DNA of 63,971 nucleotides, the filler included, from an uncultured Methanoregulaceae archaeon (GTDB lineage: Archaea; Halobacteriota; Methanomicrobia; Methanomicrobiales; Methanospirillaceae), in NCBI GenBank assembly GCA_964530035.1. It is 4 parts of 4 records of this genome, joined end to end, with 100 filler letters (N's around TTAATTAATTAA, not from the genome) between each part and the next. Parts side by side here need not be neighbours in the genome. Positions count along the whole stretch, not along the records: positions 19,924 to 39,357 come from CAZGXZ010000027.1; 3 more parts are not named here. One strand, 5' to 3'. Below the pieces are notes generated by a model that ran no database searches, was not told where the DNA came from, and saw only the letters and a list, made by a program, of their open reading frames with translations. Shown here piece by piece: positions 1-63,971 of the stretch. Made by a program: the position numbers and the translations under genes. Position 1 is the first letter of the stretch. Every line of letters begins with the position of its first letter.

Positions 1-576
1 GAGTCCCGGTCCCGGGAATGGCATCCGGTGTTGTATCTCAGCCGGCAGGCCGAGAGCGCCTGCCACCTCACGTACTTCGTCCTTGTACAGGTCTCTTATC
101 GGTTCGATGACCTTGGTGAACTCCATTGTCCCAGGCATGCCCCCGACGTTGTGGTGGCTCTTGATCCCCCCCTCGCTCTCGATCCGGTCAGGGTATATGG
201 TTCCCTGGAGGAGGTATTTTGCCCCGGAATGCCTGGCCTCCCGCTCAAATACCCTTATAAAACGCTCACCAATGACCTTTCGCTTTTTTTCGGGATCCGT
301 CAAACCTGCGATAGCGTCCAGGAACTCATCGCCGGCATCCGCGACATGGAGGTTGAAGGAACCAAATATCTCCCGTATACGGTCAGTTTCTCCCTTCCTC
401 ATCAAACCTGTGTCTACGTAGATGGGGACAAGCTGGTCTCCGATCGCCCTTGAGGCAAGTGCTGCGCAGACCGATGAGTCAACACCCCCGGAAAGGGCTA
501 TGACGACCCTCTCGCCACCGGCCTCCTTTTTGATCTCGGTTACTGCCTCACTGATGAACTTTGATACATTGACCAT
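1..576 (-). CDS. guaAB: GMP synthase (glutamine-hydrolysing) subunit B, ATP pyrophosphatase domain; 3' end runs off the window
   Basis: Not in the ORF track. Manual translation from ATG at 576: [41 protein letters not shown]...[10 protein letters not shown]...[10 protein letters not shown]...[25 protein letters not shown]. Has the PP-loop SGGVDS and IKSHHNVGG signatures and lies directly downstream of pyrG. Confidence 0.95.
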
Positions 577-587
577 CGAACCACCAC

Positions 588-2168
588 CTACGCTCCTTTC
601 CTCTGCTTGCGACAGGCATCGACGAAACCGAGGAACGGGGGGGCCGGCCTGGTCGGCCGTGACCTAAACTCGGGGTGGAACTGCGTAGCCAGGAAGAACG
701 GATGCCCTGGGATCTCACAGATCTCCATCCTGTTGTTCCAGGTCCCTGAGAATACAAGACCTGCTGCTTCAAGCTGCGGGATGTATTCCGGGTCCACTTC
801 GTACCGATGCCGGTGCCTCTCCAGGATCTGATCCCTCCCGTACAATGCCCATGCAAGCGTCCCTTTTCTTACCGTTACCGGATAATCACCGAGACGCATG
901 GTCCCGCCGAGCTCTGTCACCCCCTCCTGCTCGGGGAGGATGGTGATGACGTGAGTCCCCTCACCAAACTCCTTGCTGGTCGCGTCCTGAAGCCCAAGGA
1001 GGTCGCGTGCATATTCGGCAACAGCCATCTGGAACCCCAGGCACAGGCCGAGGAATGGCATTCCCTTTGTCCGGGCGGTATGGATCGCTGCTATCTTACC
1101 TTCAATCCCTCTGATTCCGAACCCGCCGGGCACCAGGACCCCGTCACAGTCATCCAGGAGGTGGGGTTCGAACTTTTCGGCGTCCAGCCAGATGATGCTT
1201 ACTTCTGTCGCCAATGACCGCCCTGCGTGCTTGAGTGCCTCCTTTATCGAAAGGTATACGTCCTCTATACCGTACTTGGAAACAATCCCGACCTTGATCC
1301 GGCTGGTATATTCCCTGCTGACAATCTGGTACCATTCGTCAGAGGCATCCCTGTGCGCGAGTCCAAGGTGCTCGGTGAGCACATCGGCGAGGCCTTCCTT
1401 CTCGAGCTCAAGAGGAACCTTGTAGGTATCGGGAGCCGTTGCCGCGCTGATCACCGCACGTTCCGGAAGGTCACAGAAGGCCGAGATCTTTTTCTTCGTA
1501 TGTGCGCCTATGGGCATCCCGCTCCTCCCGACAATGATATCGGCGTTGAGCCCGAGCTCTCTCAGGTTCCTTACCGAGTGCTGCGTGGGCTTTGTCTTCA
1601 TGTCCCCCATGGTGTCCTCGGGGATGAGGGTCACATGGACGAGGACGGTGTCCGAACGGGGAAGTTCTCCCCTCATCTGTCTTACCGCCTCGAGGAACGG
1701 CATGCTTTCGATATCACCCACGGTCCCCCCGACCTCGACCAGGCACATTTCAAACGGGCCGCCCTCCCCGGGGTCAGATTCGGCTGCGACCCTTATCGCC
1801 TCCTTGATCTCTTCCGTAATGTGGGGGATGATCTGCACGGTCTGCCCGAGATAATCTCCCCTGCGTTCCTTGTCGATAACCGACCGGTACACCTTCCCTG
1901 TGGTGATGTTATGTGAGGAGGTCAGGTCGATATCAAGGAAACGTTCGTAGTTGCCGAGGTCAAGGTCTACCTCGCCACCGTCCTTCAGGACAAACACCTC
2001 CCCGTGCTGGGCGGGGTTCATGGTTCCGGCATCAATATTCAGGTAAGGGTCTATCTTTACGGCGGTAACTCCGTACCCGCGATTTTTCAGGATTCTGCCG
2101 ATGGAAGCCGCGGTAATTCCCTTGCCAAGCCCGCTCATGACGCCACCGGTGATAAAAATATATTTCAC
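588..2168 (-). CDS. pyrG: CTP synthase
   Basis: [45 protein letters not shown], glutaminase GLCLG and ERHRHRYEV...QFHPEF motifs. Confidence 0.98.
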
Positions 2169-2267
2169 GCCTGATGCCCCCTTACCTGCGTATGAATATT
2201 CGCGAGGATCCCTTGTATTTGTATCCTTCGACTGAATGATCCCTGGAGGCGTTTTTTAACCCTGATT

Positions 2268-2678
2268 TCAGTGTTTTGAGACTGCAAAGACGCCTGATGA
2301 CCTCGAGAGCATCCGGTCTTCCGATTCATCAAACACGTCAGCCTCTGCAAAAACGACCCGGCGGCCTCTTTTTATGACCCTGCCTTCTGCATGTATCTTC
2401 CCTTCGCGGGTCCCCGATAGAAACGAGGTGGACTCGGAGATTGTGGCAATAGTTTCTCCTTTTTCAAGGAGCGTGTAAACTGCCAGGGCCATTGCTTCGT
2501 CCGCAAGGGCGACAAATAAACCCCCCTGAAGCCACCCCTCTCCGTTTTTCATGCCCGGGCGTACCTGCATGCCAAGCAACGCCCTGCCCCCGCCATACTC
2601 GCCGATATCAATTCCCATCTCCCTGAAGAAAGGATTTGCGTCTCTTCCCAGGGATTGGATATCCTCAAGGTATCCCAT
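2268..2678 (-). CDS. PaaI-family hotdog-fold thioesterase
   Basis: NPFF...MKNGEGWLQGGLFVALADEAMA; C-terminal VIKRGRRVVFAEADV pattern typical of PaaI. Confidence 0.85.
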   Translation of the reverse strand: MGYLEDIQSLGRDANPFFREMGIDIGEYGGGRALLGMQVRPGMKNGEGWLQGGLFVALADEAMALAVYTLLEKGETIATISESTSFLSGTREGKIHAEGRVIKRGRRVVFAEADVFDESEDRMLSRSSGVFAVSKH

Positions 2679-2800
2679 TCGTTATCAGCGTGGCATGGAA
2701 AAAGCATCTATCTTTCGCAGGCCACATGGTAGATGATATTTTCAGTATCGAGCGAAAATATGAGTGAGTGATGCGGCGAGGTCGGTAAAAGACCGCTCGT

Positions 2801-4627
2801 TTGAGTATTATGGATGCACGACCAGGTCAGTATCCGGGTATCATGGCAGAAATATTCTCCCTGATGGATACGGGTGATTACGAGGGTGTTTTGGCGCTAT
2901 GCAGGAATTCCTCTGCACCCTGCACCGATCCTGCCCTGGCTGCCATCGAGGCGGCCGCACTGTACCACCTTGGGAGGTACCATGAGGCCATATCTCATTT
3001 GAAGGACCTGGAAGGAAAGAGAGGGGCTTCTGCCGCAACGGTCCTGTGGCTGGCACGGTGCCTGGAACAGTCGGGAAGTGAAGACGCCGATCGGCAATAT
3101 ACCCGTGCGGTGCTCCTTGACCCCGGGAACGAAACCGCTCTCTCTTTCTATGCCAGGTACCGGTTATCCCGGGGAGATATCCGCGGGTCCGCTGTCCTTG
3201 CCGGACGGCTCAGGGACTGTCCTGATCGGGACCTTGTCATCCGGATCATGACCGGACTCATCGGTATCGGTGACCATAAGGGCGCGATTGAACTGTATAA
3301 CAGGAACAGCAGGATAATCGGTGACTGCCATGAATATATCACAGCCCTGTCCGCTTCCGGGATGTACGACGAGACCGCGATGGCTGCATCAGCGGCTTAT
3401 GCCAGGACCAATGACACCTGGTATAATTCAGCCGCCATGGCGGCGCGGATACATGGTAATCCACACCGTGCAGTCACCGAGTTTTCCGACGCCCTTTCCC
3501 GGGACGGGGATGTCCGGCTGAAAGAGGGCTATATCAGGGCGCTGTGTGCCACGGGGGACTACAAGGCCGCTCTCAACTGTTACCAGGAATGGTTCAGCCT
3601 TTCAAGGGGAAGGACATGCAGGTGCCTTCTTGGCAGGATTACTTTTGGTACCGGAGATGTCCAGGGGGGGGCGTCCATCCTCGAAGAGGTACTCTGTGAT
3701 GCAATATCCATTGGAGACCCGCCAGAAACAATATACAACCTTTTTTCGGAATATGCATCTCTCCTCATGACGTACCTGCCCGCATCAGCAGCTCGTAACC
3801 GGATCCGCAGCTTCGCCCTGTCCCGTGAAGAATCCATTGCCCGGAGTGCCGCCGGAGAGTTTTTTGCATACCTTGGTGACCAGAAGGAAGCCGGGGAATT
3901 CCTCCTGGATGCCTACAGGTGTGATTTTCTTGTAGGTGGCCTGTCATATGCCCGGTTTCTTATAAACTCCGGTGATACCGGAGAAGCTGAAAAGGTCCTG
4001 CTCTACATAGCACGGAATGTCCGCCGTATTCCTGATCTCCAGCGGGTGGCATGTGCCGCCACATGTCAGGAAAAAACGGTAAACAGGATGCCACGGCTCC
4101 TGAAATACCTTATAGAGCGTCTTGGCAGTGAATCCTCGCACTTGAGTTACGAAGGCTTCGAGGTGTATGCGATCCTCCTCCTGAAGCAGGCATTGCACCA
4201 TGAGGAACAGGGGGAGCTCTCCGGGTGTAAAAGGCTCTGCCTCATCGGCCTTGATGTAGTGCCCCCTCATTCCCGGGCTGTGAACCCTGGTGACTTTACT
4301 TCCCTTATCCTGCGGTGCAAAACGAGAATGCCGGCTGATTATCCTTGTTTTTCGAATGGACAAGGTCAGGGACCGACTCCCTTCAGCACACCGGGACAAA
4401 CCATGTTCGATGAGGGGGTCCTCACGGAGGACGAAGGAAAAGTCTTTCATTTCCTCAGGGAGCATGGCAGGGCACATGAACGTGAACTTCGTGAACTCAT
4501 GGGATCAAGGAGAATTACCGGGCTAATCAGCCAGATCATAAGAAAAGCCCGTGAACAGGGCATGGACATAGTCGAGAGGGAAGGAATGAGTGAAAATGGA
4601 GAGGTATATACCTATGTCGGCCCCTGA
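2801..4627 (+). CDS. Tetratricopeptide/helical-repeat protein with a C-terminal winged-helix-like domain
   Basis: 608-aa ORF with TPR-like repeats (AALYHLGRYHEAISHL, YTRAVLLDPGNETAL, ALCATGDYKAALNCY). C-terminus LTEDEGKVFHFLREHGRAHERELRELMG is wHTH-like. Overlaps the next gene. Start uncertain (TTG 2801, ATG 2810 or ATG 2843). Confidence 0.75.
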   Translation: MSIMDARPGQYPGIMAEIFSLMDTGDYEGVLALCRNSSAPCTDPALAAIEAAALYHLGRYHEAISHLKDLEGKRGASAATVLWLARCLEQSGSEDADRQYTRAVLLDPGNETALSFYARYRLSRGDIRGSAVLAGRLRDCPDRDLVIRIMTGLIGIGDHKGAIELYNRNSRIIGDCHEYITALSASGMYDETAMAASAAYARTNDTWYNSAAMAARIHGNPHRAVTEFSDALSRDGDVRLKEGYIRALCATGDYKAALNCYQEWFSLSRGRTCRCLLGRITFGTGDVQGGASILEEVLCDAISIGDPPETIYNLFSEYASLLMTYLPASAARNRIRSFALSREESIARSAAGEFFAYLGDQKEAGEFLLDAYRCDFLVGGLSYARFLINSGDTGEAEKVLLYIARNVRRIPDLQRVACAATCQEKTVNRMPRLLKYLIERLGSESSHLSYEGFEVYAILLLKQALHHEEQGELSGCKRLCLIGLDVVPPHSRAVNPGDFTSLILRCKTRMPADYPCFSNGQGQGPTPFSTPGQTMFDEGVLTEDEGKVFHFLREHGRAHERELRELMGSRRITGLISQIIRKAREQGMDIVEREGMSENGEVYTYVGP

Positions 4628-5909
4628 AAGGATGGACTCCGTTACCCGCGAGAGCCTGAACATCATCAATGCGCTGCGGCGGGGGACCGTCCCCGGATCA
4701 GGTCTCGAACGCATCGCCGTAGGGCTCGAAGTCGAAGAACGGGCAATAAGCCAGCAACTCGATTACGTAGCGGGAGGCGGAGGTGACATCAAGTGCGTCA
4801 GGGGAGACTACGGAAGTGGGAAGACCTTTTTTATAGCCCGTGCGCTGGAAATGGCCGGTTCAAAAGGCTTTGTCACCTCGCATGTATCGGTTTCTCCGGC
4901 CCAGCCCCTGTCCCGCCTGAAGAGCGTCTACCAGCAGATATGCTCCGGGCTGCGGACGAATGACGGAAACATGGGGCTCAAGGGCATCCTTGATACCTGG
5001 ATCTACCAGGTGGAAGAGCGCGTCATTGCGGTCAAGGGTCCGGATATGGATGATACAGGACTTGAAGAGGCAACTATCCGCGAGATCGAGTCCGCGCTCT
5101 CTGACATCAGTCGTATCAACTCCGCCCTTGCCGCCGGGATCAGGACCTACTACCTGTCGAACAATGCCGGGAACTTCCAGCTCTCCCAGGCTGCAGTAGG
5201 CTGGCTGTCCGGGGAACCCAACATCGGACGCGACTTCAAGGCAAAGGCCGGGATACGGGGTGAGATTGATGACAGCATTGTCGTCCCGTTCATCAGGGGA
5301 CTTGTACGGATCCTGACTGGGGCCGGGTACCGCGGCCTTGCCATTGCCATCGACGAGGCGGAAACCATGCAGGGCCTCGCGAAAGCCCAACGGGACAAGG
5401 CATATGCCAACCTGTCCGCCCTGATAGACGGCCTTGACCGGGGAGATCTCCCGGGTTGTTTCTTCCTCGTCACAGGGACACCCTCTTTCTTCGAAGGCCC
5501 GCGGGGGATCAGGTCCCTCCCCTCCCTTGCAGACCGCCTGTCGGTCAACTCGGCCGACGGGTATCCCAACCCCCGCCAGCCCCAGATCGCCCTTTCCCGC
5601 TTCGATAACAAGAAACTCGGGCAGGTAGCGGAAAAGGTCATTTCGGTCTATTCGAAGGCGTACCGCGAGGTCGACAGGTCCAGGGTATCACACCGGTTCG
5701 TAAAGGCGATGATCCAGAAGGTCACCAGCCGTTTTGGTGGAAGGGTTGATGTAATCCCCCGGTTGTTCCTCAGGGAACTGGTTGACGTCCTCGATAAATG
5801 CGAGTTATACGATGACTACGACCCCTGGAAGAGCTACGAATTTGATGCCGGGCAGCTCCCTGAAGGTCTCCGGGCCGAGGAAGAAGCAGCCATCGTTGTG
5901 AAGTTCTGA
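4614..5909 (+). CDS. brxD: BrxD-like (DUF2791 family) P-loop ATPase
   Basis: INALRRGTVPGSGLERIAVGL, Walker A GDYGSGKT, Walker B LAIAIDEAE, VTGTPSFFEGPRGIRSLPSLADRL and FGGRVDVIPRLFLRELVDVLD all match the BrxD/DUF2791 pattern. ATG 4614 follows a GGAGAGG RBS. Confidence 0.85.
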   Translation: MSAPERMDSVTRESLNIINALRRGTVPGSGLERIAVGLEVEERAISQQLDYVAGGGGDIKCVRGDYGSGKTFFIARALEMAGSKGFVTSHVSVSPAQPLSRLKSVYQQICSGLRTNDGNMGLKGILDTWIYQVEERVIAVKGPDMDDTGLEEATIREIESALSDISRINSALAAGIRTYYLSNNAGNFQLSQAAVGWLSGEPNIGRDFKAKAGIRGEIDDSIVVPFIRGLVRILTGAGYRGLAIAIDEAETMQGLAKAQRDKAYANLSALIDGLDRGDLPGCFFLVTGTPSFFEGPRGIRSLPSLADRLSVNSADGYPNPRQPQIALSRFDNKKLGQVAEKVISVYSKAYREVDRSRVSHRFVKAMIQKVTSRFGGRVDVIPRLFLRELVDVLDKCELYDDYDPWKSYEFDAGQLPEGLRAEEEAAIVVKF

Positions 5910-5932
5910 TTCCCTTTTAATGTGGCAGGGTT

Positions 5933-7204
5933 TTAATTCAGACCGGGTTTATCCTTTCTTTCACGTCGAATCCTGACCGACCGTGCATGGCAGTCAAGTC
6001 CCTCGGAGGAAGCCAGGTCCTCGGTGATGTCACCTATGGCCTCCAGTCCGTCCCTGCTGATCATCTGGACCGTTGAAGTCTTGACGAAATGGGTGACCGA
6101 GAGACCCGAGAATGTTCTGGCGTGGCCTGCAGTCGGGAGCACGTGGTTGGTCCCTGACGAATAATCCCCGCAGCTCACCGGGGTGTACGGGCCGATAAAG
6201 ATAGAGCCTGCATTTCGCACCGATGAAAGAATGGACAGGGGGTCATTCACCTGCACCGAGAGGTGTTCAGGGGCGACCTGGTCTGAAACGGTCACTGCCT
6301 CCTTCAGGTCCTCTACGAGGATATAGCCGGTCCGCGGGAGCGACCGGGAGATGATCTCCTTCCTTGCAGATCTCTCAATCCCTGCCGCCATGAAGTCAGC
6401 GACCTTCCCGGGAAGGCAGGGATCATTGGTGATAAGGACGGCACCTGCATCCGGGTCATGCTCGCACTGGGCGAGGATATCCACGGCGATAAACTCAGGA
6501 TCAGCGGTGTCATCCGCAATTATTGCAATCTCGCTTGGTCCTGCCGGGAAGTCGGTCTCCACGGTGCCGCGAAGGAGCATCTTGGCAGCGGTCACGTATG
6601 CGTTTCCCGGTCCTACGATCTTTTCCACGGCCATGATGGACTCTGTTCCAAGAGCCATGGCAGCGATAGCCTGGGCACCCCCTACGCAATAGGCCTCGTC
6701 AACGCCAGCGATATCCATGGCTACAAGAGTCAGGGGACTGACCGGCGGCGGAGTACAGCAACAAACGCTGCTCACCCCTGCGACTCGTGCCGGTACGGTG
6801 CACATCAATACGGTCGAAGGGTAGGAAGCGCGTCCTCCGGGAATATAGGCTCCTATCCGCGAGAGTGGTGTTGTCTTCATGCCAAGTATGATACCCGGTT
6901 CCACCCCGGTGAGCCAGAGGTCTTTCTGTTTCTGGAGCTCGTGGAATGCCAGGATCCGGGCGTGCGCCCTTTTCAGGGCATCGACAATACGTCCATCGAC
7001 GAGGTTATACGCCTCCTTCCAGGTGTCCTTTGGAATTGCAAGGTCTGCCGGGTCGGTGTGGTCGAACCTCCGGGTGTATTCATGAAGTGCCTTGTCGCCG
7101 TGTGCCCTGACCTCCGCAATAATGGTGGAGACGGTATTTTCAACCTCTGCGAGGGATTTTTTCCGTGATGCGGTCCACTGGTCAGCGGTGGTCGGGGAAA
7201 ACAT
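5933..7204 (-). CDS. hisD: Histidinol dehydrogenase
   Basis: GAYIPGGRASYPSTVLM, GGAQAIAAMALGT, KIVGPGNAYV, AGPSE, QCEHD, APEHL, GDYSSGTNHVLPT. Confidence 0.97.
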   Translation of the reverse strand: MFSPTTADQWTASRKKSLAEVENTVSTIIAEVRAHGDKALHEYTRRFDHTDPADLAIPKDTWKEAYNLVDGRIVDALKRAHARILAFHELQKQKDLWLTGVEPGIILGMKTTPLSRIGAYIPGGRASYPSTVLMCTVPARVAGVSSVCCCTPPPVSPLTLVAMDIAGVDEAYCVGGAQAIAAMALGTESIMAVEKIVGPGNAYVTAAKMLLRGTVETDFPAGPSEIAIIADDTADPEFIAVDILAQCEHDPDAGAVLITNDPCLPGKVADFMAAGIERSARKEIISRSLPRTGYILVEDLKEAVTVSDQVAPEHLSVQVNDPLSILSSVRNAGSIFIGPYTPVSCGDYSSGTNHVLPTAGHARTFSGLSVTHFVKTSTVQMISRDGLEAIGDITEDLASSEGLDCHARSVRIRRERKDKPGLN

Positions 7205-7266
7205 CGCTACTGGTTGGGAGCGGGTGAGGTTTAAGAGTATGGGTGGACCGCCTGCGCCCTGGAATC

Positions 7267-7764
7267 CTAATCCTGGCAGAACCTCCTGTCTGCACGGGCT
7301 TCCCTGGCCATCGCACCCTTGTTATCAAGCCACCCTGCTTTTTCGTCGAGGTACGCATCGAATGAAGGGACATACGGCTTTATATCCAGGAGGGGGGTCG
7401 CGTCGCAGATATCGATATCTTCCACGATGATCCTGTTCCCCTCCACTTGAAGGAGCCTGACAGTCGATATCCCTATGGGGACGGGTCGCCGCGGGGCACG
7501 CGTGGAAAAAACCCCCCGTCTGGTGGTATCAAGAAAGGGTGTCACCGTGAGCTCGAACCCCTCTGACCTGTCAAAGACATAGATAAGGATTAAGCGGGAA
7601 AAACCGGCCAGGTCGGCAAGCCCCCCGAGGTACTCAGGGAAGACTTCGACCGTCCCCCGGACGCCCACGGCCCCTCCCGGCTGTATGGGCATCCCCTCAG
7701 GCTGTCCGAAGGGAGAATGAATTATCCCGATCGGGTTGAAACAGAACTGTTTCCCGGGACTCAT
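7267..7764 (-). CDS. tsaA: tRNA (N6-threonylcarbamoyladenosine(37)-N6)-methyltransferase TrmO/TsaA family
   Basis: PIGIIHSPF, GVFSTRAPRRPVPIGISTVRL, DATPLLDIKPY. Confidence 0.9.
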   Translation of the reverse strand: MSPGKQFCFNPIGIIHSPFGQPEGMPIQPGGAVGVRGTVEVFPEYLGGLADLAGFSRLILIYVFDRSEGFELTVTPFLDTTRRGVFSTRAPRRPVPIGISTVRLLQVEGNRIIVEDIDICDATPLLDIKPYVPSFDAYLDEKAGWLDNKGAMAREARADRRFCQD

Positions 7765-7905
7765 GGATACTCTGGCGATTGTATGATCCTCATGGTCTTA
7801 TGCACTTTGGTGACAACCGGACACGGCGGCAAGGCCGGTGGAGATCCGAACATGTGGTGAAGGATACCTGCTTGGTTTTTTGGGGAACAACGCCAAACAA
7901 TACCT

Positions 7906-8697
7906 GTGCGAATCGCAGTCCTCGCGAGCGGGAGCCGGGGGAACAGCATCTATATCGAGGACGGTTCTGGTGCGCTCCTAGTCGATGCCGGACTTGCGGC
8001 CAGGGAAGCCCTGAAAAGACTCGGGGCAGCCGGGGGCGACCCTGACCTGGTACAGGGAGTCCTGGTGACACACGAACACCAGGACCATGTCCTCGGCCTC
8101 GACAGTCTCTCATCGAAGCTGGGTGTCACGGTCTTCGGGACCCACGGGACGCTTCACGGGTGGAGGATGTCGCGGAAAAGGACAAAGAGGGAGCCGGATA
8201 TCCATGCCCTCCATTACCTTGAAAGACATGCCGTCGGGAGTTTCACCATTGAACCATTCCCGACGTTCCATGATGCAGCAGAGCCCTGCGGGTACCTGAT
8301 TTCGTCAGGGGATGCCCGCCTCGCTGTCTGCACCGATACGGGAAACCTGAGCCCGGGTATCATCGACATCTTCAGGAAGTGTGACGGCCTCGTGCTTGAG
8401 TCCAACCATTGCCCGGATATGCTGGCGACAGGGCCGTATCCCGAAGTCCTGAAACGACGGATACGATCAGGGAAAGGTCACCTGTCAAACCTGAAGACAG
8501 CGTCCTGCCTGAAGGACCTCGGGGGAAACGTCGGCAAGGTGATGCTCGCACATCTGAGCGAAGTGAACAATACTCCTCATAAGGCGTTTTCATCGGCGCG
8601 GGACGGTCTTGGCCTGTATGTCGATGATGTCATGATAACCGTGGCATCGCAGCTCGGCCCTCTTTCTCCAGATGGGCTCCAGGAAATGACTATTTAA
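7906..8697 (+). CDS. Metallo-beta-lactamase fold hydrolase (YycJ/WalJ-like)
   Basis: LASGSRGNS, LLVDAG, THEHQDH metal motif, HDAAEP, TDTG, LESNH, GHLSN, AHLSEVNN. Confidence 0.9.
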   Translation: MRIAVLASGSRGNSIYIEDGSGALLVDAGLAAREALKRLGAAGGDPDLVQGVLVTHEHQDHVLGLDSLSSKLGVTVFGTHGTLHGWRMSRKRTKREPDIHALHYLERHAVGSFTIEPFPTFHDAAEPCGYLISSGDARLAVCTDTGNLSPGIIDIFRKCDGLVLESNHCPDMLATGPYPEVLKRRIRSGKGHLSNLKTASCLKDLGGNVGKVMLAHLSEVNNTPHKAFSSARDGLGLYVDDVMITVASQLGPLSPDGLQEMTI

Positions 8698-9908
8698 TCC
8701 TTCTGGGCAGGTTGCGGCCGCATTTTCAGGAGGTTTGTGCAGTACTGGTCTATCGAGTCGATGAGAACCCGTTTGGCCGTCCTTGCCTTTTTCTCGTCAT
8801 CAGAAAAGACGTCACCCGCAACATACTCGATGAGGAGCATGTAATGGTTTTTCTTGCCAAGTCTCCGCTTGATGTCCTCAAGGCACGCAAAAGCATCGTT
8901 CCGGTTGCCTACAACAATTTCAAAGGTAAAATCAAGGAGCATCAGGACATTGGACGGGATGTTCTTCTGGGTCGCAAGTTTTCTGAACCTAGCGTATGAC
9001 GTGGGCTGGGACGTGACGATTGAGAGTTCGAGTCCGTAATAAATCGGTTCGATCTCGTTCGGGTATTGCTGCATCATTTGTTTAATGACTGCCGCCGCTC
9101 CCCCCGTGTCCTTTGCCTCGAGCTTGTACTGGAACAATTCGCGGAGGAAGTCCATATCGTCGAAAAAACGTTCCGTTGCGATAAACAGGAGTTCAGAACG
9201 GATATCAACGTTCCCATCTTTCCTGGCCTTTTCAAGGCCGACGACCAGGTATTCACGTTCCTGGGGGAACCATTCGATCGCCTGCTTTATCATGAACCAG
9301 AATATCTTGTTGATTTTTGCCTCAGCCACGATCTGTGGGAGGCGGAGCCGGTTGACCGGCGGTTTTAACCTGATAAAATCGATCATCTCCTCCCGGGCCT
9401 TCAGGGCAAGGGCCGGCGGGATCAATTCCTGGGGTGTCCTCGCCGTGGACGGGGGAGGGTTCACCGAAGAGAGGATATGATAGCAGTATGCAATTGCAGG
9501 GGAGATGATGGCATCGATTTTTCTGAACTTTCTAAGCGCTTCAACGGCTTCGCGGTACTTGCCGAGGTCTATCAGCTTGAACCCGTAAATGATATCAAAA
9601 ATAAGCCTGCCTGAAATTTTTCGCTTGATACGGGCTGCATAATTGAACAGTCTCTCGATGAACTCAATGTCTGAGGAACGGCTGCTCGTCTCGAGGACCT
9701 TGACCGTGACATCATCGATGACCTGGTCATGGACGGCATCGCTGATGTCCGGGAACCCCTTCTCAATCCTGGACACAAGGTATCCATAGAACAGGGGAAT
9801 GTCGTTTTCAATCGTCCCGATGTTGGCCTCGACATAAGTGAACAGGTCCTGTTTCATCAGGGCGATCTTCTGTTCAATAATGGCAGCCGGCTGCCATTCA
9901 TCACTCAT
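8694..9908 (-). CDS. Hypothetical all-alpha (TPR-like) protein
   Basis: Long ORF with probable start MSDEWQ at 9908. Helical-repeat-like segments (LIDLGKYREAVEAL, AVIKQMMQQYPNEIEP). No catalytic motif seen. Confidence 0.7.
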   Translation of the reverse strand: MSDEWQPAAIIEQKIALMKQDLFTYVEANIGTIENDIPLFYGYLVSRIEKGFPDISDAVHDQVIDDVTVKVLETSSRSSDIEFIERLFNYAARIKRKISGRLIFDIIYGFKLIDLGKYREAVEALRKFRKIDAIISPAIAYCYHILSSVNPPPSTARTPQELIPPALALKAREEMIDFIRLKPPVNRLRLPQIVAEAKINKIFWFMIKQAIEWFPQEREYLVVGLEKARKDGNVDIRSELLFIATERFFDDMDFLRELFQYKLEAKDTGGAAAVIKQMMQQYPNEIEPIYYGLELSIVTSQPTSYARFRKLATQKNIPSNVLMLLDFTFEIVVGNRNDAFACLEDIKRRLGKKNHYMLLIEYVAGDVFSDDEKKARTAKRVLIDSIDQYCTNLLKMRPQPAQKD

Positions 9909-10049
9909 TAGCTCAGTTCGTACTGCCAGAAAGAATAAAAAGGTTCTTGATTTGCAGGGCGGACCTTCACTGCCTTGTTTAAACGCGGGAGTGAGTCCAT
10001 CTCCAAATATATATGCCCTCTGACAGATCATCCCTAAAGGGATATCTGG

Positions 10050-11717
10050 ATGCTTTTTTCCGCGTTCACCGACCTTTGCGAGCGGCTTGAGGGCATATCA
10101 GGAAGGCTCGAGATGGTGGGAGTCCTTGCCGGGGTTCTGGCAGGGCTTCCCGATGATGAACTCCCGGTCTGTACCAGGTTCATCATGGGCAGGGTTTTCC
10201 CGGACTGGTCTCCGGAAAAACTCGGGATAGGTCCGAACCAGTTGTTCGATGCCATTGCATACGTCGCGGGTAAAAAACGTGCTGACGTGGTCAGCGAATT
10301 ATCTGCAACCGGTGATATCGGGCTCACTGCTGAAAAATGCGTGGCCTCGAAGGTCCAGACTTCATTCTTCACGGGAGAACTCGGTCTTCTTGAAGTCTAC
10401 GTCGATCTGTCACGGGTTGCGGCGGTTTCAGGGAAGGCGTCGCAGCGGGAGAAAGGACTCCTGCTCAGGAGGCTCTTCTCGGACGCCTCTCCACGGGAGG
10501 CCAGATACCTTGCACGGCTCGTCATGGGTGACATGAGGATTGGGATTGGAGAGGGAAACGTGCGGGACGCCATCATCCGTGCGTTTTCAGTAGACCCGGC
10601 CCTTGTCGAACATGCCTACCAGGCACTCAACGACCTCGGGGAGGTCGCCTTACTCGCCCGGAAGGGAGATGAAGCCCTCCGGGAGGTCAGGATACGTATA
10701 TTCCACCCGGTCAAGGCGATGCTCGCCCAACAGGGCTCGATACAGGGTGCGGTTGTCGAAAACGGTGAACTTGCAGCTGAGATCAAGTACGATGGCAGCC
10801 GGTTCCAGTTTCATAAGGAGGGGGAGAGGTGCCGGATATATTCCCGCAAGCTCGAGGACGTGACCTCCGCGATGCCCGATGTCATAAGGCTCCTGTCAGG
10901 AGCAACACGCCATGATGTCATCGTTGATGGAGAAGTCATCGCCGTCCGCGAAGGAAGGCCGCTCCCGTTCCAGACCGTCCTTCGGCGCTTCCGGAGAAAG
11001 TACGATATCGACGAAATGAAGGAGGAGGTCCAACTCGTGCCGGTTGTATTTGATATCCTGTACCTCGACGGCCAAACGCTTATCGACCTCCCGGTGACTG
11101 CCCGCAGAAAAGTGTTGGTTGATTCTTTTTCAGGTTTCGTCGCCCCCCAGCTGGTATCAGGCGAACCCAGAGAGATTGAACGCTTCTACCAGCAGGCGCT
11201 TGACGGAGGCCACGAGGGGATCATGCTCAAGGTCCTGCCATCTGCATATACCCCCGGTGTGAGAGGAAAGAACTGGCTCAAGATCAAGCCCGAGGTTGAC
11301 ACCCTAGACCTCGCGGTTGTGGGTGCTGACTGGGGGGAGGGAAAACGTGCCCATGTCTTTGGATCGTTTCACCTGGCATGCAGAAGGGACGGGGATTTCA
11401 TACCAATCTCCCGTGTTGCGACCGGGTTTTCCGACGAGCAGCTCGCCCTGCTGTATGACCTGCTGAAGGACACGGTGACTGGAGAGTCCGGGAAGGAAGT
11501 CCGGTTCGAACCGACCCTGGTGTTCGAGATAGGGTATGCTGAGATCCAGAAGAGCCCGAACTATGAAACGGGTTATGCCTTGAGGTTTCCCCGGTTCATC
11601 CGGGTACGGGAAGATAAGGACCCAAGAGACGCCGATACGCTTGGAGCAGTCCTGAGCCGGTACGAATATTCGGAAAAAAAGCGGCTGAACGGTTCAGGAC
11701 AGGTTCCCGGCCCGTAA
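10050..11717 (+). CDS. lig: ATP-dependent DNA ligase
   Basis: Motif [43 protein letters not shown]. Confidence 0.97.
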
Positions 11718-11784
11718 CCTGCATGGCGTCTCTTTATTGCCCCCCCGTGTGGCTCATGAAGAACCGAGCCCTATGGCATGGCTC

Positions 11785-12933
11785 TTACAAAAACGACGAC
11801 AGAAAGGTCTGGGTCCGTGCCTCGCCAAGAAGGTGCGATTGTCTCACCCATCCCTCGTAGGCAATTACCCTGCTCAGGGTGGAAACCGCTCCTTCAAGAT
11901 CCCCCTCCCAGATCTGCGGCCCGTCCATCGCATCTCTGACCGCCTCCCTGACGACCCAGGTACCGAGGGGTGCCCAGTACTCGCCGGTGACTGACCTGAC
12001 GAGGATGACCCTCGCGGTCCGCCTGACCCGTTCCAGGTACTCGAGCACAGCCAGCCTGGCAGCATAATAGGCGCCTGTTATGGGCGAATAACCCTGTTTT
12101 TTCATCCCTTCCCTGTCCGTGGTCACCGACTCATCCTCGCCGGCCCAGAGAGAGCCGGTACTCCACCGCTCCACCATCTCGAATTTCCAGTCGCCGGGCA
12201 TGAGCAGGACACCTATGTGGTTTCCGAAGAGGAGCGAAGAAAAAACCAATGTTTCGTCTACTGAGGGGTAGTTCCTGATGACTCCCTTGAGGACTGACCC
12301 CGCCATGTCGTCCACGGCAGTAATCGCCCAGCGCGTCGGGACAAGCCGTCTCCTCCTGCCGAGGAGACCGGCAGAAAGGAGGTCGGTGGTGCGGTACACA
12401 TCAATCCCTCCCTGCAGAAGTTCCCTGCAGGCGTCCCTGGCCCCGGCGTCGGTGTCGCCGGTTATCCGTTCAACAAGGGGTTCAACCGAAGGGTTGTCCA
12501 GGAGGTCAAGGCGCCTGACCTCACCCGAGAGGCCGGTCGGGGTGATGATGCCGTCGAAGCTGAGTTTATGGAGAACAGGCCGTGAAAACGTAGCTTCTAC
12601 CTCGAGTGGCCTGGATGACAGTGCTATCTCTTCCAGGAGAGGGTGCGGGGATGGTGACCTGTTCATGCCCCTGATTGTGGAAGCCCTGATGGAGACGATA
12701 TCCCCGATGGTAAGGTGGTTCTCCAGCCAGAGCGGGGGAGACCCATGGTCAGGGGTGAAAAGGGGGCCTGAAAAAACCGCGGGATACCCTGCACTCCCGA
12801 CAAATACCGACGGAGACGTCCCCCGGTACCCGGTGACCCCGGACTGCCTGCCCTGCTCCATGAACCGTTCCGTTATCGGGCAGGTGCGAAGGCCGCAGAG
12901 CCCCTTTCCCTTGCAGGCAGCACACCGGTTCAT
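11785..12933 (-). CDS. nreA: Archaeal DNA repair protein NreA (DUF650/DUF651)
   Basis: N-terminal CAACKGKGLCG...CP, SPSVFVGSAGYP, LVPTRWAITAVDD, GAYYAARLAVLEYL, YWAPLGTWVVRE; C-terminal PIP-box-like QTFLSSF. Start ATG 12933 overlaps the upstream stop. Confidence 0.88.
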   Translation of the reverse strand: MNRCAACKGKGLCGLRTCPITERFMEQGRQSGVTGYRGTSPSVFVGSAGYPAVFSGPLFTPDHGSPPLWLENHLTIGDIVSIRASTIRGMNRSPSPHPLLEEIALSSRPLEVEATFSRPVLHKLSFDGIITPTGLSGEVRRLDLLDNPSVEPLVERITGDTDAGARDACRELLQGGIDVYRTTDLLSAGLLGRRRRLVPTRWAITAVDDMAGSVLKGVIRNYPSVDETLVFSSLLFGNHIGVLLMPGDWKFEMVERWSTGSLWAGEDESVTTDREGMKKQGYSPITGAYYAARLAVLEYLERVRRTARVILVRSVTGEYWAPLGTWVVREAVRDAMDGPQIWEGDLEGAVSTLSRVIAYEGWVRQSHLLGEARTQTFLSSFL

Positions 12934-13967
12934 TCCTGTCCCGGGACAACTATCCTGACCCTTTCTTTGAAATGATGAATTATTCGTGTCTTCCACCCCT
13001 CGAACGTCCGGGTGGTACCGTCCACGAGTGATGCCGCTTCCTTTCCGAACTCATCGTCACGTCCGTCAAGCGGCATCAGGATGACTGAACCAGGGTAATA
13101 CTCAGCACGGACGAGACCATCCCCGTCACCGTCCGCGACCCCTATGACCGGCAGGGAAAGGTGCATGCCGATATGGCCGCAGGCTGCTGTAGTGTCATCA
13201 CCAATTGCGAGGATCCCGCACGTGTCCTGCGCCAGGTATTCGTATACCCGGTGCCCGCAGTGATCAATGACGAGAATGCTCCCTGTCCTTTCAGACTCGG
13301 AAATCCCGCATGGAACCGGTGATTTACTGCGTATCATGCCACTTTTACACCATGCGCCCCGGAGGTCAGCATCCCCCTGTGCATGCAGCTTCTCGAAACC
13401 ATGGGGTTTTAGGTCGAGACCTGATACAGGGACTATGATACCGTCCCTGACGTCGAGTGACACTGCTTCAGATGTCGCGCGCCCGATGACCACCCCGTTG
13501 ACAAGGACCGGCTCTCCCGGAATACACCCCCGTATCACCCTTCCCGTGCCTCCCGGTGGCATCATCGTGGTTTCATGGGTAACCGTGAATCCGATCTTCC
13601 GGGCAACGGATCGCACCCTCTCATCGTCCGGCTGGTTCCAGGACCTGACCACCTTGTCCGAGCATTCGACATGAACCAGGTGCCGGCTGCCGAGCCTTTG
13701 TGCAACGAGGTTTCCGAACCACCAGCCGGAAAAGGGTGTCTTGCCGTGATTGACGAGCAGCGCCTCCCCGCTGATGTCAAGGAGTACCCTGCTCGGAGGC
13801 CGGGGGTCGTGCCTGAAGGGCATCCCGGACTCCTCGGCTGCTGTACGGCCCATTACCCCGGCTACCACAATCTCATCGGCACCGATGCGGGATGCAAGGT
13901 ACGAAACGTCCCCCTCGTCAAAGGGCTGCGGTCCGTGCACGACCATGACCGACCGGTCAGACTTCAT
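12930..13967 (-). CDS. DUF2117 family protein (methanogen-associated, function unknown)
   Basis: VVHGPQPFDEG, GVMGRTAAEESG, NHGKT, PGEPVLVNGVVIG, IGDDTT, DGDGD, DDEFG. Confidence 0.8.
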   Translation of the reverse strand: MKSDRSVMVVHGPQPFDEGDVSYLASRIGADEIVVAGVMGRTAAEESGMPFRHDPRPPSRVLLDISGEALLVNHGKTPFSGWWFGNLVAQRLGSRHLVHVECSDKVVRSWNQPDDERVRSVARKIGFTVTHETTMMPPGGTGRVIRGCIPGEPVLVNGVVIGRATSEAVSLDVRDGIIVPVSGLDLKPHGFEKLHAQGDADLRGAWCKSGMIRSKSPVPCGISESERTGSILVIDHCGHRVYEYLAQDTCGILAIGDDTTAACGHIGMHLSLPVIGVADGDGDGLVRAEYYPGSVILMPLDGRDDEFGKEAASLVDGTTRTFEGWKTRIIHHFKERVRIVVPGQE

Positions 13968-13983
13968 ATTTCCAACGACCGGG

Positions 13984-15330
13984 TCAGACCCGGTTGTAGA
14001 TGTCGCTGACCCGTGTTATATCGTCCTCCTCGAGGTACTCCCCTATCTGGACTTCTATCACTTCCAGGGGGATCCTGCCCGAGTTTCCGAGGCTGTGGGT
14101 GATACCTGCCGGGACAAAGGTGCTCTGTCCCTTACTCAGCTTAATTACCTTCCCGTCAAGTTCGACATCTGCCATGCCAGACACAACAACCCAGTGTTCG
14201 CTCCGGTGGTGGTGATACTGGACGGAGAGCTTTTCCCCCGGCTTGACTGTGACCCGCTTGATACGGTATGAACCTGACCTCTCAAGGTCAACATAGCTTC
14301 CCCAGGGCCTGTGGACCTCGAGGTGGTAGTCTGCAAGCGGGTTTTTCTCCTCCTTCATTTTTTTAACAAGCAGGTTCACCCGTTCCGTCTGGTCCGAGTC
14401 ACAGAGGAGGAGGGCATCCCCCGTGTCGACGACGACCAGGTCATTCACTCCTATCAGGGCAGTTTTTTTTCTGCCGGTGATAACGAGGTTATTCTTCGAG
14501 TCTATGAACTCGGCATTGCCCACGTTTCCCTGGGCATCATGGGATTTGATGCCATACCATGCCTTGAAGGTCCCCAGGTCGGTCCAGGATGCGGATAGCG
14601 GGACGACCGCGACGCGGTCTGATTTCTCAAGGAGACCGTAGTCCACGGAGATTGCCGGCAGTTTCCCAAAGTCAGCTGCCGTGAAGGGTTCGGCGAAATC
14701 AGGCTGGTATTTTTTCAGTTCGGAAAAAAAGACCCCGGTTGAGAAGAGAAACATCCCGCTGTTCCAGAGATATCCCTTTCTCATGTATTCCGCGGCAGTT
14801 GGCTCATCCGGCTTTTCCCTGAATTCCCTGACGACAAAACCGTTTTGTACGGGAGATCCCGGAGCGATGTACCCATATCCCGTATTCGGATAAGTGGGGG
14901 TGATCCCGAAGGTAACAAGGTAATCTTCTGCCAGCGGCGCTGCCCGGGCTATCTCGCTCATTGCAGAACTGTCGAGGGAATGGTCGCTTGGAAAGATTCC
15001 TACGGTTCCCTGGCCGTGATTTTTCTTGACCTCGTGCATTGCCCAGGAAATTGCCGGCAGGGTGTTCTTTCCTTCAGGTTCCCTCAGGATCTGACGGTCT
15101 TCGATGGAAAAACCCATCTGCTCGATTTGGTTCCTGACAAGGTACTGATGGACTTCATTCGTCACGATATAAACTTCAGAAGGTTTGGACAGGAGGGTCG
15201 CCCTCCTGAATGTCTCCTGGAAAAGTGACGGACCGTCCTGTTCCAGGAACTGCTTTGGATAGTATGTCCTGGAGAGTGGCCAGAGGCGGGTGCCGACTCC
15301 CCCAGCCAGGATAACCGAGATGATAGCCAT
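13984..15330 (-). CDS. manC: Mannose-1-phosphate guanylyltransferase / mannose-6-phosphate isomerase
   Basis: VILAGGVGTRLWPLSRTYYPKQF, EPEGKNT, PSDH, TGYGYI, FREKP, WNSGMF; C-terminal cupin RPWG...QYHHHRSEHWVVV...EDDI. Confidence 0.95.
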   Translation of the reverse strand: MAIISVILAGGVGTRLWPLSRTYYPKQFLEQDGPSLFQETFRRATLLSKPSEVYIVTNEVHQYLVRNQIEQMGFSIEDRQILREPEGKNTLPAISWAMHEVKKNHGQGTVGIFPSDHSLDSSAMSEIARAAPLAEDYLVTFGITPTYPNTGYGYIAPGSPVQNGFVVREFREKPDEPTAAEYMRKGYLWNSGMFLFSTGVFFSELKKYQPDFAEPFTAADFGKLPAISVDYGLLEKSDRVAVVPLSASWTDLGTFKAWYGIKSHDAQGNVGNAEFIDSKNNLVITGRKKTALIGVNDLVVVDTGDALLLCDSDQTERVNLLVKKMKEEKNPLADYHLEVHRPWGSYVDLERSGSYRIKRVTVKPGEKLSVQYHHHRSEHWVVVSGMADVELDGKVIKLSKGQSTFVPAGITHSLGNSGRIPLEVIEVQIGEYLEEDDITRVSDIYNRV

Positions 15331-15646
15331 GGTCCACCTATAGGAGGGTTTGGGCTTTTTTGGAGATATGCCTATGTTATTCACGCCCGGGCTCTCCGTC
15401 ACCCGCGGCCTGCCCGATCCTCATGGTGTGACACGGCCCTTTGTCGTCTATGCCATGGAACTGCCTGGCCCATGCTGGTGGAAGAACGATAAAAAGGACG
15501 GAATAACAACACGAACCAGGGGAGGAAGACCCGGACTCCGGTAATCAGGTTTCCAAATGCTTCCTTTGGGGACCGGAAGGGACCACGAGGGTCACGACGG
15601 TGACCTTGATAGGGCAAAACGCCCTAATCGTTATCGGATTTACCCG

Positions 15647-16453
15647 ATGAAAATTGCCATTTCCGGAAAAGGGGGGACTGGGAAAACCTTCGTAGCCGGT
15701 TCACTCGCACGAGCCTTTTCAGAGGACGGCTACCGGACCCTGGCGCTTGATGCAGATACTTCACCGAACCTGGGGCTCACCCTTGGGATAAGCCCGGATG
15801 AACTCAGGGCGGTTACCCCTCTTTCCGAGAACCGTGACATGATCGGGGCAAAGACCGGGACTGATTACCCGGGTGTGTACCGACTCAGTTTTGAGGTTGA
15901 CGATATCGTCAGGGACGCGGTCATCCCAACTCCGGCAGGCCCAGGCCTCATTGTCATGGGAACGGTCCGATCAATGGGAGGCGGCTGTGCCTGCCCGGCG
16001 CATTCCCTGGTGCGGGAGGTGATGCGCCACCTCATCGTGGACCGGACCGAGGTTATCATCATGGACATGGAGGCGGGTGTCGAGCACCTCGGGAGGGGTA
16101 CGGCGGGAAGCGTCGACATGATGCTGGTGATAACCGACGCCACAGTGCGTGCTCTGGATGCTGCACGTTCCATTGTCAGCCTGGCAAGACAGGGTGGCAT
16201 ACCGAGGCTCGGCCTTGTCGGGAACAGGGTCCGTGATCTGCACCAGGAGGATATCATCAGGGCTGCCGCCAGGAGGATGGCGATTCCGGTGGATGGGATG
16301 ATCCCCTATGATCAGGCGGTGGCCGATGCAGAGGTCGACAGCCCGGCGACCTCTGTACTCCACGATTCACCCTCCAGGAAAGAGATTGACAGGATTAAGA
16401 AACGGATCCTTGACAGGCGTTTGGATGACGAACGGATGGTTGCAGGAGGCTGA
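15647..16453 (+). CDS. cooC: CooC/AcsF-family nickel-insertion ATPase (CODH maturation), copy 1
   Basis: MKIAISGKGGTGKT, DAD..PNL, GGGCACP, DMEAGVEHLGRGT; lies upstream of cdhA. Confidence 0.92.
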   Translation: MKIAISGKGGTGKTFVAGSLARAFSEDGYRTLALDADTSPNLGLTLGISPDELRAVTPLSENRDMIGAKTGTDYPGVYRLSFEVDDIVRDAVIPTPAGPGLIVMGTVRSMGGGCACPAHSLVREVMRHLIVDRTEVIIMDMEAGVEHLGRGTAGSVDMMLVITDATVRALDAARSIVSLARQGGIPRLGLVGNRVRDLHQEDIIRAAARRMAIPVDGMIPYDQAVADAEVDSPATSVLHDSPSRKEIDRIKKRILDRRLDDERMVAGG

Positions 16454-16456
16454 TGT

Positions 16457-17230
16457 ATGGAAACAGCAAAGACCCTCGTTACCATGGGAAGAGGCGGAAC
16501 GGGAAAGACAACGTTCGTCGCGCTGACGGCACAGTGCCTGATATCCGAAGGGCTCACCCCCCTCCTCCTCGTTGACCTTGACCCTGACCAGAGCCTTGGC
16601 GAGATGGTGGGAACAGACCTCCATGAACATGGGAAGCGCTCCATATCCGATATCGTCGGCGAGACATTCCTTGAACGCGGGGGGACGCTGTCAGGGGTCC
16701 CTCCCTCGGAGCGGATCGAGAGGGAGATCTGGGCCCGGGGGATGTACGAGGGAAGTGACTTCGATTTCATAGCGATAGGAACGAAATGGGTAGAGGGCTG
16801 CTACTGCCTGCCGGACGCCGCGGTGAAGCGGGCCCTGGCTGCCGTTTCCAAACAATACCGGTTTGTTCTCATCGATGCCCCCGCCGGCCTTGAACATCTC
16901 AACCGCAAGGTGACCACCTGGGTGGATGACATCTTCGACATCGTCGGGCCTTCCAAGAAATCACTTGACCATGTCCGGAGAGCATACCACCTGACACAAG
17001 AGCTTGGCATCCGGTATCGCCACTTTTATACGGTCGGAGGGTATGCCTTTCCCCGTCAGCTCGAAGGTATTGTCCGGGATGTCGAAGGGACGACCTACCT
17101 GGGGGCGATAGCCCCGGACCCGTCCGTAATGGATGCGGTGATAAACGGCAGGTCAATCCTCGGGCTGCCTAAGGATACGCCGGCGGCCAGGTCGGTCCAT
17201 GAACTCATGCAACGGGCCGGCTATCTCTGA
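16457..17230 (+). CDS. cooC: CooC/AcsF-family ATPase, copy 2
   Basis: GRGGTGKTT, DLDPDQSL, EGCYC, DAPAGLEHLNRK. Confidence 0.85.
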   Translation: METAKTLVTMGRGGTGKTTFVALTAQCLISEGLTPLLLVDLDPDQSLGEMVGTDLHEHGKRSISDIVGETFLERGGTLSGVPPSERIEREIWARGMYEGSDFDFIAIGTKWVEGCYCLPDAAVKRALAAVSKQYRFVLIDAPAGLEHLNRKVTTWVDDIFDIVGPSKKSLDHVRRAYHLTQELGIRYRHFYTVGGYAFPRQLEGIVRDVEGTTYLGAIAPDPSVMDAVINGRSILGLPKDTPAARSVHELMQRAGYL

Positions 17231-17355
17231 ATCGGGAAGGGGGCTTCTGTAATTTTTTTATCCATCTTTACGCGCACCTGCCGGGGGTAGCGGGTCATCC
17301 CGGAAGGAAACCTTTAGATGGTCTCCTTGGTACGTTATGATGGCAAAAGCGGGTC

Positions 17356-19734
17356 GTGGTTCTACTGGACAGGAATACTGTTTATCTTGAAGTTCAGGAG
17401 GTGGAAACCGATGCTGCAAGGATTAAGGACCTGCGCGTAACGATTGGATCCATCAGAGGCCTCACTCCTGCCGTTCCCCGCGGGCCGATGCCCATGCCTG
17501 GCCTAGGAACACTCAGAAGGTGGGACCATAGACTGCTCTCCCGGTACAGGCCTTTTTACATGCCTTTTTGCGAGCTCTGCTGTCTATGTACATTCGGGAA
17601 GTGCGACCTTTCAGGCGGACGGAAGGGTGCATGCGGAATCACCATGGATGCGCAGCAGTCCCGTATCGTCCTCCTTGCGTGCTGCATCGGTGCCGCGACA
17701 CACACCGGACATGCAAGGGAGATCCTGGACCATGTGGTTTCCCGGTTCGGGGAAGGTCACCCGCTTGATACAGGCGGCACCCAGATAGATATAACTGCGC
17801 CCATTACCCGCCTGGTATGTGGTTTTACACCTCGGACCGTCGGGGACCTGGACCGTGCCCTGCGGTACGCAGAAAACCAGATCACCCAGCTGCTTGCTGC
17901 AACCCATACCGGCCAGGAAGGCAATTGCCTTGACCTCGAGTCAAAGGTATTCCATGCAGGCATGGTCGACCATCTTGGGATGGAAATCGCTGACATCACC
18001 CAGGTATCATCGTACCCGTTTCCCAGGGCCGACGCCGATGCACCCCTGGTCGATCTCGGCATGGCATCGGTCGATACGAACAAGCCCGTCATACTGGTTG
18101 TCGGCCACAACGTGGTCCCTTCAGTCGGGATCCTTGAGTATGCACGGAAGAATGACCTCTCGGAATCCATCGAAGTCACCGGGATTTGCTGCACGGCTCT
18201 CGACCTGACGCGTTACAGTGAAAAAGCCAAGATCATCGGCCCGATCTCGTGGCAGCTCAGATATATCCGGAGCGGCATACCATCAGTTGTCGTGGTCGAC
18301 GAGCAGTGCGTCAGGACCGACCTCCCTGATGAGTGCCGTGCGGTCCGGGCACCTGTCATCGCCACCAGCGATAAAAACGCTCTCGGACTCCCTGACCGGA
18401 CGGGAGACCCTGCCGATGAGATCGTCGAAGACCTTGTATCAGGAAGGGTTCCCGGAGTGTTCCTGCATGACCCGGACCTCGTCGGAGAAGTGGCAGTAAA
18501 AACAGCAAAATATATTTTTGAGAGGAGAAAAGGCGTTACAGCCATACCCCCGTGTGAGGAGGTAGCAGCCGCTGCGGGGAAGTGCACCCATTGCTCCTTC
18601 TGCCAGCGGGCATGCCCCGTGGAACTGCCGCTCGTCGAGGTCATCCGGGAGGCTGGGACGGGCAATACCGGGGCCCTTGCCTCTCTCTATGACCTCTGTA
18701 TCGGCTGCGGGCGTTGCGAGTCGGCATGCCCGCGAGGGCTTCCACTGCACTCCTTCATAATATCTGCGTCCGGTGAACGGGTCAGGGACGAAAAGTTCAG
18801 CGTCCGCTCAGGGAGGGGGGCGATCTCCGATGTTGAGATACGCGAGGTCGGAGGTCCCATCGTCCTTGGAGAGATCCCTGGCATCGTCGCCTTTGTGGGG
18901 TGTTCCAATTTTCCCAGGGGAGGGTCGGAACTGGCAGCCATGTGCCGGGAGTTCGCACGCCGGCGTTTCATCGTCTGCACCTCGGGCTGTGCCGCGATTA
19001 CTGCGGGACTGTACAGGAATGAGGAGGGAAAAACCCTCTATGAGGAGTTTTCAGGGAGGTTTGAAGCCGGCGGGGTCCTCAACGTTGGTTCATGCGTCTC
19101 CAACGCGCATATCTCCGGAGCGGCGATCAAGATCGCAGCAATCTTTGCAAAGCGGGAACTTGATGGCAACTACGAGGAGATTGCAGATTACGTCCATAAC
19201 CGGGTGGGAGCGGTCGGTGTGGCCTGGGGCGCGATGTCTCAGAAAGCTGCGGCGATTGCAAGCGGTTTCTGGCGGCTCGGTATACCGGTGATCGTCGGAC
19301 CGCATGGATCGAAGTACCGGCGCATGCTCCTCGGGCGGGCCGACCATCCCGATGACTGGAAGGTGAACGACGCCCGTACCGGTAAGGAGGTCTTCACCGG
19401 GCCGGTCCCGGAACACCTCTTTGTCGCGGCTGAGACCGCTGAGGAGGCGATGGTCCTGGTCGCAAAACTCTCCATGAGGCCGAATGACACGACCCGCGGG
19501 AGATCCATCAAGTGTACGCATTACATCGACCTGTACAGACGGTTGTACGGGATCCTGCCGGAGGATATCCACCTGTTCATCAGGAACCCGGCCGATGTAC
19601 CTCTGACATTCAAGGACGAGATATGGGCCCACCTGGAAGCACACGACTGGAAGGAACAACCGGTCCCCGACCCGACCCTGCTCGAACCCAAGGGACGCCA
19701 GGTGAAGGGAGGCGAACGAAGTGACACGCCATGA
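17356..19734 (+). CDS. cdhA: Acetyl-CoA decarbonylase/synthase (CODH) alpha subunit
   Basis: CELCCLCTFGKCDL...GACG, GHN, GICCT, VDEQC, two ferredoxin motifs (CTHCSFCQRACP, CIGCGRCESACP), GCSN, GSCVSNAH, WGAMSQKAAAIA. Confidence 0.96.
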   Translation: MVLLDRNTVYLEVQEVETDAARIKDLRVTIGSIRGLTPAVPRGPMPMPGLGTLRRWDHRLLSRYRPFYMPFCELCCLCTFGKCDLSGGRKGACGITMDAQQSRIVLLACCIGAATHTGHAREILDHVVSRFGEGHPLDTGGTQIDITAPITRLVCGFTPRTVGDLDRALRYAENQITQLLAATHTGQEGNCLDLESKVFHAGMVDHLGMEIADITQVSSYPFPRADADAPLVDLGMASVDTNKPVILVVGHNVVPSVGILEYARKNDLSESIEVTGICCTALDLTRYSEKAKIIGPISWQLRYIRSGIPSVVVVDEQCVRTDLPDECRAVRAPVIATSDKNALGLPDRTGDPADEIVEDLVSGRVPGVFLHDPDLVGEVAVKTAKYIFERRKGVTAIPPCEEVAAAAGKCTHCSFCQRACPVELPLVEVIREAGTGNTGALASLYDLCIGCGRCESACPRGLPLHSFIISASGERVRDEKFSVRSGRGAISDVEIREVGGPIVLGEIPGIVAFVGCSNFPRGGSELAAMCREFARRRFIVCTSGCAAITAGLYRNEEGKTLYEEFSGRFEAGGVLNVGSCVSNAHISGAAIKIAAIFAKRELDGNYEEIADYVHNRVGAVGVAWGAMSQKAAAIASGFWRLGIPVIVGPHGSKYRRMLLGRADHPDDWKVNDARTGKEVFTGPVPEHLFVAAETAEEAMVLVAKLSMRPNDTTRGRSIKCTHYIDLYRRLYGILPEDIHLFIRNPADVPLTFKDEIWAHLEAHDWKEQPVPDPTLLEPKGRQVKGGERSDTP

Positions 19735-19823
19735 TCCCTGGCAGACCGCTGAGACCTGCGGGACAAGGCCGGCAGGCATCATCAGGAACTCTCAGGTCCT
19801 TGCTGCACTCCTGAAAAAGGCAC
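19721..19823 (+). CDS. cdhB: ACDS epsilon subunit, 5' fragment truncated by the contig end
   Basis: Manual translation from GTG 19721 (GGAGG RBS upstream): MTRHDPWQTAETCGTRPAGIIRNSQVLAALLKKA. Matches the CdhB N-terminus pattern PWQTAE...A.LLKKA and overlaps the cdhA stop. Confidence 0.75.
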
Positions 19824-19923
19824 NNNNNNNNNNNNNNNNNNNNNNNNNNNNNNNNNNNNNNNNNNNNTTAATTAATTAANNNNNNNNNNNNNNNNNNNNN
19901 NNNNNNNNNNNNNNNNNNNNNNN
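19824..19923. other. Artificial contig-joining linker
   Basis: 44 N + TTAATTAATTAA (stops in all six frames) + 44 N; the genes on both sides are truncated. Confidence 0.97.
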
Positions 19924-20403
19924 AAGCGCCTTGTCGTAGAATGTCAGGGCGTCGTTGTACTTCCCGAGTCCCTGGAGTGCCTTCGCCTTGCCGTAATAGG
20001 CAAGATAGGCATACTCGGGGTAGATCTTCACCGCCTCGTCGTAGGCCGTGATCGCCTCGTCGTACCTCTTGAGCCCGTACAGGGCGTTACCCTTCTCGTA
20101 CATGGCCTTGCCGTAGTTGGGGCTGATCGACAGGGCGGTGTCGAAGGCGGGGAGGGCACTTTCATACTCCTTCATCCCGTTGTAGGCGAAGCCTATCCCG
20201 GCCCAGGCCCTCGCCTGCTTCGGGTCGGCGGCGATCGAACCGTTGAAGGCAAGGATGGCCTCCTGGTACTTCCCCTGGTCGAGGAGTTCATTTCCCTTGG
20301 CAAGGAGGTTCCCTGCAGACTCTGCGGTCACGGAAACAGGCAAAAGGCAGGCCAGCACAAGACCTGCGGTCAGGATAATCAGGAGATACGGTCTCATTCC
20401 CAT
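19924..20403 (-). CDS. Secreted or membrane-anchored TPR protein, 3' truncated
   Basis: Signal peptide MRPYLLIILTAGLVLACLLPVSVTA followed by canonical TPRs (AWAGIGFAYNGMKEYESALPAFDTALSISP; AMYEKGNALYGLKRYDEAITAYDEAVKIYP). Confidence 0.88.
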
Positions 20404-20679
20404 CAGCTCCCCTCCCGGGCCAGCCGGCAGGGTGATGATGAGTAGTAGAGAGCACCTTTATATGAGCCTTTCCCGCCCCGGCAGGGTGGTCGAAATTCCT
20501 CCAGGATCCGCAGGACCCGGGACCGCTGTCCCCGATACGCATCAGAAAGTCCCCCGTACCTCCGGTCCCTTCCTTTCCGAACTGAACTCATCGGATTCTG
20601 GCGTTATCAGGCAGGCAGGCCCATAACCTTACCTTTTTATTGGAGGACAGCGTTTCCTGCATAGAGTAAGAACCGATCC

Positions 20680-21231
20680 ATGAGTGCCATGAGGATGACC
20701 GGTCTCGATGCAATCTCCTCCGTAAATACAGCTCCTGCAGGGATGGGAGATATTCCGCCGACAACCCCGGACCTTCCTCCTGCCAGCTCCGATACCATGG
20801 TCATTCTCCATAATCCTGACCGTTGCACCGGTTGCAGGCAGTGCATGACCGCATGTTCCTTTAAGAATTTCAATACGTACAACTACGACCTTTCGCTCTG
20901 CAGGGTGATCCGCGGCCCGGATAACGGGTTTGTGCGGATTCACTGCCATCACTGCACGGACCCGATGTGCCTTGCAGCCTGCCCGGTCAGTGCTATTTCC
21001 AAGGATCCCGGCACCGGGATCGTCACTATTGACAAGATGCGCTGCATAGGCTGCAGGGCATGTACCTGGGCGTGTCCGATCTCGGTGCCCCAGATGCAGC
21101 GGGGCCTGAAGGCGATGACCAAGTGCGACCTCTGCAAGGGAGACCCCAGCTGTATCAAGGTCTGTTCAGCCAGGGCGATACAGCTGGTGCCCCGGGCAGA
21201 AGCCCGTAACCTGAACAAAGTGCTGGAATGA
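20680..21231 (+). CDS. 4x[4Fe-4S] electron-transfer protein (HydN/HycB/CooF-like)
   Basis: Four Cys clusters: CTGCRQCMTAC, CHHCTDPMCLAACP, CIGCRACTWACP, CDLCKGDPSCIKVC. Start may be later (ATG 20797). Confidence 0.9.
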   Translation: MSAMRMTGLDAISSVNTAPAGMGDIPPTTPDLPPASSDTMVILHNPDRCTGCRQCMTACSFKNFNTYNYDLSLCRVIRGPDNGFVRIHCHHCTDPMCLAACPVSAISKDPGTGIVTIDKMRCIGCRACTWACPISVPQMQRGLKAMTKCDLCKGDPSCIKVCSARAIQLVPRAEARNLNKVLE

Positions 21232-21497
21232 CTGATATACACCCGTGGCGACGCCCGGTCAAGCTACCGGTTCCCGTGTCGGTAAAGCCACAGCTGATCA
21301 GGCATTTCTCAGTCGGTCTCCTCTATCCCCTCACCGATGAGACAAAGGAGTACAGGCGCAGGTCCGGGCTTGACCCGGTCCCGCCCACGGCCCACGGGTA
21401 CCCGGAGGCGGTACAGGACATCCAGACCCTGATCAAGGCCATGAAGGTTGACAGGAAAATCGGGCTCGATCTCGGTACCATGGAGTACGTGTATTAA
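21228..21497 (+). CDS. HdrC C-terminal-domain-only protein (no Fe-S cysteines)
   Basis: GLLYPLTDETKEYRRRSGLDPVPPTAHGYPEAVQDIQTLIKAMKVDRKIG resembles the HdrC C-terminal tail (G...P.....ELR...GL...PPT.H.YPEAL.EVQ.LIKA...D..IG). ATGA overlap with the upstream gene; stop abuts the hdrB start. Confidence 0.78.
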   Translation: MTDIHPWRRPVKLPVPVSVKPQLIRHFSVGLLYPLTDETKEYRRRSGLDPVPPTAHGYPEAVQDIQTLIKAMKVDRKIGLDLGTMEYVY

Positions 21498-22412
21498 ATG
21501 GCGGACCACCCGGATTCATCAAAAGATACTGCTGCAGCAAAATCCAGGTACTCCTTCTTCCTGGGCTGCGTGATGCCGGTCAAGATGCCATGGGCCGAAT
21601 CCGCCATCATGCACACGCTGCCACAACTCGGGGTCGACCTTGCGTATCTCAGAAAAGCCACCTGTTGTCCGCGGGCCGGGGTCTGGAAATCCGTGGATGA
21701 ACGGGTCTGGCTCACCCTGGCATCATACAACCTGCTCCAGGCTGAGGGTGACGGACGCGACGTCCTGGCCTCCTGCAATGGCTGCTACGTCACCCTGTAC
21801 GAGGCGAACAAGATTCTCAAAGAGGACCCGGAGAAATTAAATGAAATAAACGAATACCTGGCCAGCACCCACAACCACTACAATGCCTCTATCAGGGTCA
21901 GGCACCTCCTCGAGGCCCTGTACGAGGAGGTTGGAATAGAACGCATCAGGCGTGAATCAAGGAAAATTCCCCTTCGGGTAGCCCTCCACCCAGGCTGCCA
22001 CATGCGGATATTTGAAGACGGGAGGCTTGTCAGGTATTTTTCCGAACTGACCCAGGTCCTCGTTGATGAGGTTGTCCACTACGAAGCGGAGCAGATGTGC
22101 TGCGGCCTCCAGGCAAACCTTGCAGACCGGCAGTTTGCAACCTATGAACGCGCAAAAACAAAGTTTGACGCAATCAAAGCCCTGGACGTGGATGCCCTCG
22201 TGCTCGTCTGTTCCGGCTGCTATGACCAGTTTGAACGGGCAATCCAGGTATTGAAAAAGGAGATCGGGTACGAGTTCGGGATCCCGATTATCCACCTGGC
22301 AGAACTCCTTGCCCTTTCCCGCGGGACCGGCCCGGACGAATTCGGGATGCGGTTCCTGAGGACGGCACCGGTTGACGCCATCATCGCAAAATGGGAGAGT
22401 ACCCGGATATGA
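21498..22412 (+). CDS. hdrB: Heterodisulfide reductase subunit B-like (two CCG domains)
   Basis: FFLGC, TCCP, SCNGC, VRHLLE, HPGCH, MCCG, VCSGCYDQF, IPIIHLAELLAL; all ten cluster-ligand Cys are present. Confidence 0.9.
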   Translation: MADHPDSSKDTAAAKSRYSFFLGCVMPVKMPWAESAIMHTLPQLGVDLAYLRKATCCPRAGVWKSVDERVWLTLASYNLLQAEGDGRDVLASCNGCYVTLYEANKILKEDPEKLNEINEYLASTHNHYNASIRVRHLLEALYEEVGIERIRRESRKIPLRVALHPGCHMRIFEDGRLVRYFSELTQVLVDEVVHYEAEQMCCGLQANLADRQFATYERAKTKFDAIKALDVDALVLVCSGCYDQFERAIQVLKKEIGYEFGIPIIHLAELLALSRGTGPDEFGMRFLRTAPVDAIIAKWESTRI

Positions 22413-22690
22413 AGCCGTATTTCGTCGTCACGATGGTCATCCTTGTGATCAGTGTTGTCGGGGCTGTATTCCTGCCCGAGCTGAAAGGTTCACCCATGCT
22501 GCTTTTCCTGTTTGCAGAGCTTGCCTCGCTGGTGACGTTCTATGTTTTTTTCTCGGTGATCATCCCTACCCTGATCCCCGAGTACCGGAACATCGACGAG
22601 AACTTCAATTGCGGGGCAAGCGAGCTCTACCTTGCCAGGGACGAGATATACACACCTGAATCGCCGTTCGGGAGCGTTGACAATGAGTGA
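22409..22690 (+). CDS. Small two-TM membrane subunit (NuoA/MbhI-like loop motif)
   Basis: Two hydrophobic helices followed by ENFNCG, similar to the Y/F-x-CG loop of NuoA/MbhI. ATGA overlap with hdrB. Confidence 0.65.
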   Translation: MKPYFVVTMVILVISVVGAVFLPELKGSPMLLFLFAELASLVTFYVFFSVIIPTLIPEYRNIDENFNCGASELYLARDEIYTPESPFGSVDNE

Positions 22691-24242
22691 AAAAAGGCCC
22701 TCGCTTGAGGTCACCGAGGTCACTGCGGATACCATCCCTGCCGAGGTCTCATCGCTCCTGGACAGGGGGGCACGGATGATGTATGCCTCCGCGGTTGACA
22801 TGGGTGTCCCCGGGATCAGGATAGACTATTATTTCACGTTCGATGACGAGATCCCCGGCCGGAACCTGGCACTCCGGACGTTTGTAAACCGGAAAAAACC
22901 GGTCATCGAGTCTGTGACGCCGATCACGACCCAGGCGGACTGGGCGGAGAGAGAAATGATCGAGTTTCTGGGTGTGGATGTGAAGAACCATCCTGATCCC
23001 CGGCACCTCTGGCTGCCCCTCAACTGGGAGGACATGTATGCCAGTTCCCACCCGCAGCAGGACTCCCAGAGCGAGAGAATTGACACCGGCCCCACGGCCC
23101 ACCCCCCCCACCACAACAACTTAACCCAACCCCATTACCTGGTCCCGTACGGGCCATACCACCCTGCCCTGATCGAGAGCAATTACCTGAAGATGTCCGT
23201 CGGTGATGAGATCGTCAGGGATGCCGACCTCAAGCTCGGGTTCAACCACAGGAGCGTCATCAAGCTCATGGAGCGGCGCGACTACTACAAGGACCTGTTC
23301 CTGGCAGAGCGGATATGCGGGTTCTGTAATGTCCATCACACCATGTGCTTCTCCCAGGCGGTGGAAGAGATCGGAGGTATCGCGGTTTCAAGGAAGGCCC
23401 GCCACGTACGGACACTGCTCGGGGAGATGGAACGGATGAAGAGCCATCTCCTTGCCATCGGCCTGATGGGCGACCTGGCCGGGTTTAAGACCATGCTGAT
23501 GCATGCGGTCCGGATACGCGAAGATATCCTTGACGGCCTGGAAATCATATCGGGCCAGCGGATCAGCCATGGTCTCATCACCCTCGGGGGCATCAGGAAC
23601 GATGTCACTCCGGTCCATGCAGACATCATCCTTTCAAAACTGCAGAACCTCAAAAAAGAAGTGCCCGAATACTTTGACCAGTTCCTGGCAAACGATGTCT
23701 TCACCGGCAGGCTTCACAAGACCGGAACCCTTGCCCCGGAAGTGGCCCGGAAGTTCGGTGCATTGGGACCGATCGCCCGGGGAAGCGGGCTCTCTGTCGA
23801 TACCCGGAAAAACCTGCCGTATGCGGCGTATGAGGAGGTGGACTGGGACGTGGTTACTGAGAACGGGTGTGACTGTTTTGCACGGATGCGGGTACGGATG
23901 CGGGAAGTCCTCATGTCCCTGCATATCTGTGAGCAGTGCTGCGACGTGATACGCTCATCCCCGTCAGAAACGGTCCCGGTGGTGCATGAACTGCCCTGTG
24001 GCGAGGGGTTCTCAAGGACAGAGCCCCCGAGGGGCGAACTTATCTACCATGTCGCTTCAAACGGCACAAACACCCCGGACTTTGTCCGCCTCAGGGTTCC
24101 CACCTTCCCGAACGTCAGGATCATGCTGAACCTGATCAAGGGCAGCACCATCGGGGACGTGCCGGTGATCATCGGCAGTGTCGATCCCTGTTTCTCCTGT
24201 ACAGACCGTGTGACGACCGTCAGCCCACGAAAAACAGAATGA
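22683..24242 (+). CDS. Group 4 [NiFe]-hydrogenase large subunit, fused NuoC+NuoD type (HycE/HyfG-like)
   Basis: NuoC-like WAEREMIEFLGV...HPDPRHL; GPYHPAL; L1 ERICGFCNVHH; EPPRGE; RVPT; L2 DPCFSCTDR plus a short cleavable tail. Confidence 0.93.
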   Translation: MSEKRPSLEVTEVTADTIPAEVSSLLDRGARMMYASAVDMGVPGIRIDYYFTFDDEIPGRNLALRTFVNRKKPVIESVTPITTQADWAEREMIEFLGVDVKNHPDPRHLWLPLNWEDMYASSHPQQDSQSERIDTGPTAHPPHHNNLTQPHYLVPYGPYHPALIESNYLKMSVGDEIVRDADLKLGFNHRSVIKLMERRDYYKDLFLAERICGFCNVHHTMCFSQAVEEIGGIAVSRKARHVRTLLGEMERMKSHLLAIGLMGDLAGFKTMLMHAVRIREDILDGLEIISGQRISHGLITLGGIRNDVTPVHADIILSKLQNLKKEVPEYFDQFLANDVFTGRLHKTGTLAPEVARKFGALGPIARGSGLSVDTRKNLPYAAYEEVDWDVVTENGCDCFARMRVRMREVLMSLHICEQCCDVIRSSPSETVPVVHELPCGEGFSRTEPPRGELIYHVASNGTNTPDFVRLRVPTFPNVRIMLNLIKGSTIGDVPVIIGSVDPCFSCTDRVTTVSPRKTE

Positions 24243-24264
24243 TACCAGCTAGCGGAGGAGGACC

Positions 24265-25194
24265 ATGACAGGAATATTCTGGATAAACCCTCTCATTGCG
24301 TTTTGTGCGGGGATACTTCTCCTGTTCCTGCTCCGAAAACTCACCGCCCGGATCCAGTCCCGCAGGGGTCCGTTGGTTTCCGTTCCCCCGGCCTGGCAGG
24401 ATATCAACCGGACGAAAATCTTCCAGCCGCTCTATGATATCCTCAAGCTCTTCTCGAAAGACACCTTTATTCCAGATAAGGCAAGCTTGCTTTTCATAGT
24501 CGGTCCTGTCATGGCACTTGCCTGTGTCGTGTCCGCGACCTTTTTCATACCCATCGCCGGGATCGCGTTTGACTATTCATTCGGCCTGGTGGTCCTGGTT
24601 TACCTCCTGATGGGCGAGATCCTGTGCATCATTGTCGGAGGAGTCACGAGCGGGTCACTGTTTGCCGTGATCGGAGGGGTGAGGGAGATCGAACTGATGC
24701 TCACCAACGAGCTCCCCTTCATGCTCGGCACGTTTGCCCTTGCCATCTCGTACAACACCCTTTCCGTCAGCGAGATGATGGGGTTCAACCTCCTCCTGAA
24801 CCCGTTTGCAGCAATAGTCGTCTTTCTCTCGATCCTCGTGAAACTGCACATCAAACCGTTTGACATATCCGATGCGGAAGCCGAGATCGTGAGCGGCCTG
24901 ACCACGGAATACAGCGGGAAGCTGCTGGGGTTCCTCGAAGTCACCAGGCTGATGCTGGTCTTTGTCCTGGTCGCACTGTTTGCCGACCTGTTCCTGTGGG
25001 TGCCTTCATCCGGGATCATGGCCTGGGTGGTCTTTTTTACAGGGGTCACTGTCACGACGGTCCTCATCGCGGTTGTCCACTCCCTGTTCGGGCGGTTCAG
25101 GATCGATCAGGCAACCTGGTGGTTGCTCAGGGTGCCGCTGGTCCTCTCCGTGATTGCCGTGACCTGGGCCGCGGCAGGGAGGTACGTGGCATGA
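24265..25194 (+). CDS. Hydrogenase membrane subunit, NuoH/HycD family
   Basis: RKLTARIQSRRGP, QPLYDILKLFSK, PFDISDAEAEIVSGLTTEYSG, GRFRIDQA. Confidence 0.92.
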   Translation: MTGIFWINPLIAFCAGILLLFLLRKLTARIQSRRGPLVSVPPAWQDINRTKIFQPLYDILKLFSKDTFIPDKASLLFIVGPVMALACVVSATFFIPIAGIAFDYSFGLVVLVYLLMGEILCIIVGGVTSGSLFAVIGGVREIELMLTNELPFMLGTFALAISYNTLSVSEMMGFNLLLNPFAAIVVFLSILVKLHIKPFDISDAEAEIVSGLTTEYSGKLLGFLEVTRLMLVFVLVALFADLFLWVPSSGIMAWVVFFTGVTVTTVLIAVVHSLFGRFRIDQATWWLLRVPLVLSVIAVTWAAAGRYVA

Positions 25195-25874
25195 AACGGA
25201 TTACGAAGGTCCGGGTATTCGGGGGCCTTGCCTCAAGGCTCTTTAAAAAGCCGGTAACAGTCCGCAAATCATTCGGTTTTGTCGCATACCGGTCCCGGGG
25301 ACTGCCCAGGCGCGATGCTGTCAAATGTACAGGATGCGGCGCATGCAATGAGCGGTGCTCAAGCGGGGCAACGAGCGTCACGGACCATGAGGGCTTCCGC
25401 ACCATATCGATAGACAGCCTCAGGTGCCTCTTTTGTGCACGGTGTGCTGACGTCTGTCCGGAAAAGGCACTCGACCTCTTTTTTGGGACTGCCGGTACCG
25501 GAGATGGCCCGGCGGTGATCCCTTCCGGGGGTCCTGACATTACCGATCCGTGCAGCCTGTGTCTGGATGACCCTGATCTTGATTTGTCCGTGTCAGACCA
25601 GTTTGCGATAGCACTCAGCCTCTCCCATGAACGGGGGACGCACCAGATGACGGTCGATACCGTCCTGCCCCTGCAGCACTGCCGGGTCTGCGGGGCAGAG
25701 ATGCCGGTCACCGAAAAATTCCTGCAGGTGATTGCAGGCCGGATGCTTGACCGTCTTAAGCCCGAAACCGCTGAGGTGGTGAGGAAGGACCTTGAACTCT
25801 ACCTGACCGCATGCATCTCCTGCCGGCAGAAGTACAGCCTGGAATGGAATACCTACCCGAGGAAGTTTGTATGA
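25191..25874 (+). CDS. Hydrogenase Fe-S subunit, NuoI/HycF family, with extra C-terminal Cys motifs
   Basis: KPVT...RGLP...CTGCGACNERC, CLFCARCADVCP; extra CSLC, CRVCG and CISC. ATG 25191 overlaps the upstream stop. Confidence 0.88.
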   Translation: MKRITKVRVFGGLASRLFKKPVTVRKSFGFVAYRSRGLPRRDAVKCTGCGACNERCSSGATSVTDHEGFRTISIDSLRCLFCARCADVCPEKALDLFFGTAGTGDGPAVIPSGGPDITDPCSLCLDDPDLDLSVSDQFAIALSLSHERGTHQMTVDTVLPLQHCRVCGAEMPVTEKFLQVIAGRMLDRLKPETAEVVRKDLELYLTACISCRQKYSLEWNTYPRKFV

Positions 25875-26290
25875 GTCTTGCAGGCACCTTCATAAAAAAA
25901 TCCCCGTGGGTGTACCATGCGCACGCCGGGGGCTGCAACGGGTGTGACCTCGAAATAGTAGCCTGTTTCGGCCCGCGGTACGACCTTGAGCGCCTGGGCA
26001 TAAAACTGGTCGCATCCCCCCGTTTTGCAGACATCCTGCTGGTCACCGGTCCGGTACCCCTTCATACGAAACCGTTTCTTGAACGGATCTATGCCCAGAC
26101 ACCGACCCCCAAACGGGTCATCGCCATGGGGGCCTGCAGCTGTTCGGGAGGGGTATTTGTCGATGACGAGAACTACTCCATTGCCGGCCCTGTCGAAAAC
26201 ATCCTCCCGGTTGACGTACGGATCCCGGGATGCCCGCCAAAACCCGAGGCTATCGTGGATGGAATTCTCAGGGCGATGAGGATGTTCTGA
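25871..26290 (+). CDS. Group 4 hydrogenase small subunit, NuoB/HycG family
   Basis: KSPWVYH..GGCNGCDLE, SPRFADILLVTGPV, GACSCSGGVF, VDVRIPGCPPKPEAI. Confidence 0.94.
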   Translation: MSLAGTFIKKSPWVYHAHAGGCNGCDLEIVACFGPRYDLERLGIKLVASPRFADILLVTGPVPLHTKPFLERIYAQTPTPKRVIAMGACSCSGGVFVDDENYSIAGPVENILPVDVRIPGCPPKPEAIVDGILRAMRMF

Positions 26291-26438
26291 CCATGACAGG
26301 AAGGTCCCTCCAGGGTGAAATGCAGGTATCCGGTGATTTCCCTCCCGGAATACACCATGATGGAGCTTACTGTGGGTGCTTCCACGAGGATTGCCGGTCA
26401 CCGCCCGGGAGTCTCCCGCCTGGTACGGAAGGTTAGAA

Positions 26439-27911
26439 ATGCCTGATTACTATGCCCTCGTCCCGGTCCTCCTCCCCATTGCCGGAGGGCTCCTCATCTC
26501 CCTGGCACGGGGGTTCCCGGAGAAAATCCAGCGGGGCCTGATCATAGGCCTCATGGCTTTTCTCCTTGTGATGAACCTCGCCTATTTCATTGCACTGGAG
26601 GGTGGGATGGTCAGCCCGGCAGCAGTCGGGCCGATCGTCCTTGACGCCCCCGGGGCATTCATCTCATGTCTCGTTGCCTTCCTCGGAGTGCTGGTGCTGG
26701 TTTATTCGCTCATCTATCGCAGGGACAACCATTTTGATGCGACCTTCTTCATTCTTTACTTTGTCCTTGCCGGCACGATGTGCGGCATGGCCTGCACCTA
26801 TAACGTGCTGGTCATGCTGGTGTTCCTTGAAGCAGCGACCGTGACAAGTGCCGTCCTCATCCTGTTCGGGAAGACAAAAAAGGCGATAAAAGCCACGTAT
26901 ATCTACCTTGCCCTCAGCATCGTCGAAGTAATCCTGGTGATCTACGGTTCATTCATCCTGTACGGCAGCACCGGGACGCTGGACCTCAGGTTCATGGACA
27001 TCTCCCGGCTGCCTCCAGGGGACACGTTTTTGCTCGCACTCCTCTTCCTGTTCGGCTTTGGGACAAAGGCAGGACTTCTGCCGCTTGGGATCATCTGGCT
27101 CCCTCCGGCCCATGCCGATGCTCCCGCACCGATCAGTGCAACGATGTCGGGAATCCTGATCAAGGCCAGCGTCATCGCGATGGTCAAGGCGATGTACCCG
27201 TTCTTCCTGGTATCCGGGGCCTCCACGCTCGTGCTGATCGTCGCCGGCCTGGGCGTGCTCAACATGTTCGCCGGGGTGATCATGGCCCTGCTGTCCATGA
27301 ATATCAAGCGGCTGCTCGCGTACCACAGCGTCAGCCAGATGGGCTATATCGTCATGGGCTTCGGCTTTGCAGTCCCCATGGGGATCTACGGGGCGCTGTT
27401 CCACGTCATGAACCACATGCTGTTCAAGGGCTGCCTGTTCCTTATCACCGGTGCGCTGCTGCTGCGGGTGAACACGCGGCAGATCCACAAGATGGGCGGC
27501 CTCCTCAAGAAGATGCCGGTCACGGGGATATGCTTCCTGACAGCTTCGCTCGCCATGTCGGGCCTGCCGTCCCTCAACGGTTTTCTCAGCAAGGAGGCCA
27601 TCTACGAGGGCTCGGTAGAGGCGGGCTTCCCCGTCCTGTTCACCATAGCGGGGCAGGGCTTCACCATGTTCTCCATTTTCGGGTGGGCCACGAGCATCCT
27701 GACCTTCATCTGCCTTGTACACGCATTTATCGTGATCTTCCTCGGGAAGCCGAAGGGCGACCTCACCGACGTGAAGGATCCGCCGGCGTACATGCTGGTC
27801 CCGATCGTGGTCCTGGCCTCGCTCTGCGTCATCATCGGCCTGTTCCCGGGCTTGGTGTCCGCTTCCCTCCATTATATCGCGGAAATGGTATTCCTGATGA
27901 AAGGAGGATGA
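26439..27911 (+). CDS. Antiporter-like ion-translocating subunit (HyfB/NuoL/MrpD family)
   Basis: Many TM helices; FLEAAT, GFGTKAGLLPLGIIWLPPAHADAPAPISATMSG, KRLLAYHSVSQMG, NHMLFKGCLFL, GLPSLNGFLSKE. Confidence 0.92.
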   Translation: MPDYYALVPVLLPIAGGLLISLARGFPEKIQRGLIIGLMAFLLVMNLAYFIALEGGMVSPAAVGPIVLDAPGAFISCLVAFLGVLVLVYSLIYRRDNHFDATFFILYFVLAGTMCGMACTYNVLVMLVFLEAATVTSAVLILFGKTKKAIKATYIYLALSIVEVILVIYGSFILYGSTGTLDLRFMDISRLPPGDTFLLALLFLFGFGTKAGLLPLGIIWLPPAHADAPAPISATMSGILIKASVIAMVKAMYPFFLVSGASTLVLIVAGLGVLNMFAGVIMALLSMNIKRLLAYHSVSQMGYIVMGFGFAVPMGIYGALFHVMNHMLFKGCLFLITGALLLRVNTRQIHKMGGLLKKMPVTGICFLTASLAMSGLPSLNGFLSKEAIYEGSVEAGFPVLFTIAGQGFTMFSIFGWATSILTFICLVHAFIVIFLGKPKGDLTDVKDPPAYMLVPIVVLASLCVIIGLFPGLVSASLHYIAEMVFLMKGG

Positions 27912-27945
27912 AAAAATCCCGGACTCTTTCTCCACGGACACGTCG

Positions 27946-28443
27946 GTGCCGGAAGATTTCCAGACGTTACTCTCCACGAGGATTGGCAACGTTGATCCCG
28001 GCCGGATCGTGTTTGTCGGTGTCGGCAACCGGATGCTGGGCGATGACGGCATCGGTCCCGCGCTTCTCGACCTTCTGAAAGAGGCTGTGCCCCATGCTGT
28101 CGATGCAGGGAATACCCCGGAGGATTACACGGGGGTTATCCGGCGTCCTGCCCCGTCTGTCATCATCGTTCTTGATGCCGCTGACTGGGGGGCGGAACAG
28201 GGCCGTTTCAGGATCATAGAAACGGGAGATGTGTCCCAGGTCAGGATGGGGGTTCACAAGATTTCGCTTGAGGTCCTCATGGAGTACCTCCGGGAGGAGA
28301 CCGGTGCGGATGTTTTTATCATCGGGGTCCAGCCAGTAAATATCGCACCGTCACCAGGCCTTTCTCCCGGGTCACGCCGGGCTGTCCGGGAGTGTGCCGA
28401 AATCATTCTCTCGGTGCTGAAACGTTCACAGGACGAACGATGA
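27946..28443 (+). CDS. hycI: Hydrogenase maturation protease (HycI family)
   Basis: VGVGNRMLGDDGIGP, DAGNTPE, IIVLDAAD, HKISL, IIGVQP. Confidence 0.9.
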   Translation: MPEDFQTLLSTRIGNVDPGRIVFVGVGNRMLGDDGIGPALLDLLKEAVPHAVDAGNTPEDYTGVIRRPAPSVIIVLDAADWGAEQGRFRIIETGDVSQVRMGVHKISLEVLMEYLREETGADVFIIGVQPVNIAPSPGLSPGSRRAVRECAEIILSVLKRSQDER

Positions 28444-28548
28444 TGTTCGTCCAGTATTCCCTGGCCATGACCCCTGCCTGTTGTTCATGACGGCCAGTCA
28501 GACATCTTTACCGTACGATGATATGGAAAGACACCATAGAACCAGAAC

Positions 28549-28833
28549 ATGGATGCCCTGGCCTTGCTTCGCGAACACGCACCGGTGCTCCAAAAGAGAT
28601 TCGGAGTGGCCAGGATCGGCATATTCGGTTCTTATATCAGGGGAGAAGAACAGCCCGATAGCGATATAGATGTCCTTGTTGCCTTTCAAAAAGATCAAAA
28701 AACCTTGGAGCATTTCATGGACTGTAAATCCTATCTGGAGGACCTTTTTGGGAGAAAAGTAGACCTTGTCATGGAGAGTGCCATAAAGGAACAGTTGAAA
28801 AAAACGATATTGAACGAGGTTCGCTATGCATAG
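28549..28833 (+). CDS. MNT-family minimal nucleotidyltransferase (MntA-type antitoxin)
   Basis: FGVARIGIFGSYIRGEEQPDSDIDVLV, LEDLFGRKVDLV (GS...DxD motif). Confidence 0.92.
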   Translation: MDALALLREHAPVLQKRFGVARIGIFGSYIRGEEQPDSDIDVLVAFQKDQKTLEHFMDCKSYLEDLFGRKVDLVMESAIKEQLKKTILNEVRYA

Positions 28834-29192
28834 GACATCACTTCATCTCCTTACCGACATACGGGACGCAGGTGGAGCCATCTAGGACTATACCAGGGGG
28901 ATTGTCCTATGAAGCATTTCCCGAAGACCAGAAGAAACCGGATGCCGGGTTATGTAATTTTGAGGGACTCGGCGAGGCTTCCAAAAACCTGCCTGATGAG
29001 TTGAAATCATAGTACCCCCATGGTGCGGGGAAGAGACTTGCCGGGCTTCTGGATATCGTGGCCCATGGATACTTCAGGGTGGACTACGAGTTGCTTTTTG
29101 GAGTGATAACGAAAACATTGCCCGGTTCCGGGTATGAAAGTGCAATCATTGAAGATGAGGAATTAAACCGGGAACGCAAGAACAGTTCATAA
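28826..29192 (+). pseudogene. HEPN/DUF86 (HepT-type) toxin pseudogene
   Basis: Manual translation: MHRTSLHLLTDIRDAGGAI*DYTRG[frameshift]LSYEAFPEDQKKPDA...LGEASKNLPDELKS*YPHGAGKRLAGLLDIVAHGYFRVDYELL. Stops at 28883 and 29010, one frameshift, and the R-x4-H motif reads LDIVAH. Confidence 0.85.
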
Positions 29193-29210
29193 CATCCTCA
29201 AAGAACAGGT

Positions 29211-29427
29211 GGCTGCCGCCCCCCAAACCCCCTGCATACGATAGCCAGGGCAAGCCGTTGTCGATTCCCTCACCAGGGTTGTTTGTGGTATGGCTTGTGG
29301 GGTCTTTTTGTCTTCAGCGGGTTTTTTTTCAGATCGAAATAGGAAGGAAAGGCCGTGAGACCGCCGCCGGGGCGCCCTTCGGGGGCGGCGGTGTATCTTT
29401 CCGGGGGTGTGGGGGCAAAGCCCCCAC
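29211..29427. repeat. GC-rich REP/MITE-like element with inverted hairpin ends
   Basis: Left arm GGCTGCCGCCCCCCAAACCCCC and right arm GGGGGTGTGGGGGCAAAGCCCCC are imperfect inverted copies. Internal IR CCGCCGCC(29361)...GGCGGCGG(29391). 29211-29256 matches 63926-63971 at 44/46 nt. Confidence 0.75.
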
Positions 29428-29833
29428 TGAAGGGTTGATGGGTAGGGGATACCAGGAATATTGATACTCCTGGTAATTCGGCCGGGTCTGGAAACATTCT
29501 GAAAGATTGGAGAAATATCAGGTCTCGTTTTTCCGATCATGCAGGTTACCTGGCAATCATGTCAAGCAAGGAAGAATTATTCGTTAAAATTGAGCCTTTT
29601 TGGCTCTGGGAAATTCCCCTCTTCGGATATTTTTTTTTCACGCAGTTATTAGAGATCTCCCATCAGCTGCAATTCCGATCACAGGATTTCTACAGTGCCT
29701 TGTTTTCTCGTTTTCATTCCAGGGACTGCCCTTTTTCCGACAGCCCTGCCGACAGATACACCCCCTGTCATCAGCAGCCCACAGCAACCGCTTTCACCCC
29801 GGCAGCGCCACAGGTACAGAGTGACCGGATACC

Positions 29834-30514
29834 ATGGACCTGTTGAAAACAGCCTTTGACGCCCTCGCCTCCCGGTTCGACGACCAGCGGAAGTATATCA
29901 TCCCCTCGATGGACGAGTTCTACCAGGCGGCGGCCTGGGCGGCCATCCACGACGGCACAGCGCCTTCCGTCCTCGACATCGGGGCCGGGACCGGGCTCCT
30001 TGCGGCGCTCGTCCTGGAACGCTACCCTGAGGCCTCCGTCACCCTCCTCGACGTGTCCGAGGGGATGCTCGCGGTCGCCAGGCAGAGGTTCGCCGGCAAC
30101 CGGAACGTCACCTACGTCACCGCGGACTACAGCACGTCCGGCCTCCCGGGCACGTACGACATGGTCATATCGGCCCTCTCCATCCACCACCTCCCCCATG
30201 AAGAAAAACGGGCCCTCTACGGAAGGGTCTTTACAGCCCTCAACCCGGGCGGGGTCTTCGTGAACGCCGACCAGGTCCTCGCGGAGAGCCCGTGGCTCGA
30301 GGAGCAGTACCGGCAGTACTGGGACGGCTTCCTTGCAAAAGGGGCCCTTCCCGCTGAGGAACTGAAACTCATCAAAAAACGTCGGGACACCTTCGACCTG
30401 AACTGGCACCTTGACGGACAGCTCTCCTGGCTCAGGGAGTGTGGCTTCTCGGACGTCGATGTCATTTACAAGAACAGGATATTCGTCGTGTTCATGGGAA
30501 GAAAGCCCTCGTAG
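29834..30514 (+). CDS. Class I SAM-dependent methyltransferase
   Basis: VLDIGAGTG, LLDVSEGML, YDMVISALSIHHL, LNPGGVFVNAD. Confidence 0.92.
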   Translation: MDLLKTAFDALASRFDDQRKYIIPSMDEFYQAAAWAAIHDGTAPSVLDIGAGTGLLAALVLERYPEASVTLLDVSEGMLAVARQRFAGNRNVTYVTADYSTSGLPGTYDMVISALSIHHLPHEEKRALYGRVFTALNPGGVFVNADQVLAESPWLEEQYRQYWDGFLAKGALPAEELKLIKKRRDTFDLNWHLDGQLSWLRECGFSDVDVIYKNRIFVVFMGRKPS

Positions 30515-30626
30515 GTCCCCTGTTTTTCTCACGCACCACTCCTTTCCCGCTCCCTGGGGCAGGGACGGGCCCTGGCCGGGCGGTGAAGGGAAGAAGGAAT
30601 GCCAATAACCCCCCTCTTAAAAAGGA

Positions 30627-31760
30627 TCAAAGGGAGAAGCCTGACTTCGAGGCGTACTGCTTCGAGAGCTTCGCGACCATCCCGGCAACCGTCGCCTTAT
30701 CGGTATAGACCAGCGTCGCGGACGGAGCGGTGCCTCCCTCACGGCCTTCCCTGATCGAGCCTCCGAACTCCGTCCCGAAGGTACCCATCGCATACCCCGC
30801 CCCGGATGAAGCGTCCGGTTTCACGTCGAAGTTGTAGTTCAGCTCTGCGGGGGTATCAGCACTTGCCGCGACCATCCGGACCTGTGCGGACGACGACTGG
30901 GCCGCCGAGGTCACCCCCTGGCTCATCGACTTCGCATACACCACGTTGCAGAACGCAGGGTAGACCTCGCTCTCCGACGGTCCGAACGGGCAGGCGACCA
31001 CGTCGGCGGTCGCAGTGGGAGATCCCATGTTGTCGGTCGCGATCATCTCTGCAGTCTGGGCGACGCTCCCGGTGTCCGCGTCGGTTGCATAGGTGAACGT
31101 CTTCGTTGATTCGACGTTGAACAGCCCGGCCGCCTTGTTCCGGGTGTCAGGGTCGAAAGTCTTCGTCTCGGAGATGTAACCCCCGTTTGTCTCGGTCATC
31201 TCGGAGTAGGCGGTGGTCGCACGGACCTCGTTGGGGTCGAGGATGCCGGTGTGGAGTCCGCCGTGGCTTGCGATAACCCTGGTGGGGCCGCCTCCCGTGA
31301 GGAACTCACCCATCTCTTCGAAGGTCGCCGTGCCGCAGGACGAGTCGAGGGCTATGAGGCCGAGGCTGGCCTTCGGGACAGTGAGGCCCGTCAGGAACAC
31401 CATGGTGATGGTCCCGCCCTCCCCGTCATCGAACACCAGGGGGAACGATTCGTCAGAGCCCCCGGCATGTGCAAGGTTCTGGCTGAACTGGGCATAGTCC
31501 TCCCCTGACATCGGGTAAAAGGACTCATCACTGCTGGTGTACACGTAGAGGTCCGACCCACCGCCCGGGGCCGGGTCGAAGCCCGTCGTCCACTGCAGCG
31601 CCTGGGAACCGGAGTACGACCCCGTCGCCTCGATGGCTGATGCCATGGAAAAGACCTGGTTTTCGGCGGTCTGGTTCGGGAGGCGGTCGGCGGCTCCCGC
31701 CATGGTAAGGACGGCGAGTGCCGCGAGGAATACGGTTATCATGAGGGTTTTCCGCGTCAA
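30627..31760 (-). CDS. Secreted homologue of the Methanospirillum major sheath protein (MspA/SH-like)
   Basis: Signal peptide from TTG 31760 (AGGAG RBS): MTRKTLMITVFLAALAVLTMAGAA, then DRLPNQTAENQVF, ETNGG...K.FD...NK..GL.NVE..K.FTY, CPF...YPAFCNVV.AKS, PAELNY...V.PD.SSG.G.A.GT..T.FGGSI.E.R and terminal SGFSL. These match my recollection of the M. hungatei sheath protein. Confidence 0.75.
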   Translation of the reverse strand: MTRKTLMITVFLAALAVLTMAGAADRLPNQTAENQVFSMASAIEATGSYSGSQALQWTTGFDPAPGGGSDLYVYTSSDESFYPMSGEDYAQFSQNLAHAGGSDESFPLVFDDGEGGTITMVFLTGLTVPKASLGLIALDSSCGTATFEEMGEFLTGGGPTRVIASHGGLHTGILDPNEVRATTAYSEMTETNGGYISETKTFDPDTRNKAAGLFNVESTKTFTYATDADTGSVAQTAEMIATDNMGSPTATADVVACPFGPSESEVYPAFCNVVYAKSMSQGVTSAAQSSSAQVRMVAASADTPAELNYNFDVKPDASSGAGYAMGTFGTEFGGSIREGREGGTAPSATLVYTDKATVAGMVAKLSKQYASKSGFSL

Positions 31761-31807
31761 GGTGGGTCTCCTGTAAGGTGGGAAGTACAAGGGACGGTTT
31801 TTATCCC

Positions 31808-31820
31808 GTTTTTATAAAAG
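31808..31820 (-). promoter_or_regulatory. Probable TATA box for the sheath-protein gene
   Basis: Minus strand reads CTTTTATAAAAAC about 50 nt upstream of the start codon, in an otherwise GC-rich region. Confidence 0.5.
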
Positions 31821-31910
31821 CGTGCTGGAATAGAGATGCGTCCTGCCGGATGGCAGGCGGGAACCCTCCGGTCATGGACCGGGTCTGTGGAAAAAAGGGC
31901 GTTTCCGCCC

Positions 31911-33512
31911 TTACCCCATGAACAGGAAGAAGTAGGCGACGACCAGCGGGACGAAGATGACAAACCAGAGCACGCCGTTCCACCTTAAAATCGACCTGCC
32001 GTCCATCGGGGTGAAGGGCATGAGGTGGTAGGTGCCCACGATCAGGTTGAACATGATGCTCATGGACGCCGCGACCTGGTACACCCCGCCGAGGAAGATG
32101 AACGGTACGAAGACCAGGCTCGCGAGCACGCTGATCACCGGCCCGGCCAGCATGATCTTCCCCATCTGCTCCTTCGGGATCGTCGCCGCTGAGGCGATGA
32201 CGTTCTTCGAGGGCTTGGCAAAGACGATCCCGGTGATGAGCCCGGTTAAAAACATCGTGAGTATGCCGATATCCCAGAGTTTCAGCTCCACCTCGTCCTT
32301 GTACTTCTTCGCGATGTACCGGTGGCCGACCTCGTGGATGGTGATCGCGACCCCGGCGCTCACGATGTACATGAGGAACAGTCCCGGGGCCATCCACTCC
32401 TTTTTCGCGACCAGGAACGCAAGGCCGTACGCAACCGCCCCGACGAGCACGACCATGACCTCTGCACGGCTCAGCCCCAGGAACACCGGCTGCCCCGGGG
32501 TCACCGTGGTCTTCCGCAGCTTCGACTCGTTCGTCCCGGCAACGCCGATACCGTAGTTCCCGAGGAAATTACGGCTGTATTCGACGGTCTTGCTCCACCG
32601 TTTCGGGGACCGCTGTTCGAAGAGGGCCCCGAGAGCGCTCAGTGTGACGGTGATGGCAAGAGCGAGCAGCCCTGCTTTCTGTGGTGGTATCATCGTCGTT
32701 GCGGCTGGAAGGGCCTTCCCTACCGCCACCGACCTGAAGCCGGCCAGGACTGACGCGGCCTCGCTGTTCTGCTGTGCCCTCGCGAGCTCTGCGGCATCGG
32801 GTTTTCCCGGCTGGGACAGGGTTGAACCCTGTTCCCTGGCCTCGTTCAGCCGGTTCCCGAGGTTGTCCCCGGGAGGTATCCTGTCACCACCACCGATCTG
32901 CTCCGGCGGGGTGTCGGACGGTATGGGGAGCGTTGCCAATGGCGTGGGAATGGTCATGTTGATGCCAGGGGTGACGTTGGTGACCGGTGTCAGCCTGATA
33001 TCAGGGGTCCGGAACACCCTGTCGAGGTTCGGTGAGTCGCCGTCACCACCCCCACCGTAACCGCCCGGTTCACCTCCGCCGCCGATCCCGCCGGCCGGCA
33101 TGGTTATATTCGGTTTCTCAGGGATGGGTGTCCCGACGAGGACCATGACTTCAGGCTGCGGCGTGGCAACCGGCTTGAACCTGGGACTGGCCTTTGTGTT
33201 CCATTTCCACAGCAGGTTTTCCCCGGAAATCGGCGGGGGAGGAGCGAAGATGCCGGTCTGGTAGGAGTCAGGTGCCGGTTCTATCGTCTTGAGGCCTCCA
33301 TCCCAGGAATAGGAGTCGTCAGTGCCTGCCGGAGCGGCCGGGGCCGGCGCAGGGGGTGGAAGAATGATCATGTCCGGTAACGAATCGGAGGAGGGGTCAA
33401 GGATTATACTACCACCTTCAGCACCGGCACTACTGCTCAATAAAACAGCCATTATTACGACTAATATCACCAGGCAGAGTATTGATTTCGGTTTATCCCA
33501 TCTTCGCTGCAT
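31911..33512 (-). CDS. M50 (site-2 protease-like) metallopeptidase with a long Pro/Gly-rich N-terminal ectodomain, copy 1
   Basis: N-terminal signal or TM segment, about 250 aa of low-complexity sequence, then a multi-TM domain with HEVGH, LAGP and HLMPFTPMDG. Confidence 0.82.
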   Translation of the reverse strand: MQRRWDKPKSILCLVILVVIMAVLLSSSAGAEGGSIILDPSSDSLPDMIILPPPAPAPAAPAGTDDSYSWDGGLKTIEPAPDSYQTGIFAPPPPISGENLLWKWNTKASPRFKPVATPQPEVMVLVGTPIPEKPNITMPAGGIGGGGEPGGYGGGGDGDSPNLDRVFRTPDIRLTPVTNVTPGINMTIPTPLATLPIPSDTPPEQIGGGDRIPPGDNLGNRLNEAREQGSTLSQPGKPDAAELARAQQNSEAASVLAGFRSVAVGKALPAATTMIPPQKAGLLALAITVTLSALGALFEQRSPKRWSKTVEYSRNFLGNYGIGVAGTNESKLRKTTVTPGQPVFLGLSRAEVMVVLVGAVAYGLAFLVAKKEWMAPGLFLMYIVSAGVAITIHEVGHRYIAKKYKDEVELKLWDIGILTMFLTGLITGIVFAKPSKNVIASAATIPKEQMGKIMLAGPVISVLASLVFVPFIFLGGVYQVAASMSIMFNLIVGTYHLMPFTPMDGRSILRWNGVLWFVIFVPLVVAYFFLFMG

Positions 33513-33645
33513 CGTTTACCCTTGGTTAGAGTCGTTCAACCCGGTATTATGAACCTATGCCGTGCAGTAATGTCACCCGTTGACCCGGTGCATTGCACCT
33601 GGACGACCGGGAAAAAAGGAGCTTTCATATCCGACCCCGAGATAC

Positions 33646-36600
33646 ATGACACATATCCGGAGCGACCCTGCCGTGCTTTCCGTCCTGTATGTCGATGATG
33701 AACCCGACCTGCTCGACATCGCCACCATTTTCCTTGAAAGCACCGGCAATTTCACGATAGAGACCAGTACCTCGGTCAGAGAGGCCATGGATAAGCTCCG
33801 TGAGACACAGTACGACGCCATCGTGTCAGACTACCAGATGCCGGAAAAAGACGGCATCGCGTTTCTCAAAGAAATCAGGAGTAATTACGGCCATATCCCG
33901 TTTATCCTCTTCACCGGGAAGGGCCGCGAGGAGGTCGTCATCCAGGCGCTCGAGAACGGGGCTGATTTTTACCTGCAGAAGGGCGGAGAGCCGAGGTCGC
34001 AGTTCGCGGAGCTCCGCAACAAGATAGAGAAGGCGGTGAGTGAAAAACAGGCGCTCGAGGCCAGGCTGGACTCGGAGAGGCGCCTCGCCGATATCATCAA
34101 CTTCCTCCCCGACGCCACCTTCGCCATCGACCGGCAGGGAAAGGTCATCGCCTGGAACCTGGCGATGGAGCAGATGACGGGCGTCCCGGCAGACAGGATC
34201 ATTGGGAAAGGGGAGTACGAGTATGCCCTCCATGTCTACAACGAACGACGCCCGCTCCTCCTCGACTACATCCTGACCGGGACCTCCGGGGCCGATAAGT
34301 ACTACGACAAGATCACGCAGGACGGTAACAGGCTCTTTTCCGAGAAATACACCCCATTCATTCGCGGTGGAAAAGGAGGTTACCTCTGGTTCGTGGCGTC
34401 CCCGCTGTACGACTCCCATGGAACCATAATAGGGGCCATCGAGTCGATCAGGGACATCACCGCCCAGAAAAAGCTCGAGTCCTCCCTCCGGGCGAGCGAG
34501 AGCCGCTACCACAACGTTTTCAACTCGGCGGCTGAGGCGATGATGGTAGTCGACAGGGAATCGGCCAGGGTCCTCGACGCAAATCCCCAGGCATGCCGCC
34601 TCTACGGCTATGAAAGGGAGGAACTCCGGGATAAACGCTGCAGCGACCTTACCGCCGATAACACCCGCATGGTCCCGGAGGGACAGACCGGCATGCAACG
34701 CATCACCGGCCAGGAACACCGGCGAAAGGACGGTACGACCTTTCCGGCTGAGATCTCCTTCAACATCTATCCCCAGAAGAGGCGGACAATCGTCATCTTC
34801 AACATACGCGACATCACGGAGCGGATACGGGCAGACGAGGAGATCAGGTCACGGAACGAGGCGCTGAACGCAGCAAATGCACGCCTTGCCGCAAGCGAGG
34901 AGCGGTACCGGTCGATCTTCCAGAACGCCTCCGACATCACCAGGGTCCTCGACGCCGAGGGGACCATCATGTTCGACTCGGCTTCCACCCAGCGGATCCT
35001 CGGGTACCCCGCAGGGTTCTTCATAGGCAGGAAGGGGTTCGATTTCATCCACCCGGACGACCGGGAAAGAGTGATGAACGACTTCCACGAGGTCTGCGAC
35101 AATACCAACCCGTCGCTCCCGACAGAGTTCCGGATCAGGCGGGCCGATGGAGAGTATGTATGGGTCGAGGCGGTCGGGGTCAACCTGCTCGAGGACCCTG
35201 CCGTGAACGGGATTGTTGTCACGTCGCGGCCGATCACCGAAAGGAAGCGGATCGAGGCCGAGCTCGTCCAGAGGGAGGAACACTACCGGACACTCCTCTC
35301 CGATGCCGCCATAGGCCTCTTCTTCTGGAGCCCTGACGGGACGCTCCTTTTCGTCAATGACCACGGTGCCAGGAGCATGGAGAGCACCCCCGCTGCAATG
35401 CAGGGGAAATCAGTCACAGACCTCTTCGGCCCCAACCTCGGGCAGGTTTTCCTTGAACGGATACAGGATGCGGCAGGCCGGGACACCCCCACTGAGTACG
35501 AGGACTTCCTCACCCTGCCGGCCGGTGAGGCATGGTACCTGTCTTTTCTGAGCCGGCTGAACGATTCGTCCGGTAACCTCCGGGGTGTCCAGGTGCTCTC
35601 TTTGGATATCTCGTTGCGGAAAAAAGCCGGGGAGGAACTTGAAAGAAATCACATGGAGCTCCAGGCTGCCTACGAACAGCTCACGGCGTCGGAGAAGGAA
35701 CTCCACAGGAACTACAAGGCGCTTGCAAAGACCGGCCGGAGCCTGGCCAGGAGCGAGGAGCGGCTCAAGCGCCTCTTCAAACACATGGAGGAGGGCCTGG
35801 CCCTCCATGAGCTGGTATATGGTGAGGACGGCAGGGTCTCCGATTACCGGGTACTGGCCGTCAACCCGGCCTATGAACGATATGTCGGGATTAAGCAGGA
35901 GGAGGCCGCAGGCAGGACGGCTACCGACCTGTACGGGACAAAGGAACCGCCCTACCTTGAGATCTACTCGCAGGTGGCCCTCACGGGAAAACCGGCCTCC
36001 TTTGACACGTACTTCCCGCCGTTGCAGAAGCACTTCAGGATATCTGTTTATTCGCCAAAAAAAGGCCAGTTCGCAACGATCTTCCTCGATATCACAGAGC
36101 TGAAACAAAAGGAGGAGGAACTGGAACGCCAGCACAGCGACCTCGAGCAGCTATACGAAGAACTGGCGGCCAGCGAGGAGGAACTCCGGAGGAACTACGA
36201 AGAACTGCAGAAAACCGGGGATGACCTGTCAAAAAGCCGGAAGCAGTACAGAAACGTCCTTGACACGCTGCAGGACGCCTACTTCAGGACTGACAGGGAG
36301 GGGTTCCTGGAGGAAGTGAACCCTTCGGCGGCACGCATGCTCGGGTATGATTCACCTGACGAGATGATAGGGGTATCTATCCTGACCTTCTACCGCAGCC
36401 CCGAAGAACGCCAGAAACTGCTCGCCTATCTGGACGCCCATAAAAGTGTAACCGATTGGGTGACCAAGGGACTAAGAAAGGATGGGTCTTCGTTCTGGGC
36501 TTCAATGAACGTGCAGAGGCTGTACAACGACAAGGGTGAACATAACGGGACTGAGGGTTACATCAGGGACATCACCGACAGGAAAAACGATGAGGAGGCA

Positions 36601-37281
36601 CTCCGCGAAGCAAACAAGAAGCTCAACATCCTAAGCAGCATCACCCGGCACGATATCATCAACCAGCTGACCCTCCTTCGCGCCTACATCGACCTTGTCG
36701 GCACCGAACAGGCAACGGTCCTGGAACATGACCCGAAGTTCCGGAAACTCGGCGAGATCGCGGAGCGGATCGACACGATAATCAGGTTCACGAAGGAGTA
36801 CCAGGACATCGGCGTCACCTCTCCCGTCTACGTCAACCTCCACCGGACTATAGGGGAGACTTGGAAAGAGCGGCCACATGACGACATTACTCTGGTTAAC
36901 GACATCGATCCCAGGGTGGAGGTCTACGCGGACCCCCTCGTCAGGATGGTCGTCTTCAACCTCCTTGACAATGCGTTCAGGCATGGAGGGCCGTCCCTCT
37001 CCACGATCAGGTTCAGTTCGTCATTGAATGGTGACGCCCTGGTCATACTGTACGAGGATGACGGTGATGGTGTCCCGGTAGGCGAGAAGCAGAAAATTTT
37101 CGAGCAGGGCCATGGAAAGAACTTCGGTTTCGGACTGTTCCTTACACGGGAGATCCTGGCCATATCAGGGATAACGATACAGGAGACCGGTGTGCCTGGC
37201 AAAGGTGCACGGTTCGAGATAACCGTTCCGCAGGGGAAGTACCGGCTGGCCACAGGGAAAAGGACGGGAACGGCCCGTTAA
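33646..37281 (+). CDS. Hybrid sensor histidine kinase (REC, multiple PAS/PAC, HisKA, HATPase)
   Basis: VLYVDDE...SDYQMP...FTGKG receiver; several PAS/PAC units ending DIT/DIS; coiled-coil repeats (LQAAYEQLTASE, LEQLYEELAASEEEL); ITRHDIINQL H-box; NLLDNA, EDDGDG, GFGLFL, GKGARFEI. Confidence 0.95.
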   Translation: MTHIRSDPAVLSVLYVDDEPDLLDIATIFLESTGNFTIETSTSVREAMDKLRETQYDAIVSDYQMPEKDGIAFLKEIRSNYGHIPFILFTGKGREEVVIQALENGADFYLQKGGEPRSQFAELRNKIEKAVSEKQALEARLDSERRLADIINFLPDATFAIDRQGKVIAWNLAMEQMTGVPADRIIGKGEYEYALHVYNERRPLLLDYILTGTSGADKYYDKITQDGNRLFSEKYTPFIRGGKGGYLWFVASPLYDSHGTIIGAIESIRDITAQKKLESSLRASESRYHNVFNSAAEAMMVVDRESARVLDANPQACRLYGYEREELRDKRCSDLTADNTRMVPEGQTGMQRITGQEHRRKDGTTFPAEISFNIYPQKRRTIVIFNIRDITERIRADEEIRSRNEALNAANARLAASEERYRSIFQNASDITRVLDAEGTIMFDSASTQRILGYPAGFFIGRKGFDFIHPDDRERVMNDFHEVCDNTNPSLPTEFRIRRADGEYVWVEAVGVNLLEDPAVNGIVVTSRPITERKRIEAELVQREEHYRTLLSDAAIGLFFWSPDGTLLFVNDHGARSMESTPAAMQGKSVTDLFGPNLGQVFLERIQDAAGRDTPTEYEDFLTLPAGEAWYLSFLSRLNDSSGNLRGVQVLSLDISLRKKAGEELERNHMELQAAYEQLTASEKELHRNYKALAKTGRSLARSEERLKRLFKHMEEGLALHELVYGEDGRVSDYRVLAVNPAYERYVGIKQEEAAGRTATDLYGTKEPPYLEIYSQVALTGKPASFDTYFPPLQKHFRISVYSPKKGQFATIFLDITELKQKEEELERQHSDLEQLYEELAASEEELRRNYEELQKTGDDLSKSRKQYRNVLDTLQDAYFRTDREGFLEEVNPSAARMLGYDSPDEMIGVSILTFYRSPEERQKLLAYLDAHKSVTDWVTKGLRKDGSSFWASMNVQRLYNDKGEHNGTEGYIRDITDRKNDEEALREANKKLNILSSITRHDIINQLTLLRAYIDLVGTEQATVLEHDPKFRKLGEIAERIDTIIRFTKEYQDIGVTSPVYVNLHRTIGETWKERPHDDITLVNDIDPRVEVYADPLVRMVVFNLLDNAFRHGGPSLSTIRFSSSLNGDALVILYEDDGDGVPVGEKQKIFEQGHGKNFGFGLFLTREILAISGITIQETGVPGKGARFEITVPQGKYRLATGKRTGTAR

Positions 37282-37504
37282 GGCATATCGCCCGGAATGT
37301 CACCCGGTTACGGGGACATCCCCTGGAAAACTATTACCTGGTCTGGCAGGAACGGGGGGTCTGGGACGAAGTATACAACGAGGAACTGTTTTCACGACCT
37401 TGACTAAAGTTAAAAGAAGGGGAATATCCCTCCTGTTGGCGGTCCCGCCCCTGGCCTGCATCCGTGTAAAAGAAGGCAGTCTCCGAGGAGGGTTTAACCC
37501 GTGC

Positions 37505-37699
37505 TTATTTGCTTCCCTTTCCAGAGCCCTTGATGAGCCCGTTCTCGATCTCGTACCAGGCACCGGGTATGGTGATGGTGTAGTTGTACAGCTTCTTTTC
37601 CTCGGCCTCGGCGACCTGCTTGAGAAGCGACTCCCTGTCCTCCGGCGAGTGGTCGAAGGTCAGGAAGTGCTTCGTCTCTTCGTCCATTCTTCTGACCAT
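37505..37699 (-). CDS. Small hypothetical protein (64 aa)
   Basis: MVRRMDEETKHFLTFDHSPEDRESLLKQVAEAEEKK...; codon usage like neighbouring genes, with an AT-rich promoter-like stretch upstream. Confidence 0.6.
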   Translation of the reverse strand: MVRRMDEETKHFLTFDHSPEDRESLLKQVAEAEEKKLYNYTITIPGAWYEIENGLIKGSGKGSK

Positions 37700-37789
37700 A
37701 CTATCCAATAAGGAGATGGAATGATTAAAATCTATGGAAGAGGTGGGTATGTGTTTTTCCTGAGCGGAGCGATGGTGCCCTGACCCTCG

Positions 37790-38014
37790 TCAGGCCCGTA
37801 CCACCCATCGCGGCTGGATAGCGTTTTCAGGGCAGAACTCCCTGCACCTGAAGCACCCGACACAGATGTCCGAGTGAATAGGCAGTATCCTTGAATCCCC
37901 GTTTATCCCAAAGACGCCCATTGAGCAAAGGTCCACGCACGTGCCGCAGTTCGTGCAGTACGACGGCTCGATGTAAATCTCGACCTGGATGGTTGTTGGC
38001 GGAGCGCCTAACAC
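37790..38014 (-). CDS. 2x[4Fe-4S] ferredoxin
   Basis: CTNCGTCVDLC and CVGCFRCREFCP. Confidence 0.88.
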   Translation of the reverse strand: MLGAPPTTIQVEIYIEPSYCTNCGTCVDLCSMGVFGINGDSRILPIHSDICVGCFRCREFCPENAIQPRWVVRA

Positions 38015-38210
38015 ACAGTGACCCCCGTCCGGATGGGCTTACCCCACACCCCGGGCCTTTTACCGGGTATTATCCTGTGTAGGTGACCCTCATGATAAAA
38101 TATGTGTCGTGGGGTAGCCGCTGAACCATCCTGCAAGGTTAAGATAGGATTCATGAGCCCGTCAGGGTTACCAGTCAATATCGCCTGGTTCGCCGGGCAG
38201 GCTCCTCTCC

Positions 38211-39356
38211 TTACAGGAACATGAGCAGGTAGACGATCATCATCGGGACAAAGACGGCTATCCAGGCAAGGCTGCTCCACCTGAGCACGGCCCTCCCGTC
38301 CATCGGGGTGAACGGCATCATGTGGTACGTGGCGACGAGGAGGTTGAACATGATGCTCATGGTCGCGGCCTTCTGGTACGCCCCGCCGAGGAACAGGAAG
38401 GGTACGAAGACGGCCGCGGCTGCGACACTGATGATCGGGCCGGCAAGCATGATCCGCCCCATCTGCTCTTTTGAGAGAGAGGGTGCGTTCATGACGATGT
38501 TCCGGGCGGGTTTCGCAAAGACGACCCCGGTCAGGTACCCGGTGACGAACATCGTGATGATGCCGAGGTCCCACAGCTGCATCTCGACCTCGTCCTTGAA
38601 TTTCATGGCGATGTACCGGTGGCCGACCTCGTGGATCGTGATCGCCACGCCGGCCGTCACGACGAACATGACGAACACACCGGGGGAAAAGACCTCTTTC
38701 TTCGCCACGATGAATGCAAGGGCGTACAGGACGGCCCCCGCGGTGGTGACCAGGACTTCGAGGAGGCTGATCCCGGCCGCCACCGGCTGCCGTGCCCGTG
38801 CCGTTATCTTCCGGTACGAGGACTCCTTCATGGCAGCCCTTCCGATCCCGAAGTTGCCCAGGAAGTTCCTGATGTAGGTGATCAGGTTCGTCCACCAGAG
38901 CGGGGCTGAGGTCGCCAGGAACGCCCCGGCGGTGCCGATACAGAACGCCGTCAGGACGGATACGAGGGGTTCGGCTTTTTCAGGGACGACGCTCGCGACA
39001 AAGGGGGCGGGCTCGCCCATTGCGGTCTCCCTGAAGCCGCCAGAAATGTCCGAGAGGCTCGGGGCACCCGTTGACCCGGCTGGATCAGCCACCTCCCCCG
39101 GCCCCAGTCCAGGATCCACCTTCTGGGCCATGCTTTCAGCCTCACGGGCCGATGAGACCGGGTTTTCCCCTCCTGACGAAGACTGTCCCTGGTCCGCTCC
39201 GGTCACATCCTCCGGCTGGGCTGCCCCTGCTGCCGCACCGGCTGGCGCACCGGCAGGAGCTCCCTGTGCGGCCCCTCCGGCAACCCCGGCTGCGGCCACC
39301 GGTGCGCTTATCCCGGCCCCGGCAGCCCCTCCGGCCATGACGGGAGCGGCAGCCTG
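38211..39356 (-). CDS. M50 metallopeptidase with an Ala/Gly/Pro-rich ectodomain, copy 2; 5' truncated by the contig end
   Basis: HEVGH, LAGP, HMMPFTPMDG; clear paralogue of 31911-33512; the frame stays open to the gap (QAAAPVMAGG...). Confidence 0.82.
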   Translation of the reverse strand, partial: QAAAPVMAGGAAGAGISAPVAAAGVAGGAAQGAPAGAPAGAAAGAAQPEDVTGADQGQSSSGGENPVSSAREAESMAQKVDPGLGPGEVADPAGSTGAPSLSDISGGFRETAMGEPAPFVASVVPEKAEPLVSVLTAFCIGTAGAFLATSAPLWWTNLITYIRNFLGNFGIGRAAMKESSYRKITARARQPVAAGISLLEVLVTTAGAVLYALAFIVAKKEVFSPGVFVMFVVTAGVAITIHEVGHRYIAMKFKDEVEMQLWDLGIITMFVTGYLTGVVFAKPARNIVMNAPSLSKEQMGRIMLAGPIISVAAAAVFVPFLFLGGAYQKAATMSIMFNLLVATYHMMPFTPMDGRAVLRWSSLAWIAVFVPMMIVYLLMFL

Positions 39357-39357
39357 T

Positions 39358-39457
39358 NNNNNNNNNNNNNNNNNNNNNNNNNNNNNNNNNNNNNNNNNNN
39401 NTTAATTAATTAANNNNNNNNNNNNNNNNNNNNNNNNNNNNNNNNNNNNNNNNNNNN
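39358..39457. other. Artificial contig-joining linker
   Basis: 44 N + TTAATTAATTAA + 44 N. Confidence 0.97.
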
Positions 39458-39458
39458 G

Positions 39459-39704
39459 GTCAGGTCGGGTCTCGAGATAAAAGGCCTTTCCTTCATCGAG
39501 GCACTTGCCCAGTGTCCGACCAACTACGGTCGCAGGAACAAGTTCAAACAGGTACAGGACCAGATCGAGTATCTCAAGACACATGCAATCCTGAAGGACA
39601 GGGCTCTTGCCATGGAAAGCAGGGGGGAAAAGGTCCCTGTTGACAGGATACGGCTCGGAGAGTTTGCACGCCGACAGAGACCCTACATGGGAGGGGTACC
39701 GTGA
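39459..39704 (+). CDS. korB: 2-oxoacid:ferredoxin oxidoreductase beta subunit, 3' fragment
   Basis: Manual translation: VRSGLEIKGLSFIEALAQCPTNYGRRNK...RIRLGEFARRQRP (KG.SFIE...QCPT.YGRRN signature); overlaps the korC start. Confidence 0.85.
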   Translation, partial: VRSGLEIKGLSFIEALAQCPTNYGRRNKFKQVQDQIEYLKTHAILKDRALAMESRGEKVPVDRIRLGEFARRQRPYMGGVP

Positions 39705-40240
39705 GACACGAGGTCAGGTTTTCAGGCTTTGGCGGGCAGGGAATCATCCTTTCTGCGGTCATTCTTGGACGGGCGGCGGTCATGTACGATGGCAAGTTCG
39801 CGGTACAGACCCAGGTCTACGGCCCTGAGGCCCGGGGAGGGGCTTCAATGAGTGCGGTGATCATTGATGACCTGCCGATTCTCTTCCCCAAGGTGACGGT
39901 CCCGGACATCTATGTCATAATGTCACAGGAAGGCTTTGAAAAATACGGTGCCCAGGCTCCTGAAGAGGCTGTGATGCTCATCGACTCGACACTCGTCCAT
40001 TCGCGTCCCCAATGCAGGTGCATCGAGGTCCCTGCGACGATGGAGGCAAAAAATACCCTGAAAAGGGATATTGTGGCCAATATTATCATGCTCGGGGCTC
40101 TTGCAGGACATACCGGGATAGTCAGCGTAAATGCCCTTGAAAAGGCCATTCTGGACAGCGTTCCCAAGGGGACCGAGGTACTGAACACCAAGGCGATGAA
40201 TCTTGGGCTTTCTCTGGTCGGAAAAGGTGAAGAACCATGA
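39701..40240 (+). CDS. korC: 2-oxoacid:ferredoxin oxidoreductase gamma subunit
   Basis: EVRFSGFGGQGIIL, QTQVYGPEARGGAS, NIIMLGAL. Confidence 0.93.
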   Translation: MRHEVRFSGFGGQGIILSAVILGRAAVMYDGKFAVQTQVYGPEARGGASMSAVIIDDLPILFPKVTVPDIYVIMSQEGFEKYGAQAPEEAVMLIDSTLVHSRPQCRCIEVPATMEAKNTLKRDIVANIIMLGALAGHTGIVSVNALEKAILDSVPKGTEVLNTKAMNLGLSLVGKGEEP

Positions 40241-41322
40241 AACTGCGCGAATATGAAGCAAAACAAATCCTGGCCGGGCATGGCATTCCCATCCCGGCAG
40301 GATTCCTCATCAGATCACCCGATGAACTGGCGGACAGGATGACGGAGTTATCAGACAGGGTGGTGCTCAAGGCCCAGGTCGATGTCGGGGGCCGCGGCAA
40401 GGCCGGTGGTGTCCTGTTTGCAGATAAAGGCAGTTGTACAGGTGTGGCACGGGAACTGTTCAGTCGTTCCATCAAGGGAATCCCGGTGACTGAGGTCCTT
40501 GTCGAACAGGCACTCGAGATCGAACGGGAGCTGTACACGGCAGTCCTTATCGACCGGTCATCGAAGGAGGCACTGGTACTCTTCACCACCGAAGGTGGTG
40601 TGGATATCGAGGAAACAGCACGGAACCACCCGGAACGTATCAGGAAAGCCCGCATACCCCTTATAATGGAACGCGTTCCCTCATTCATGCTGCGGGACCT
40701 GACCCAGGGAGTCGGTAAGGAGATCGGCCCTGTCATCCAGAACCTATACTCAGCATTTATCAGGCATGACGCGGTGCTTGCCGAGATCAATCCCCTCGTG
40801 GTAACTCCGGCAGGCGTCTTTGCTGCAGACGCGAAACTCATCATCGACGATAATGCCCTCACTCGGCAGGGGATCGTGGTGAACAGGGACCTGACGGAAC
40901 GGGAGCGTGTTGCGCAGTCACACGGGTTCTCGTACGTCGAACTTGAGGGAACGATCGGGGTTATCGGCAACGGCGCGGGACTGACCATGGCGACCCTTGA
41001 CCTCATCGGGCATTACCATGGTTCGGCAGCCAACTTCCTCGACGTGGGAGGAGGAGCGGACAAGGACCGCGTCAGGGAAGCGGTACGCCTTGTAGCGACC
41101 AAACCTGGTGTCAGGGTCATCGTTGTGAACCTCCTTGGTGGAATAACCCGTTGTGACGAGGTGGCCCGGGGCATCGTCGATGCCGGTATCCCGCAGAAGG
41201 TGATCGTGCGGCTTGCCGGCACGAACGAACAGGAGGGGAAGGCCATACTGGATGGAGGCGGGTATGTCATGGTCGATACCATGGAGGATGCCGTCCGGAC
41301 GGCAGTGGAGATGGCATCATGA
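40237..41322 (+). CDS. sucC: Succinyl-CoA synthetase beta subunit
   Basis: MKLREYEAK, KAQVDVGGRGKAGGV, EINPL, DAKLIIDDNAL, GNGAGLTMATLD, NFLDVGGG, GGITRCD. Confidence 0.96.
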   Translation: MKLREYEAKQILAGHGIPIPAGFLIRSPDELADRMTELSDRVVLKAQVDVGGRGKAGGVLFADKGSCTGVARELFSRSIKGIPVTEVLVEQALEIERELYTAVLIDRSSKEALVLFTTEGGVDIEETARNHPERIRKARIPLIMERVPSFMLRDLTQGVGKEIGPVIQNLYSAFIRHDAVLAEINPLVVTPAGVFAADAKLIIDDNALTRQGIVVNRDLTERERVAQSHGFSYVELEGTIGVIGNGAGLTMATLDLIGHYHGSAANFLDVGGGADKDRVREAVRLVATKPGVRVIVVNLLGGITRCDEVARGIVDAGIPQKVIVRLAGTNEQEGKAILDGGGYVMVDTMEDAVRTAVEMAS

Positions 41323-42188
41323 TTTACGCTGACAGGAATGCAGGGATTATCGTCACCGGTGCGACCGGGAAACAGGGCGCGTTTCACATCAACCTGATGA
41401 ATGATTACGCCCGCTCAGTTGGCGGTACTGGTGTTGTCGCCGGGGTAACCCCGGGAAAAGGAGGCCAGGAAGTCCACGGTGTTCCCGTTTACAACAGTAT
41501 GAAGGAAGCGCTCGCGGACCATGATGCTTCCGTGTCCGTCCTCTTCGTCCCTGCATCAGCAGCCGGAGACTCGATAATGGAGGCTGCAGCGGCTGGAATA
41601 GACCTGGTTGTTGCGATTACCGAGTTCATTCCGGTCCATGACACGATGAAGGCGATCAGTTATGCCCGACTCGAAGGGTGTGATGTCATTGGTCCAAACT
41701 GCCCCGGACTCCTTTCACCCGGTGAGATCAAGCTCGGCATCATGCCGGCTCACCTTTTCTCAAGGGGCCCCATTGGAGTAATATCCCGGAGCGGAACCCT
41801 GACGTATGAAGTGGTTGCTGAACTTACCCGGGCAGGACTGGGTCAGAGCACGGTTGTAGGCATAGGCGGAGACCCTGTCATCGGCCAGACATTCGAGGAT
41901 GTCCTTCTGAGGTTTTCATGCGATGAAGAGACCCAGGCAGTCGTGCTTATCGGGGAAGTAGGCGGGAACCTTGAGGAGGAGGGCGCGAAAATCGCGGATA
42001 TACCCATCGTTTCCTATATCGCCGGGATATCGGCACCTCCTGAAAAACGCATGGGACATGCCGGTGCAATAGTGGAAGGTGGTGAGGGGGATGCACGTTC
42101 CAAGATAGAACGCCTGCAAGAAATGGGAGTCCCGGTTGCCTCACGACCTTCGGAGATACCCAGGCTGCTCAGACCCCTTCTGGGCTAG
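41319..42188 (+). CDS. sucD: Succinyl-CoA synthetase alpha subunit
   Basis: [43 protein letters not shown]. Confidence 0.96.
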
Positions 42189-42203
42189 GGAGGAGTAACC
42201 AGA

Positions 42204-42890
42204 ATGAATGAAACCCCTGACGTGGAGATAGGAGTACCTATCGAACCTGCATTGTACCTCGGCACCCGGGAACGGCTTGTAACAGTCACCTATAACGTGG
42301 TCGTCAAATCATTCAGGTTCCATGCCATTCTGACCGACCAGAGGATCCTCCTGATCGACCATGATGAGCAGAAACCCGGGGTATTTGCCCGTGAATTGCT
42401 GCGACCTTTGTTGAAGAACTGTTTTTTTGAGGAAAATGAGCGCGGTGAACCGGTCCTTGTCCTGGCTGTCCAGACGCTGCCTGACGAACAGAAAACCATG
42501 AAGCTGACATTTTCAGGCAGGGCAGGGATTGAAGCCCCGGACATGGCGGAATGGCTCCCCCTGGCGGGTTCTGCTGCAGGAGCACCTTCGAATCGCGCTA
42601 TCACAATGCCAGGTAACACGGCCGTGTCCCCGGAGTCCGCACAGGTCATGAATCATTCTCTTACCTTCGCAGCCAACCACAGGACTGTTCCCCGTGACCA
42701 GCCCCGTTCCGTCCAGATACGAAAACCCTCGTTCCGTCGCGGAGGAAGCTTCAGGCCTGACGTACCCGTCCTCCAGCCGGACATCAGGAGTGCCCCCGAT
42801 GTGCGGTTCTGTCACCAGTGCGGAGAGAAAATTATCCAGAACGCACGCTTTTGTCCGTTCTGCGGGGCATCTGTTAGACACCTGAAATAA
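42204..42890 (+). CDS. Hypothetical protein with a PH-like N-terminus and a C-terminal zinc ribbon
   Basis: AILTDQRILL (PH-like strand); C-terminal FCHQCG...FCPFCG. Confidence 0.75.
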   Translation: MNETPDVEIGVPIEPALYLGTRERLVTVTYNVVVKSFRFHAILTDQRILLIDHDEQKPGVFARELLRPLLKNCFFEENERGEPVLVLAVQTLPDEQKTMKLTFSGRAGIEAPDMAEWLPLAGSAAGAPSNRAITMPGNTAVSPESAQVMNHSLTFAANHRTVPRDQPRSVQIRKPSFRRGGSFRPDVPVLQPDIRSAPDVRFCHQCGEKIIQNARFCPFCGASVRHLK

Positions 42891-43090
42891 TAACATTTTC
42901 AGGTTCTGATGAACCCGATGATCGGAATTGCAGCTTATGAAGATCTTTCATATTGAAGTGAATAAAAATTAATGACATGGAGGATTTCAACTGAGCCCCA
43001 TTTTCGTTTATTATTCTAAAAAAACAACGCTATAGCGTCTGACGCCACCTATACATACGTCATACAACCCATGATAGTAGTGGTGATACC

Positions 43091-43444
43091 ATGGGAAAAT
43101 CACTCCTTAAACCCGGGGGAAAAGCGGGCACAGCTCGGTTATGCGGTAATTCAGGGCTTGTATTCCGGATAGAAGGGCTGGTCTGCTACCTCCCCCCGCA
43201 CGAAATGCACAGCATGTGTGCACGTGGTTCGGCACCAGTCGTGAGCGGCGACGGGGACCGTGTTGGAAAGGCGTGGCTTTCCCCGCTTCTCTACCCCGAA
43301 AAACAGGACCTCACCCTCCACGTCGGGAACCGGTTGTTCTCAGTTTCCTGGCCTGACGTGGAGCGGATCATCTCCCGGAAACGTATGGAGGCTCCCCTGT
43401 ATTCCCTGGGTGTTCCCTGCCGCACCGGTCCGGAGGGGTACTAA
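43091..43444 (+). CDS. Hypothetical protein
   Basis: 117-aa ORF with a GGTGA RBS, following an AT-rich intergenic region. Confidence 0.55.
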   Translation: MGKSLLKPGGKAGTARLCGNSGLVFRIEGLVCYLPPHEMHSMCARGSAPVVSGDGDRVGKAWLSPLLYPEKQDLTLHVGNRLFSVSWPDVERIISRKRMEAPLYSLGVPCRTGPEGY

Positions 43445-43545
43445 TCCTGTTCATCTCCCTCTCAATTCAGGCAAGACACCAGGTAGTGATCAAGAAACGC
43501 ACATTGACCTTTTTTGGGACGATACCCGTACTGTGATGCCTTTCC

Positions 43546-44334
43546 ATGACAAACCGGCGTGTTAACCTGACCGCCGGTGCAATCCTTCACACCCTCCTGC
43601 TGACACCGGGAAAAGACCGTTACTGGGAGATCGATGCTGCTCGAGGGTGTGCTGTCATCATGATGGTGGTGTTTCATACCGCCTTTGACCTGTTCTATTT
43701 TGGCCTGGCCGATCTGATGGTTTTATCCGGTCCGTTCAGACTCCTTGCAGTCGCAACCGCTTCACTTTTCCTTGCCATTGCAGGCATCTCAGTGCAGATA
43801 TCGTTGAGCCGCCCGCAGGATCCCCGGGCACAGGCACATGCCGATAAAAAAACGGTTATAAGGGGGGCGACCATCTTCGCGTACGGGCTCGTTATCACGG
43901 TTGCTACGGCGCTCTACCCGGGTGAGGGAGTGATCGTGTTCGGTATCCTGCACCTCATAGGGTGCTGCGTCATGCTGAGTCCCATTTTTTTCCGCCTGGG
44001 AAGGGGAACACTTATTGCAGGAGCCGGCTTTCTCCTGGCAGGAACGGCATTAGCAGGAATATACGGCCCTCCCTGGCTTATCCCGCTCGGTATTCACCCT
44101 GAATGGTTCTGGAGCCTGGATTATACCCCTTTCATTCCCTGGGCAGGCATCTTCCTCGTAGGGATGTTTATCGGATCTGTTCTCTATCCCTGTGGAAACC
44201 GGAGGTATCCTGTCATGGACCCTCTCCCGGTATTCCAGGTGCTTTCCGTTCCAGGAAGGCATTCGCTCGCCATTTACCTGGTCCACCAGCCACTTATCAT
44301 CGGACTGCTGTTCCTGCTTTTTCTCCGGGGGTGA
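43546..44334 (+). CDS. DUF1624 / heparan-alpha-glucosaminide N-acetyltransferase-like membrane protein
   Basis: RYWEIDAARGCAVIMMVVFH, FGILHLIG, DYTPFIPW, GRHSLAIYLVHQP. Confidence 0.88.
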   Translation: MTNRRVNLTAGAILHTLLLTPGKDRYWEIDAARGCAVIMMVVFHTAFDLFYFGLADLMVLSGPFRLLAVATASLFLAIAGISVQISLSRPQDPRAQAHADKKTVIRGATIFAYGLVITVATALYPGEGVIVFGILHLIGCCVMLSPIFFRLGRGTLIAGAGFLLAGTALAGIYGPPWLIPLGIHPEWFWSLDYTPFIPWAGIFLVGMFIGSVLYPCGNRRYPVMDPLPVFQVLSVPGRHSLAIYLVHQPLIIGLLFLLFLRG

Positions 44335-44351
44335 AACGCACGCGAATACCT

Positions 44352-46022
44352 TTATTCCAGGCCCTCATCCAGGAAAAGCGGAACAAATGAAAACGCGTTG
44401 ACATCGAAGACTCCAGAGGGGGTTATTCGCAGCGAAGGGATAACGGTGAGAGACAGGAACGACAGGTACATGAACGGGGAGGGGACCGCCCCCCAACTCC
44501 GTGCGCGGGTATCAAGGGAAGTCAGGCAGGCTGCTACTTCGTACCCATCCCGGTCAGACATGAGGCCGGCAACAGGCAGGGGCAGCATCTCACTGGTGGT
44601 CCCTGAAACAGCCGCCATGCCACCCCTGGCGCTCACAACCTTGCGAATGGCCTGGATGATATCCCGGTCTTCAATGCCGGTGGCAATGACATGGTGAGAG
44701 TCATGGCCGATGCTCGATGCGAGCGCGCCTTCGGACATCCCAAACCCTGACACCAGTCCTGCCGAAACTTTTCCCGGAAAGTAACGGGAACAGGCTACGA
44801 CTTTCTGGATATCACGATGAGACCCGGGGATATCGCTGCCATCCACATAGACCTGCAGTATCCGGGTAAGGATCTGACCCTCGCACAGCCCGATCACCCG
44901 CGCAGTACCTGCTCCTGGGATCCGGATATCCCCGGCAGATGGCACTGTTGCCCGGAAGGTGTAATCCAGAGCGGGTATTGTTGATTGTTTCTGCCCTGGA
45001 GCCGGCCTCCCCCTCCGGAAGGTGCTCCTGACCCTGCATTGACGGGTGTCCTCCAGGACGCAGAAATCCGCTACCCTTCCCGGGGCGATCGCCCCGCGGT
45101 CTGATAGCCCGAATCGTTCTGCGGCTGACAACGTGGCCATGATCAGGGCAGTTTCCAGTTCGAGGCCTGACTCGGTCCCGACACGGATGCAGTCGTCAAT
45201 CGTGCCCCTGCTGACGAGAAGGTCGGCATGGCGGTCATCAGTCGCAAAACAACAGCGTTTTGCAGAGTGGCTTGTGACTACAGGGGTAAGGTCATGGATG
45301 TTATGCTCGGTCGATCCCTCCCGGAGATAGAGGAACATCCCTTTTCGAAGCTTGGACAAGGCTTCGTCAGGCCCTACCGACTCGTGGTCGCTCTGTATAC
45401 CTGCAGCGATATAGGCATCAAGCGGCTCTCCTCCGAGCAGGGGGGCGTGGCCATCAATAACAGGGAAAAGGCTTAATTTCCTCATCACTTCATCCTCACA
45501 ACCAAGGACTCCGGGAATGTTCATCATCTCCCCAAGTCCGATGACCCGTGCGTTTCCCTTGAACTCCGAGAGCATCTCCGAGGTGAGGGGTTCTGCGGAT
45601 TCGTCAAACGGAGTTGCAGGGACGCATGAAGGGAGCATGAAGAAGATATCAATGTCTGCGCGCGCGGCATCCTCGAGCATGAACCTGATCCCTGCACGCC
45701 CAGCGACATTCGCGATCTCGTGGGGGTCTGCAATTGCCGTCGTAACCCCATGGCTTGCGGCCATCCGGCCATATTCTGAAGGCGGCAGCAATGAACTCTC
45801 TATATGAACATGCGCATCTATCAGGCCCGGGATAACCGGTCTCCCTTTAAGGTCGATCTCTTCCCTTGCAGAAACATTTCCAAAACCGGCGATATATCCC
45901 TTGTAGCAGGAAAAACCGGTTTTTTCCCATTCTCCTGTGAAACTGTTAAAAAGAAGGGCGTTTTTGTACGCGATATCTGCTGGTTTTTTCCCCAGTGCCA
46001 CCTGGATAAGATCGTCCATCAT
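44352..46022 (-). CDS. ade: Adenine deaminase
   Basis: PGLIDAHVHIESS, DPHEIANV, PSCVPAT, GEMMN, DGHAP, DHE, REGS, TDD, HDSHH, LTVIP. Confidence 0.95.
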   Translation of the reverse strand: MMDDLIQVALGKKPADIAYKNALLFNSFTGEWEKTGFSCYKGYIAGFGNVSAREEIDLKGRPVIPGLIDAHVHIESSLLPPSEYGRMAASHGVTTAIADPHEIANVAGRAGIRFMLEDAARADIDIFFMLPSCVPATPFDESAEPLTSEMLSEFKGNARVIGLGEMMNIPGVLGCEDEVMRKLSLFPVIDGHAPLLGGEPLDAYIAAGIQSDHESVGPDEALSKLRKGMFLYLREGSTEHNIHDLTPVVTSHSAKRCCFATDDRHADLLVSRGTIDDCIRVGTESGLELETALIMATLSAAERFGLSDRGAIAPGRVADFCVLEDTRQCRVRSTFRRGRPAPGQKQSTIPALDYTFRATVPSAGDIRIPGAGTARVIGLCEGQILTRILQVYVDGSDIPGSHRDIQKVVACSRYFPGKVSAGLVSGFGMSEGALASSIGHDSHHVIATGIEDRDIIQAIRKVVSARGGMAAVSGTTSEMLPLPVAGLMSDRDGYEVAACLTSLDTRARSWGAVPSPFMYLSFLSLTVIPSLRITPSGVFDVNAFSFVPLFLDEGLE

Positions 46023-46126
46023 ACCAAGGTTTAACCGGGTCTGATATGAGCTCCACCCTGCCACCATCCATTTTAGTGTTATCGCGAAGCGTAAGGCCTT
46101 AAGAAATCATTCACATATGTACTTTC

Positions 46127-46558
46127 ATGCGTCAGGACCTGCTTATCGCAGTCATTCTCATCGCCCTGGTTGTTATCGGCGGGGGGATTTTCCTTGCCAC
46201 AGGAGGGTCCCTTGGATCAGGTAGTGCGGTGTCGGTCGTGTCCTTTCAGACCGACAAGGACGTGTACCACTCAAAAGAACTCATGAAACTCCAGGTAGGC
46301 CTTTCATCAGGATCCGCTATGGAAAATGTAACGGTCCATATAGAGGGCATATCAGACAGGTACGGCGACATCAGGCTGAAAAAGGATATCTCGCTCAATT
46401 TGGTCCCGGGTACGAACACGGTGACCTACGAGTACCAGCTCCCTACCTGTTCCACGTGTTCAGGTCTCAACCCCGGGATCTACCCCATCAATGTAACAGT
46501 CATCAGGTTTGGAAAAGCAATAGCAATTGGAAACCACACCGTGCACCTGGAACAGTAA
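46127..46558 (+). CDS. Membrane-anchored or secreted Ig-like hypothetical protein
   Basis: N-terminal TM helix, TDKDVYHS, beta-rich body, LPTCSTCSGL.PG.Y. Confidence 0.7.
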   Translation: MRQDLLIAVILIALVVIGGGIFLATGGSLGSGSAVSVVSFQTDKDVYHSKELMKLQVGLSSGSAMENVTVHIEGISDRYGDIRLKKDISLNLVPGTNTVTYEYQLPTCSTCSGLNPGIYPINVTVIRFGKAIAIGNHTVHLEQ

Positions 46559-46739
46559 TCCCTTTTTTTCTCCGGGGCGTAACTTCGGTCTTTTGAAAGC
46601 ACCCCAAGGATCTCTTCAGGGCGCGTTCATCAGCAAAAAGAAGACCGCGGCTGTCTGACGCTGACCCAATGCCTGCCGGATGGCAATCGCCAGCCCGTGA
46701 CGCTGAACCTTGACTGAACGACTTGGTTTCAAAAAAAGA

Positions 46740-47954
46740 CTAAGGGAAGAGTTCAGCTGATCGTTCCAAGGCATCAACGGCAGGGAGCTTCTTCCCGGTG
46801 AGGAATTCGATACAGGCCCCACCGCCCGTAGAGATATGGGTGAACTCCCGGTCAATCCCCATCTTTTCAACAACCGCAGCGGTATGTCCTCCGCCAATCA
46901 CGGAAAATTCTGACCGGGAGGCCGCCTTGAGAAGTTCGTATGTGCCGGTAGCAAAGTCCTTTTCCTCGAAAACACCTGCAGGACCATTAAATACAACAGT
47001 CCTGGCCTTCCGGAGCCTGGCCCCGAAATCGGTAACAGAGTCGAGTCCCAGGTCCAGGACGGGGCAGTCATCAGGGATGGCGTCGACAGGGCATTCTTCA
47101 CGCTGGTTGCCGCGTTTAATGGCAACGGACGCAGGTATTCGGACTCTGTCACCGAATTCGGATATCAGGTCCCTTGCACGGTTGATCTCACCGGCATACC
47201 CGAGCTGCTGGATGAGCTGGGTGGAGGGCGTTCCGATATCTTTCGCCTGGGCCTGGAGAAAAACGTTCGCAACGACACCTATGGCCATAACTTCATCGGC
47301 GATCCCCTTTTTCAGGACGTTTTCAGCAACGTCCATCGAATCGTCCACCTTTGTTCCACCAAGGACGAATGTGACCGGCCGAGGTGCATCTTTGAGTACC
47401 TTGGACAGTATCGAAACCTCGCGGCCCATGAGAAGCCCTGATGCAGACTTCATAACGAGGGGAAGCCCTACGACACTCGGCTGGGACCGGTGGGCCGTCC
47501 CGAAAGCATCGTTGATAAAAAAATCGCTCATTTTTGCGAGTTTTCGGACAAGATGGGTCTTTTTCGCTTCTTCAGGTTTCAGGGTCAGGTTTTCCTCGGC
47601 ATTGAACCTGACATTCTCGAGCATCAGGACCTCGCCGGCCTTCAACTCTTTGACAGCATCCCTGGCACTTGATCCAAAGATATCGTCAATGTACCGGACT
47701 TCACGCTTGATCAACTGCTGCATTTTTTCTGCATGGGCTTCAAGCGTTGTGAAGTCCTTCTTTCCCGGACGGCTCTGGTGGGTTACAATGACCACCCGTG
47801 CCGTGTCCAGGGCATCTATAGTCGGAATATGTTCCCTGAACCGTTTGTCATCCAGGATCTGGTTTGATGCAGGGTCGATGGGTGAGTTTAAATCAAGACG
47901 GAGAAGAATGGTCTTCCCCCTGAATCCAATTTCATCGATCCTATGGATTGCCAT
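46740..47954 (-). CDS. pgk: Phosphoglycerate kinase
   Basis: LRLDLNSP, HQSRPG, LENVRF, NDAFGTAHRSQPS, LGGTK, NGPAGVFE, GGGHT, HISTGGGA. Confidence 0.97.
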   Translation of the reverse strand: MAIHRIDEIGFRGKTILLRLDLNSPIDPASNQILDDKRFREHIPTIDALDTARVVIVTHQSRPGKKDFTTLEAHAEKMQQLIKREVRYIDDIFGSSARDAVKELKAGEVLMLENVRFNAEENLTLKPEEAKKTHLVRKLAKMSDFFINDAFGTAHRSQPSVVGLPLVMKSASGLLMGREVSILSKVLKDAPRPVTFVLGGTKVDDSMDVAENVLKKGIADEVMAIGVVANVFLQAQAKDIGTPSTQLIQQLGYAGEINRARDLISEFGDRVRIPASVAIKRGNQREECPVDAIPDDCPVLDLGLDSVTDFGARLRKARTVVFNGPAGVFEEKDFATGTYELLKAASRSEFSVIGGGHTAAVVEKMGIDREFTHISTGGGACIEFLTGKKLPAVDALERSAELFP

Positions 47955-47975
47955 GGGTAAACGACCATCCTTGGG

Positions 47976-48605
47976 TCAGGCCACACTTCGCGCCTTGATC
48001 TTCTTCAGACGGAACAGTTCTTCACGTTCCATCTCGTCAAGCCTCATTTTAATGAAGTCCCGTGCCTCGGTGAGCTCGGGGATGACCTTGAACTCAAGCG
48101 CGTTGACACGCCGTTTTGTACTTTCTATCTCATCGATGAGCTTTTTCATCGTAGTCTCGATCTCGGCACTCTGGATGATCGCCTCTACCAGTTCCTCGAA
48201 CGCGACAGCGGTATCATCGATGACTGAAGTCGTTCCCAGCACACCATACCCACGGTCAGAGAGGCTTTTCCGCACCTTCGACGATTCGATCTCAGGTACA
48301 ACCACACCCATGATGTTCTTTGACCGCAGGCTGATACTTGGGACCTCGGCAACGGAGAAAGCAGCCGCCTTCACGCCGATTGCTCCCTCAACGGTGTTGG
48401 CTATGGCCATTTTCTCAACCGCCTGTTCGTACTTCCGGTTCAGCTCGCCGCGGCTGTCCTTGGCCTGGGCAAGGATCTTGAAAAATTCAAGGATCAGCCC
48501 GTCACGCTTCATCTTCAGGATCTTGTAGCCACGTTCCGAGAGGGCTATCCTCTTCTTAAGTCCGATTAGTTCAGACCGGGTTGGTTTGATATCCCGAAGT
48601 GCCAT
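47976..48605 (-). CDS. atpD: A1A0 ATP synthase subunit D
   Basis: IKPTRSEL, GYKILKMKRDGL, TKRRVNALE..VIP. Confidence 0.96.
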   Translation of the reverse strand: MALRDIKPTRSELIGLKKRIALSERGYKILKMKRDGLILEFFKILAQAKDSRGELNRKYEQAVEKMAIANTVEGAIGVKAAAFSVAEVPSISLRSKNIMGVVVPEIESSKVRKSLSDRGYGVLGTTSVIDDTAVAFEELVEAIIQSAEIETTMKKLIDEIESTKRRVNALEFKVIPELTEARDFIKMRLDEMEREELFRLKKIKARSVA

Positions 48606-48611
48606 CCGTGG

Positions 48612-50003
48612 TTACCCCTGGGGAGCCCCTTGCTTTTTGAATTTCGGATGGTATTTCGCGATCAGCTCACGGTCGATACGTACCAGCTGCTCGACCGGCA
48701 GTGCCGACAACAGGTCCCAGCCAAGGTCGAGGGTGTCTTCGATGGTCCGGTCCTCGTCATACCCCTGGCGCACGAAACGGTCCTCGTACAGGTCTGCAAA
48801 CTCGAGGAACATCCGGTCACGCTCTGAAAGGGCGTCCTTTCCAACAATCGCAACAAGGCCACGAAGGTCGTTCCCTTCAGCATATGCTGCATAGATCTGG
48901 TCTGATACCTTCTTGTGGTCCTCGCGGGTATGCCCTTTACCGATCCCGAGGTTCATGAGGCGGGAGAGGGATGGCAGGACGTTGATAGGCGGATAGATAC
49001 CCTTCCGGTGGAGGTCACGGTTGACAACGATCTGACCTTCGGTGATATACCCGGTAAGATCAGGAATCGGGTGCGTGATATCATCGCCAGGCATGGTAAG
49101 GATTGGGATCTGGGTAACCGAACCCTTCTTGCCCTTGATGATACCCGCACGCTCGTATATGCACGCAAGGTCGGTGTACATGTACCCCGGATACCCACGT
49201 CGTCCCGGCACTTCTTCTCTTGCCGCACCGATCTGACGGAGCGCCTCGCAGTAATTTGTCATGTCCGTAAGGATGACCAGCACATGCATGCCGAGATCGA
49301 ATGCAAGGTATTCTGCGGTTGTAAGGGCGAGACGCGGAGTAATGATACGCTCGACGGCGGGGTCGTCGGCAAGGTTCAGGAAGACCACGGCACGTTCAAG
49401 AGCCCCGGTGCGCTCGAAGTCCTGCATGAAGGCGTTCGCTTCCTCCCGCGTGATACCCATGGCTGCGAATACCACGGCGAACGCTTCCTTGGAACCAGGC
49501 ACCTTTGCCTGGCGGGCGATCTGCAGCGCGACATTGTTGTGCGGCAGACCCGCTCCTGAGAAGATCGGCAGCTTCTGTCCCCTTACAAGAGTGTTCATCC
49601 CGTCAATGGTGGAGATCCCGGACTGGATGAAATCAGACGGTGACCCACGTGCATATGGGTTGATGGCCGCTCCTGTAATGTCCAGCCTCTTTTCCGGGAC
49701 GATTTCAGGACCACCGTCGATGGGTTTTCCACCTCCGGACAGGATCCTTCCGAGCATGTCCCTTCCCACCGGCATCTTGATCGTCTCGCCGGTGAACCGG
49801 ATCCCGGAGTCCCTGCCGATTCCTGCCGTCGTCTCAAAGACCTGGACGACCACGATCTCGTCACTGGTATCAAGGACCTGCCCTCGTTTCACCGTTCCAT
49901 CAAAGAGGACGATGTTGACGAGCTCCCCATACCCTACCGGCTCGGTCTTCTCAACGAAAACCAGCGGTCCGGCAATCTTGCTAACCGTTCTGTATTCCTT
50001 CAT
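48612..50003 (-). CDS. atpB: A1A0 ATP synthase subunit B
   Basis: [45 protein letters not shown]. Confidence 0.98.
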
Positions 50004-51760
50004 GCTCCTGCCCTCAGCGTGTTGAATTCAGCGTCCATGTCCTTGAGGATCTTGTCAAGGGCAGGCTTGTAGTCCTTGATGAACTTGATTTGAGGCATTT
50101 CTCCCTTGGACGTTATGCTCACGATCTGCAGCGGCTGGACGCCGGCGCTCTGGGCGGCATAGGCAAGATCGGCATACGTCCTGATCGCCTTCATCATGTC
50201 ATACTGTTTCGACATGTCGCAGAACGTATCGACCGCGTCATAGGCATTCTGCTGAAGGAAGATTTCGCGTATCATCCGTGCGATCTCAATGGTAATCTGC
50301 TCTGCTTCAGGCAGTGCGTCTGATCCGACAAGCTGGACGATCTCCTGGAGTTCGGCTTCCTTCTGAAGGACACCCATGGCCCATGACCGCAGCTTGTTCC
50401 ATTCTGGCGAGACTTCCTTGTCATACCAGTCGTGGAGCGTGTCAAGGTAGAGCGAGTACGAGTTCAACCAGTTGATCGCAGGGAAATGACGCCTCTGAGA
50501 GAGTTTTGCATCAAGCGCCCAGAACACCTTGACGATACGAAGTGTGTTCTGGGTAACCGGCTCGGAGAAGTCTCCACCAGGTGGCGAAACCGCACCAATG
50601 ACTGAAACAGAACCGCTTTCTCCGTTCAGGGTCTTTACCAGTCCCGCACGCTCGTAGAACTCAGAAAGACGTGCAGCAAGGTATGCCGGGTACCCTTCCT
50701 CACCGGGCATCTCCTCGAGACGGGAGGAGATTTCACGCATCGCCTCGGCCCACCGCGATGTAGAATCCGCCATGAGCGACACATCGTATCCCATGTCACG
50801 GAAATACTCCGCGATAGTAATCCCGGTATATACTGAGGCCTCACGTGCTGCCACAGGCATGTTACTCGTGTTCGCGATAAGTACTGTGCGTTCCATGAGG
50901 GGTTTGCCGGTCTTCGGGTCTTCCAGTTCCGGAAATTCTGTCAGGACCTCGGTCATCTCGTTGCCACGTTCACCACAGCCGATGTAGACCACGATCTTGG
51001 CGTCACTCCACTTTGCAAGCTGCTGCTGGGTGACCGTCTTACCGCTCCCGAAAGGACCGGGAATGGCTGCGGTCCCGCCTTTCGCAATCGGAAACAGACC
51101 GTCAAGGATACGCTGGCCTGTGATGAGCGGGATCGTCGGGTTTACTTTTTCCTTCACGGGCCGCGGTACGCGCACCGGCCACCGCTGGAGCATGGGGAGT
51201 TCAGTCCCGTCCTCGAGGGTGCAGACCGTTTCGGTGACGTTGAAGGACCCGCTTTTTATACTTTTCACCTTGCCGCCTTTCGCATTGGGGGGCACCATGA
51301 TCCTGTGTACAATACTGGTTTCCTGGACCTCCCCTATGACCTGTCCTGGGACAAGGGCGTCTCCTTCATGGACAAGCGGCTTGAACTCCCATTTCTTGGT
51401 CATATCGAGACCTGGCGCCGAAACACCCCTCTCGATGAAATCCCCCATCTTGCTGACAAGTACTGAAAGCGGACGCTGGATACCATCGTAAATCGAGGTC
51501 AGCAGTCCGGGACCAAGTTCAACCGCAAGCGACAGCCCGGTATTTTCCACGGGTTCACCCGGACGTATGCCCGAGGTGTCCTCGTATACCTGGATAATCA
51601 CCTGGTCTCCCTGGATCTTGATAACTTCACCCATCAACGCCTCATGCCCGACCTTGACCACGTCGTACATATGGGCGTCGAGGTTAACCGCGGTTACCAC
51701 TGGCCCCGCTATCCGCTTTAAAACGCCTTTTTTATCGGTTTTCTCTAGTTTCACTTCCAC
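50000..51760 (-). CDS. atpA: A1A0 ATP synthase subunit A
   Basis: [41 protein letters not shown]; no intein. Confidence 0.98.
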
Positions 51761-52053
51761 AGATCAACACCCACTGACCGTTTTATACGCTCCCGGAGTG
51801 ACATGCCGCCCTCGTCGCCTCCAATTGCGATAATGGTTGGTTTTATCGAATTTTCGAGGGTGGTCTTCAACCTGCGTGGCAGACGCTCCAGGTCAGGGTT
51901 ATTCATGACCAGGATACCTACCTCCTGGTCATCCAGCACGTGCTGGACAAGGCCGGTCAAGGCCTCATCGGACTCGGCGGCATACGTTTTCCGGATACCG
52001 GCCAGCCTGAACCCAAGGATGAACTCACTGTTGCCAATGACAGCTATCTCCAT
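51751..52053 (-). CDS. atpF: A1A0 ATP synthase subunit F
   Basis: [18 protein letters not shown]...[14 protein letters not shown]. Confidence 0.95.
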
Positions 52054-53109
52054 TCAGATCACCAGGCATGCACGGATGCGGTCCGCTGACAGATTCGATT
52101 CCTTTCCCCGGGCAATAGCCCGGAGGTTTACAACTTCATACCGTTTCCGTTCCAGATAAACAAGGATTGGATGGACTGAGAACGGATTAATCTTTGACAT
52201 TCGTTCCATCTGCTCCAGTTGGGAACGTGTCAGCCCCACGTCGATTTCATGGCCTGAACGTGCCCCTTTCATCGCTTCAAGCGCATCCTGGACGGGTTTA
52301 ACCGTCATGCGTTTCTGGAGCGTGTCAATAAACTCGTTCTGGTCCTTGATCAGATACATCTGCTGCAGTTCATCGACTGAAAATGATCCTCCGGGGATCA
52401 TCATGGATCGAATATCTTCTATGAACTGATCGGCTCTTAACCGGAACAGGTTCCTGATGTTCGTTATGTCGATATCAAGCTGGATGAATGAAAGGAACTG
52501 GGACCCACCCTTAAGACCCGCTCTGGCGATGCCAAGGAGGCCTGCATAAAACTCTTTATAGAGCTCGTTTTCCATGTGTGAAAATGATCCTGCTTCAACG
52601 GCACGGCTTATTTCCCTGTTGACAATAGGATACAAATCCGTTCCTTTCAGTGATTCTGCGACTCGTTCCGGAGTCTCTTCCATGAGGAGCCTGTCAAGGA
52701 AGACCCGGTCGAGACTTCCTGCAGGTATAAGAACCTCCTTTATTTTTCCTGGTCTGAGCCCCTGCATCTTCCCTCTGAGAAGGGTCAGGATGTTCTGGAT
52801 GTCCCAGTGTCGCAGATAGGCCTTGATAAAAACCTTGAGGGTTCCAGGAGTAATGTCCAGGATGTTCTGATACTCCTTGGCGAGATTCCAGGACAGCGCT
52901 GTCTCGATAAGGTCAATGCCACTGAACGAGGTCCCCAGTTCATCGATTTCCTTTTTATATTCGGTTTCTTCGATGAACCGGGTAATCTCATGAATGCTCA
53001 TGTTGAGCATCCTGGCATATTCCTCGGGGGGAATCAGCTTTGCTTTCCTGACCCTCGTCCGCGTACAGACATAGATGTAAGGGGCTGGACCACTCATTGC
53101 CTGAGCCAT
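52054..53109 (-). CDS. atpC: A1A0 ATP synthase subunit C
   Basis: Y...RTRVRKAKL, WDIQNILTLLRGK, EVVNLRAIARGK. Confidence 0.94.
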   Translation of the reverse strand: MAQAMSGPAPYIYVCTRTRVRKAKLIPPEEYARMLNMSIHEITRFIEETEYKKEIDELGTSFSGIDLIETALSWNLAKEYQNILDITPGTLKVFIKAYLRHWDIQNILTLLRGKMQGLRPGKIKEVLIPAGSLDRVFLDRLLMEETPERVAESLKGTDLYPIVNREISRAVEAGSFSHMENELYKEFYAGLLGIARAGLKGGSQFLSFIQLDIDITNIRNLFRLRADQFIEDIRSMMIPGGSFSVDELQQMYLIKDQNEFIDTLQKRMTVKPVQDALEAMKGARSGHEIDVGLTRSQLEQMERMSKINPFSVHPILVYLERKRYEVVNLRAIARGKESNLSADRIRACLVI

Positions 53110-53124
53110 CTCGGGTCCACCTCC

Positions 53125-53703
53125 TCATCCAAAGAGCAAATCAGAAGCATCTTTTAGCCCGGACTCCCAAACCGAGTCAAGCAATGTCTTGAAGCTGTAA
53201 TCCAGCTGGAGCTGGCCATCATTACTTTCAACAATAACGCCACCGGGAATATCTACCGTAGTTCCGGCAGAATATCCGGCAAGACTGCTGTCTCCTGTCA
53301 AAAGGCCTTGCAATAAGGCAGAATCCCGGGAATTGCACCGGACGACACCCGAGGGGATCTCTTTTTTCGCCTTCAGGAGAAGTGTACGAATTGCATCCCT
53401 GTGGAAATCAGGAGTTAACTGAGAAAGAGAGGATAATGCACCGGTATAGACCTCATCGAGAAGTCCCTTCTGAGCATTAAGGATCTCTCTTCTGACAACA
53501 AGCTGTGCAGCTGACACTTCCTGACCCAGCATCCGGTTCACCTGTTTTTCAACTTCTTCGGATGCATTCGAACGAATTCTGTCTGCCTTCACTCGTGCCT
53601 CGGAAAGCCTGGAAGCTACCTCTACATCGGTCTGTTTCAGTACGTTTTCCGATTCTCTGCGACCTTTATCCCTGATCTCCTCGACGACTGACTCGAGTCC
53701 CAT
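53125..53703 (-). CDS. atpE: A1A0 ATP synthase subunit E
   Basis: MGLESVVEEIR coiled coil; GGVIVESNDG...DYSF...LFG. Confidence 0.93.
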   Translation of the reverse strand: MGLESVVEEIRDKGRRESENVLKQTDVEVASRLSEARVKADRIRSNASEEVEKQVNRMLGQEVSAAQLVVRREILNAQKGLLDEVYTGALSSLSQLTPDFHRDAIRTLLLKAKKEIPSGVVRCNSRDSALLQGLLTGDSSLAGYSAGTTVDIPGGVIVESNDGQLQLDYSFKTLLDSVWESGLKDASDLLFG

Positions 53704-53715
53704 GATCAGCTCCCG

Positions 53716-55929
<2,214 letters not shown>

Positions 55930-55943
<14 letters not shown>

Positions 55944-56259
55944 GCAGCTGCTCCCTGAACCGCGATACGAGGAGCCCTACTGCCTTGTCCAGGTTCCTTT
56001 TTCCCCTTTCCCGAAGTTCATCTGCCTGGCGCTTCCCTTCGGCCAGGGTGGCAGAATATTTCCGGGCAGCTTCCTCATGGGCTTCGGCTATCCGTTTCTT
56101 CTTCAGATCTTCGGCATCACTCTGCGCCTTGAGGACAAGGTTGTCAGCCTCAAGCTCGGCAGCGGAGATGCTTTGTTTCCGTTGTGCATGCGCCTTGCTT
56201 ATAGTCGAGTGATACTCTTCTTCTGCCGTTTTAATCTCTTTTAAGACTTCAATTTTCAT
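55930..56259 (-). CDS. atpH: A1A0 ATP synthase subunit H (G-like stalk)
   Basis: MKIEVLKEIKTAEEE charged coiled coil; first gene of the operon, with a GGAGGG RBS. Confidence 0.9.
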
Positions 56260-56461
56260 CCAACCCTCCGTTCACGGCAATATAATACATGGAGAAAAAT
56301 AACCTTATATTAGTTGTGAATTGGTTTCGGCCGTTCTAGGATGAACCGCCACGAGTAAAGGATACCGGGTTTGAACCCCTCGTTTTCTGTCCCGGATCAT
56401 GGCTGGTTACCAGCATCCCTCACCAGGCCCACACTCAAAAAGGCAGTCCAACCCCGGTTTA

Positions 56462-56968
56462 TCAACCAGGAGTACCCGGATGAAAGTTCCCTTGAGGGTT
56501 CAGGGAAGTCCTGAAAACAGACACCTCGATGGCATCTCGATCCACAAAAATCTCAAGTCCTCCTTCAGTACCGCGGAGGGTCATTCCTGACAACCCGTCC
56601 GACCCACAGAGGATATCCTGTTCCGGGTGTGTGCCCCGCTCTACAGCGCAGGAAACGCGTATGGCTTCTCCGGCAGAAACTACGTATTTAAGTCTTGACG
56701 ACCCCGGATGCCCTTTCGGAAGGATTATAAGGGGGGTCTGGTGACTGCGGACAAGCTCGATCAGCATGGCTGCAGCATCCAGAGAGCCCCCTTCAGGGGC
56801 AGATACGGCGACACAGTCATCAGGAGTAAGTCCGACGACGGTTTCACCATCCATGGTCTCAAGAAAGAGGGGGAACCTGGAAAGAACCTTTCCGGCAAGC
56901 AGAAATGACCTCCCAGACCGGACCAGGAGGAGGTCCCGCCTGTCAGGGAGATTATACCTCTTCCACAT
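56462..56968 (-). CDS. Hypothetical protein
   Basis: Probable start MWKRYN (56968) overlaps the upstream zinc-finger gene; globular-looking, with HPGSSRL and ERGTHPEQDILC. Confidence 0.65.
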   Translation of the reverse strand: MWKRYNLPDRRDLLLVRSGRSFLLAGKVLSRFPLFLETMDGETVVGLTPDDCVAVSAPEGGSLDAAAMLIELVRSHQTPLIILPKGHPGSSRLKYVVSAGEAIRVSCAVERGTHPEQDILCGSDGLSGMTLRGTEGGLEIFVDRDAIEVSVFRTSLNPQGNFHPGTPG

Positions 56969-57104
56969 CCTCGGACTGGCAGCTTGGGCACATCGGTTTC
57001 TTTCCGATACCCTTGAACTTCTCACCGCAGTCCCTGCACTTATAGTCTTTTCCCTTTACGCGTTCTGAATATTCAACATCCACCGGTCCGCCGACACTGC
57101 ACAT
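56952..57104 (-). CDS. 50-aa zinc-ribbon microprotein
   Basis: MCSVGGP...YKCRDCGEKF...MCPSCQSEDV; GAGG RBS and a TTTATA box upstream. Confidence 0.75.
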   Translation of the reverse strand: MCSVGGPVDVEYSERVKGKDYKCRDCGEKFKGIGKKPMCPSCQSEDVEEV

Positions 57105-57168
57105 GATGTATCCCTCATAACGAGATCCAACCGGCAAGTATAAAGGGGTGATGGTTTCGGTAGACGGT

Positions 57169-58887
57169 TTAAATCAGGACATTGAATGCGAAAAGCGCGA
57201 TAATCATAAGAATACACGAGTGTTTGACTCCCGCCCCGAGTGAGCCTTCTCCCATCTGGCCTGCGATAAGCCCGGACAGGATTGCCTGGATGAGGCAGGT
57301 GTGGTAGAGGAGCCGTCCGATCGCCATGAAGGGGAATGCGCCCAGACGGGACAGGGGGCCGATCTGGGCCTGGGTCGTGGTAAGGTTGGTCAGCATCGGG
57401 AGAAACTGGACCGAAATCACTCCGACAACGAAAATAAAGACAAAAAAGGAGAGATAAACGATTGCAGTGTAGATGAACATCTCGGACGAACGTTCCTTCC
57501 TGAGGATTTCATTCATCCTGGCATCAGAAGCGGCGATATGGAGGACCTCGGATATCGAACCCGACATCTGGCTGGCTTTTGTTATGAGCACGACCGTGCG
57601 GCCGATCAACGCCGTCCGTACACGCTGTTCAAACCTGACAAGGGCTTCACGGAAATTGGACCCCCAGTCCATATCCCGCTTGATCTTCCGGATCTCATAG
57701 CTGAGCAGGCCCAGCTGGGCGTTTACGAGGATGCTGATCGCCTGGGCAATCGTAAGGCCGACTTCATTGATCCCGGCCATCCGTTCGAGGAACTCAGGGA
57801 GCAGGCTTTCGATAGACCTTACCTTATTTCGCCAGAGTTCGTAAAAAATACCGAAGGGGATGAGGATGATCAACAGGGCGATGACGATCTGGTCATCCAC
57901 GATATCGATAAGGGTCTCGATATCAAGATACGCGGGTATCTGCACGAAGACCAGGGTGAGGTAGACAACTGCAACCGGTACGGTGATGACCAGAGTAAGC
58001 TTGTAATTATCGATGAAGCTGGCAACAGGGTGGGACACCCACTGTCGTATGTCCCGTATCCGGTCATACCTGAGCAACTGGGCGAATAAATGCTGTTCGT
58101 TGCCTGACTTTTCAATGGTAACCTCGGAGTACTCGTCGAGCATCCTTTTTTTGGAATACTTTTGATATACCTCTGCCTTTGCGCCCATCATGTCGATGAG
58201 GATAATAAAAATCAGCGACCCAATCGGCAGGAGGGCATATGTGACGACTGAAAACTGGACTACCTCCACGCCACCCATCATGCCCATCACAACCATGATG
58301 ATGATGAGAAAGAGGGGGCCGGCCACAAAAAGGGTCACATACCCTTCAGCGACAAGTCCGAGCACATTAAGAAAATTTTTCTGTTCTAGCCGCGCTTCGT
58401 CCTGGTACAGCCTGACGCGGTCCCCAAAAAACGTGGTAAGGTTTCCACCGCTTTCTATGACGGAAAGCATGTCCTGGAGAAATTCCCGAAACTTCTGCGA
58501 AGGGGTAGTCTCCATGAGGTGCCGGACGGCAGTAACAACGTCATAGCCAAAAAAGCCGGTGTCCCTGATAACCTGGCGGAACTCATATGCCACTTCCCCG
58601 TAAATCCCGGCATTTTCTGAAATTGATTCGAATATTGTAATCAGCTGGGCGCCGCCCCGGCGCATCGCATACATGTAGGCAACCGCGTTGTGAAGCGTCA
58701 GGTTGATCCGCGTGGACCTGTTCTTCGTTGCAAGTCCCGGATACCTGAGTCCGATACAATAGACTAGGAAAAAGGCCAGTCCACTGAAAAAGATACACGC
58801 AACCGACTGAATAATGACAGGGCTTGGGATCCCCGCCAGATACGGAGGCAAATCAAGTGAAAAAATGGAGAAAAAGCCGGATGTCCC
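57169..58887 (-). CDS. Type II/IV secretion F-family (FlaJ/TadC-like) pilus platform protein, 5' truncated
   Basis: Duplicated T2SSF domains (TPSQKFREFLQDMLSVIESGG; LPEFLERMAGINEVG), terminal GLIAGQMGEGSLGAGVKH; frame open to the gap. Confidence 0.9.
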   Translation of the reverse strand, partial: GTSGFFSIFSLDLPPYLAGIPSPVIIQSVACIFFSGLAFFLVYCIGLRYPGLATKNRSTRINLTLHNAVAYMYAMRRGGAQLITIFESISENAGIYGEVAYEFRQVIRDTGFFGYDVVTAVRHLMETTPSQKFREFLQDMLSVIESGGNLTTFFGDRVRLYQDEARLEQKNFLNVLGLVAEGYVTLFVAGPLFLIIIMVVMGMMGGVEVVQFSVVTYALLPIGSLIFIILIDMMGAKAEVYQKYSKKRMLDEYSEVTIEKSGNEQHLFAQLLRYDRIRDIRQWVSHPVASFIDNYKLTLVITVPVAVVYLTLVFVQIPAYLDIETLIDIVDDQIVIALLIILIPFGIFYELWRNKVRSIESLLPEFLERMAGINEVGLTIAQAISILVNAQLGLLSYEIRKIKRDMDWGSNFREALVRFEQRVRTALIGRTVVLITKASQMSGSISEVLHIAASDARMNEILRKERSSEMFIYTAIVYLSFFVFIFVVGVISVQFLPMLTNLTTTQAQIGPLSRLGAFPFMAIGRLLYHTCLIQAILSGLIAGQMGEGSLGAGVKHSCILMIIALFAFNVLI

Positions 58888-58888
58888 T

Positions 58889-58988
58889 NNNNNNNNNNNN
58901 NNNNNNNNNNNNNNNNNNNNNNNNNNNNNNNNTTAATTAATTAANNNNNNNNNNNNNNNNNNNNNNNNNNNNNNNNNNNNNNNNNNNN
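58889..58988. other. Artificial contig-joining linker
   Basis: 44 N + TTAATTAATTAA + 44 N. Confidence 0.97.
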
Positions 58989-59012
58989 GGTTACTATGGT
59001 GTATTTATACAT
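58989..59012 (-). CDS. Probable start of subunit F of the second A/V-ATPase (8 codons, truncated)
   Basis: ATG 59012 overlaps the subunit C stop and reads MYKYTIVT into the gap; the position fits the C-F-A-B-D order. Confidence 0.45.
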
Positions 59013-60063
59013 AGATCATCTCCGCCTCCATTACACTGTCTGGCAGCCCCGCCTCTCTTGACCGTGCAATGACCCGGATGTTGATGATTTCATTGAGTTT
59101 TGCCCTGAGGTACCCAATGACAACGGTAAACGAAAAGGGGTCGCCCCTGAAGACCTGAACGGTCTTTTTTATGAGGAAACGTTCAATTGCTTTCTCTATT
59201 CCGGATATCCTCCCGGCCTGGTATTCCTGGGGCGGGACATCCAGGAGAAACCGGTATGGGGACGGTTCAAGCAGGTGGATTGCTTTTGAGACATCCTTTG
59301 TCTTCAGCATCTCCAGAAGAAAGGCCTGGCTGAGGGCTTTTCCCCCGGGGATGATGACCCCTGGGGCAACCTCGGGAGAGACCGAGTCCCGGGTCATGAT
59401 CAGGACGTTTTTCAGGTTTGTTGCATCGATCTCGGTCTGGATAAGGTCGCGTATGACCCTGTCGTCCTCACGGTTCCCTGTGATCTTCTCAAGGGAGGAT
59501 GAAAAATAGTATTCGTCAAGGGCGTACTCCAGGGATTCAAGGTTGTGGTGTTCCTGGTAATCGCCCAGGTGACGGGTGAGCGGCACTGAGTACTCGATCT
59601 GCCATGTCGCCATGAGGTCGATCACTCCCCTGACATCCGGCTGTTTCAGGAGCTCAAGAAGGGTTGTTTCATCAAGCGTCCCGGCAGGGACGAGACACCC
59701 GGATATCTCTTCGGCAGGGGCCTGGATGCTTTTACCCCTCAATATGGTCTTAATGTTCTGTATATCCCATTTTTTCAGGAACAGAGTGACGTACCGCGAC
59801 TTTTTTTCCCCCCGGACGAGGCTGAAAATTTTCCTGTATGTCCTCGCCAGGTTTTTCCTGAGGGCCTGCTCCACGCAGCTGATCCCTGAAAACAGGATAC
59901 GGGCCTCGGCAATATCCTGGCTGTAGGGTGTTTTTTCTAGTTCCGAGATAATACCGTCCACCGATGTCTGGGCTATCAGCCGTTCCATCTCATGGTGGTC
60001 AAGGAGCCTGCTTGCCATCCCATGGACCCTGGCATTCACATACTCAACGTACATCAGGATCAC
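59005..60063 (-). CDS. atpC: Second A/V-type ATPase subunit C
   Basis: EYVNARVHGMASRLL, WDIQNIKTILRGK, EIDATNL, EIINIRVIAR. Confidence 0.92.
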   Translation of the reverse strand: MILMYVEYVNARVHGMASRLLDHHEMERLIAQTSVDGIISELEKTPYSQDIAEARILFSGISCVEQALRKNLARTYRKIFSLVRGEKKSRYVTLFLKKWDIQNIKTILRGKSIQAPAEEISGCLVPAGTLDETTLLELLKQPDVRGVIDLMATWQIEYSVPLTRHLGDYQEHHNLESLEYALDEYYFSSSLEKITGNREDDRVIRDLIQTEIDATNLKNVLIMTRDSVSPEVAPGVIIPGGKALSQAFLLEMLKTKDVSKAIHLLEPSPYRFLLDVPPQEYQAGRISGIEKAIERFLIKKTVQVFRGDPFSFTVVIGYLRAKLNEIINIRVIARSREAGLPDSVMEAEMIYV

Positions 60064-60640
60064 GACTCAGCAGCGTGAAGACCGCGGCTTTCATGGAGCC
60101 CCGGCCCCGTATAAAACGGTCTTCGATGGTATTCCTGACGACGAGCCTGCCATCCGGGCTTGAACCGTTCAGTCCTCCGGCAGATGTGATATCGGGGATG
60201 ACGATGCATTGTCTCCCTGTCTTTTGAAGAATTCTCCTGCACAGGTCCTCGTCCCGTGGGTCGACATGGAGTTCCGTCTCACGGTCACCCATGCCTTCGA
60301 GCACCTCTCCGAGCAGGGCTGAAAAACAGGTCTCGTATGAAGGATCAGTCCGGACTGAAGCAAGCTGGCGTTCGGCTTCTGAAAAGACCTCTTCAATGCT
60401 CTTTTCCTGCTCTCCTACCAGCTGAACACGCAACTCCTCCCGTACCTTGTAGATCTGTCTTGTCCTTTCAAGCTCGATCTGCGTCCGGGTGCCGTTGAGC
60501 AGTTGGACCCTGTAATCTTCTGCCTTTTCATGTGCAAGGTCCCACTCGCCCTTTCCCTCCTTATCGGCACGTTGCAGGATGGCCTGGATTTTTTCCCCGG
60601 CATCCTTTTCCATTGACTGGATAAGGTGGTCGTATTTCAT
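60044..60640 (-). CDS. atpE: Second A/V-type ATPase subunit E
   Basis: MKYDHLIQSME coiled coil, LHVDPRD, GGLNGSSPDGRLVVRNTIEDR. Confidence 0.88.
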   Translation of the reverse strand: MKYDHLIQSMEKDAGEKIQAILQRADKEGKGEWDLAHEKAEDYRVQLLNGTRTQIELERTRQIYKVREELRVQLVGEQEKSIEEVFSEAERQLASVRTDPSYETCFSALLGEVLEGMGDRETELHVDPRDEDLCRRILQKTGRQCIVIPDITSAGGLNGSSPDGRLVVRNTIEDRFIRGRGSMKAAVFTLLSRDPDVR

Positions 60641-60767
60641 AAACGAGATACCGCCCTCCGGCGTAATCCTTGACGTACCAACGACGCCGGCAGCGTTGGT
60701 TTGGGACGAGCGTCCCACAAGGCCTTGTTGTTTTTTCTGCAGAGGATAACCGCGGCAGACTGGAGGT

Positions 60768-60983
60768 TTACTTCACCATGATTATTATCATCGATGCCAC
60801 GACAAAGCCGAGGATGACCATGGTTTCCGGTATTGCCTCCAGAACGATGATACCCCCGGTCGATTCAGGTCTTTCTGCGATGGTTGCCGATCCTGCTGCA
60901 CCGATACGTGACTGCGCGTACCCCGTTGCTATTGCTCCGCCGGCAAATGCAATTCCTGCGCCAATTGGTATTTCCCATCCCAT
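60768..60983 (-). CDS. atpK: Second A/V-type ATPase subunit K (c)
   Basis: TGYAQSRIGAAG...IAERPE...LEAIPETMVILGFVVA. Confidence 0.92.
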   Translation of the reverse strand: MGWEIPIGAGIAFAGGAIATGYAQSRIGAAGSATIAERPESTGGIIVLEAIPETMVILGFVVASMIIIMVK

Positions 60984-61085
60984 GACAACTCACCTCTTGT
61001 CGATACAAGACACTCATGGTATAAAAGTTTTACTAAAAAGAAACGTTTTGCTGCAATATTGTGAAGGTATACTTCCCTAGGAACA

Positions 61086-63014
61086 CTACTTCTCACCTTT
61101 TCCGGGACGAGTGCTGAAAGGCTGGTATGGTACACCTCCACCCTCGTAGAACTTGGAAAAAAATTCCACCACGTGAAGACGGACACTGTGGATGGAAGGA
61201 CTGAACATGGCGAGGACCAGGTTCAGGATATGGAGCATCACTGCTATCAGGACCCCAAGGAGCAACACCTCCATGGCCCCCCCCAGCCGGTTTGCGATCA
61301 TGGCAAGGATGACTGATGCCATGCCAATCGCCATCAGGCGGGCATATGAGAGGATGTTTCCGACCGTGCTCATGATCTCGATGGCACCCATAGTGCCCCC
61401 CCCGTAGATGATGAGGAGTATGGCCACACCCAGAACAATGAATGCCGGAATCGTGAGGTATTCAGGAAGGAACCGGACAACGACGCCCAGGACCAGGAGC
61501 AGTCCGGCGATCAGCCCGATCATGCCACATTTTTCACAGATATGTTTTCTCTTTCGACTGTTGATGGCATTTACAAGCCCGATCACCAGGCCCAGGACGA
61601 CATGGATGACCCCGATGCTGATCGTTATGATAAGGAGGGGGACCATCGCCTCGAGCCGGTTCCAGGTCACACCGAACAGCTCGACCGGGTGGACCCAGCC
61701 CATCATCTCACCGAAGTCGCCAAAGAACTCACCGAAAAGATAACCGAAAAATATTGCCGGAAATGAAGATATGAGTAGAATTCCCGATATCTGGTGGAGC
61801 CATTGAATATGGGCATAACGGAACCTTATAAACAGGCTGAACAGCAGGATCAGTATCCCGTACCCGATATCACCGACGATGATGCCGAAAAAGAGCGGGA
61901 AGAAAATGGCCATAATCGGTGTCGGGTCGATCTCGGAGTACCTGGGCGGGCTGGCAAGCTGCATGAAAAACTCAAAGGGCTTGACCCAACGGGGGTTGTC
62001 ATAGAAGACCGGGACCTTGTCGATGCGGTCCGCTGTAACTTGTTCCTCCACCATCACTACCCGTTCGCCGAAGGCTTCTGAAAGTGCATCCCGCGTCTTT
62101 TTCATGAATTTTGCCGGTATCCATCCCCTCACCATTACAGTGTACTCCGTCTCCGCGAACTGGTGATAGGCACGGATCTCTTCCTCCCGTTCGGATAACA
62201 CGGTTTTAAGTGCTATCAGCTCGGTATACCATTCCCTGGAGATGCTTTCCAGGTTGCGGGTTAATTGCTCCCGTTCCTGGATTGCCGCACGGCGTTTCTT
62301 ATCAAGCAGGAGCAGTGCCTGTGCAAGCGGCATGTTTGCAAATTCCTGGGGGATACGGACCTCGTTGATGTTCTTGGAATACAGGAAGTGGTGAACATCA
62401 TCCGAGTATTTTTTGCTGAACACCGTGATGGCGGCAATGGTTTCCTCGTCGAGATCGGCGGAGATCAGTTCATATTGATCATTCGTTATCTCTTTCAACG
62501 TCGGACGGATGATATCGAGTACGTCCTCGAACTCCTTGCTGACGAGGAGGACCGTAACCTCGAAACCCCTGAGCGTAGGCAGTTGTTGTTCAAGGGGCTG
62601 GATTTTATCAATAATCTTCTCGTACCGGTTCAGGCCGCTGACCGTGATCTCCAGTTCGCTGATCCTGCCGGAGTGGTCTTTTGCCGATGACTCGAGAACC
62701 CCGATGACTTCTCTCGCCCTCTTCATCACCAGCGGGGTTGAAAGGCTCCGGGTTCTCTGGAATATCTCCCCTGACTCGCTATTTGCGTTCGGGTCAGCCG
62801 GGATCAACGATACGATGCCTTCTATGGTCGCAATCAGCGCGGAGATCTCCGTATGGTCGGCGGGATGCAGCTTCCTGATGTTTTCACACTCGGCCGGGAG
62901 ACATTCTGTGACCTCCTCAAGGTGAATGGTCCCCATCTGGTACAGGACGTCAACAAGGTGGTTGAAGTCCTTCTTCGGCCCTACAACAAGGACACTCCTC
63001 ATTTTCTGGAGCAT
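61086..63014 (-). CDS. atpI: Second A/V-type ATPase subunit I (a)
   Basis: PRYSEIDPT, FFGIIVGDIGYG, GEFFG, LSYARLMAIG, IHSVRLHVVEFFSKFY. Confidence 0.95.
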   Translation of the reverse strand: MLQKMRSVLVVGPKKDFNHLVDVLYQMGTIHLEEVTECLPAECENIRKLHPADHTEISALIATIEGIVSLIPADPNANSESGEIFQRTRSLSTPLVMKRAREVIGVLESSAKDHSGRISELEITVSGLNRYEKIIDKIQPLEQQLPTLRGFEVTVLLVSKEFEDVLDIIRPTLKEITNDQYELISADLDEETIAAITVFSKKYSDDVHHFLYSKNINEVRIPQEFANMPLAQALLLLDKKRRAAIQEREQLTRNLESISREWYTELIALKTVLSEREEEIRAYHQFAETEYTVMVRGWIPAKFMKKTRDALSEAFGERVVMVEEQVTADRIDKVPVFYDNPRWVKPFEFFMQLASPPRYSEIDPTPIMAIFFPLFFGIIVGDIGYGILILLFSLFIRFRYAHIQWLHQISGILLISSFPAIFFGYLFGEFFGDFGEMMGWVHPVELFGVTWNRLEAMVPLLIITISIGVIHVVLGLVIGLVNAINSRKRKHICEKCGMIGLIAGLLLVLGVVVRFLPEYLTIPAFIVLGVAILLIIYGGGTMGAIEIMSTVGNILSYARLMAIGMASVILAMIANRLGGAMEVLLLGVLIAVMLHILNLVLAMFSPSIHSVRLHVVEFFSKFYEGGGVPYQPFSTRPGKGEK

Positions 63015-63018
63015 GGGT

Positions 63019-63408
63019 CTACCCGGGTTTTACCGCGTTGACGACAAGGTCGACGGCGGCATCGAAATTATACTTTTTACGCTCACGCTGGACCTGGATC
63101 CTCTCATCCCACTCCTTCCTGACACGGCTGCTTTCAGTACCGATTGTTTCCATGGCAGCGGTCCAGATCTTCTCAGCCTCGGCTTCTACCTCCTTCTGTT
63201 GTGATTCCAACCATTTTTGAGCCTCCTGGTGCCGGACGGTAACATGCTCCGAGGCCTCCCGCTCGGCAGATGCAATCCTTCCCTGCAACTCCTCCTCTTT
63301 CAGTCGGATCTGCTCCAGAAGCGATTCTTCCTCACCCTGACCAGGAGCCCTACCTGGGGTGGCCTGGTGCCGGGATTCCATGTTCACGGGGTCCCTGTCC
63401 ATCTGCAT
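63019..63408 (-). CDS. Second A/V-type ATPase subunit H/G
   Basis: Charged coiled coil (SLLEQIRLKEEEL...FDAAVDLVVNAV) directly upstream of subunit I; GGAGG RBS. Confidence 0.78.
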   Translation of the reverse strand: MQMDRDPVNMESRHQATPGRAPGQGEEESLLEQIRLKEEELQGRIASAEREASEHVTVRHQEAQKWLESQQKEVEAEAEKIWTAAMETIGTESSRVRKEWDERIQVQRERKKYNFDAAVDLVVNAVKPG

Positions 63409-63416
63409 CCTCCTTC

Positions 63417-63590
63417 TTACAAACCATGGTTACGTCTTAAAAAAATCGTGATATCATTGTTCCGGGGAACAAAACGAACGTTCATGACGAGGTCATCGGA
63501 TGCGTTGTGAGCCCGCTCTATCCGCTCGGCACACCGTTTCATCGCCTGATTTTTCAGTTTCATGATGATTTCGTCCTTTGACGCGGCCAT
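63417..63590 (-). CDS. 57-aa leader ORF of the second ATPase operon (function unknown)
   Basis: Manual translation: MAASKDEIIMKLKNQAMKRCAERIERAHNASDDLVMNVRFVPRNNDITIFLRRNHGL*. Its stop is followed immediately by the next gene's RBS. Below the ORF-track length cutoff. Confidence 0.5.
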   Translation of the reverse strand: MAASKDEIIMKLKNQAMKRCAERIERAHNASDDLVMNVRFVPRNNDITIFLRRNHGL

Positions 63591-63610
63591 CGGACGGTCC
63601 CCCGTTTTTT

Positions 63611-63650
63611 GATTGACGCTGAATGATTGTCAATCGAGTAGATATAATTT
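63611..63650 (-). promoter_or_regulatory. TATA box plus downstream inverted repeat (candidate operator) of the second ATPase operon
   Basis: GATTGAC-N11-GTCAATC at 63611-63635; minus-strand AAATTATATC at 63641-63650. Confidence 0.5.
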
Positions 63651-63921
63651 ATTGTTTTAACAGGGTAAAAATAAAAATAAAAAGGGCTTTGTTGAAATCC
63701 TCCACATCTTCATTTTTATTCACCCCATTATAAGAGATATCCATCAGTTGCAATTCGAATGATAGGATTTCCTATGAAAACACTAAAAATGGCCACATAA
63801 TATCGAGATTTTGTATGGGGATTTCCATGGTTCTGGTGTGAACTCCCGTTCATTACATTTTAATAGAGTCGATTTTTTGGCTTTTACTTTTAACAAGCAG
63901 AGGATCAAAGAGATGAGAACC

Positions 63922-63971
63922 GGGGGGCTGCCGCCCCCCAAACCCCCTGCATACGATAGCCATTGCAAGCC
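63922..63971. repeat. Second copy (left arm) of the GC-rich REP/MITE-like element, running off the window
   Basis: GGGGGGC-TGCC-GCCCCCC hairpin; 63926-63971 is 44/46 identical to 29211-29256. Confidence 0.8.

Follow-up and report, generated by a model that had tools for sequence, protein, structure and literature searches.

The window (the whole stretch of DNA analysed, 63,971 nucleotides) consists of several contigs joined by N, and the contig that carries the operon, C27, occupies window positions 19924-39357. Ten intact genes without internal stops were found on the + strand at 20680..28443, in agreement with the original prediction of nine co-oriented genes followed by a HycI protease. 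The features are as follows:

20680..21231, + strand: 4x[4Fe-4S] electron-transfer subunit, DmsB/HycB/CooF-like (Pfam Fer4_11 and NCBIfam DmsB/HybA-type matches)
21228..21497, + strand: HdrC C-terminal piece without Fe-S clusters (TIGR03290 positions 95-143 of 144)
21498..22412, + strand: divergent HdrB with two CCG motifs (profile score, alignment and structure model)
22409..22690, + strand: two-helix membrane (2-TM) subunit (19-row alignment including 2 Ehd)
22683..24242, + strand: group 4 [NiFe]-hydrogenase large subunit, NuoC+D fusion with a cleavable tail (ERICGFC, DPCFSC)
24265..25194, + strand: NuoH-like membrane subunit (PF00146; 8 TM by hydropathy)
25191..25874, + strand: NuoI/HycF-like 2x[4Fe-4S] subunit (additional CxxC pairs at the C-terminus)
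25871..26290, + strand: NuoB-like hydrogenase small subunit, CxxC type (PF01058; Cys 22, 25, 89, 121)
26439..27911, + strand: MrpD/MbhH-type antiporter-like subunit (best solved relatives 6cfw_H and 7qru_D)
27946..28443, + strand: HycI-type hydrogenase maturation protease (PF01750 and TIGR00072, above cut-off)
20491..28548, no strand: cassette extent, from comparison with the same-genus genome G001

Successive intergenic gaps were -4, 0, -4, -8, 22, -4, -4, 148 and 34 bp. In profile searches, no match for hdrA, mvhD, fdh or cytochrome was found among the cluster's proteins, as had been claimed. A separate canonical hdrC-hdrB lies elsewhere in the genome, followed at the end of contig C46 by what we take, from a motif, to be the start of hdrA. 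A separate Ech is also present. The genome, which is 86% complete, gave no match for McrA or MvhD, and this counts against the interpretation favoured below. The operon contig is well binned in Methanomicrobiales, as had been argued: 96 of 185 genome chunks lay farther from the tetranucleotide mean of the genome than the operon did, and G001 has a 90% orthologue of the gene at 30627-31790, which matched 13/18 genomes of the family and 0/12 genomes of other families. The repeat said to be shared with another contig (about 29200-29700) gave 78 matches on 58 contigs, self included.

The large subunit contains all four L1/L2 metal-binding cysteines, in the two motifs and with the tail that had been predicted, and together with the CxxC small subunit and the NuoH and antiporter partners these features assign it to the group 4 [NiFe]-hydrogenases. 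Among named relatives, its identity was 87% in Methanoculleus palmolei, 68-83% in Methanospirillum and 58-65% in Methanocella. Glu37 and an F-x-C-G motif were invariant in all 19 rows of the 2-TM subunit, and no family was found for it in profile searches and further searches.

By sequence and gene order, the closest known system is Drh ('disulfide-reducing hydrogenase'), reportedly described in Methanocellales by Lyu and Lu in 2015 (as cited in PMC6046458 and PMC9723716), of which the operon is an orthologue and which the original prediction did not name. The eight-gene order (Fe-S protein, HdrC piece, HdrB, small TM subunit, large subunit, NuoH-, NuoI- and NuoB-like) is identical, HdrB and the large subunit are 66-74% and 56-66% identical, respectively, and the DPCxSC motif and the tail are shared. 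In the large-subunit tree, the window sequence fell into a 33-row clade with the Methanocella sequences (support 100), and in a five-gene tree the operon and Drh formed one clade (support 100/100). The drh genes of M. conradii are Mtc_0479-0486 by annotation, and 6/6 proteins named Methanocella or Methanocellaceae scored best with the Methanocella-type family, f14. In contrast to Methanocellales Drh, which is near-universal, the operon has antiporter and protease within it and is patchy and mobile in its Methanomicrobiales hosts. Drh was earlier called antiporter-less and 'not found in other methanogens'.

The proposed resemblance to Ehd held in part. Ehd of Methanomethylicia, reportedly described by Borrel et al. 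in 2019, has counterparts of all nine structural genes, antiporter included, in the same core order (FeS-HdrC tail-HdrB-large-NuoH-NuoI-NuoB), and the operon likewise combines hydrogenase, HdrBC and antiporter in a single cluster. Drh is closer, since identities to Ehd were 40-45% for HdrB, 34-37% for the large subunit and 25-29% for the antiporter, and one clade of the window with three Ehd rows was rejected (p-AU 0.002). Moreover, the Ehd loci begin with the 2-TM and antiporter genes and yielded no protease, 7/7 Ehd rows have DQC instead of DPC as their second Ni motif, the hosts are methyl-reducers and the antiporters form a separate clade. The function proposed for Ehd, as cited in PMC9723716, is the one proposed here, and the same source sets Ehd, Ehe and Drh in a distinct cluster. 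Ehg of Nezhaarchaeia, which was expressed in a culture (PMC12700198), also combines a group 4 hydrogenase with HdrB and an antiporter; it differs by description in having HdrA, MvhD and Fdh and in forming a separate clade near group 4g (PMC9723716). The operon shares the HdrB fold, cluster ligands and HdrC tail with the soluble HdrABC of hydrogenotrophic methanogens (5ODC, 7BKB), but lacks HdrA/flavin and the HdrC Fe-S domain and has an altered substrate loop. It shares a complex-I-like core and antiporter-like subunit with Ech, Mbh and formate hydrogenlyase, but has HdrB as its redox partner module; the large subunits of Ech group in a clade of their own and have no tail.

The ten-gene order was identical in 11/11 other Methanomicrobiales loci, wherever the genes were covered, and the eight-gene core in 11/11 f14 loci fetched, so that hdrB and the hydrogenase genes are conserved together, as expected. 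HdrB of the operon type was found in 13/401 genomes of the order, among them the named strains Methanospirillum lacunae Ki8-1 and Methanoculleus palmolei DSM 4273; these and all counts of genomes and loci below include kin and hence are not independent. The 388 genomes with no match for the operon HdrB count against the interpretation favoured below. This patchy occurrence was not found in the literature searched. The cassette is missing from G001, which has about 316 unrelated bp instead, between a TPR gene and a nucleotidyltransferase gene. No target-site duplication was found at the junctions compared with G001, and no transposase among the cluster's genes.

In textbook accounts, the heterodisulfide of methanogens is reduced either by soluble flavin bifurcation or by respiration with cytochrome and methanophenazine. 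A third way, in which a pumping hydrogenase is wired straight to HdrB, has to our knowledge been proposed from genomes only. On balance, we favour the reading that the products of all ten genes assemble into a single membrane complex, a complete Drh that would act as an ion-coupled H2:disulfide oxidoreductase beside HdrABC and Ech. The [NiFe] site would oxidise H2 and electrons would pass through the NuoB-like, then the NuoI-like and then the 4x[4Fe-4S] subunit before reaching HdrB. Held in place by the HdrC tail, HdrB would reduce a disulfide, most likely CoM-S-S-CoB as predicted from the genes alone. For every two electrons, about one H+ or Na+ would be exported through the coupling of this reaction to NuoH, the 2-TM protein and the one antiporter subunit. 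In a CO2-reducing methanogen with HdrABC and Ech, as the host would be, disulfide reduction would be uncoupled from ferredoxin reduction, Drh reducing the disulfide and pumping while Ech would spend ions on ferredoxin. The bypassed bifurcation would leave ferredoxin to the ion-consuming Ech, so that no automatic energy gain is expected; the net yield per methane would be lower, but the route could run at H2 levels that stall strict bifurcation. If E0' of the disulfide is -143 mV, as we assume, electron transfer from H2 to the disulfide at 10 Pa amounts to -29.5 kJ/mol and the bifurcation sum to +10. With an alternative value, -281 mV, the same step amounts to only -2.8 kJ/mol, which is too little for one ion and counts against an ion-coupled Drh, as does the fact that no Drh biochemistry was found in the literature searched. 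In line with the favoured reading, the eight drh genes were up (log2 0.87-1.93) in a syntrophic coculture of M. conradii, and ech changed by -0.37 to +0.16 (PMC6046458 supplement).

The 4x[4Fe-4S] subunit, with 16 Cys invariant in 26/26 aligned rows, may stand in for the Fe-S part of HdrC, and the HdrC piece, which has no Fe-S cysteines and aligns with the tail of the canonical HdrC in this genome, is a probable adaptor for HdrB. In HdrB, 10 Cys and His168 were invariant in 28/28 rows, all cluster ligands were retained, and the structure model (pLDDT 86) gave TM 0.84-0.85 against 5odc_B and 7bkb_B; the fold and the pair of CCG motifs with ten Cys are features it has in common with canonical HdrB. 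It scored 226.7 bits against the TIGR03288 equivalog, below the cut-off of 345.15, and is ~35% identical to the genome's own canonical HdrB. Among the six coenzyme contacts R14, G46, G198, R201, F233 and R240 (numbering from PMC13261682, mapped via 9sfi_C), three are retained as K29, G61 and R247 (for R14, G46 and R240), including two of the three CoB-binding basic positions (K29 and R247). The canonical loop CCGAGGGVR reads CCGLQANLA, a region of low confidence in the model, so that A206, A209 and G240 stand where the solved enzyme has G198, R201 and F233, respectively. The same ion-coupled complex might act on another disulfide (CoM or CoB homodisulfides, or a different thiol carrier) in redox repair after oxygen stress and not in the last step of methanogenesis. 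The remodelled loop and the family-specific, invariant R59, R170, D210 and Y242 of Drh-type HdrB are consistent with this, as are the label 'X-S-S-X' reductase given by Liu and Lu to an M. conradii drh gene (PMC6046458 supplement), the relatives in Culexarchaeia, where full CoM/CoB synthesis is absent (PMC9723716), and the moist-soil habitat of M. lacunae (PMC11346949). We regard it as unlikely, given the matches of K29, G61 and R247 to CoB/CoM contacts, the basic R211 in 21/21 Drh rows, which could replace R201, and the rise of drh under anoxic syntrophy. Because the coenzyme-binding loop is altered, the substrate and direction of the favoured H2:disulfide oxidoreductase remain predictions.

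The direction bears on a decidedly improbable alternative, in which the complex is run backwards by an ion gradient, turning CoM-SH + CoB-SH into heterodisulfide and H2, and HdrABC then makes reduced ferredoxin for biosynthesis, an anaplerosis tied to acetyl-CoA synthase (ACS). Group 4 hydrogenases usually evolve H2, and with an E0' of about -281 mV the reaction would lie close to equilibrium when H2 is low. ACS genes (two gene types) adjoin the operon in 6/12 Methanomicrobiales loci and one f14 locus, and a membrane pyrophosphatase gene in 6/12. However, neither neighbour was present in the window, L016 or L135, and no ACS gene in the three of 11 f14 core loci with flanks listed; ACS occurs in 197/220 family genomes, so its co-presence with the operon is uninformative, and Ech already provides anaplerosis.

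It is very improbable that the 4x[4Fe-4S] subunit docks CO dehydrogenase or ferredoxin, giving a CO/ferredoxin:disulfide or CO:H2 oxidoreductase with a possible role in CO use or the cleavage of acetyl-CoA. In anatomy the subunit resembles CooF, Drh was earlier said to be nearest to Coo hydrogenase, the operon has ACS/CODH, acetyl-CoA synthetase and pyrophosphatase genes as neighbours in L091 and others, and Ehe adjoins cdhA (PMC9723716). Against this, the cassette has no CODH catalytic gene and moved without one, and the 4x[4Fe-4S] gene directly precedes the HdrC tail in all Drh/Ehd loci except G562.

Ion coupling by Drh depends on the antiporter. The published model, in section 28 of PMC9723716, has Drh membrane-anchored and non-pumping, with no ion-antiporter subunit; in the operon, the antiporter sits inside. 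An orthologous antiporter was found at a second locus in 14/15 f14 genomes, so that the pump-less feature of Drh itself appears wrong. The protease adjoins the antiporter at 13/16 of these f14 loci, and the tailed large subunit would require such a maturation protease. The antiporter tracks HdrB of the operon type: it was present in 14/401 genomes of the order, namely the 13 with HdrB and G391, whose contig breaks within the operon; HdrB and antiporter each occurred in 14/15 f14 genomes, 13 having both; and in the phylum samples the sole other genome matched by either, G562, was matched by both and has its core genes at a third locus. E131, K210 and K385 were retained in 23/23 Drh-type antiporter rows and K242 in 19/23; its loss in 4/12 f14 rows counts against a pumping Drh. 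In M. conradii, the presumed antiporter gene Mtc_0296 was up 0.61, below the threshold of 1 set in the paper, the protease gene beside it was unchanged (0.11, FDR 0.46) and unrelated neighbours were up 0.63 and 0.88 (PMC6046458 and supplement), so that co-regulation of the antiporter with drh is not supported. That Drh does not pump, with the antiporter gene a mere passenger or its product acting independently, is hardly credible: although four f14 genomes that each consist of one contig have 41-176 kb between antiporter and hdrB, the antiporter lies within the Methanomicrobiales operon, co-occurs across three lineages, is linked to the protease and forms a clade apart from EchA and Ehd antiporters.

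The second-locus antiporter was not found in the literature searched; it would correct the pump-less model and locates a candidate for the missing pump gene in Methanocella-type genomes, and the operon provides a complete parts list for Drh. More tentatively, Drh may be a true ion pump whose antiporter is hidden at the second locus in Methanocellales, and which with Ech would give a chemiosmotic, HdrA-free CoM-S-S-CoB route without cytochrome or methanophenazine, a 'low gear' for methane at very low H2 that would pass from one methanogen lineage to another as a mobile 8-kb cassette. As this cassette is self-contained and has its own protease, the question of whether Drh pumps is directly testable, and the whole unit occurs in cultured strains, M. 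lacunae being listed as DSM 22751 (PMC11346949).

The window consists of four contigs with N between them, taken from a genome of 2.36 Mb in 229 contigs with a completeness score of 86%. The ten-gene operon was found to be real and intact on contig C27 (window 19924-39357):

20680-28443, + strand, ten-gene operon, all genes intact

Family scans agreed with the gene content of the original prediction, namely a 4x[4Fe-4S] protein, an HdrC tail, HdrB, a 2-TM protein without a family match, a NuoCD-type large subunit, NuoH-, NuoI- and NuoB-like subunits, an antiporter-like subunit and a HycI-type protease. Genes overlapped or abutted at six of the nine junctions, and in the large subunit all four metal-binding cysteines were present, with a tail past the second motif. 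Four sequencing runs (probably DNA) gave short, low-depth pieces only; none of those displayed spanned a gene junction, and the runs were set aside as evidence.

The claims that the contig is not mis-binned and that the host belongs to the Methanomicrobiales were both upheld. The tetranucleotide distance of the operon equaled the genome median, and C27 shared long syntenic stretches with the same-genus genome G001 (81-91% identity). The PyrG encoded on the neighboring contig C26 was 97%, 75% and 71% identical to those of G001 and the M. lacunae and M. palmolei genomes, respectively, compared to 62% and 53% for a genome of the Methanocella-type family f14 and a Methanomethylicus genome; because of this series the host was assigned to the Methanomicrobiales. 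A repeat on C27 (~500 bp, window about 29200-29700) had 78 matches on 58 contigs, the best ones at ~72-80% identity, and is possibly a non-autonomous mobile element.

Species genomes scanned with HdrB gave 15 loci, the Methanocella group being missed. Eight were at 67-86% identity (M. palmolei DSM 4273, M. lacunae Ki8-1, five more Methanospirillum records and one labelled Methanobacteriota) and seven, of Ehd type, at 40-45%; the large-subunit search gave the Methanocella group at 58-65%. In the phylum sample, this HdrB was present in 16 of 401 genomes: the own genome, 14 of the 15 f14 genomes and G562, a distant relative from another family. By protein similarity f14 is Methanocella-type, because it gave the top score for 6/6 proteins that carry the name Methanocella or Methanocellaceae. 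The first eight genes occurred in the window's order at 11/11 f14 loci fetched, one of which (L086) had two reading-frame breaks. In the available text of PMC6046458, the Drh of M. conradii is annotated as Mtc_0479-0486. Judged by sequence and gene order, the core operon is Drh.

Trees placed the window within the Drh clade, with M. palmolei as sister and separate from Ehd; the rows were a subset, with 64 large subunits (24 from the 120 proteins listed in the large-subunit search) and, for the five-gene tree, 19 loci. Grouping of the window with Ehd was rejected (p-AU 0.002). The likeness to Ehd noticed earlier was borne out by related loci (HdrB 40-45%), but Ehd is not the closest system. The second metal-binding motif was DQC in 7/7 Ehd-type large subunits (L024-L030), in contrast to DPC here, which provides a simple marker separating Ehd from Drh.

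The group 4 hydrogenases that are coupled to an HdrB (Ehd, Ehe, Drh and Ehg) are published proposals, as far as the accessible parts of PMC9723716, PMC6046458 and PMC12700198 go, and no assays of them were found in the literature searched, which was seen in part. Parts of PMC11346949, PMC13261682 and bioRxiv 2022.08.18.504445 were drawn on besides. Drh is an already known, proposed kind. Neither its occurrence in Methanomicrobiales nor its antiporter was reported in the partly available literature searched, which covered few subscription journals. The letters 'Drh' in PMC6604955 are the initials of an author.

Drh is said in the accessible text of PMC9723716 to have no antiporter and so to be probably not energy-conserving. 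An antiporter was indeed near the core in only 1/11 f14 loci (within the fetched 15-20 kb). An orthologue of the window antiporter (54-65% identity) was present in 14 of the 15 f14 genomes; in the four that consist of a single contig, its distance to hdrB was 41-176 kb, and in one f14 genome a copy lay directly beside nuoB, facing it. As in the window, a HycI-type protease stood beside the antiporter at 13/16 f14 antiporter loci; the Drh large-subunit tail needs such a protease, and Ech subunits end at the motif. In the order sample, this HdrB was found in 13/401 genomes and the antiporter in 14/401, which comprised those 13 and a further genome with a contig break within the operon (these HdrB tallies overlap with the species-genome scan and are not additive). 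Within the 256-genome phylum sample, the antiporter was present only in the own genome, 14/15 f14 genomes and G562. HdrB, core and antiporter were at three separate loci in G562 (Drh-type genes on C107, C7 and C8; L142, L144 and L146), the HdrB part lying, by eye, near mtr-like genes.

The Drh-type antiporters formed one clade, apart from the EchA and Ehd antiporters. Residues E131, K210 and K385 were kept in 23/23 rows, and K242 was lost in four. Antiporter and HdrB identities were correlated (rho 0.73-0.86), but this correlation and a Fisher test were set aside as evidence because related genomes are not independent. The M. conradii antiporter gene is presumably Mtc_0296, from the order antiporter, protease, acylphosphatase, GAPDH. 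This gene is annotated 'putative membrane bound hydrogenase' and transcribed (log2 FPKM 7.4-7.5, rise 0.61) in the available text of PMC6046458; the 0.61 rise does not show co-regulation with drh. These findings suggest that the operon completes the Drh parts list, contradicts the pump-less model and places the full complex in cultured strains.

The 2-TM subunit had no family match in Pfam, NCBIfam or PDB sequences. Atlas matches were under 0.9, and the predicted model had a pTM of 0.48. Comparison with EchA gave a probability of 4%.

The electron wire would start at the [NiFe] site and reach HdrB by way of three Fe-S proteins, and it would be mounted on a membrane arm that includes a single antiporter, a layout inferred from those of Mbh, Ech and formate hydrogenlyase. 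The HdrB fold and all cluster ligands were kept in the predicted model and alignment. Among the six HdrB coenzyme contacts named in the accessible part of PMC13261682, three were kept and three changed in this HdrB. CoM-S-S-CoB is for this reason the likely substrate, short of certainty.

Potentials (E0') of -143, -200 or -281 mV have been given for the heterodisulfide. With these values, electron transfer from H2 at 10 Pa would yield -29.5, -18.5 and -2.8 kJ/mol, respectively. Since the cost per ion was taken as 12-17 kJ, pumping would be feasible for -143 and -200 mV only. A CO2 reducer skipping bifurcation would have to reduce ferredoxin by Ech, and the route would therefore trade yield for reach. 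Such a trade would fit the available text of PMC6046458, in which drh of M. conradii is described as rising during syntrophic coculture.

The complex may instead have a reverse, anaplerotic role, in keeping with the acetyl-CoA synthase genes that adjoin the operon at 6/12 Methanomicrobiales loci and one f14 locus; the window operon had no such neighbor on C27. A CO-linked role may also be proposed from these neighbors. Secondary-alcohol use was rejected as a general explanation (TIGR03557 above cut-off in 3/5 carriers, not in the own genome), as was a methyl-reducing lifestyle as the operon's reason (MtaB, the only methyltransferase sought, in 0/5 carriers). The genome-level link to acetyl-CoA synthase was uninformative, the enzyme being present in 252/401 order and 197/220 family genomes.

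Gene clusters for acetyl-CoA synthase, of two types, flanked or enclosed the operon (flanks of L017, L019, L090, L092 and L134; L091:2077-19765; L143:1885-13890), often with an adjoining membrane pyrophosphatase gene. At L091 the operon was inside a cluster running from cdhC-cdhD-cdhE-RACo to a cooC-like pair-acetyl-CoA synthetase. The host genome also had acetyl-CoA synthase of two types, with long (~670 aa) and short (~465 aa) beta subunits on C84 and C105, acetyl-CoA synthetase and membrane pyrophosphatase, and window 15557-19734, at the end of the previous contig, encoded two CooC-like ATPases and a CODH alpha subunit. Canonical hdrC-hdrB followed by an hdrA start at a contig end, Ech, a Frh-like hydrogenase and MtrA-like motifs were present as well; HdrA and MtrA are presumed from motifs. 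Neither MvhD nor McrA turned up in this 86% complete genome, and MvhD was present in 4/4 other carriers tested.

The operon is probably mobile. The flanking TPR and nucleotidyltransferase genes were ~316 bp apart in G001 compared to ~8.06 kb in the own genome, and no target duplication was seen at the operon edges between the two. Operon DNA was 84% identical to that of M. palmolei over 7,783 bp, with PyrG protein at only 71%, and carriers were scattered among the Methanomicrobiales genera (g15, 9/25; g6, 1-2/103; g23, 1/48). Horizontal spread offers the simplest reading of these data; loss in G001 may be the alternative. FastTree placed the g6 sequence with f14. A single Methanomicrobiales clade was neither shown nor rejected by IQ-TREE (support 53/99 and 88/92), and a single f14 clade was not rejected (p-AU 0.4). 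In the antiporter tree, with one long outgroup as sole root, Methanomicrobiales were nested inside f14.

In the order sample, all carriers but one belonged to the own family; the exception, G241, is a one-contig genome with scores of 71% completeness and 5% contamination. In M. palmolei (L016:533-7071), an IS605-type gene and sulfur-assimilation genes (ATP sulfurylase, sulfite-reductase-like, Cys/Met PLP enzyme) precede the operon. On C27, window 30627-31790 (-) encodes a secreted-looking protein of a multi-copy family with 15 matches in the own genome, found in 13/18 family genomes and 0/12 genomes of other families. Window 31911-33512 and 38211-39338 (-) encode two membrane proteins that are paralogues; both have an HExxH motif and, at the N-terminal end, a long low-complexity part.
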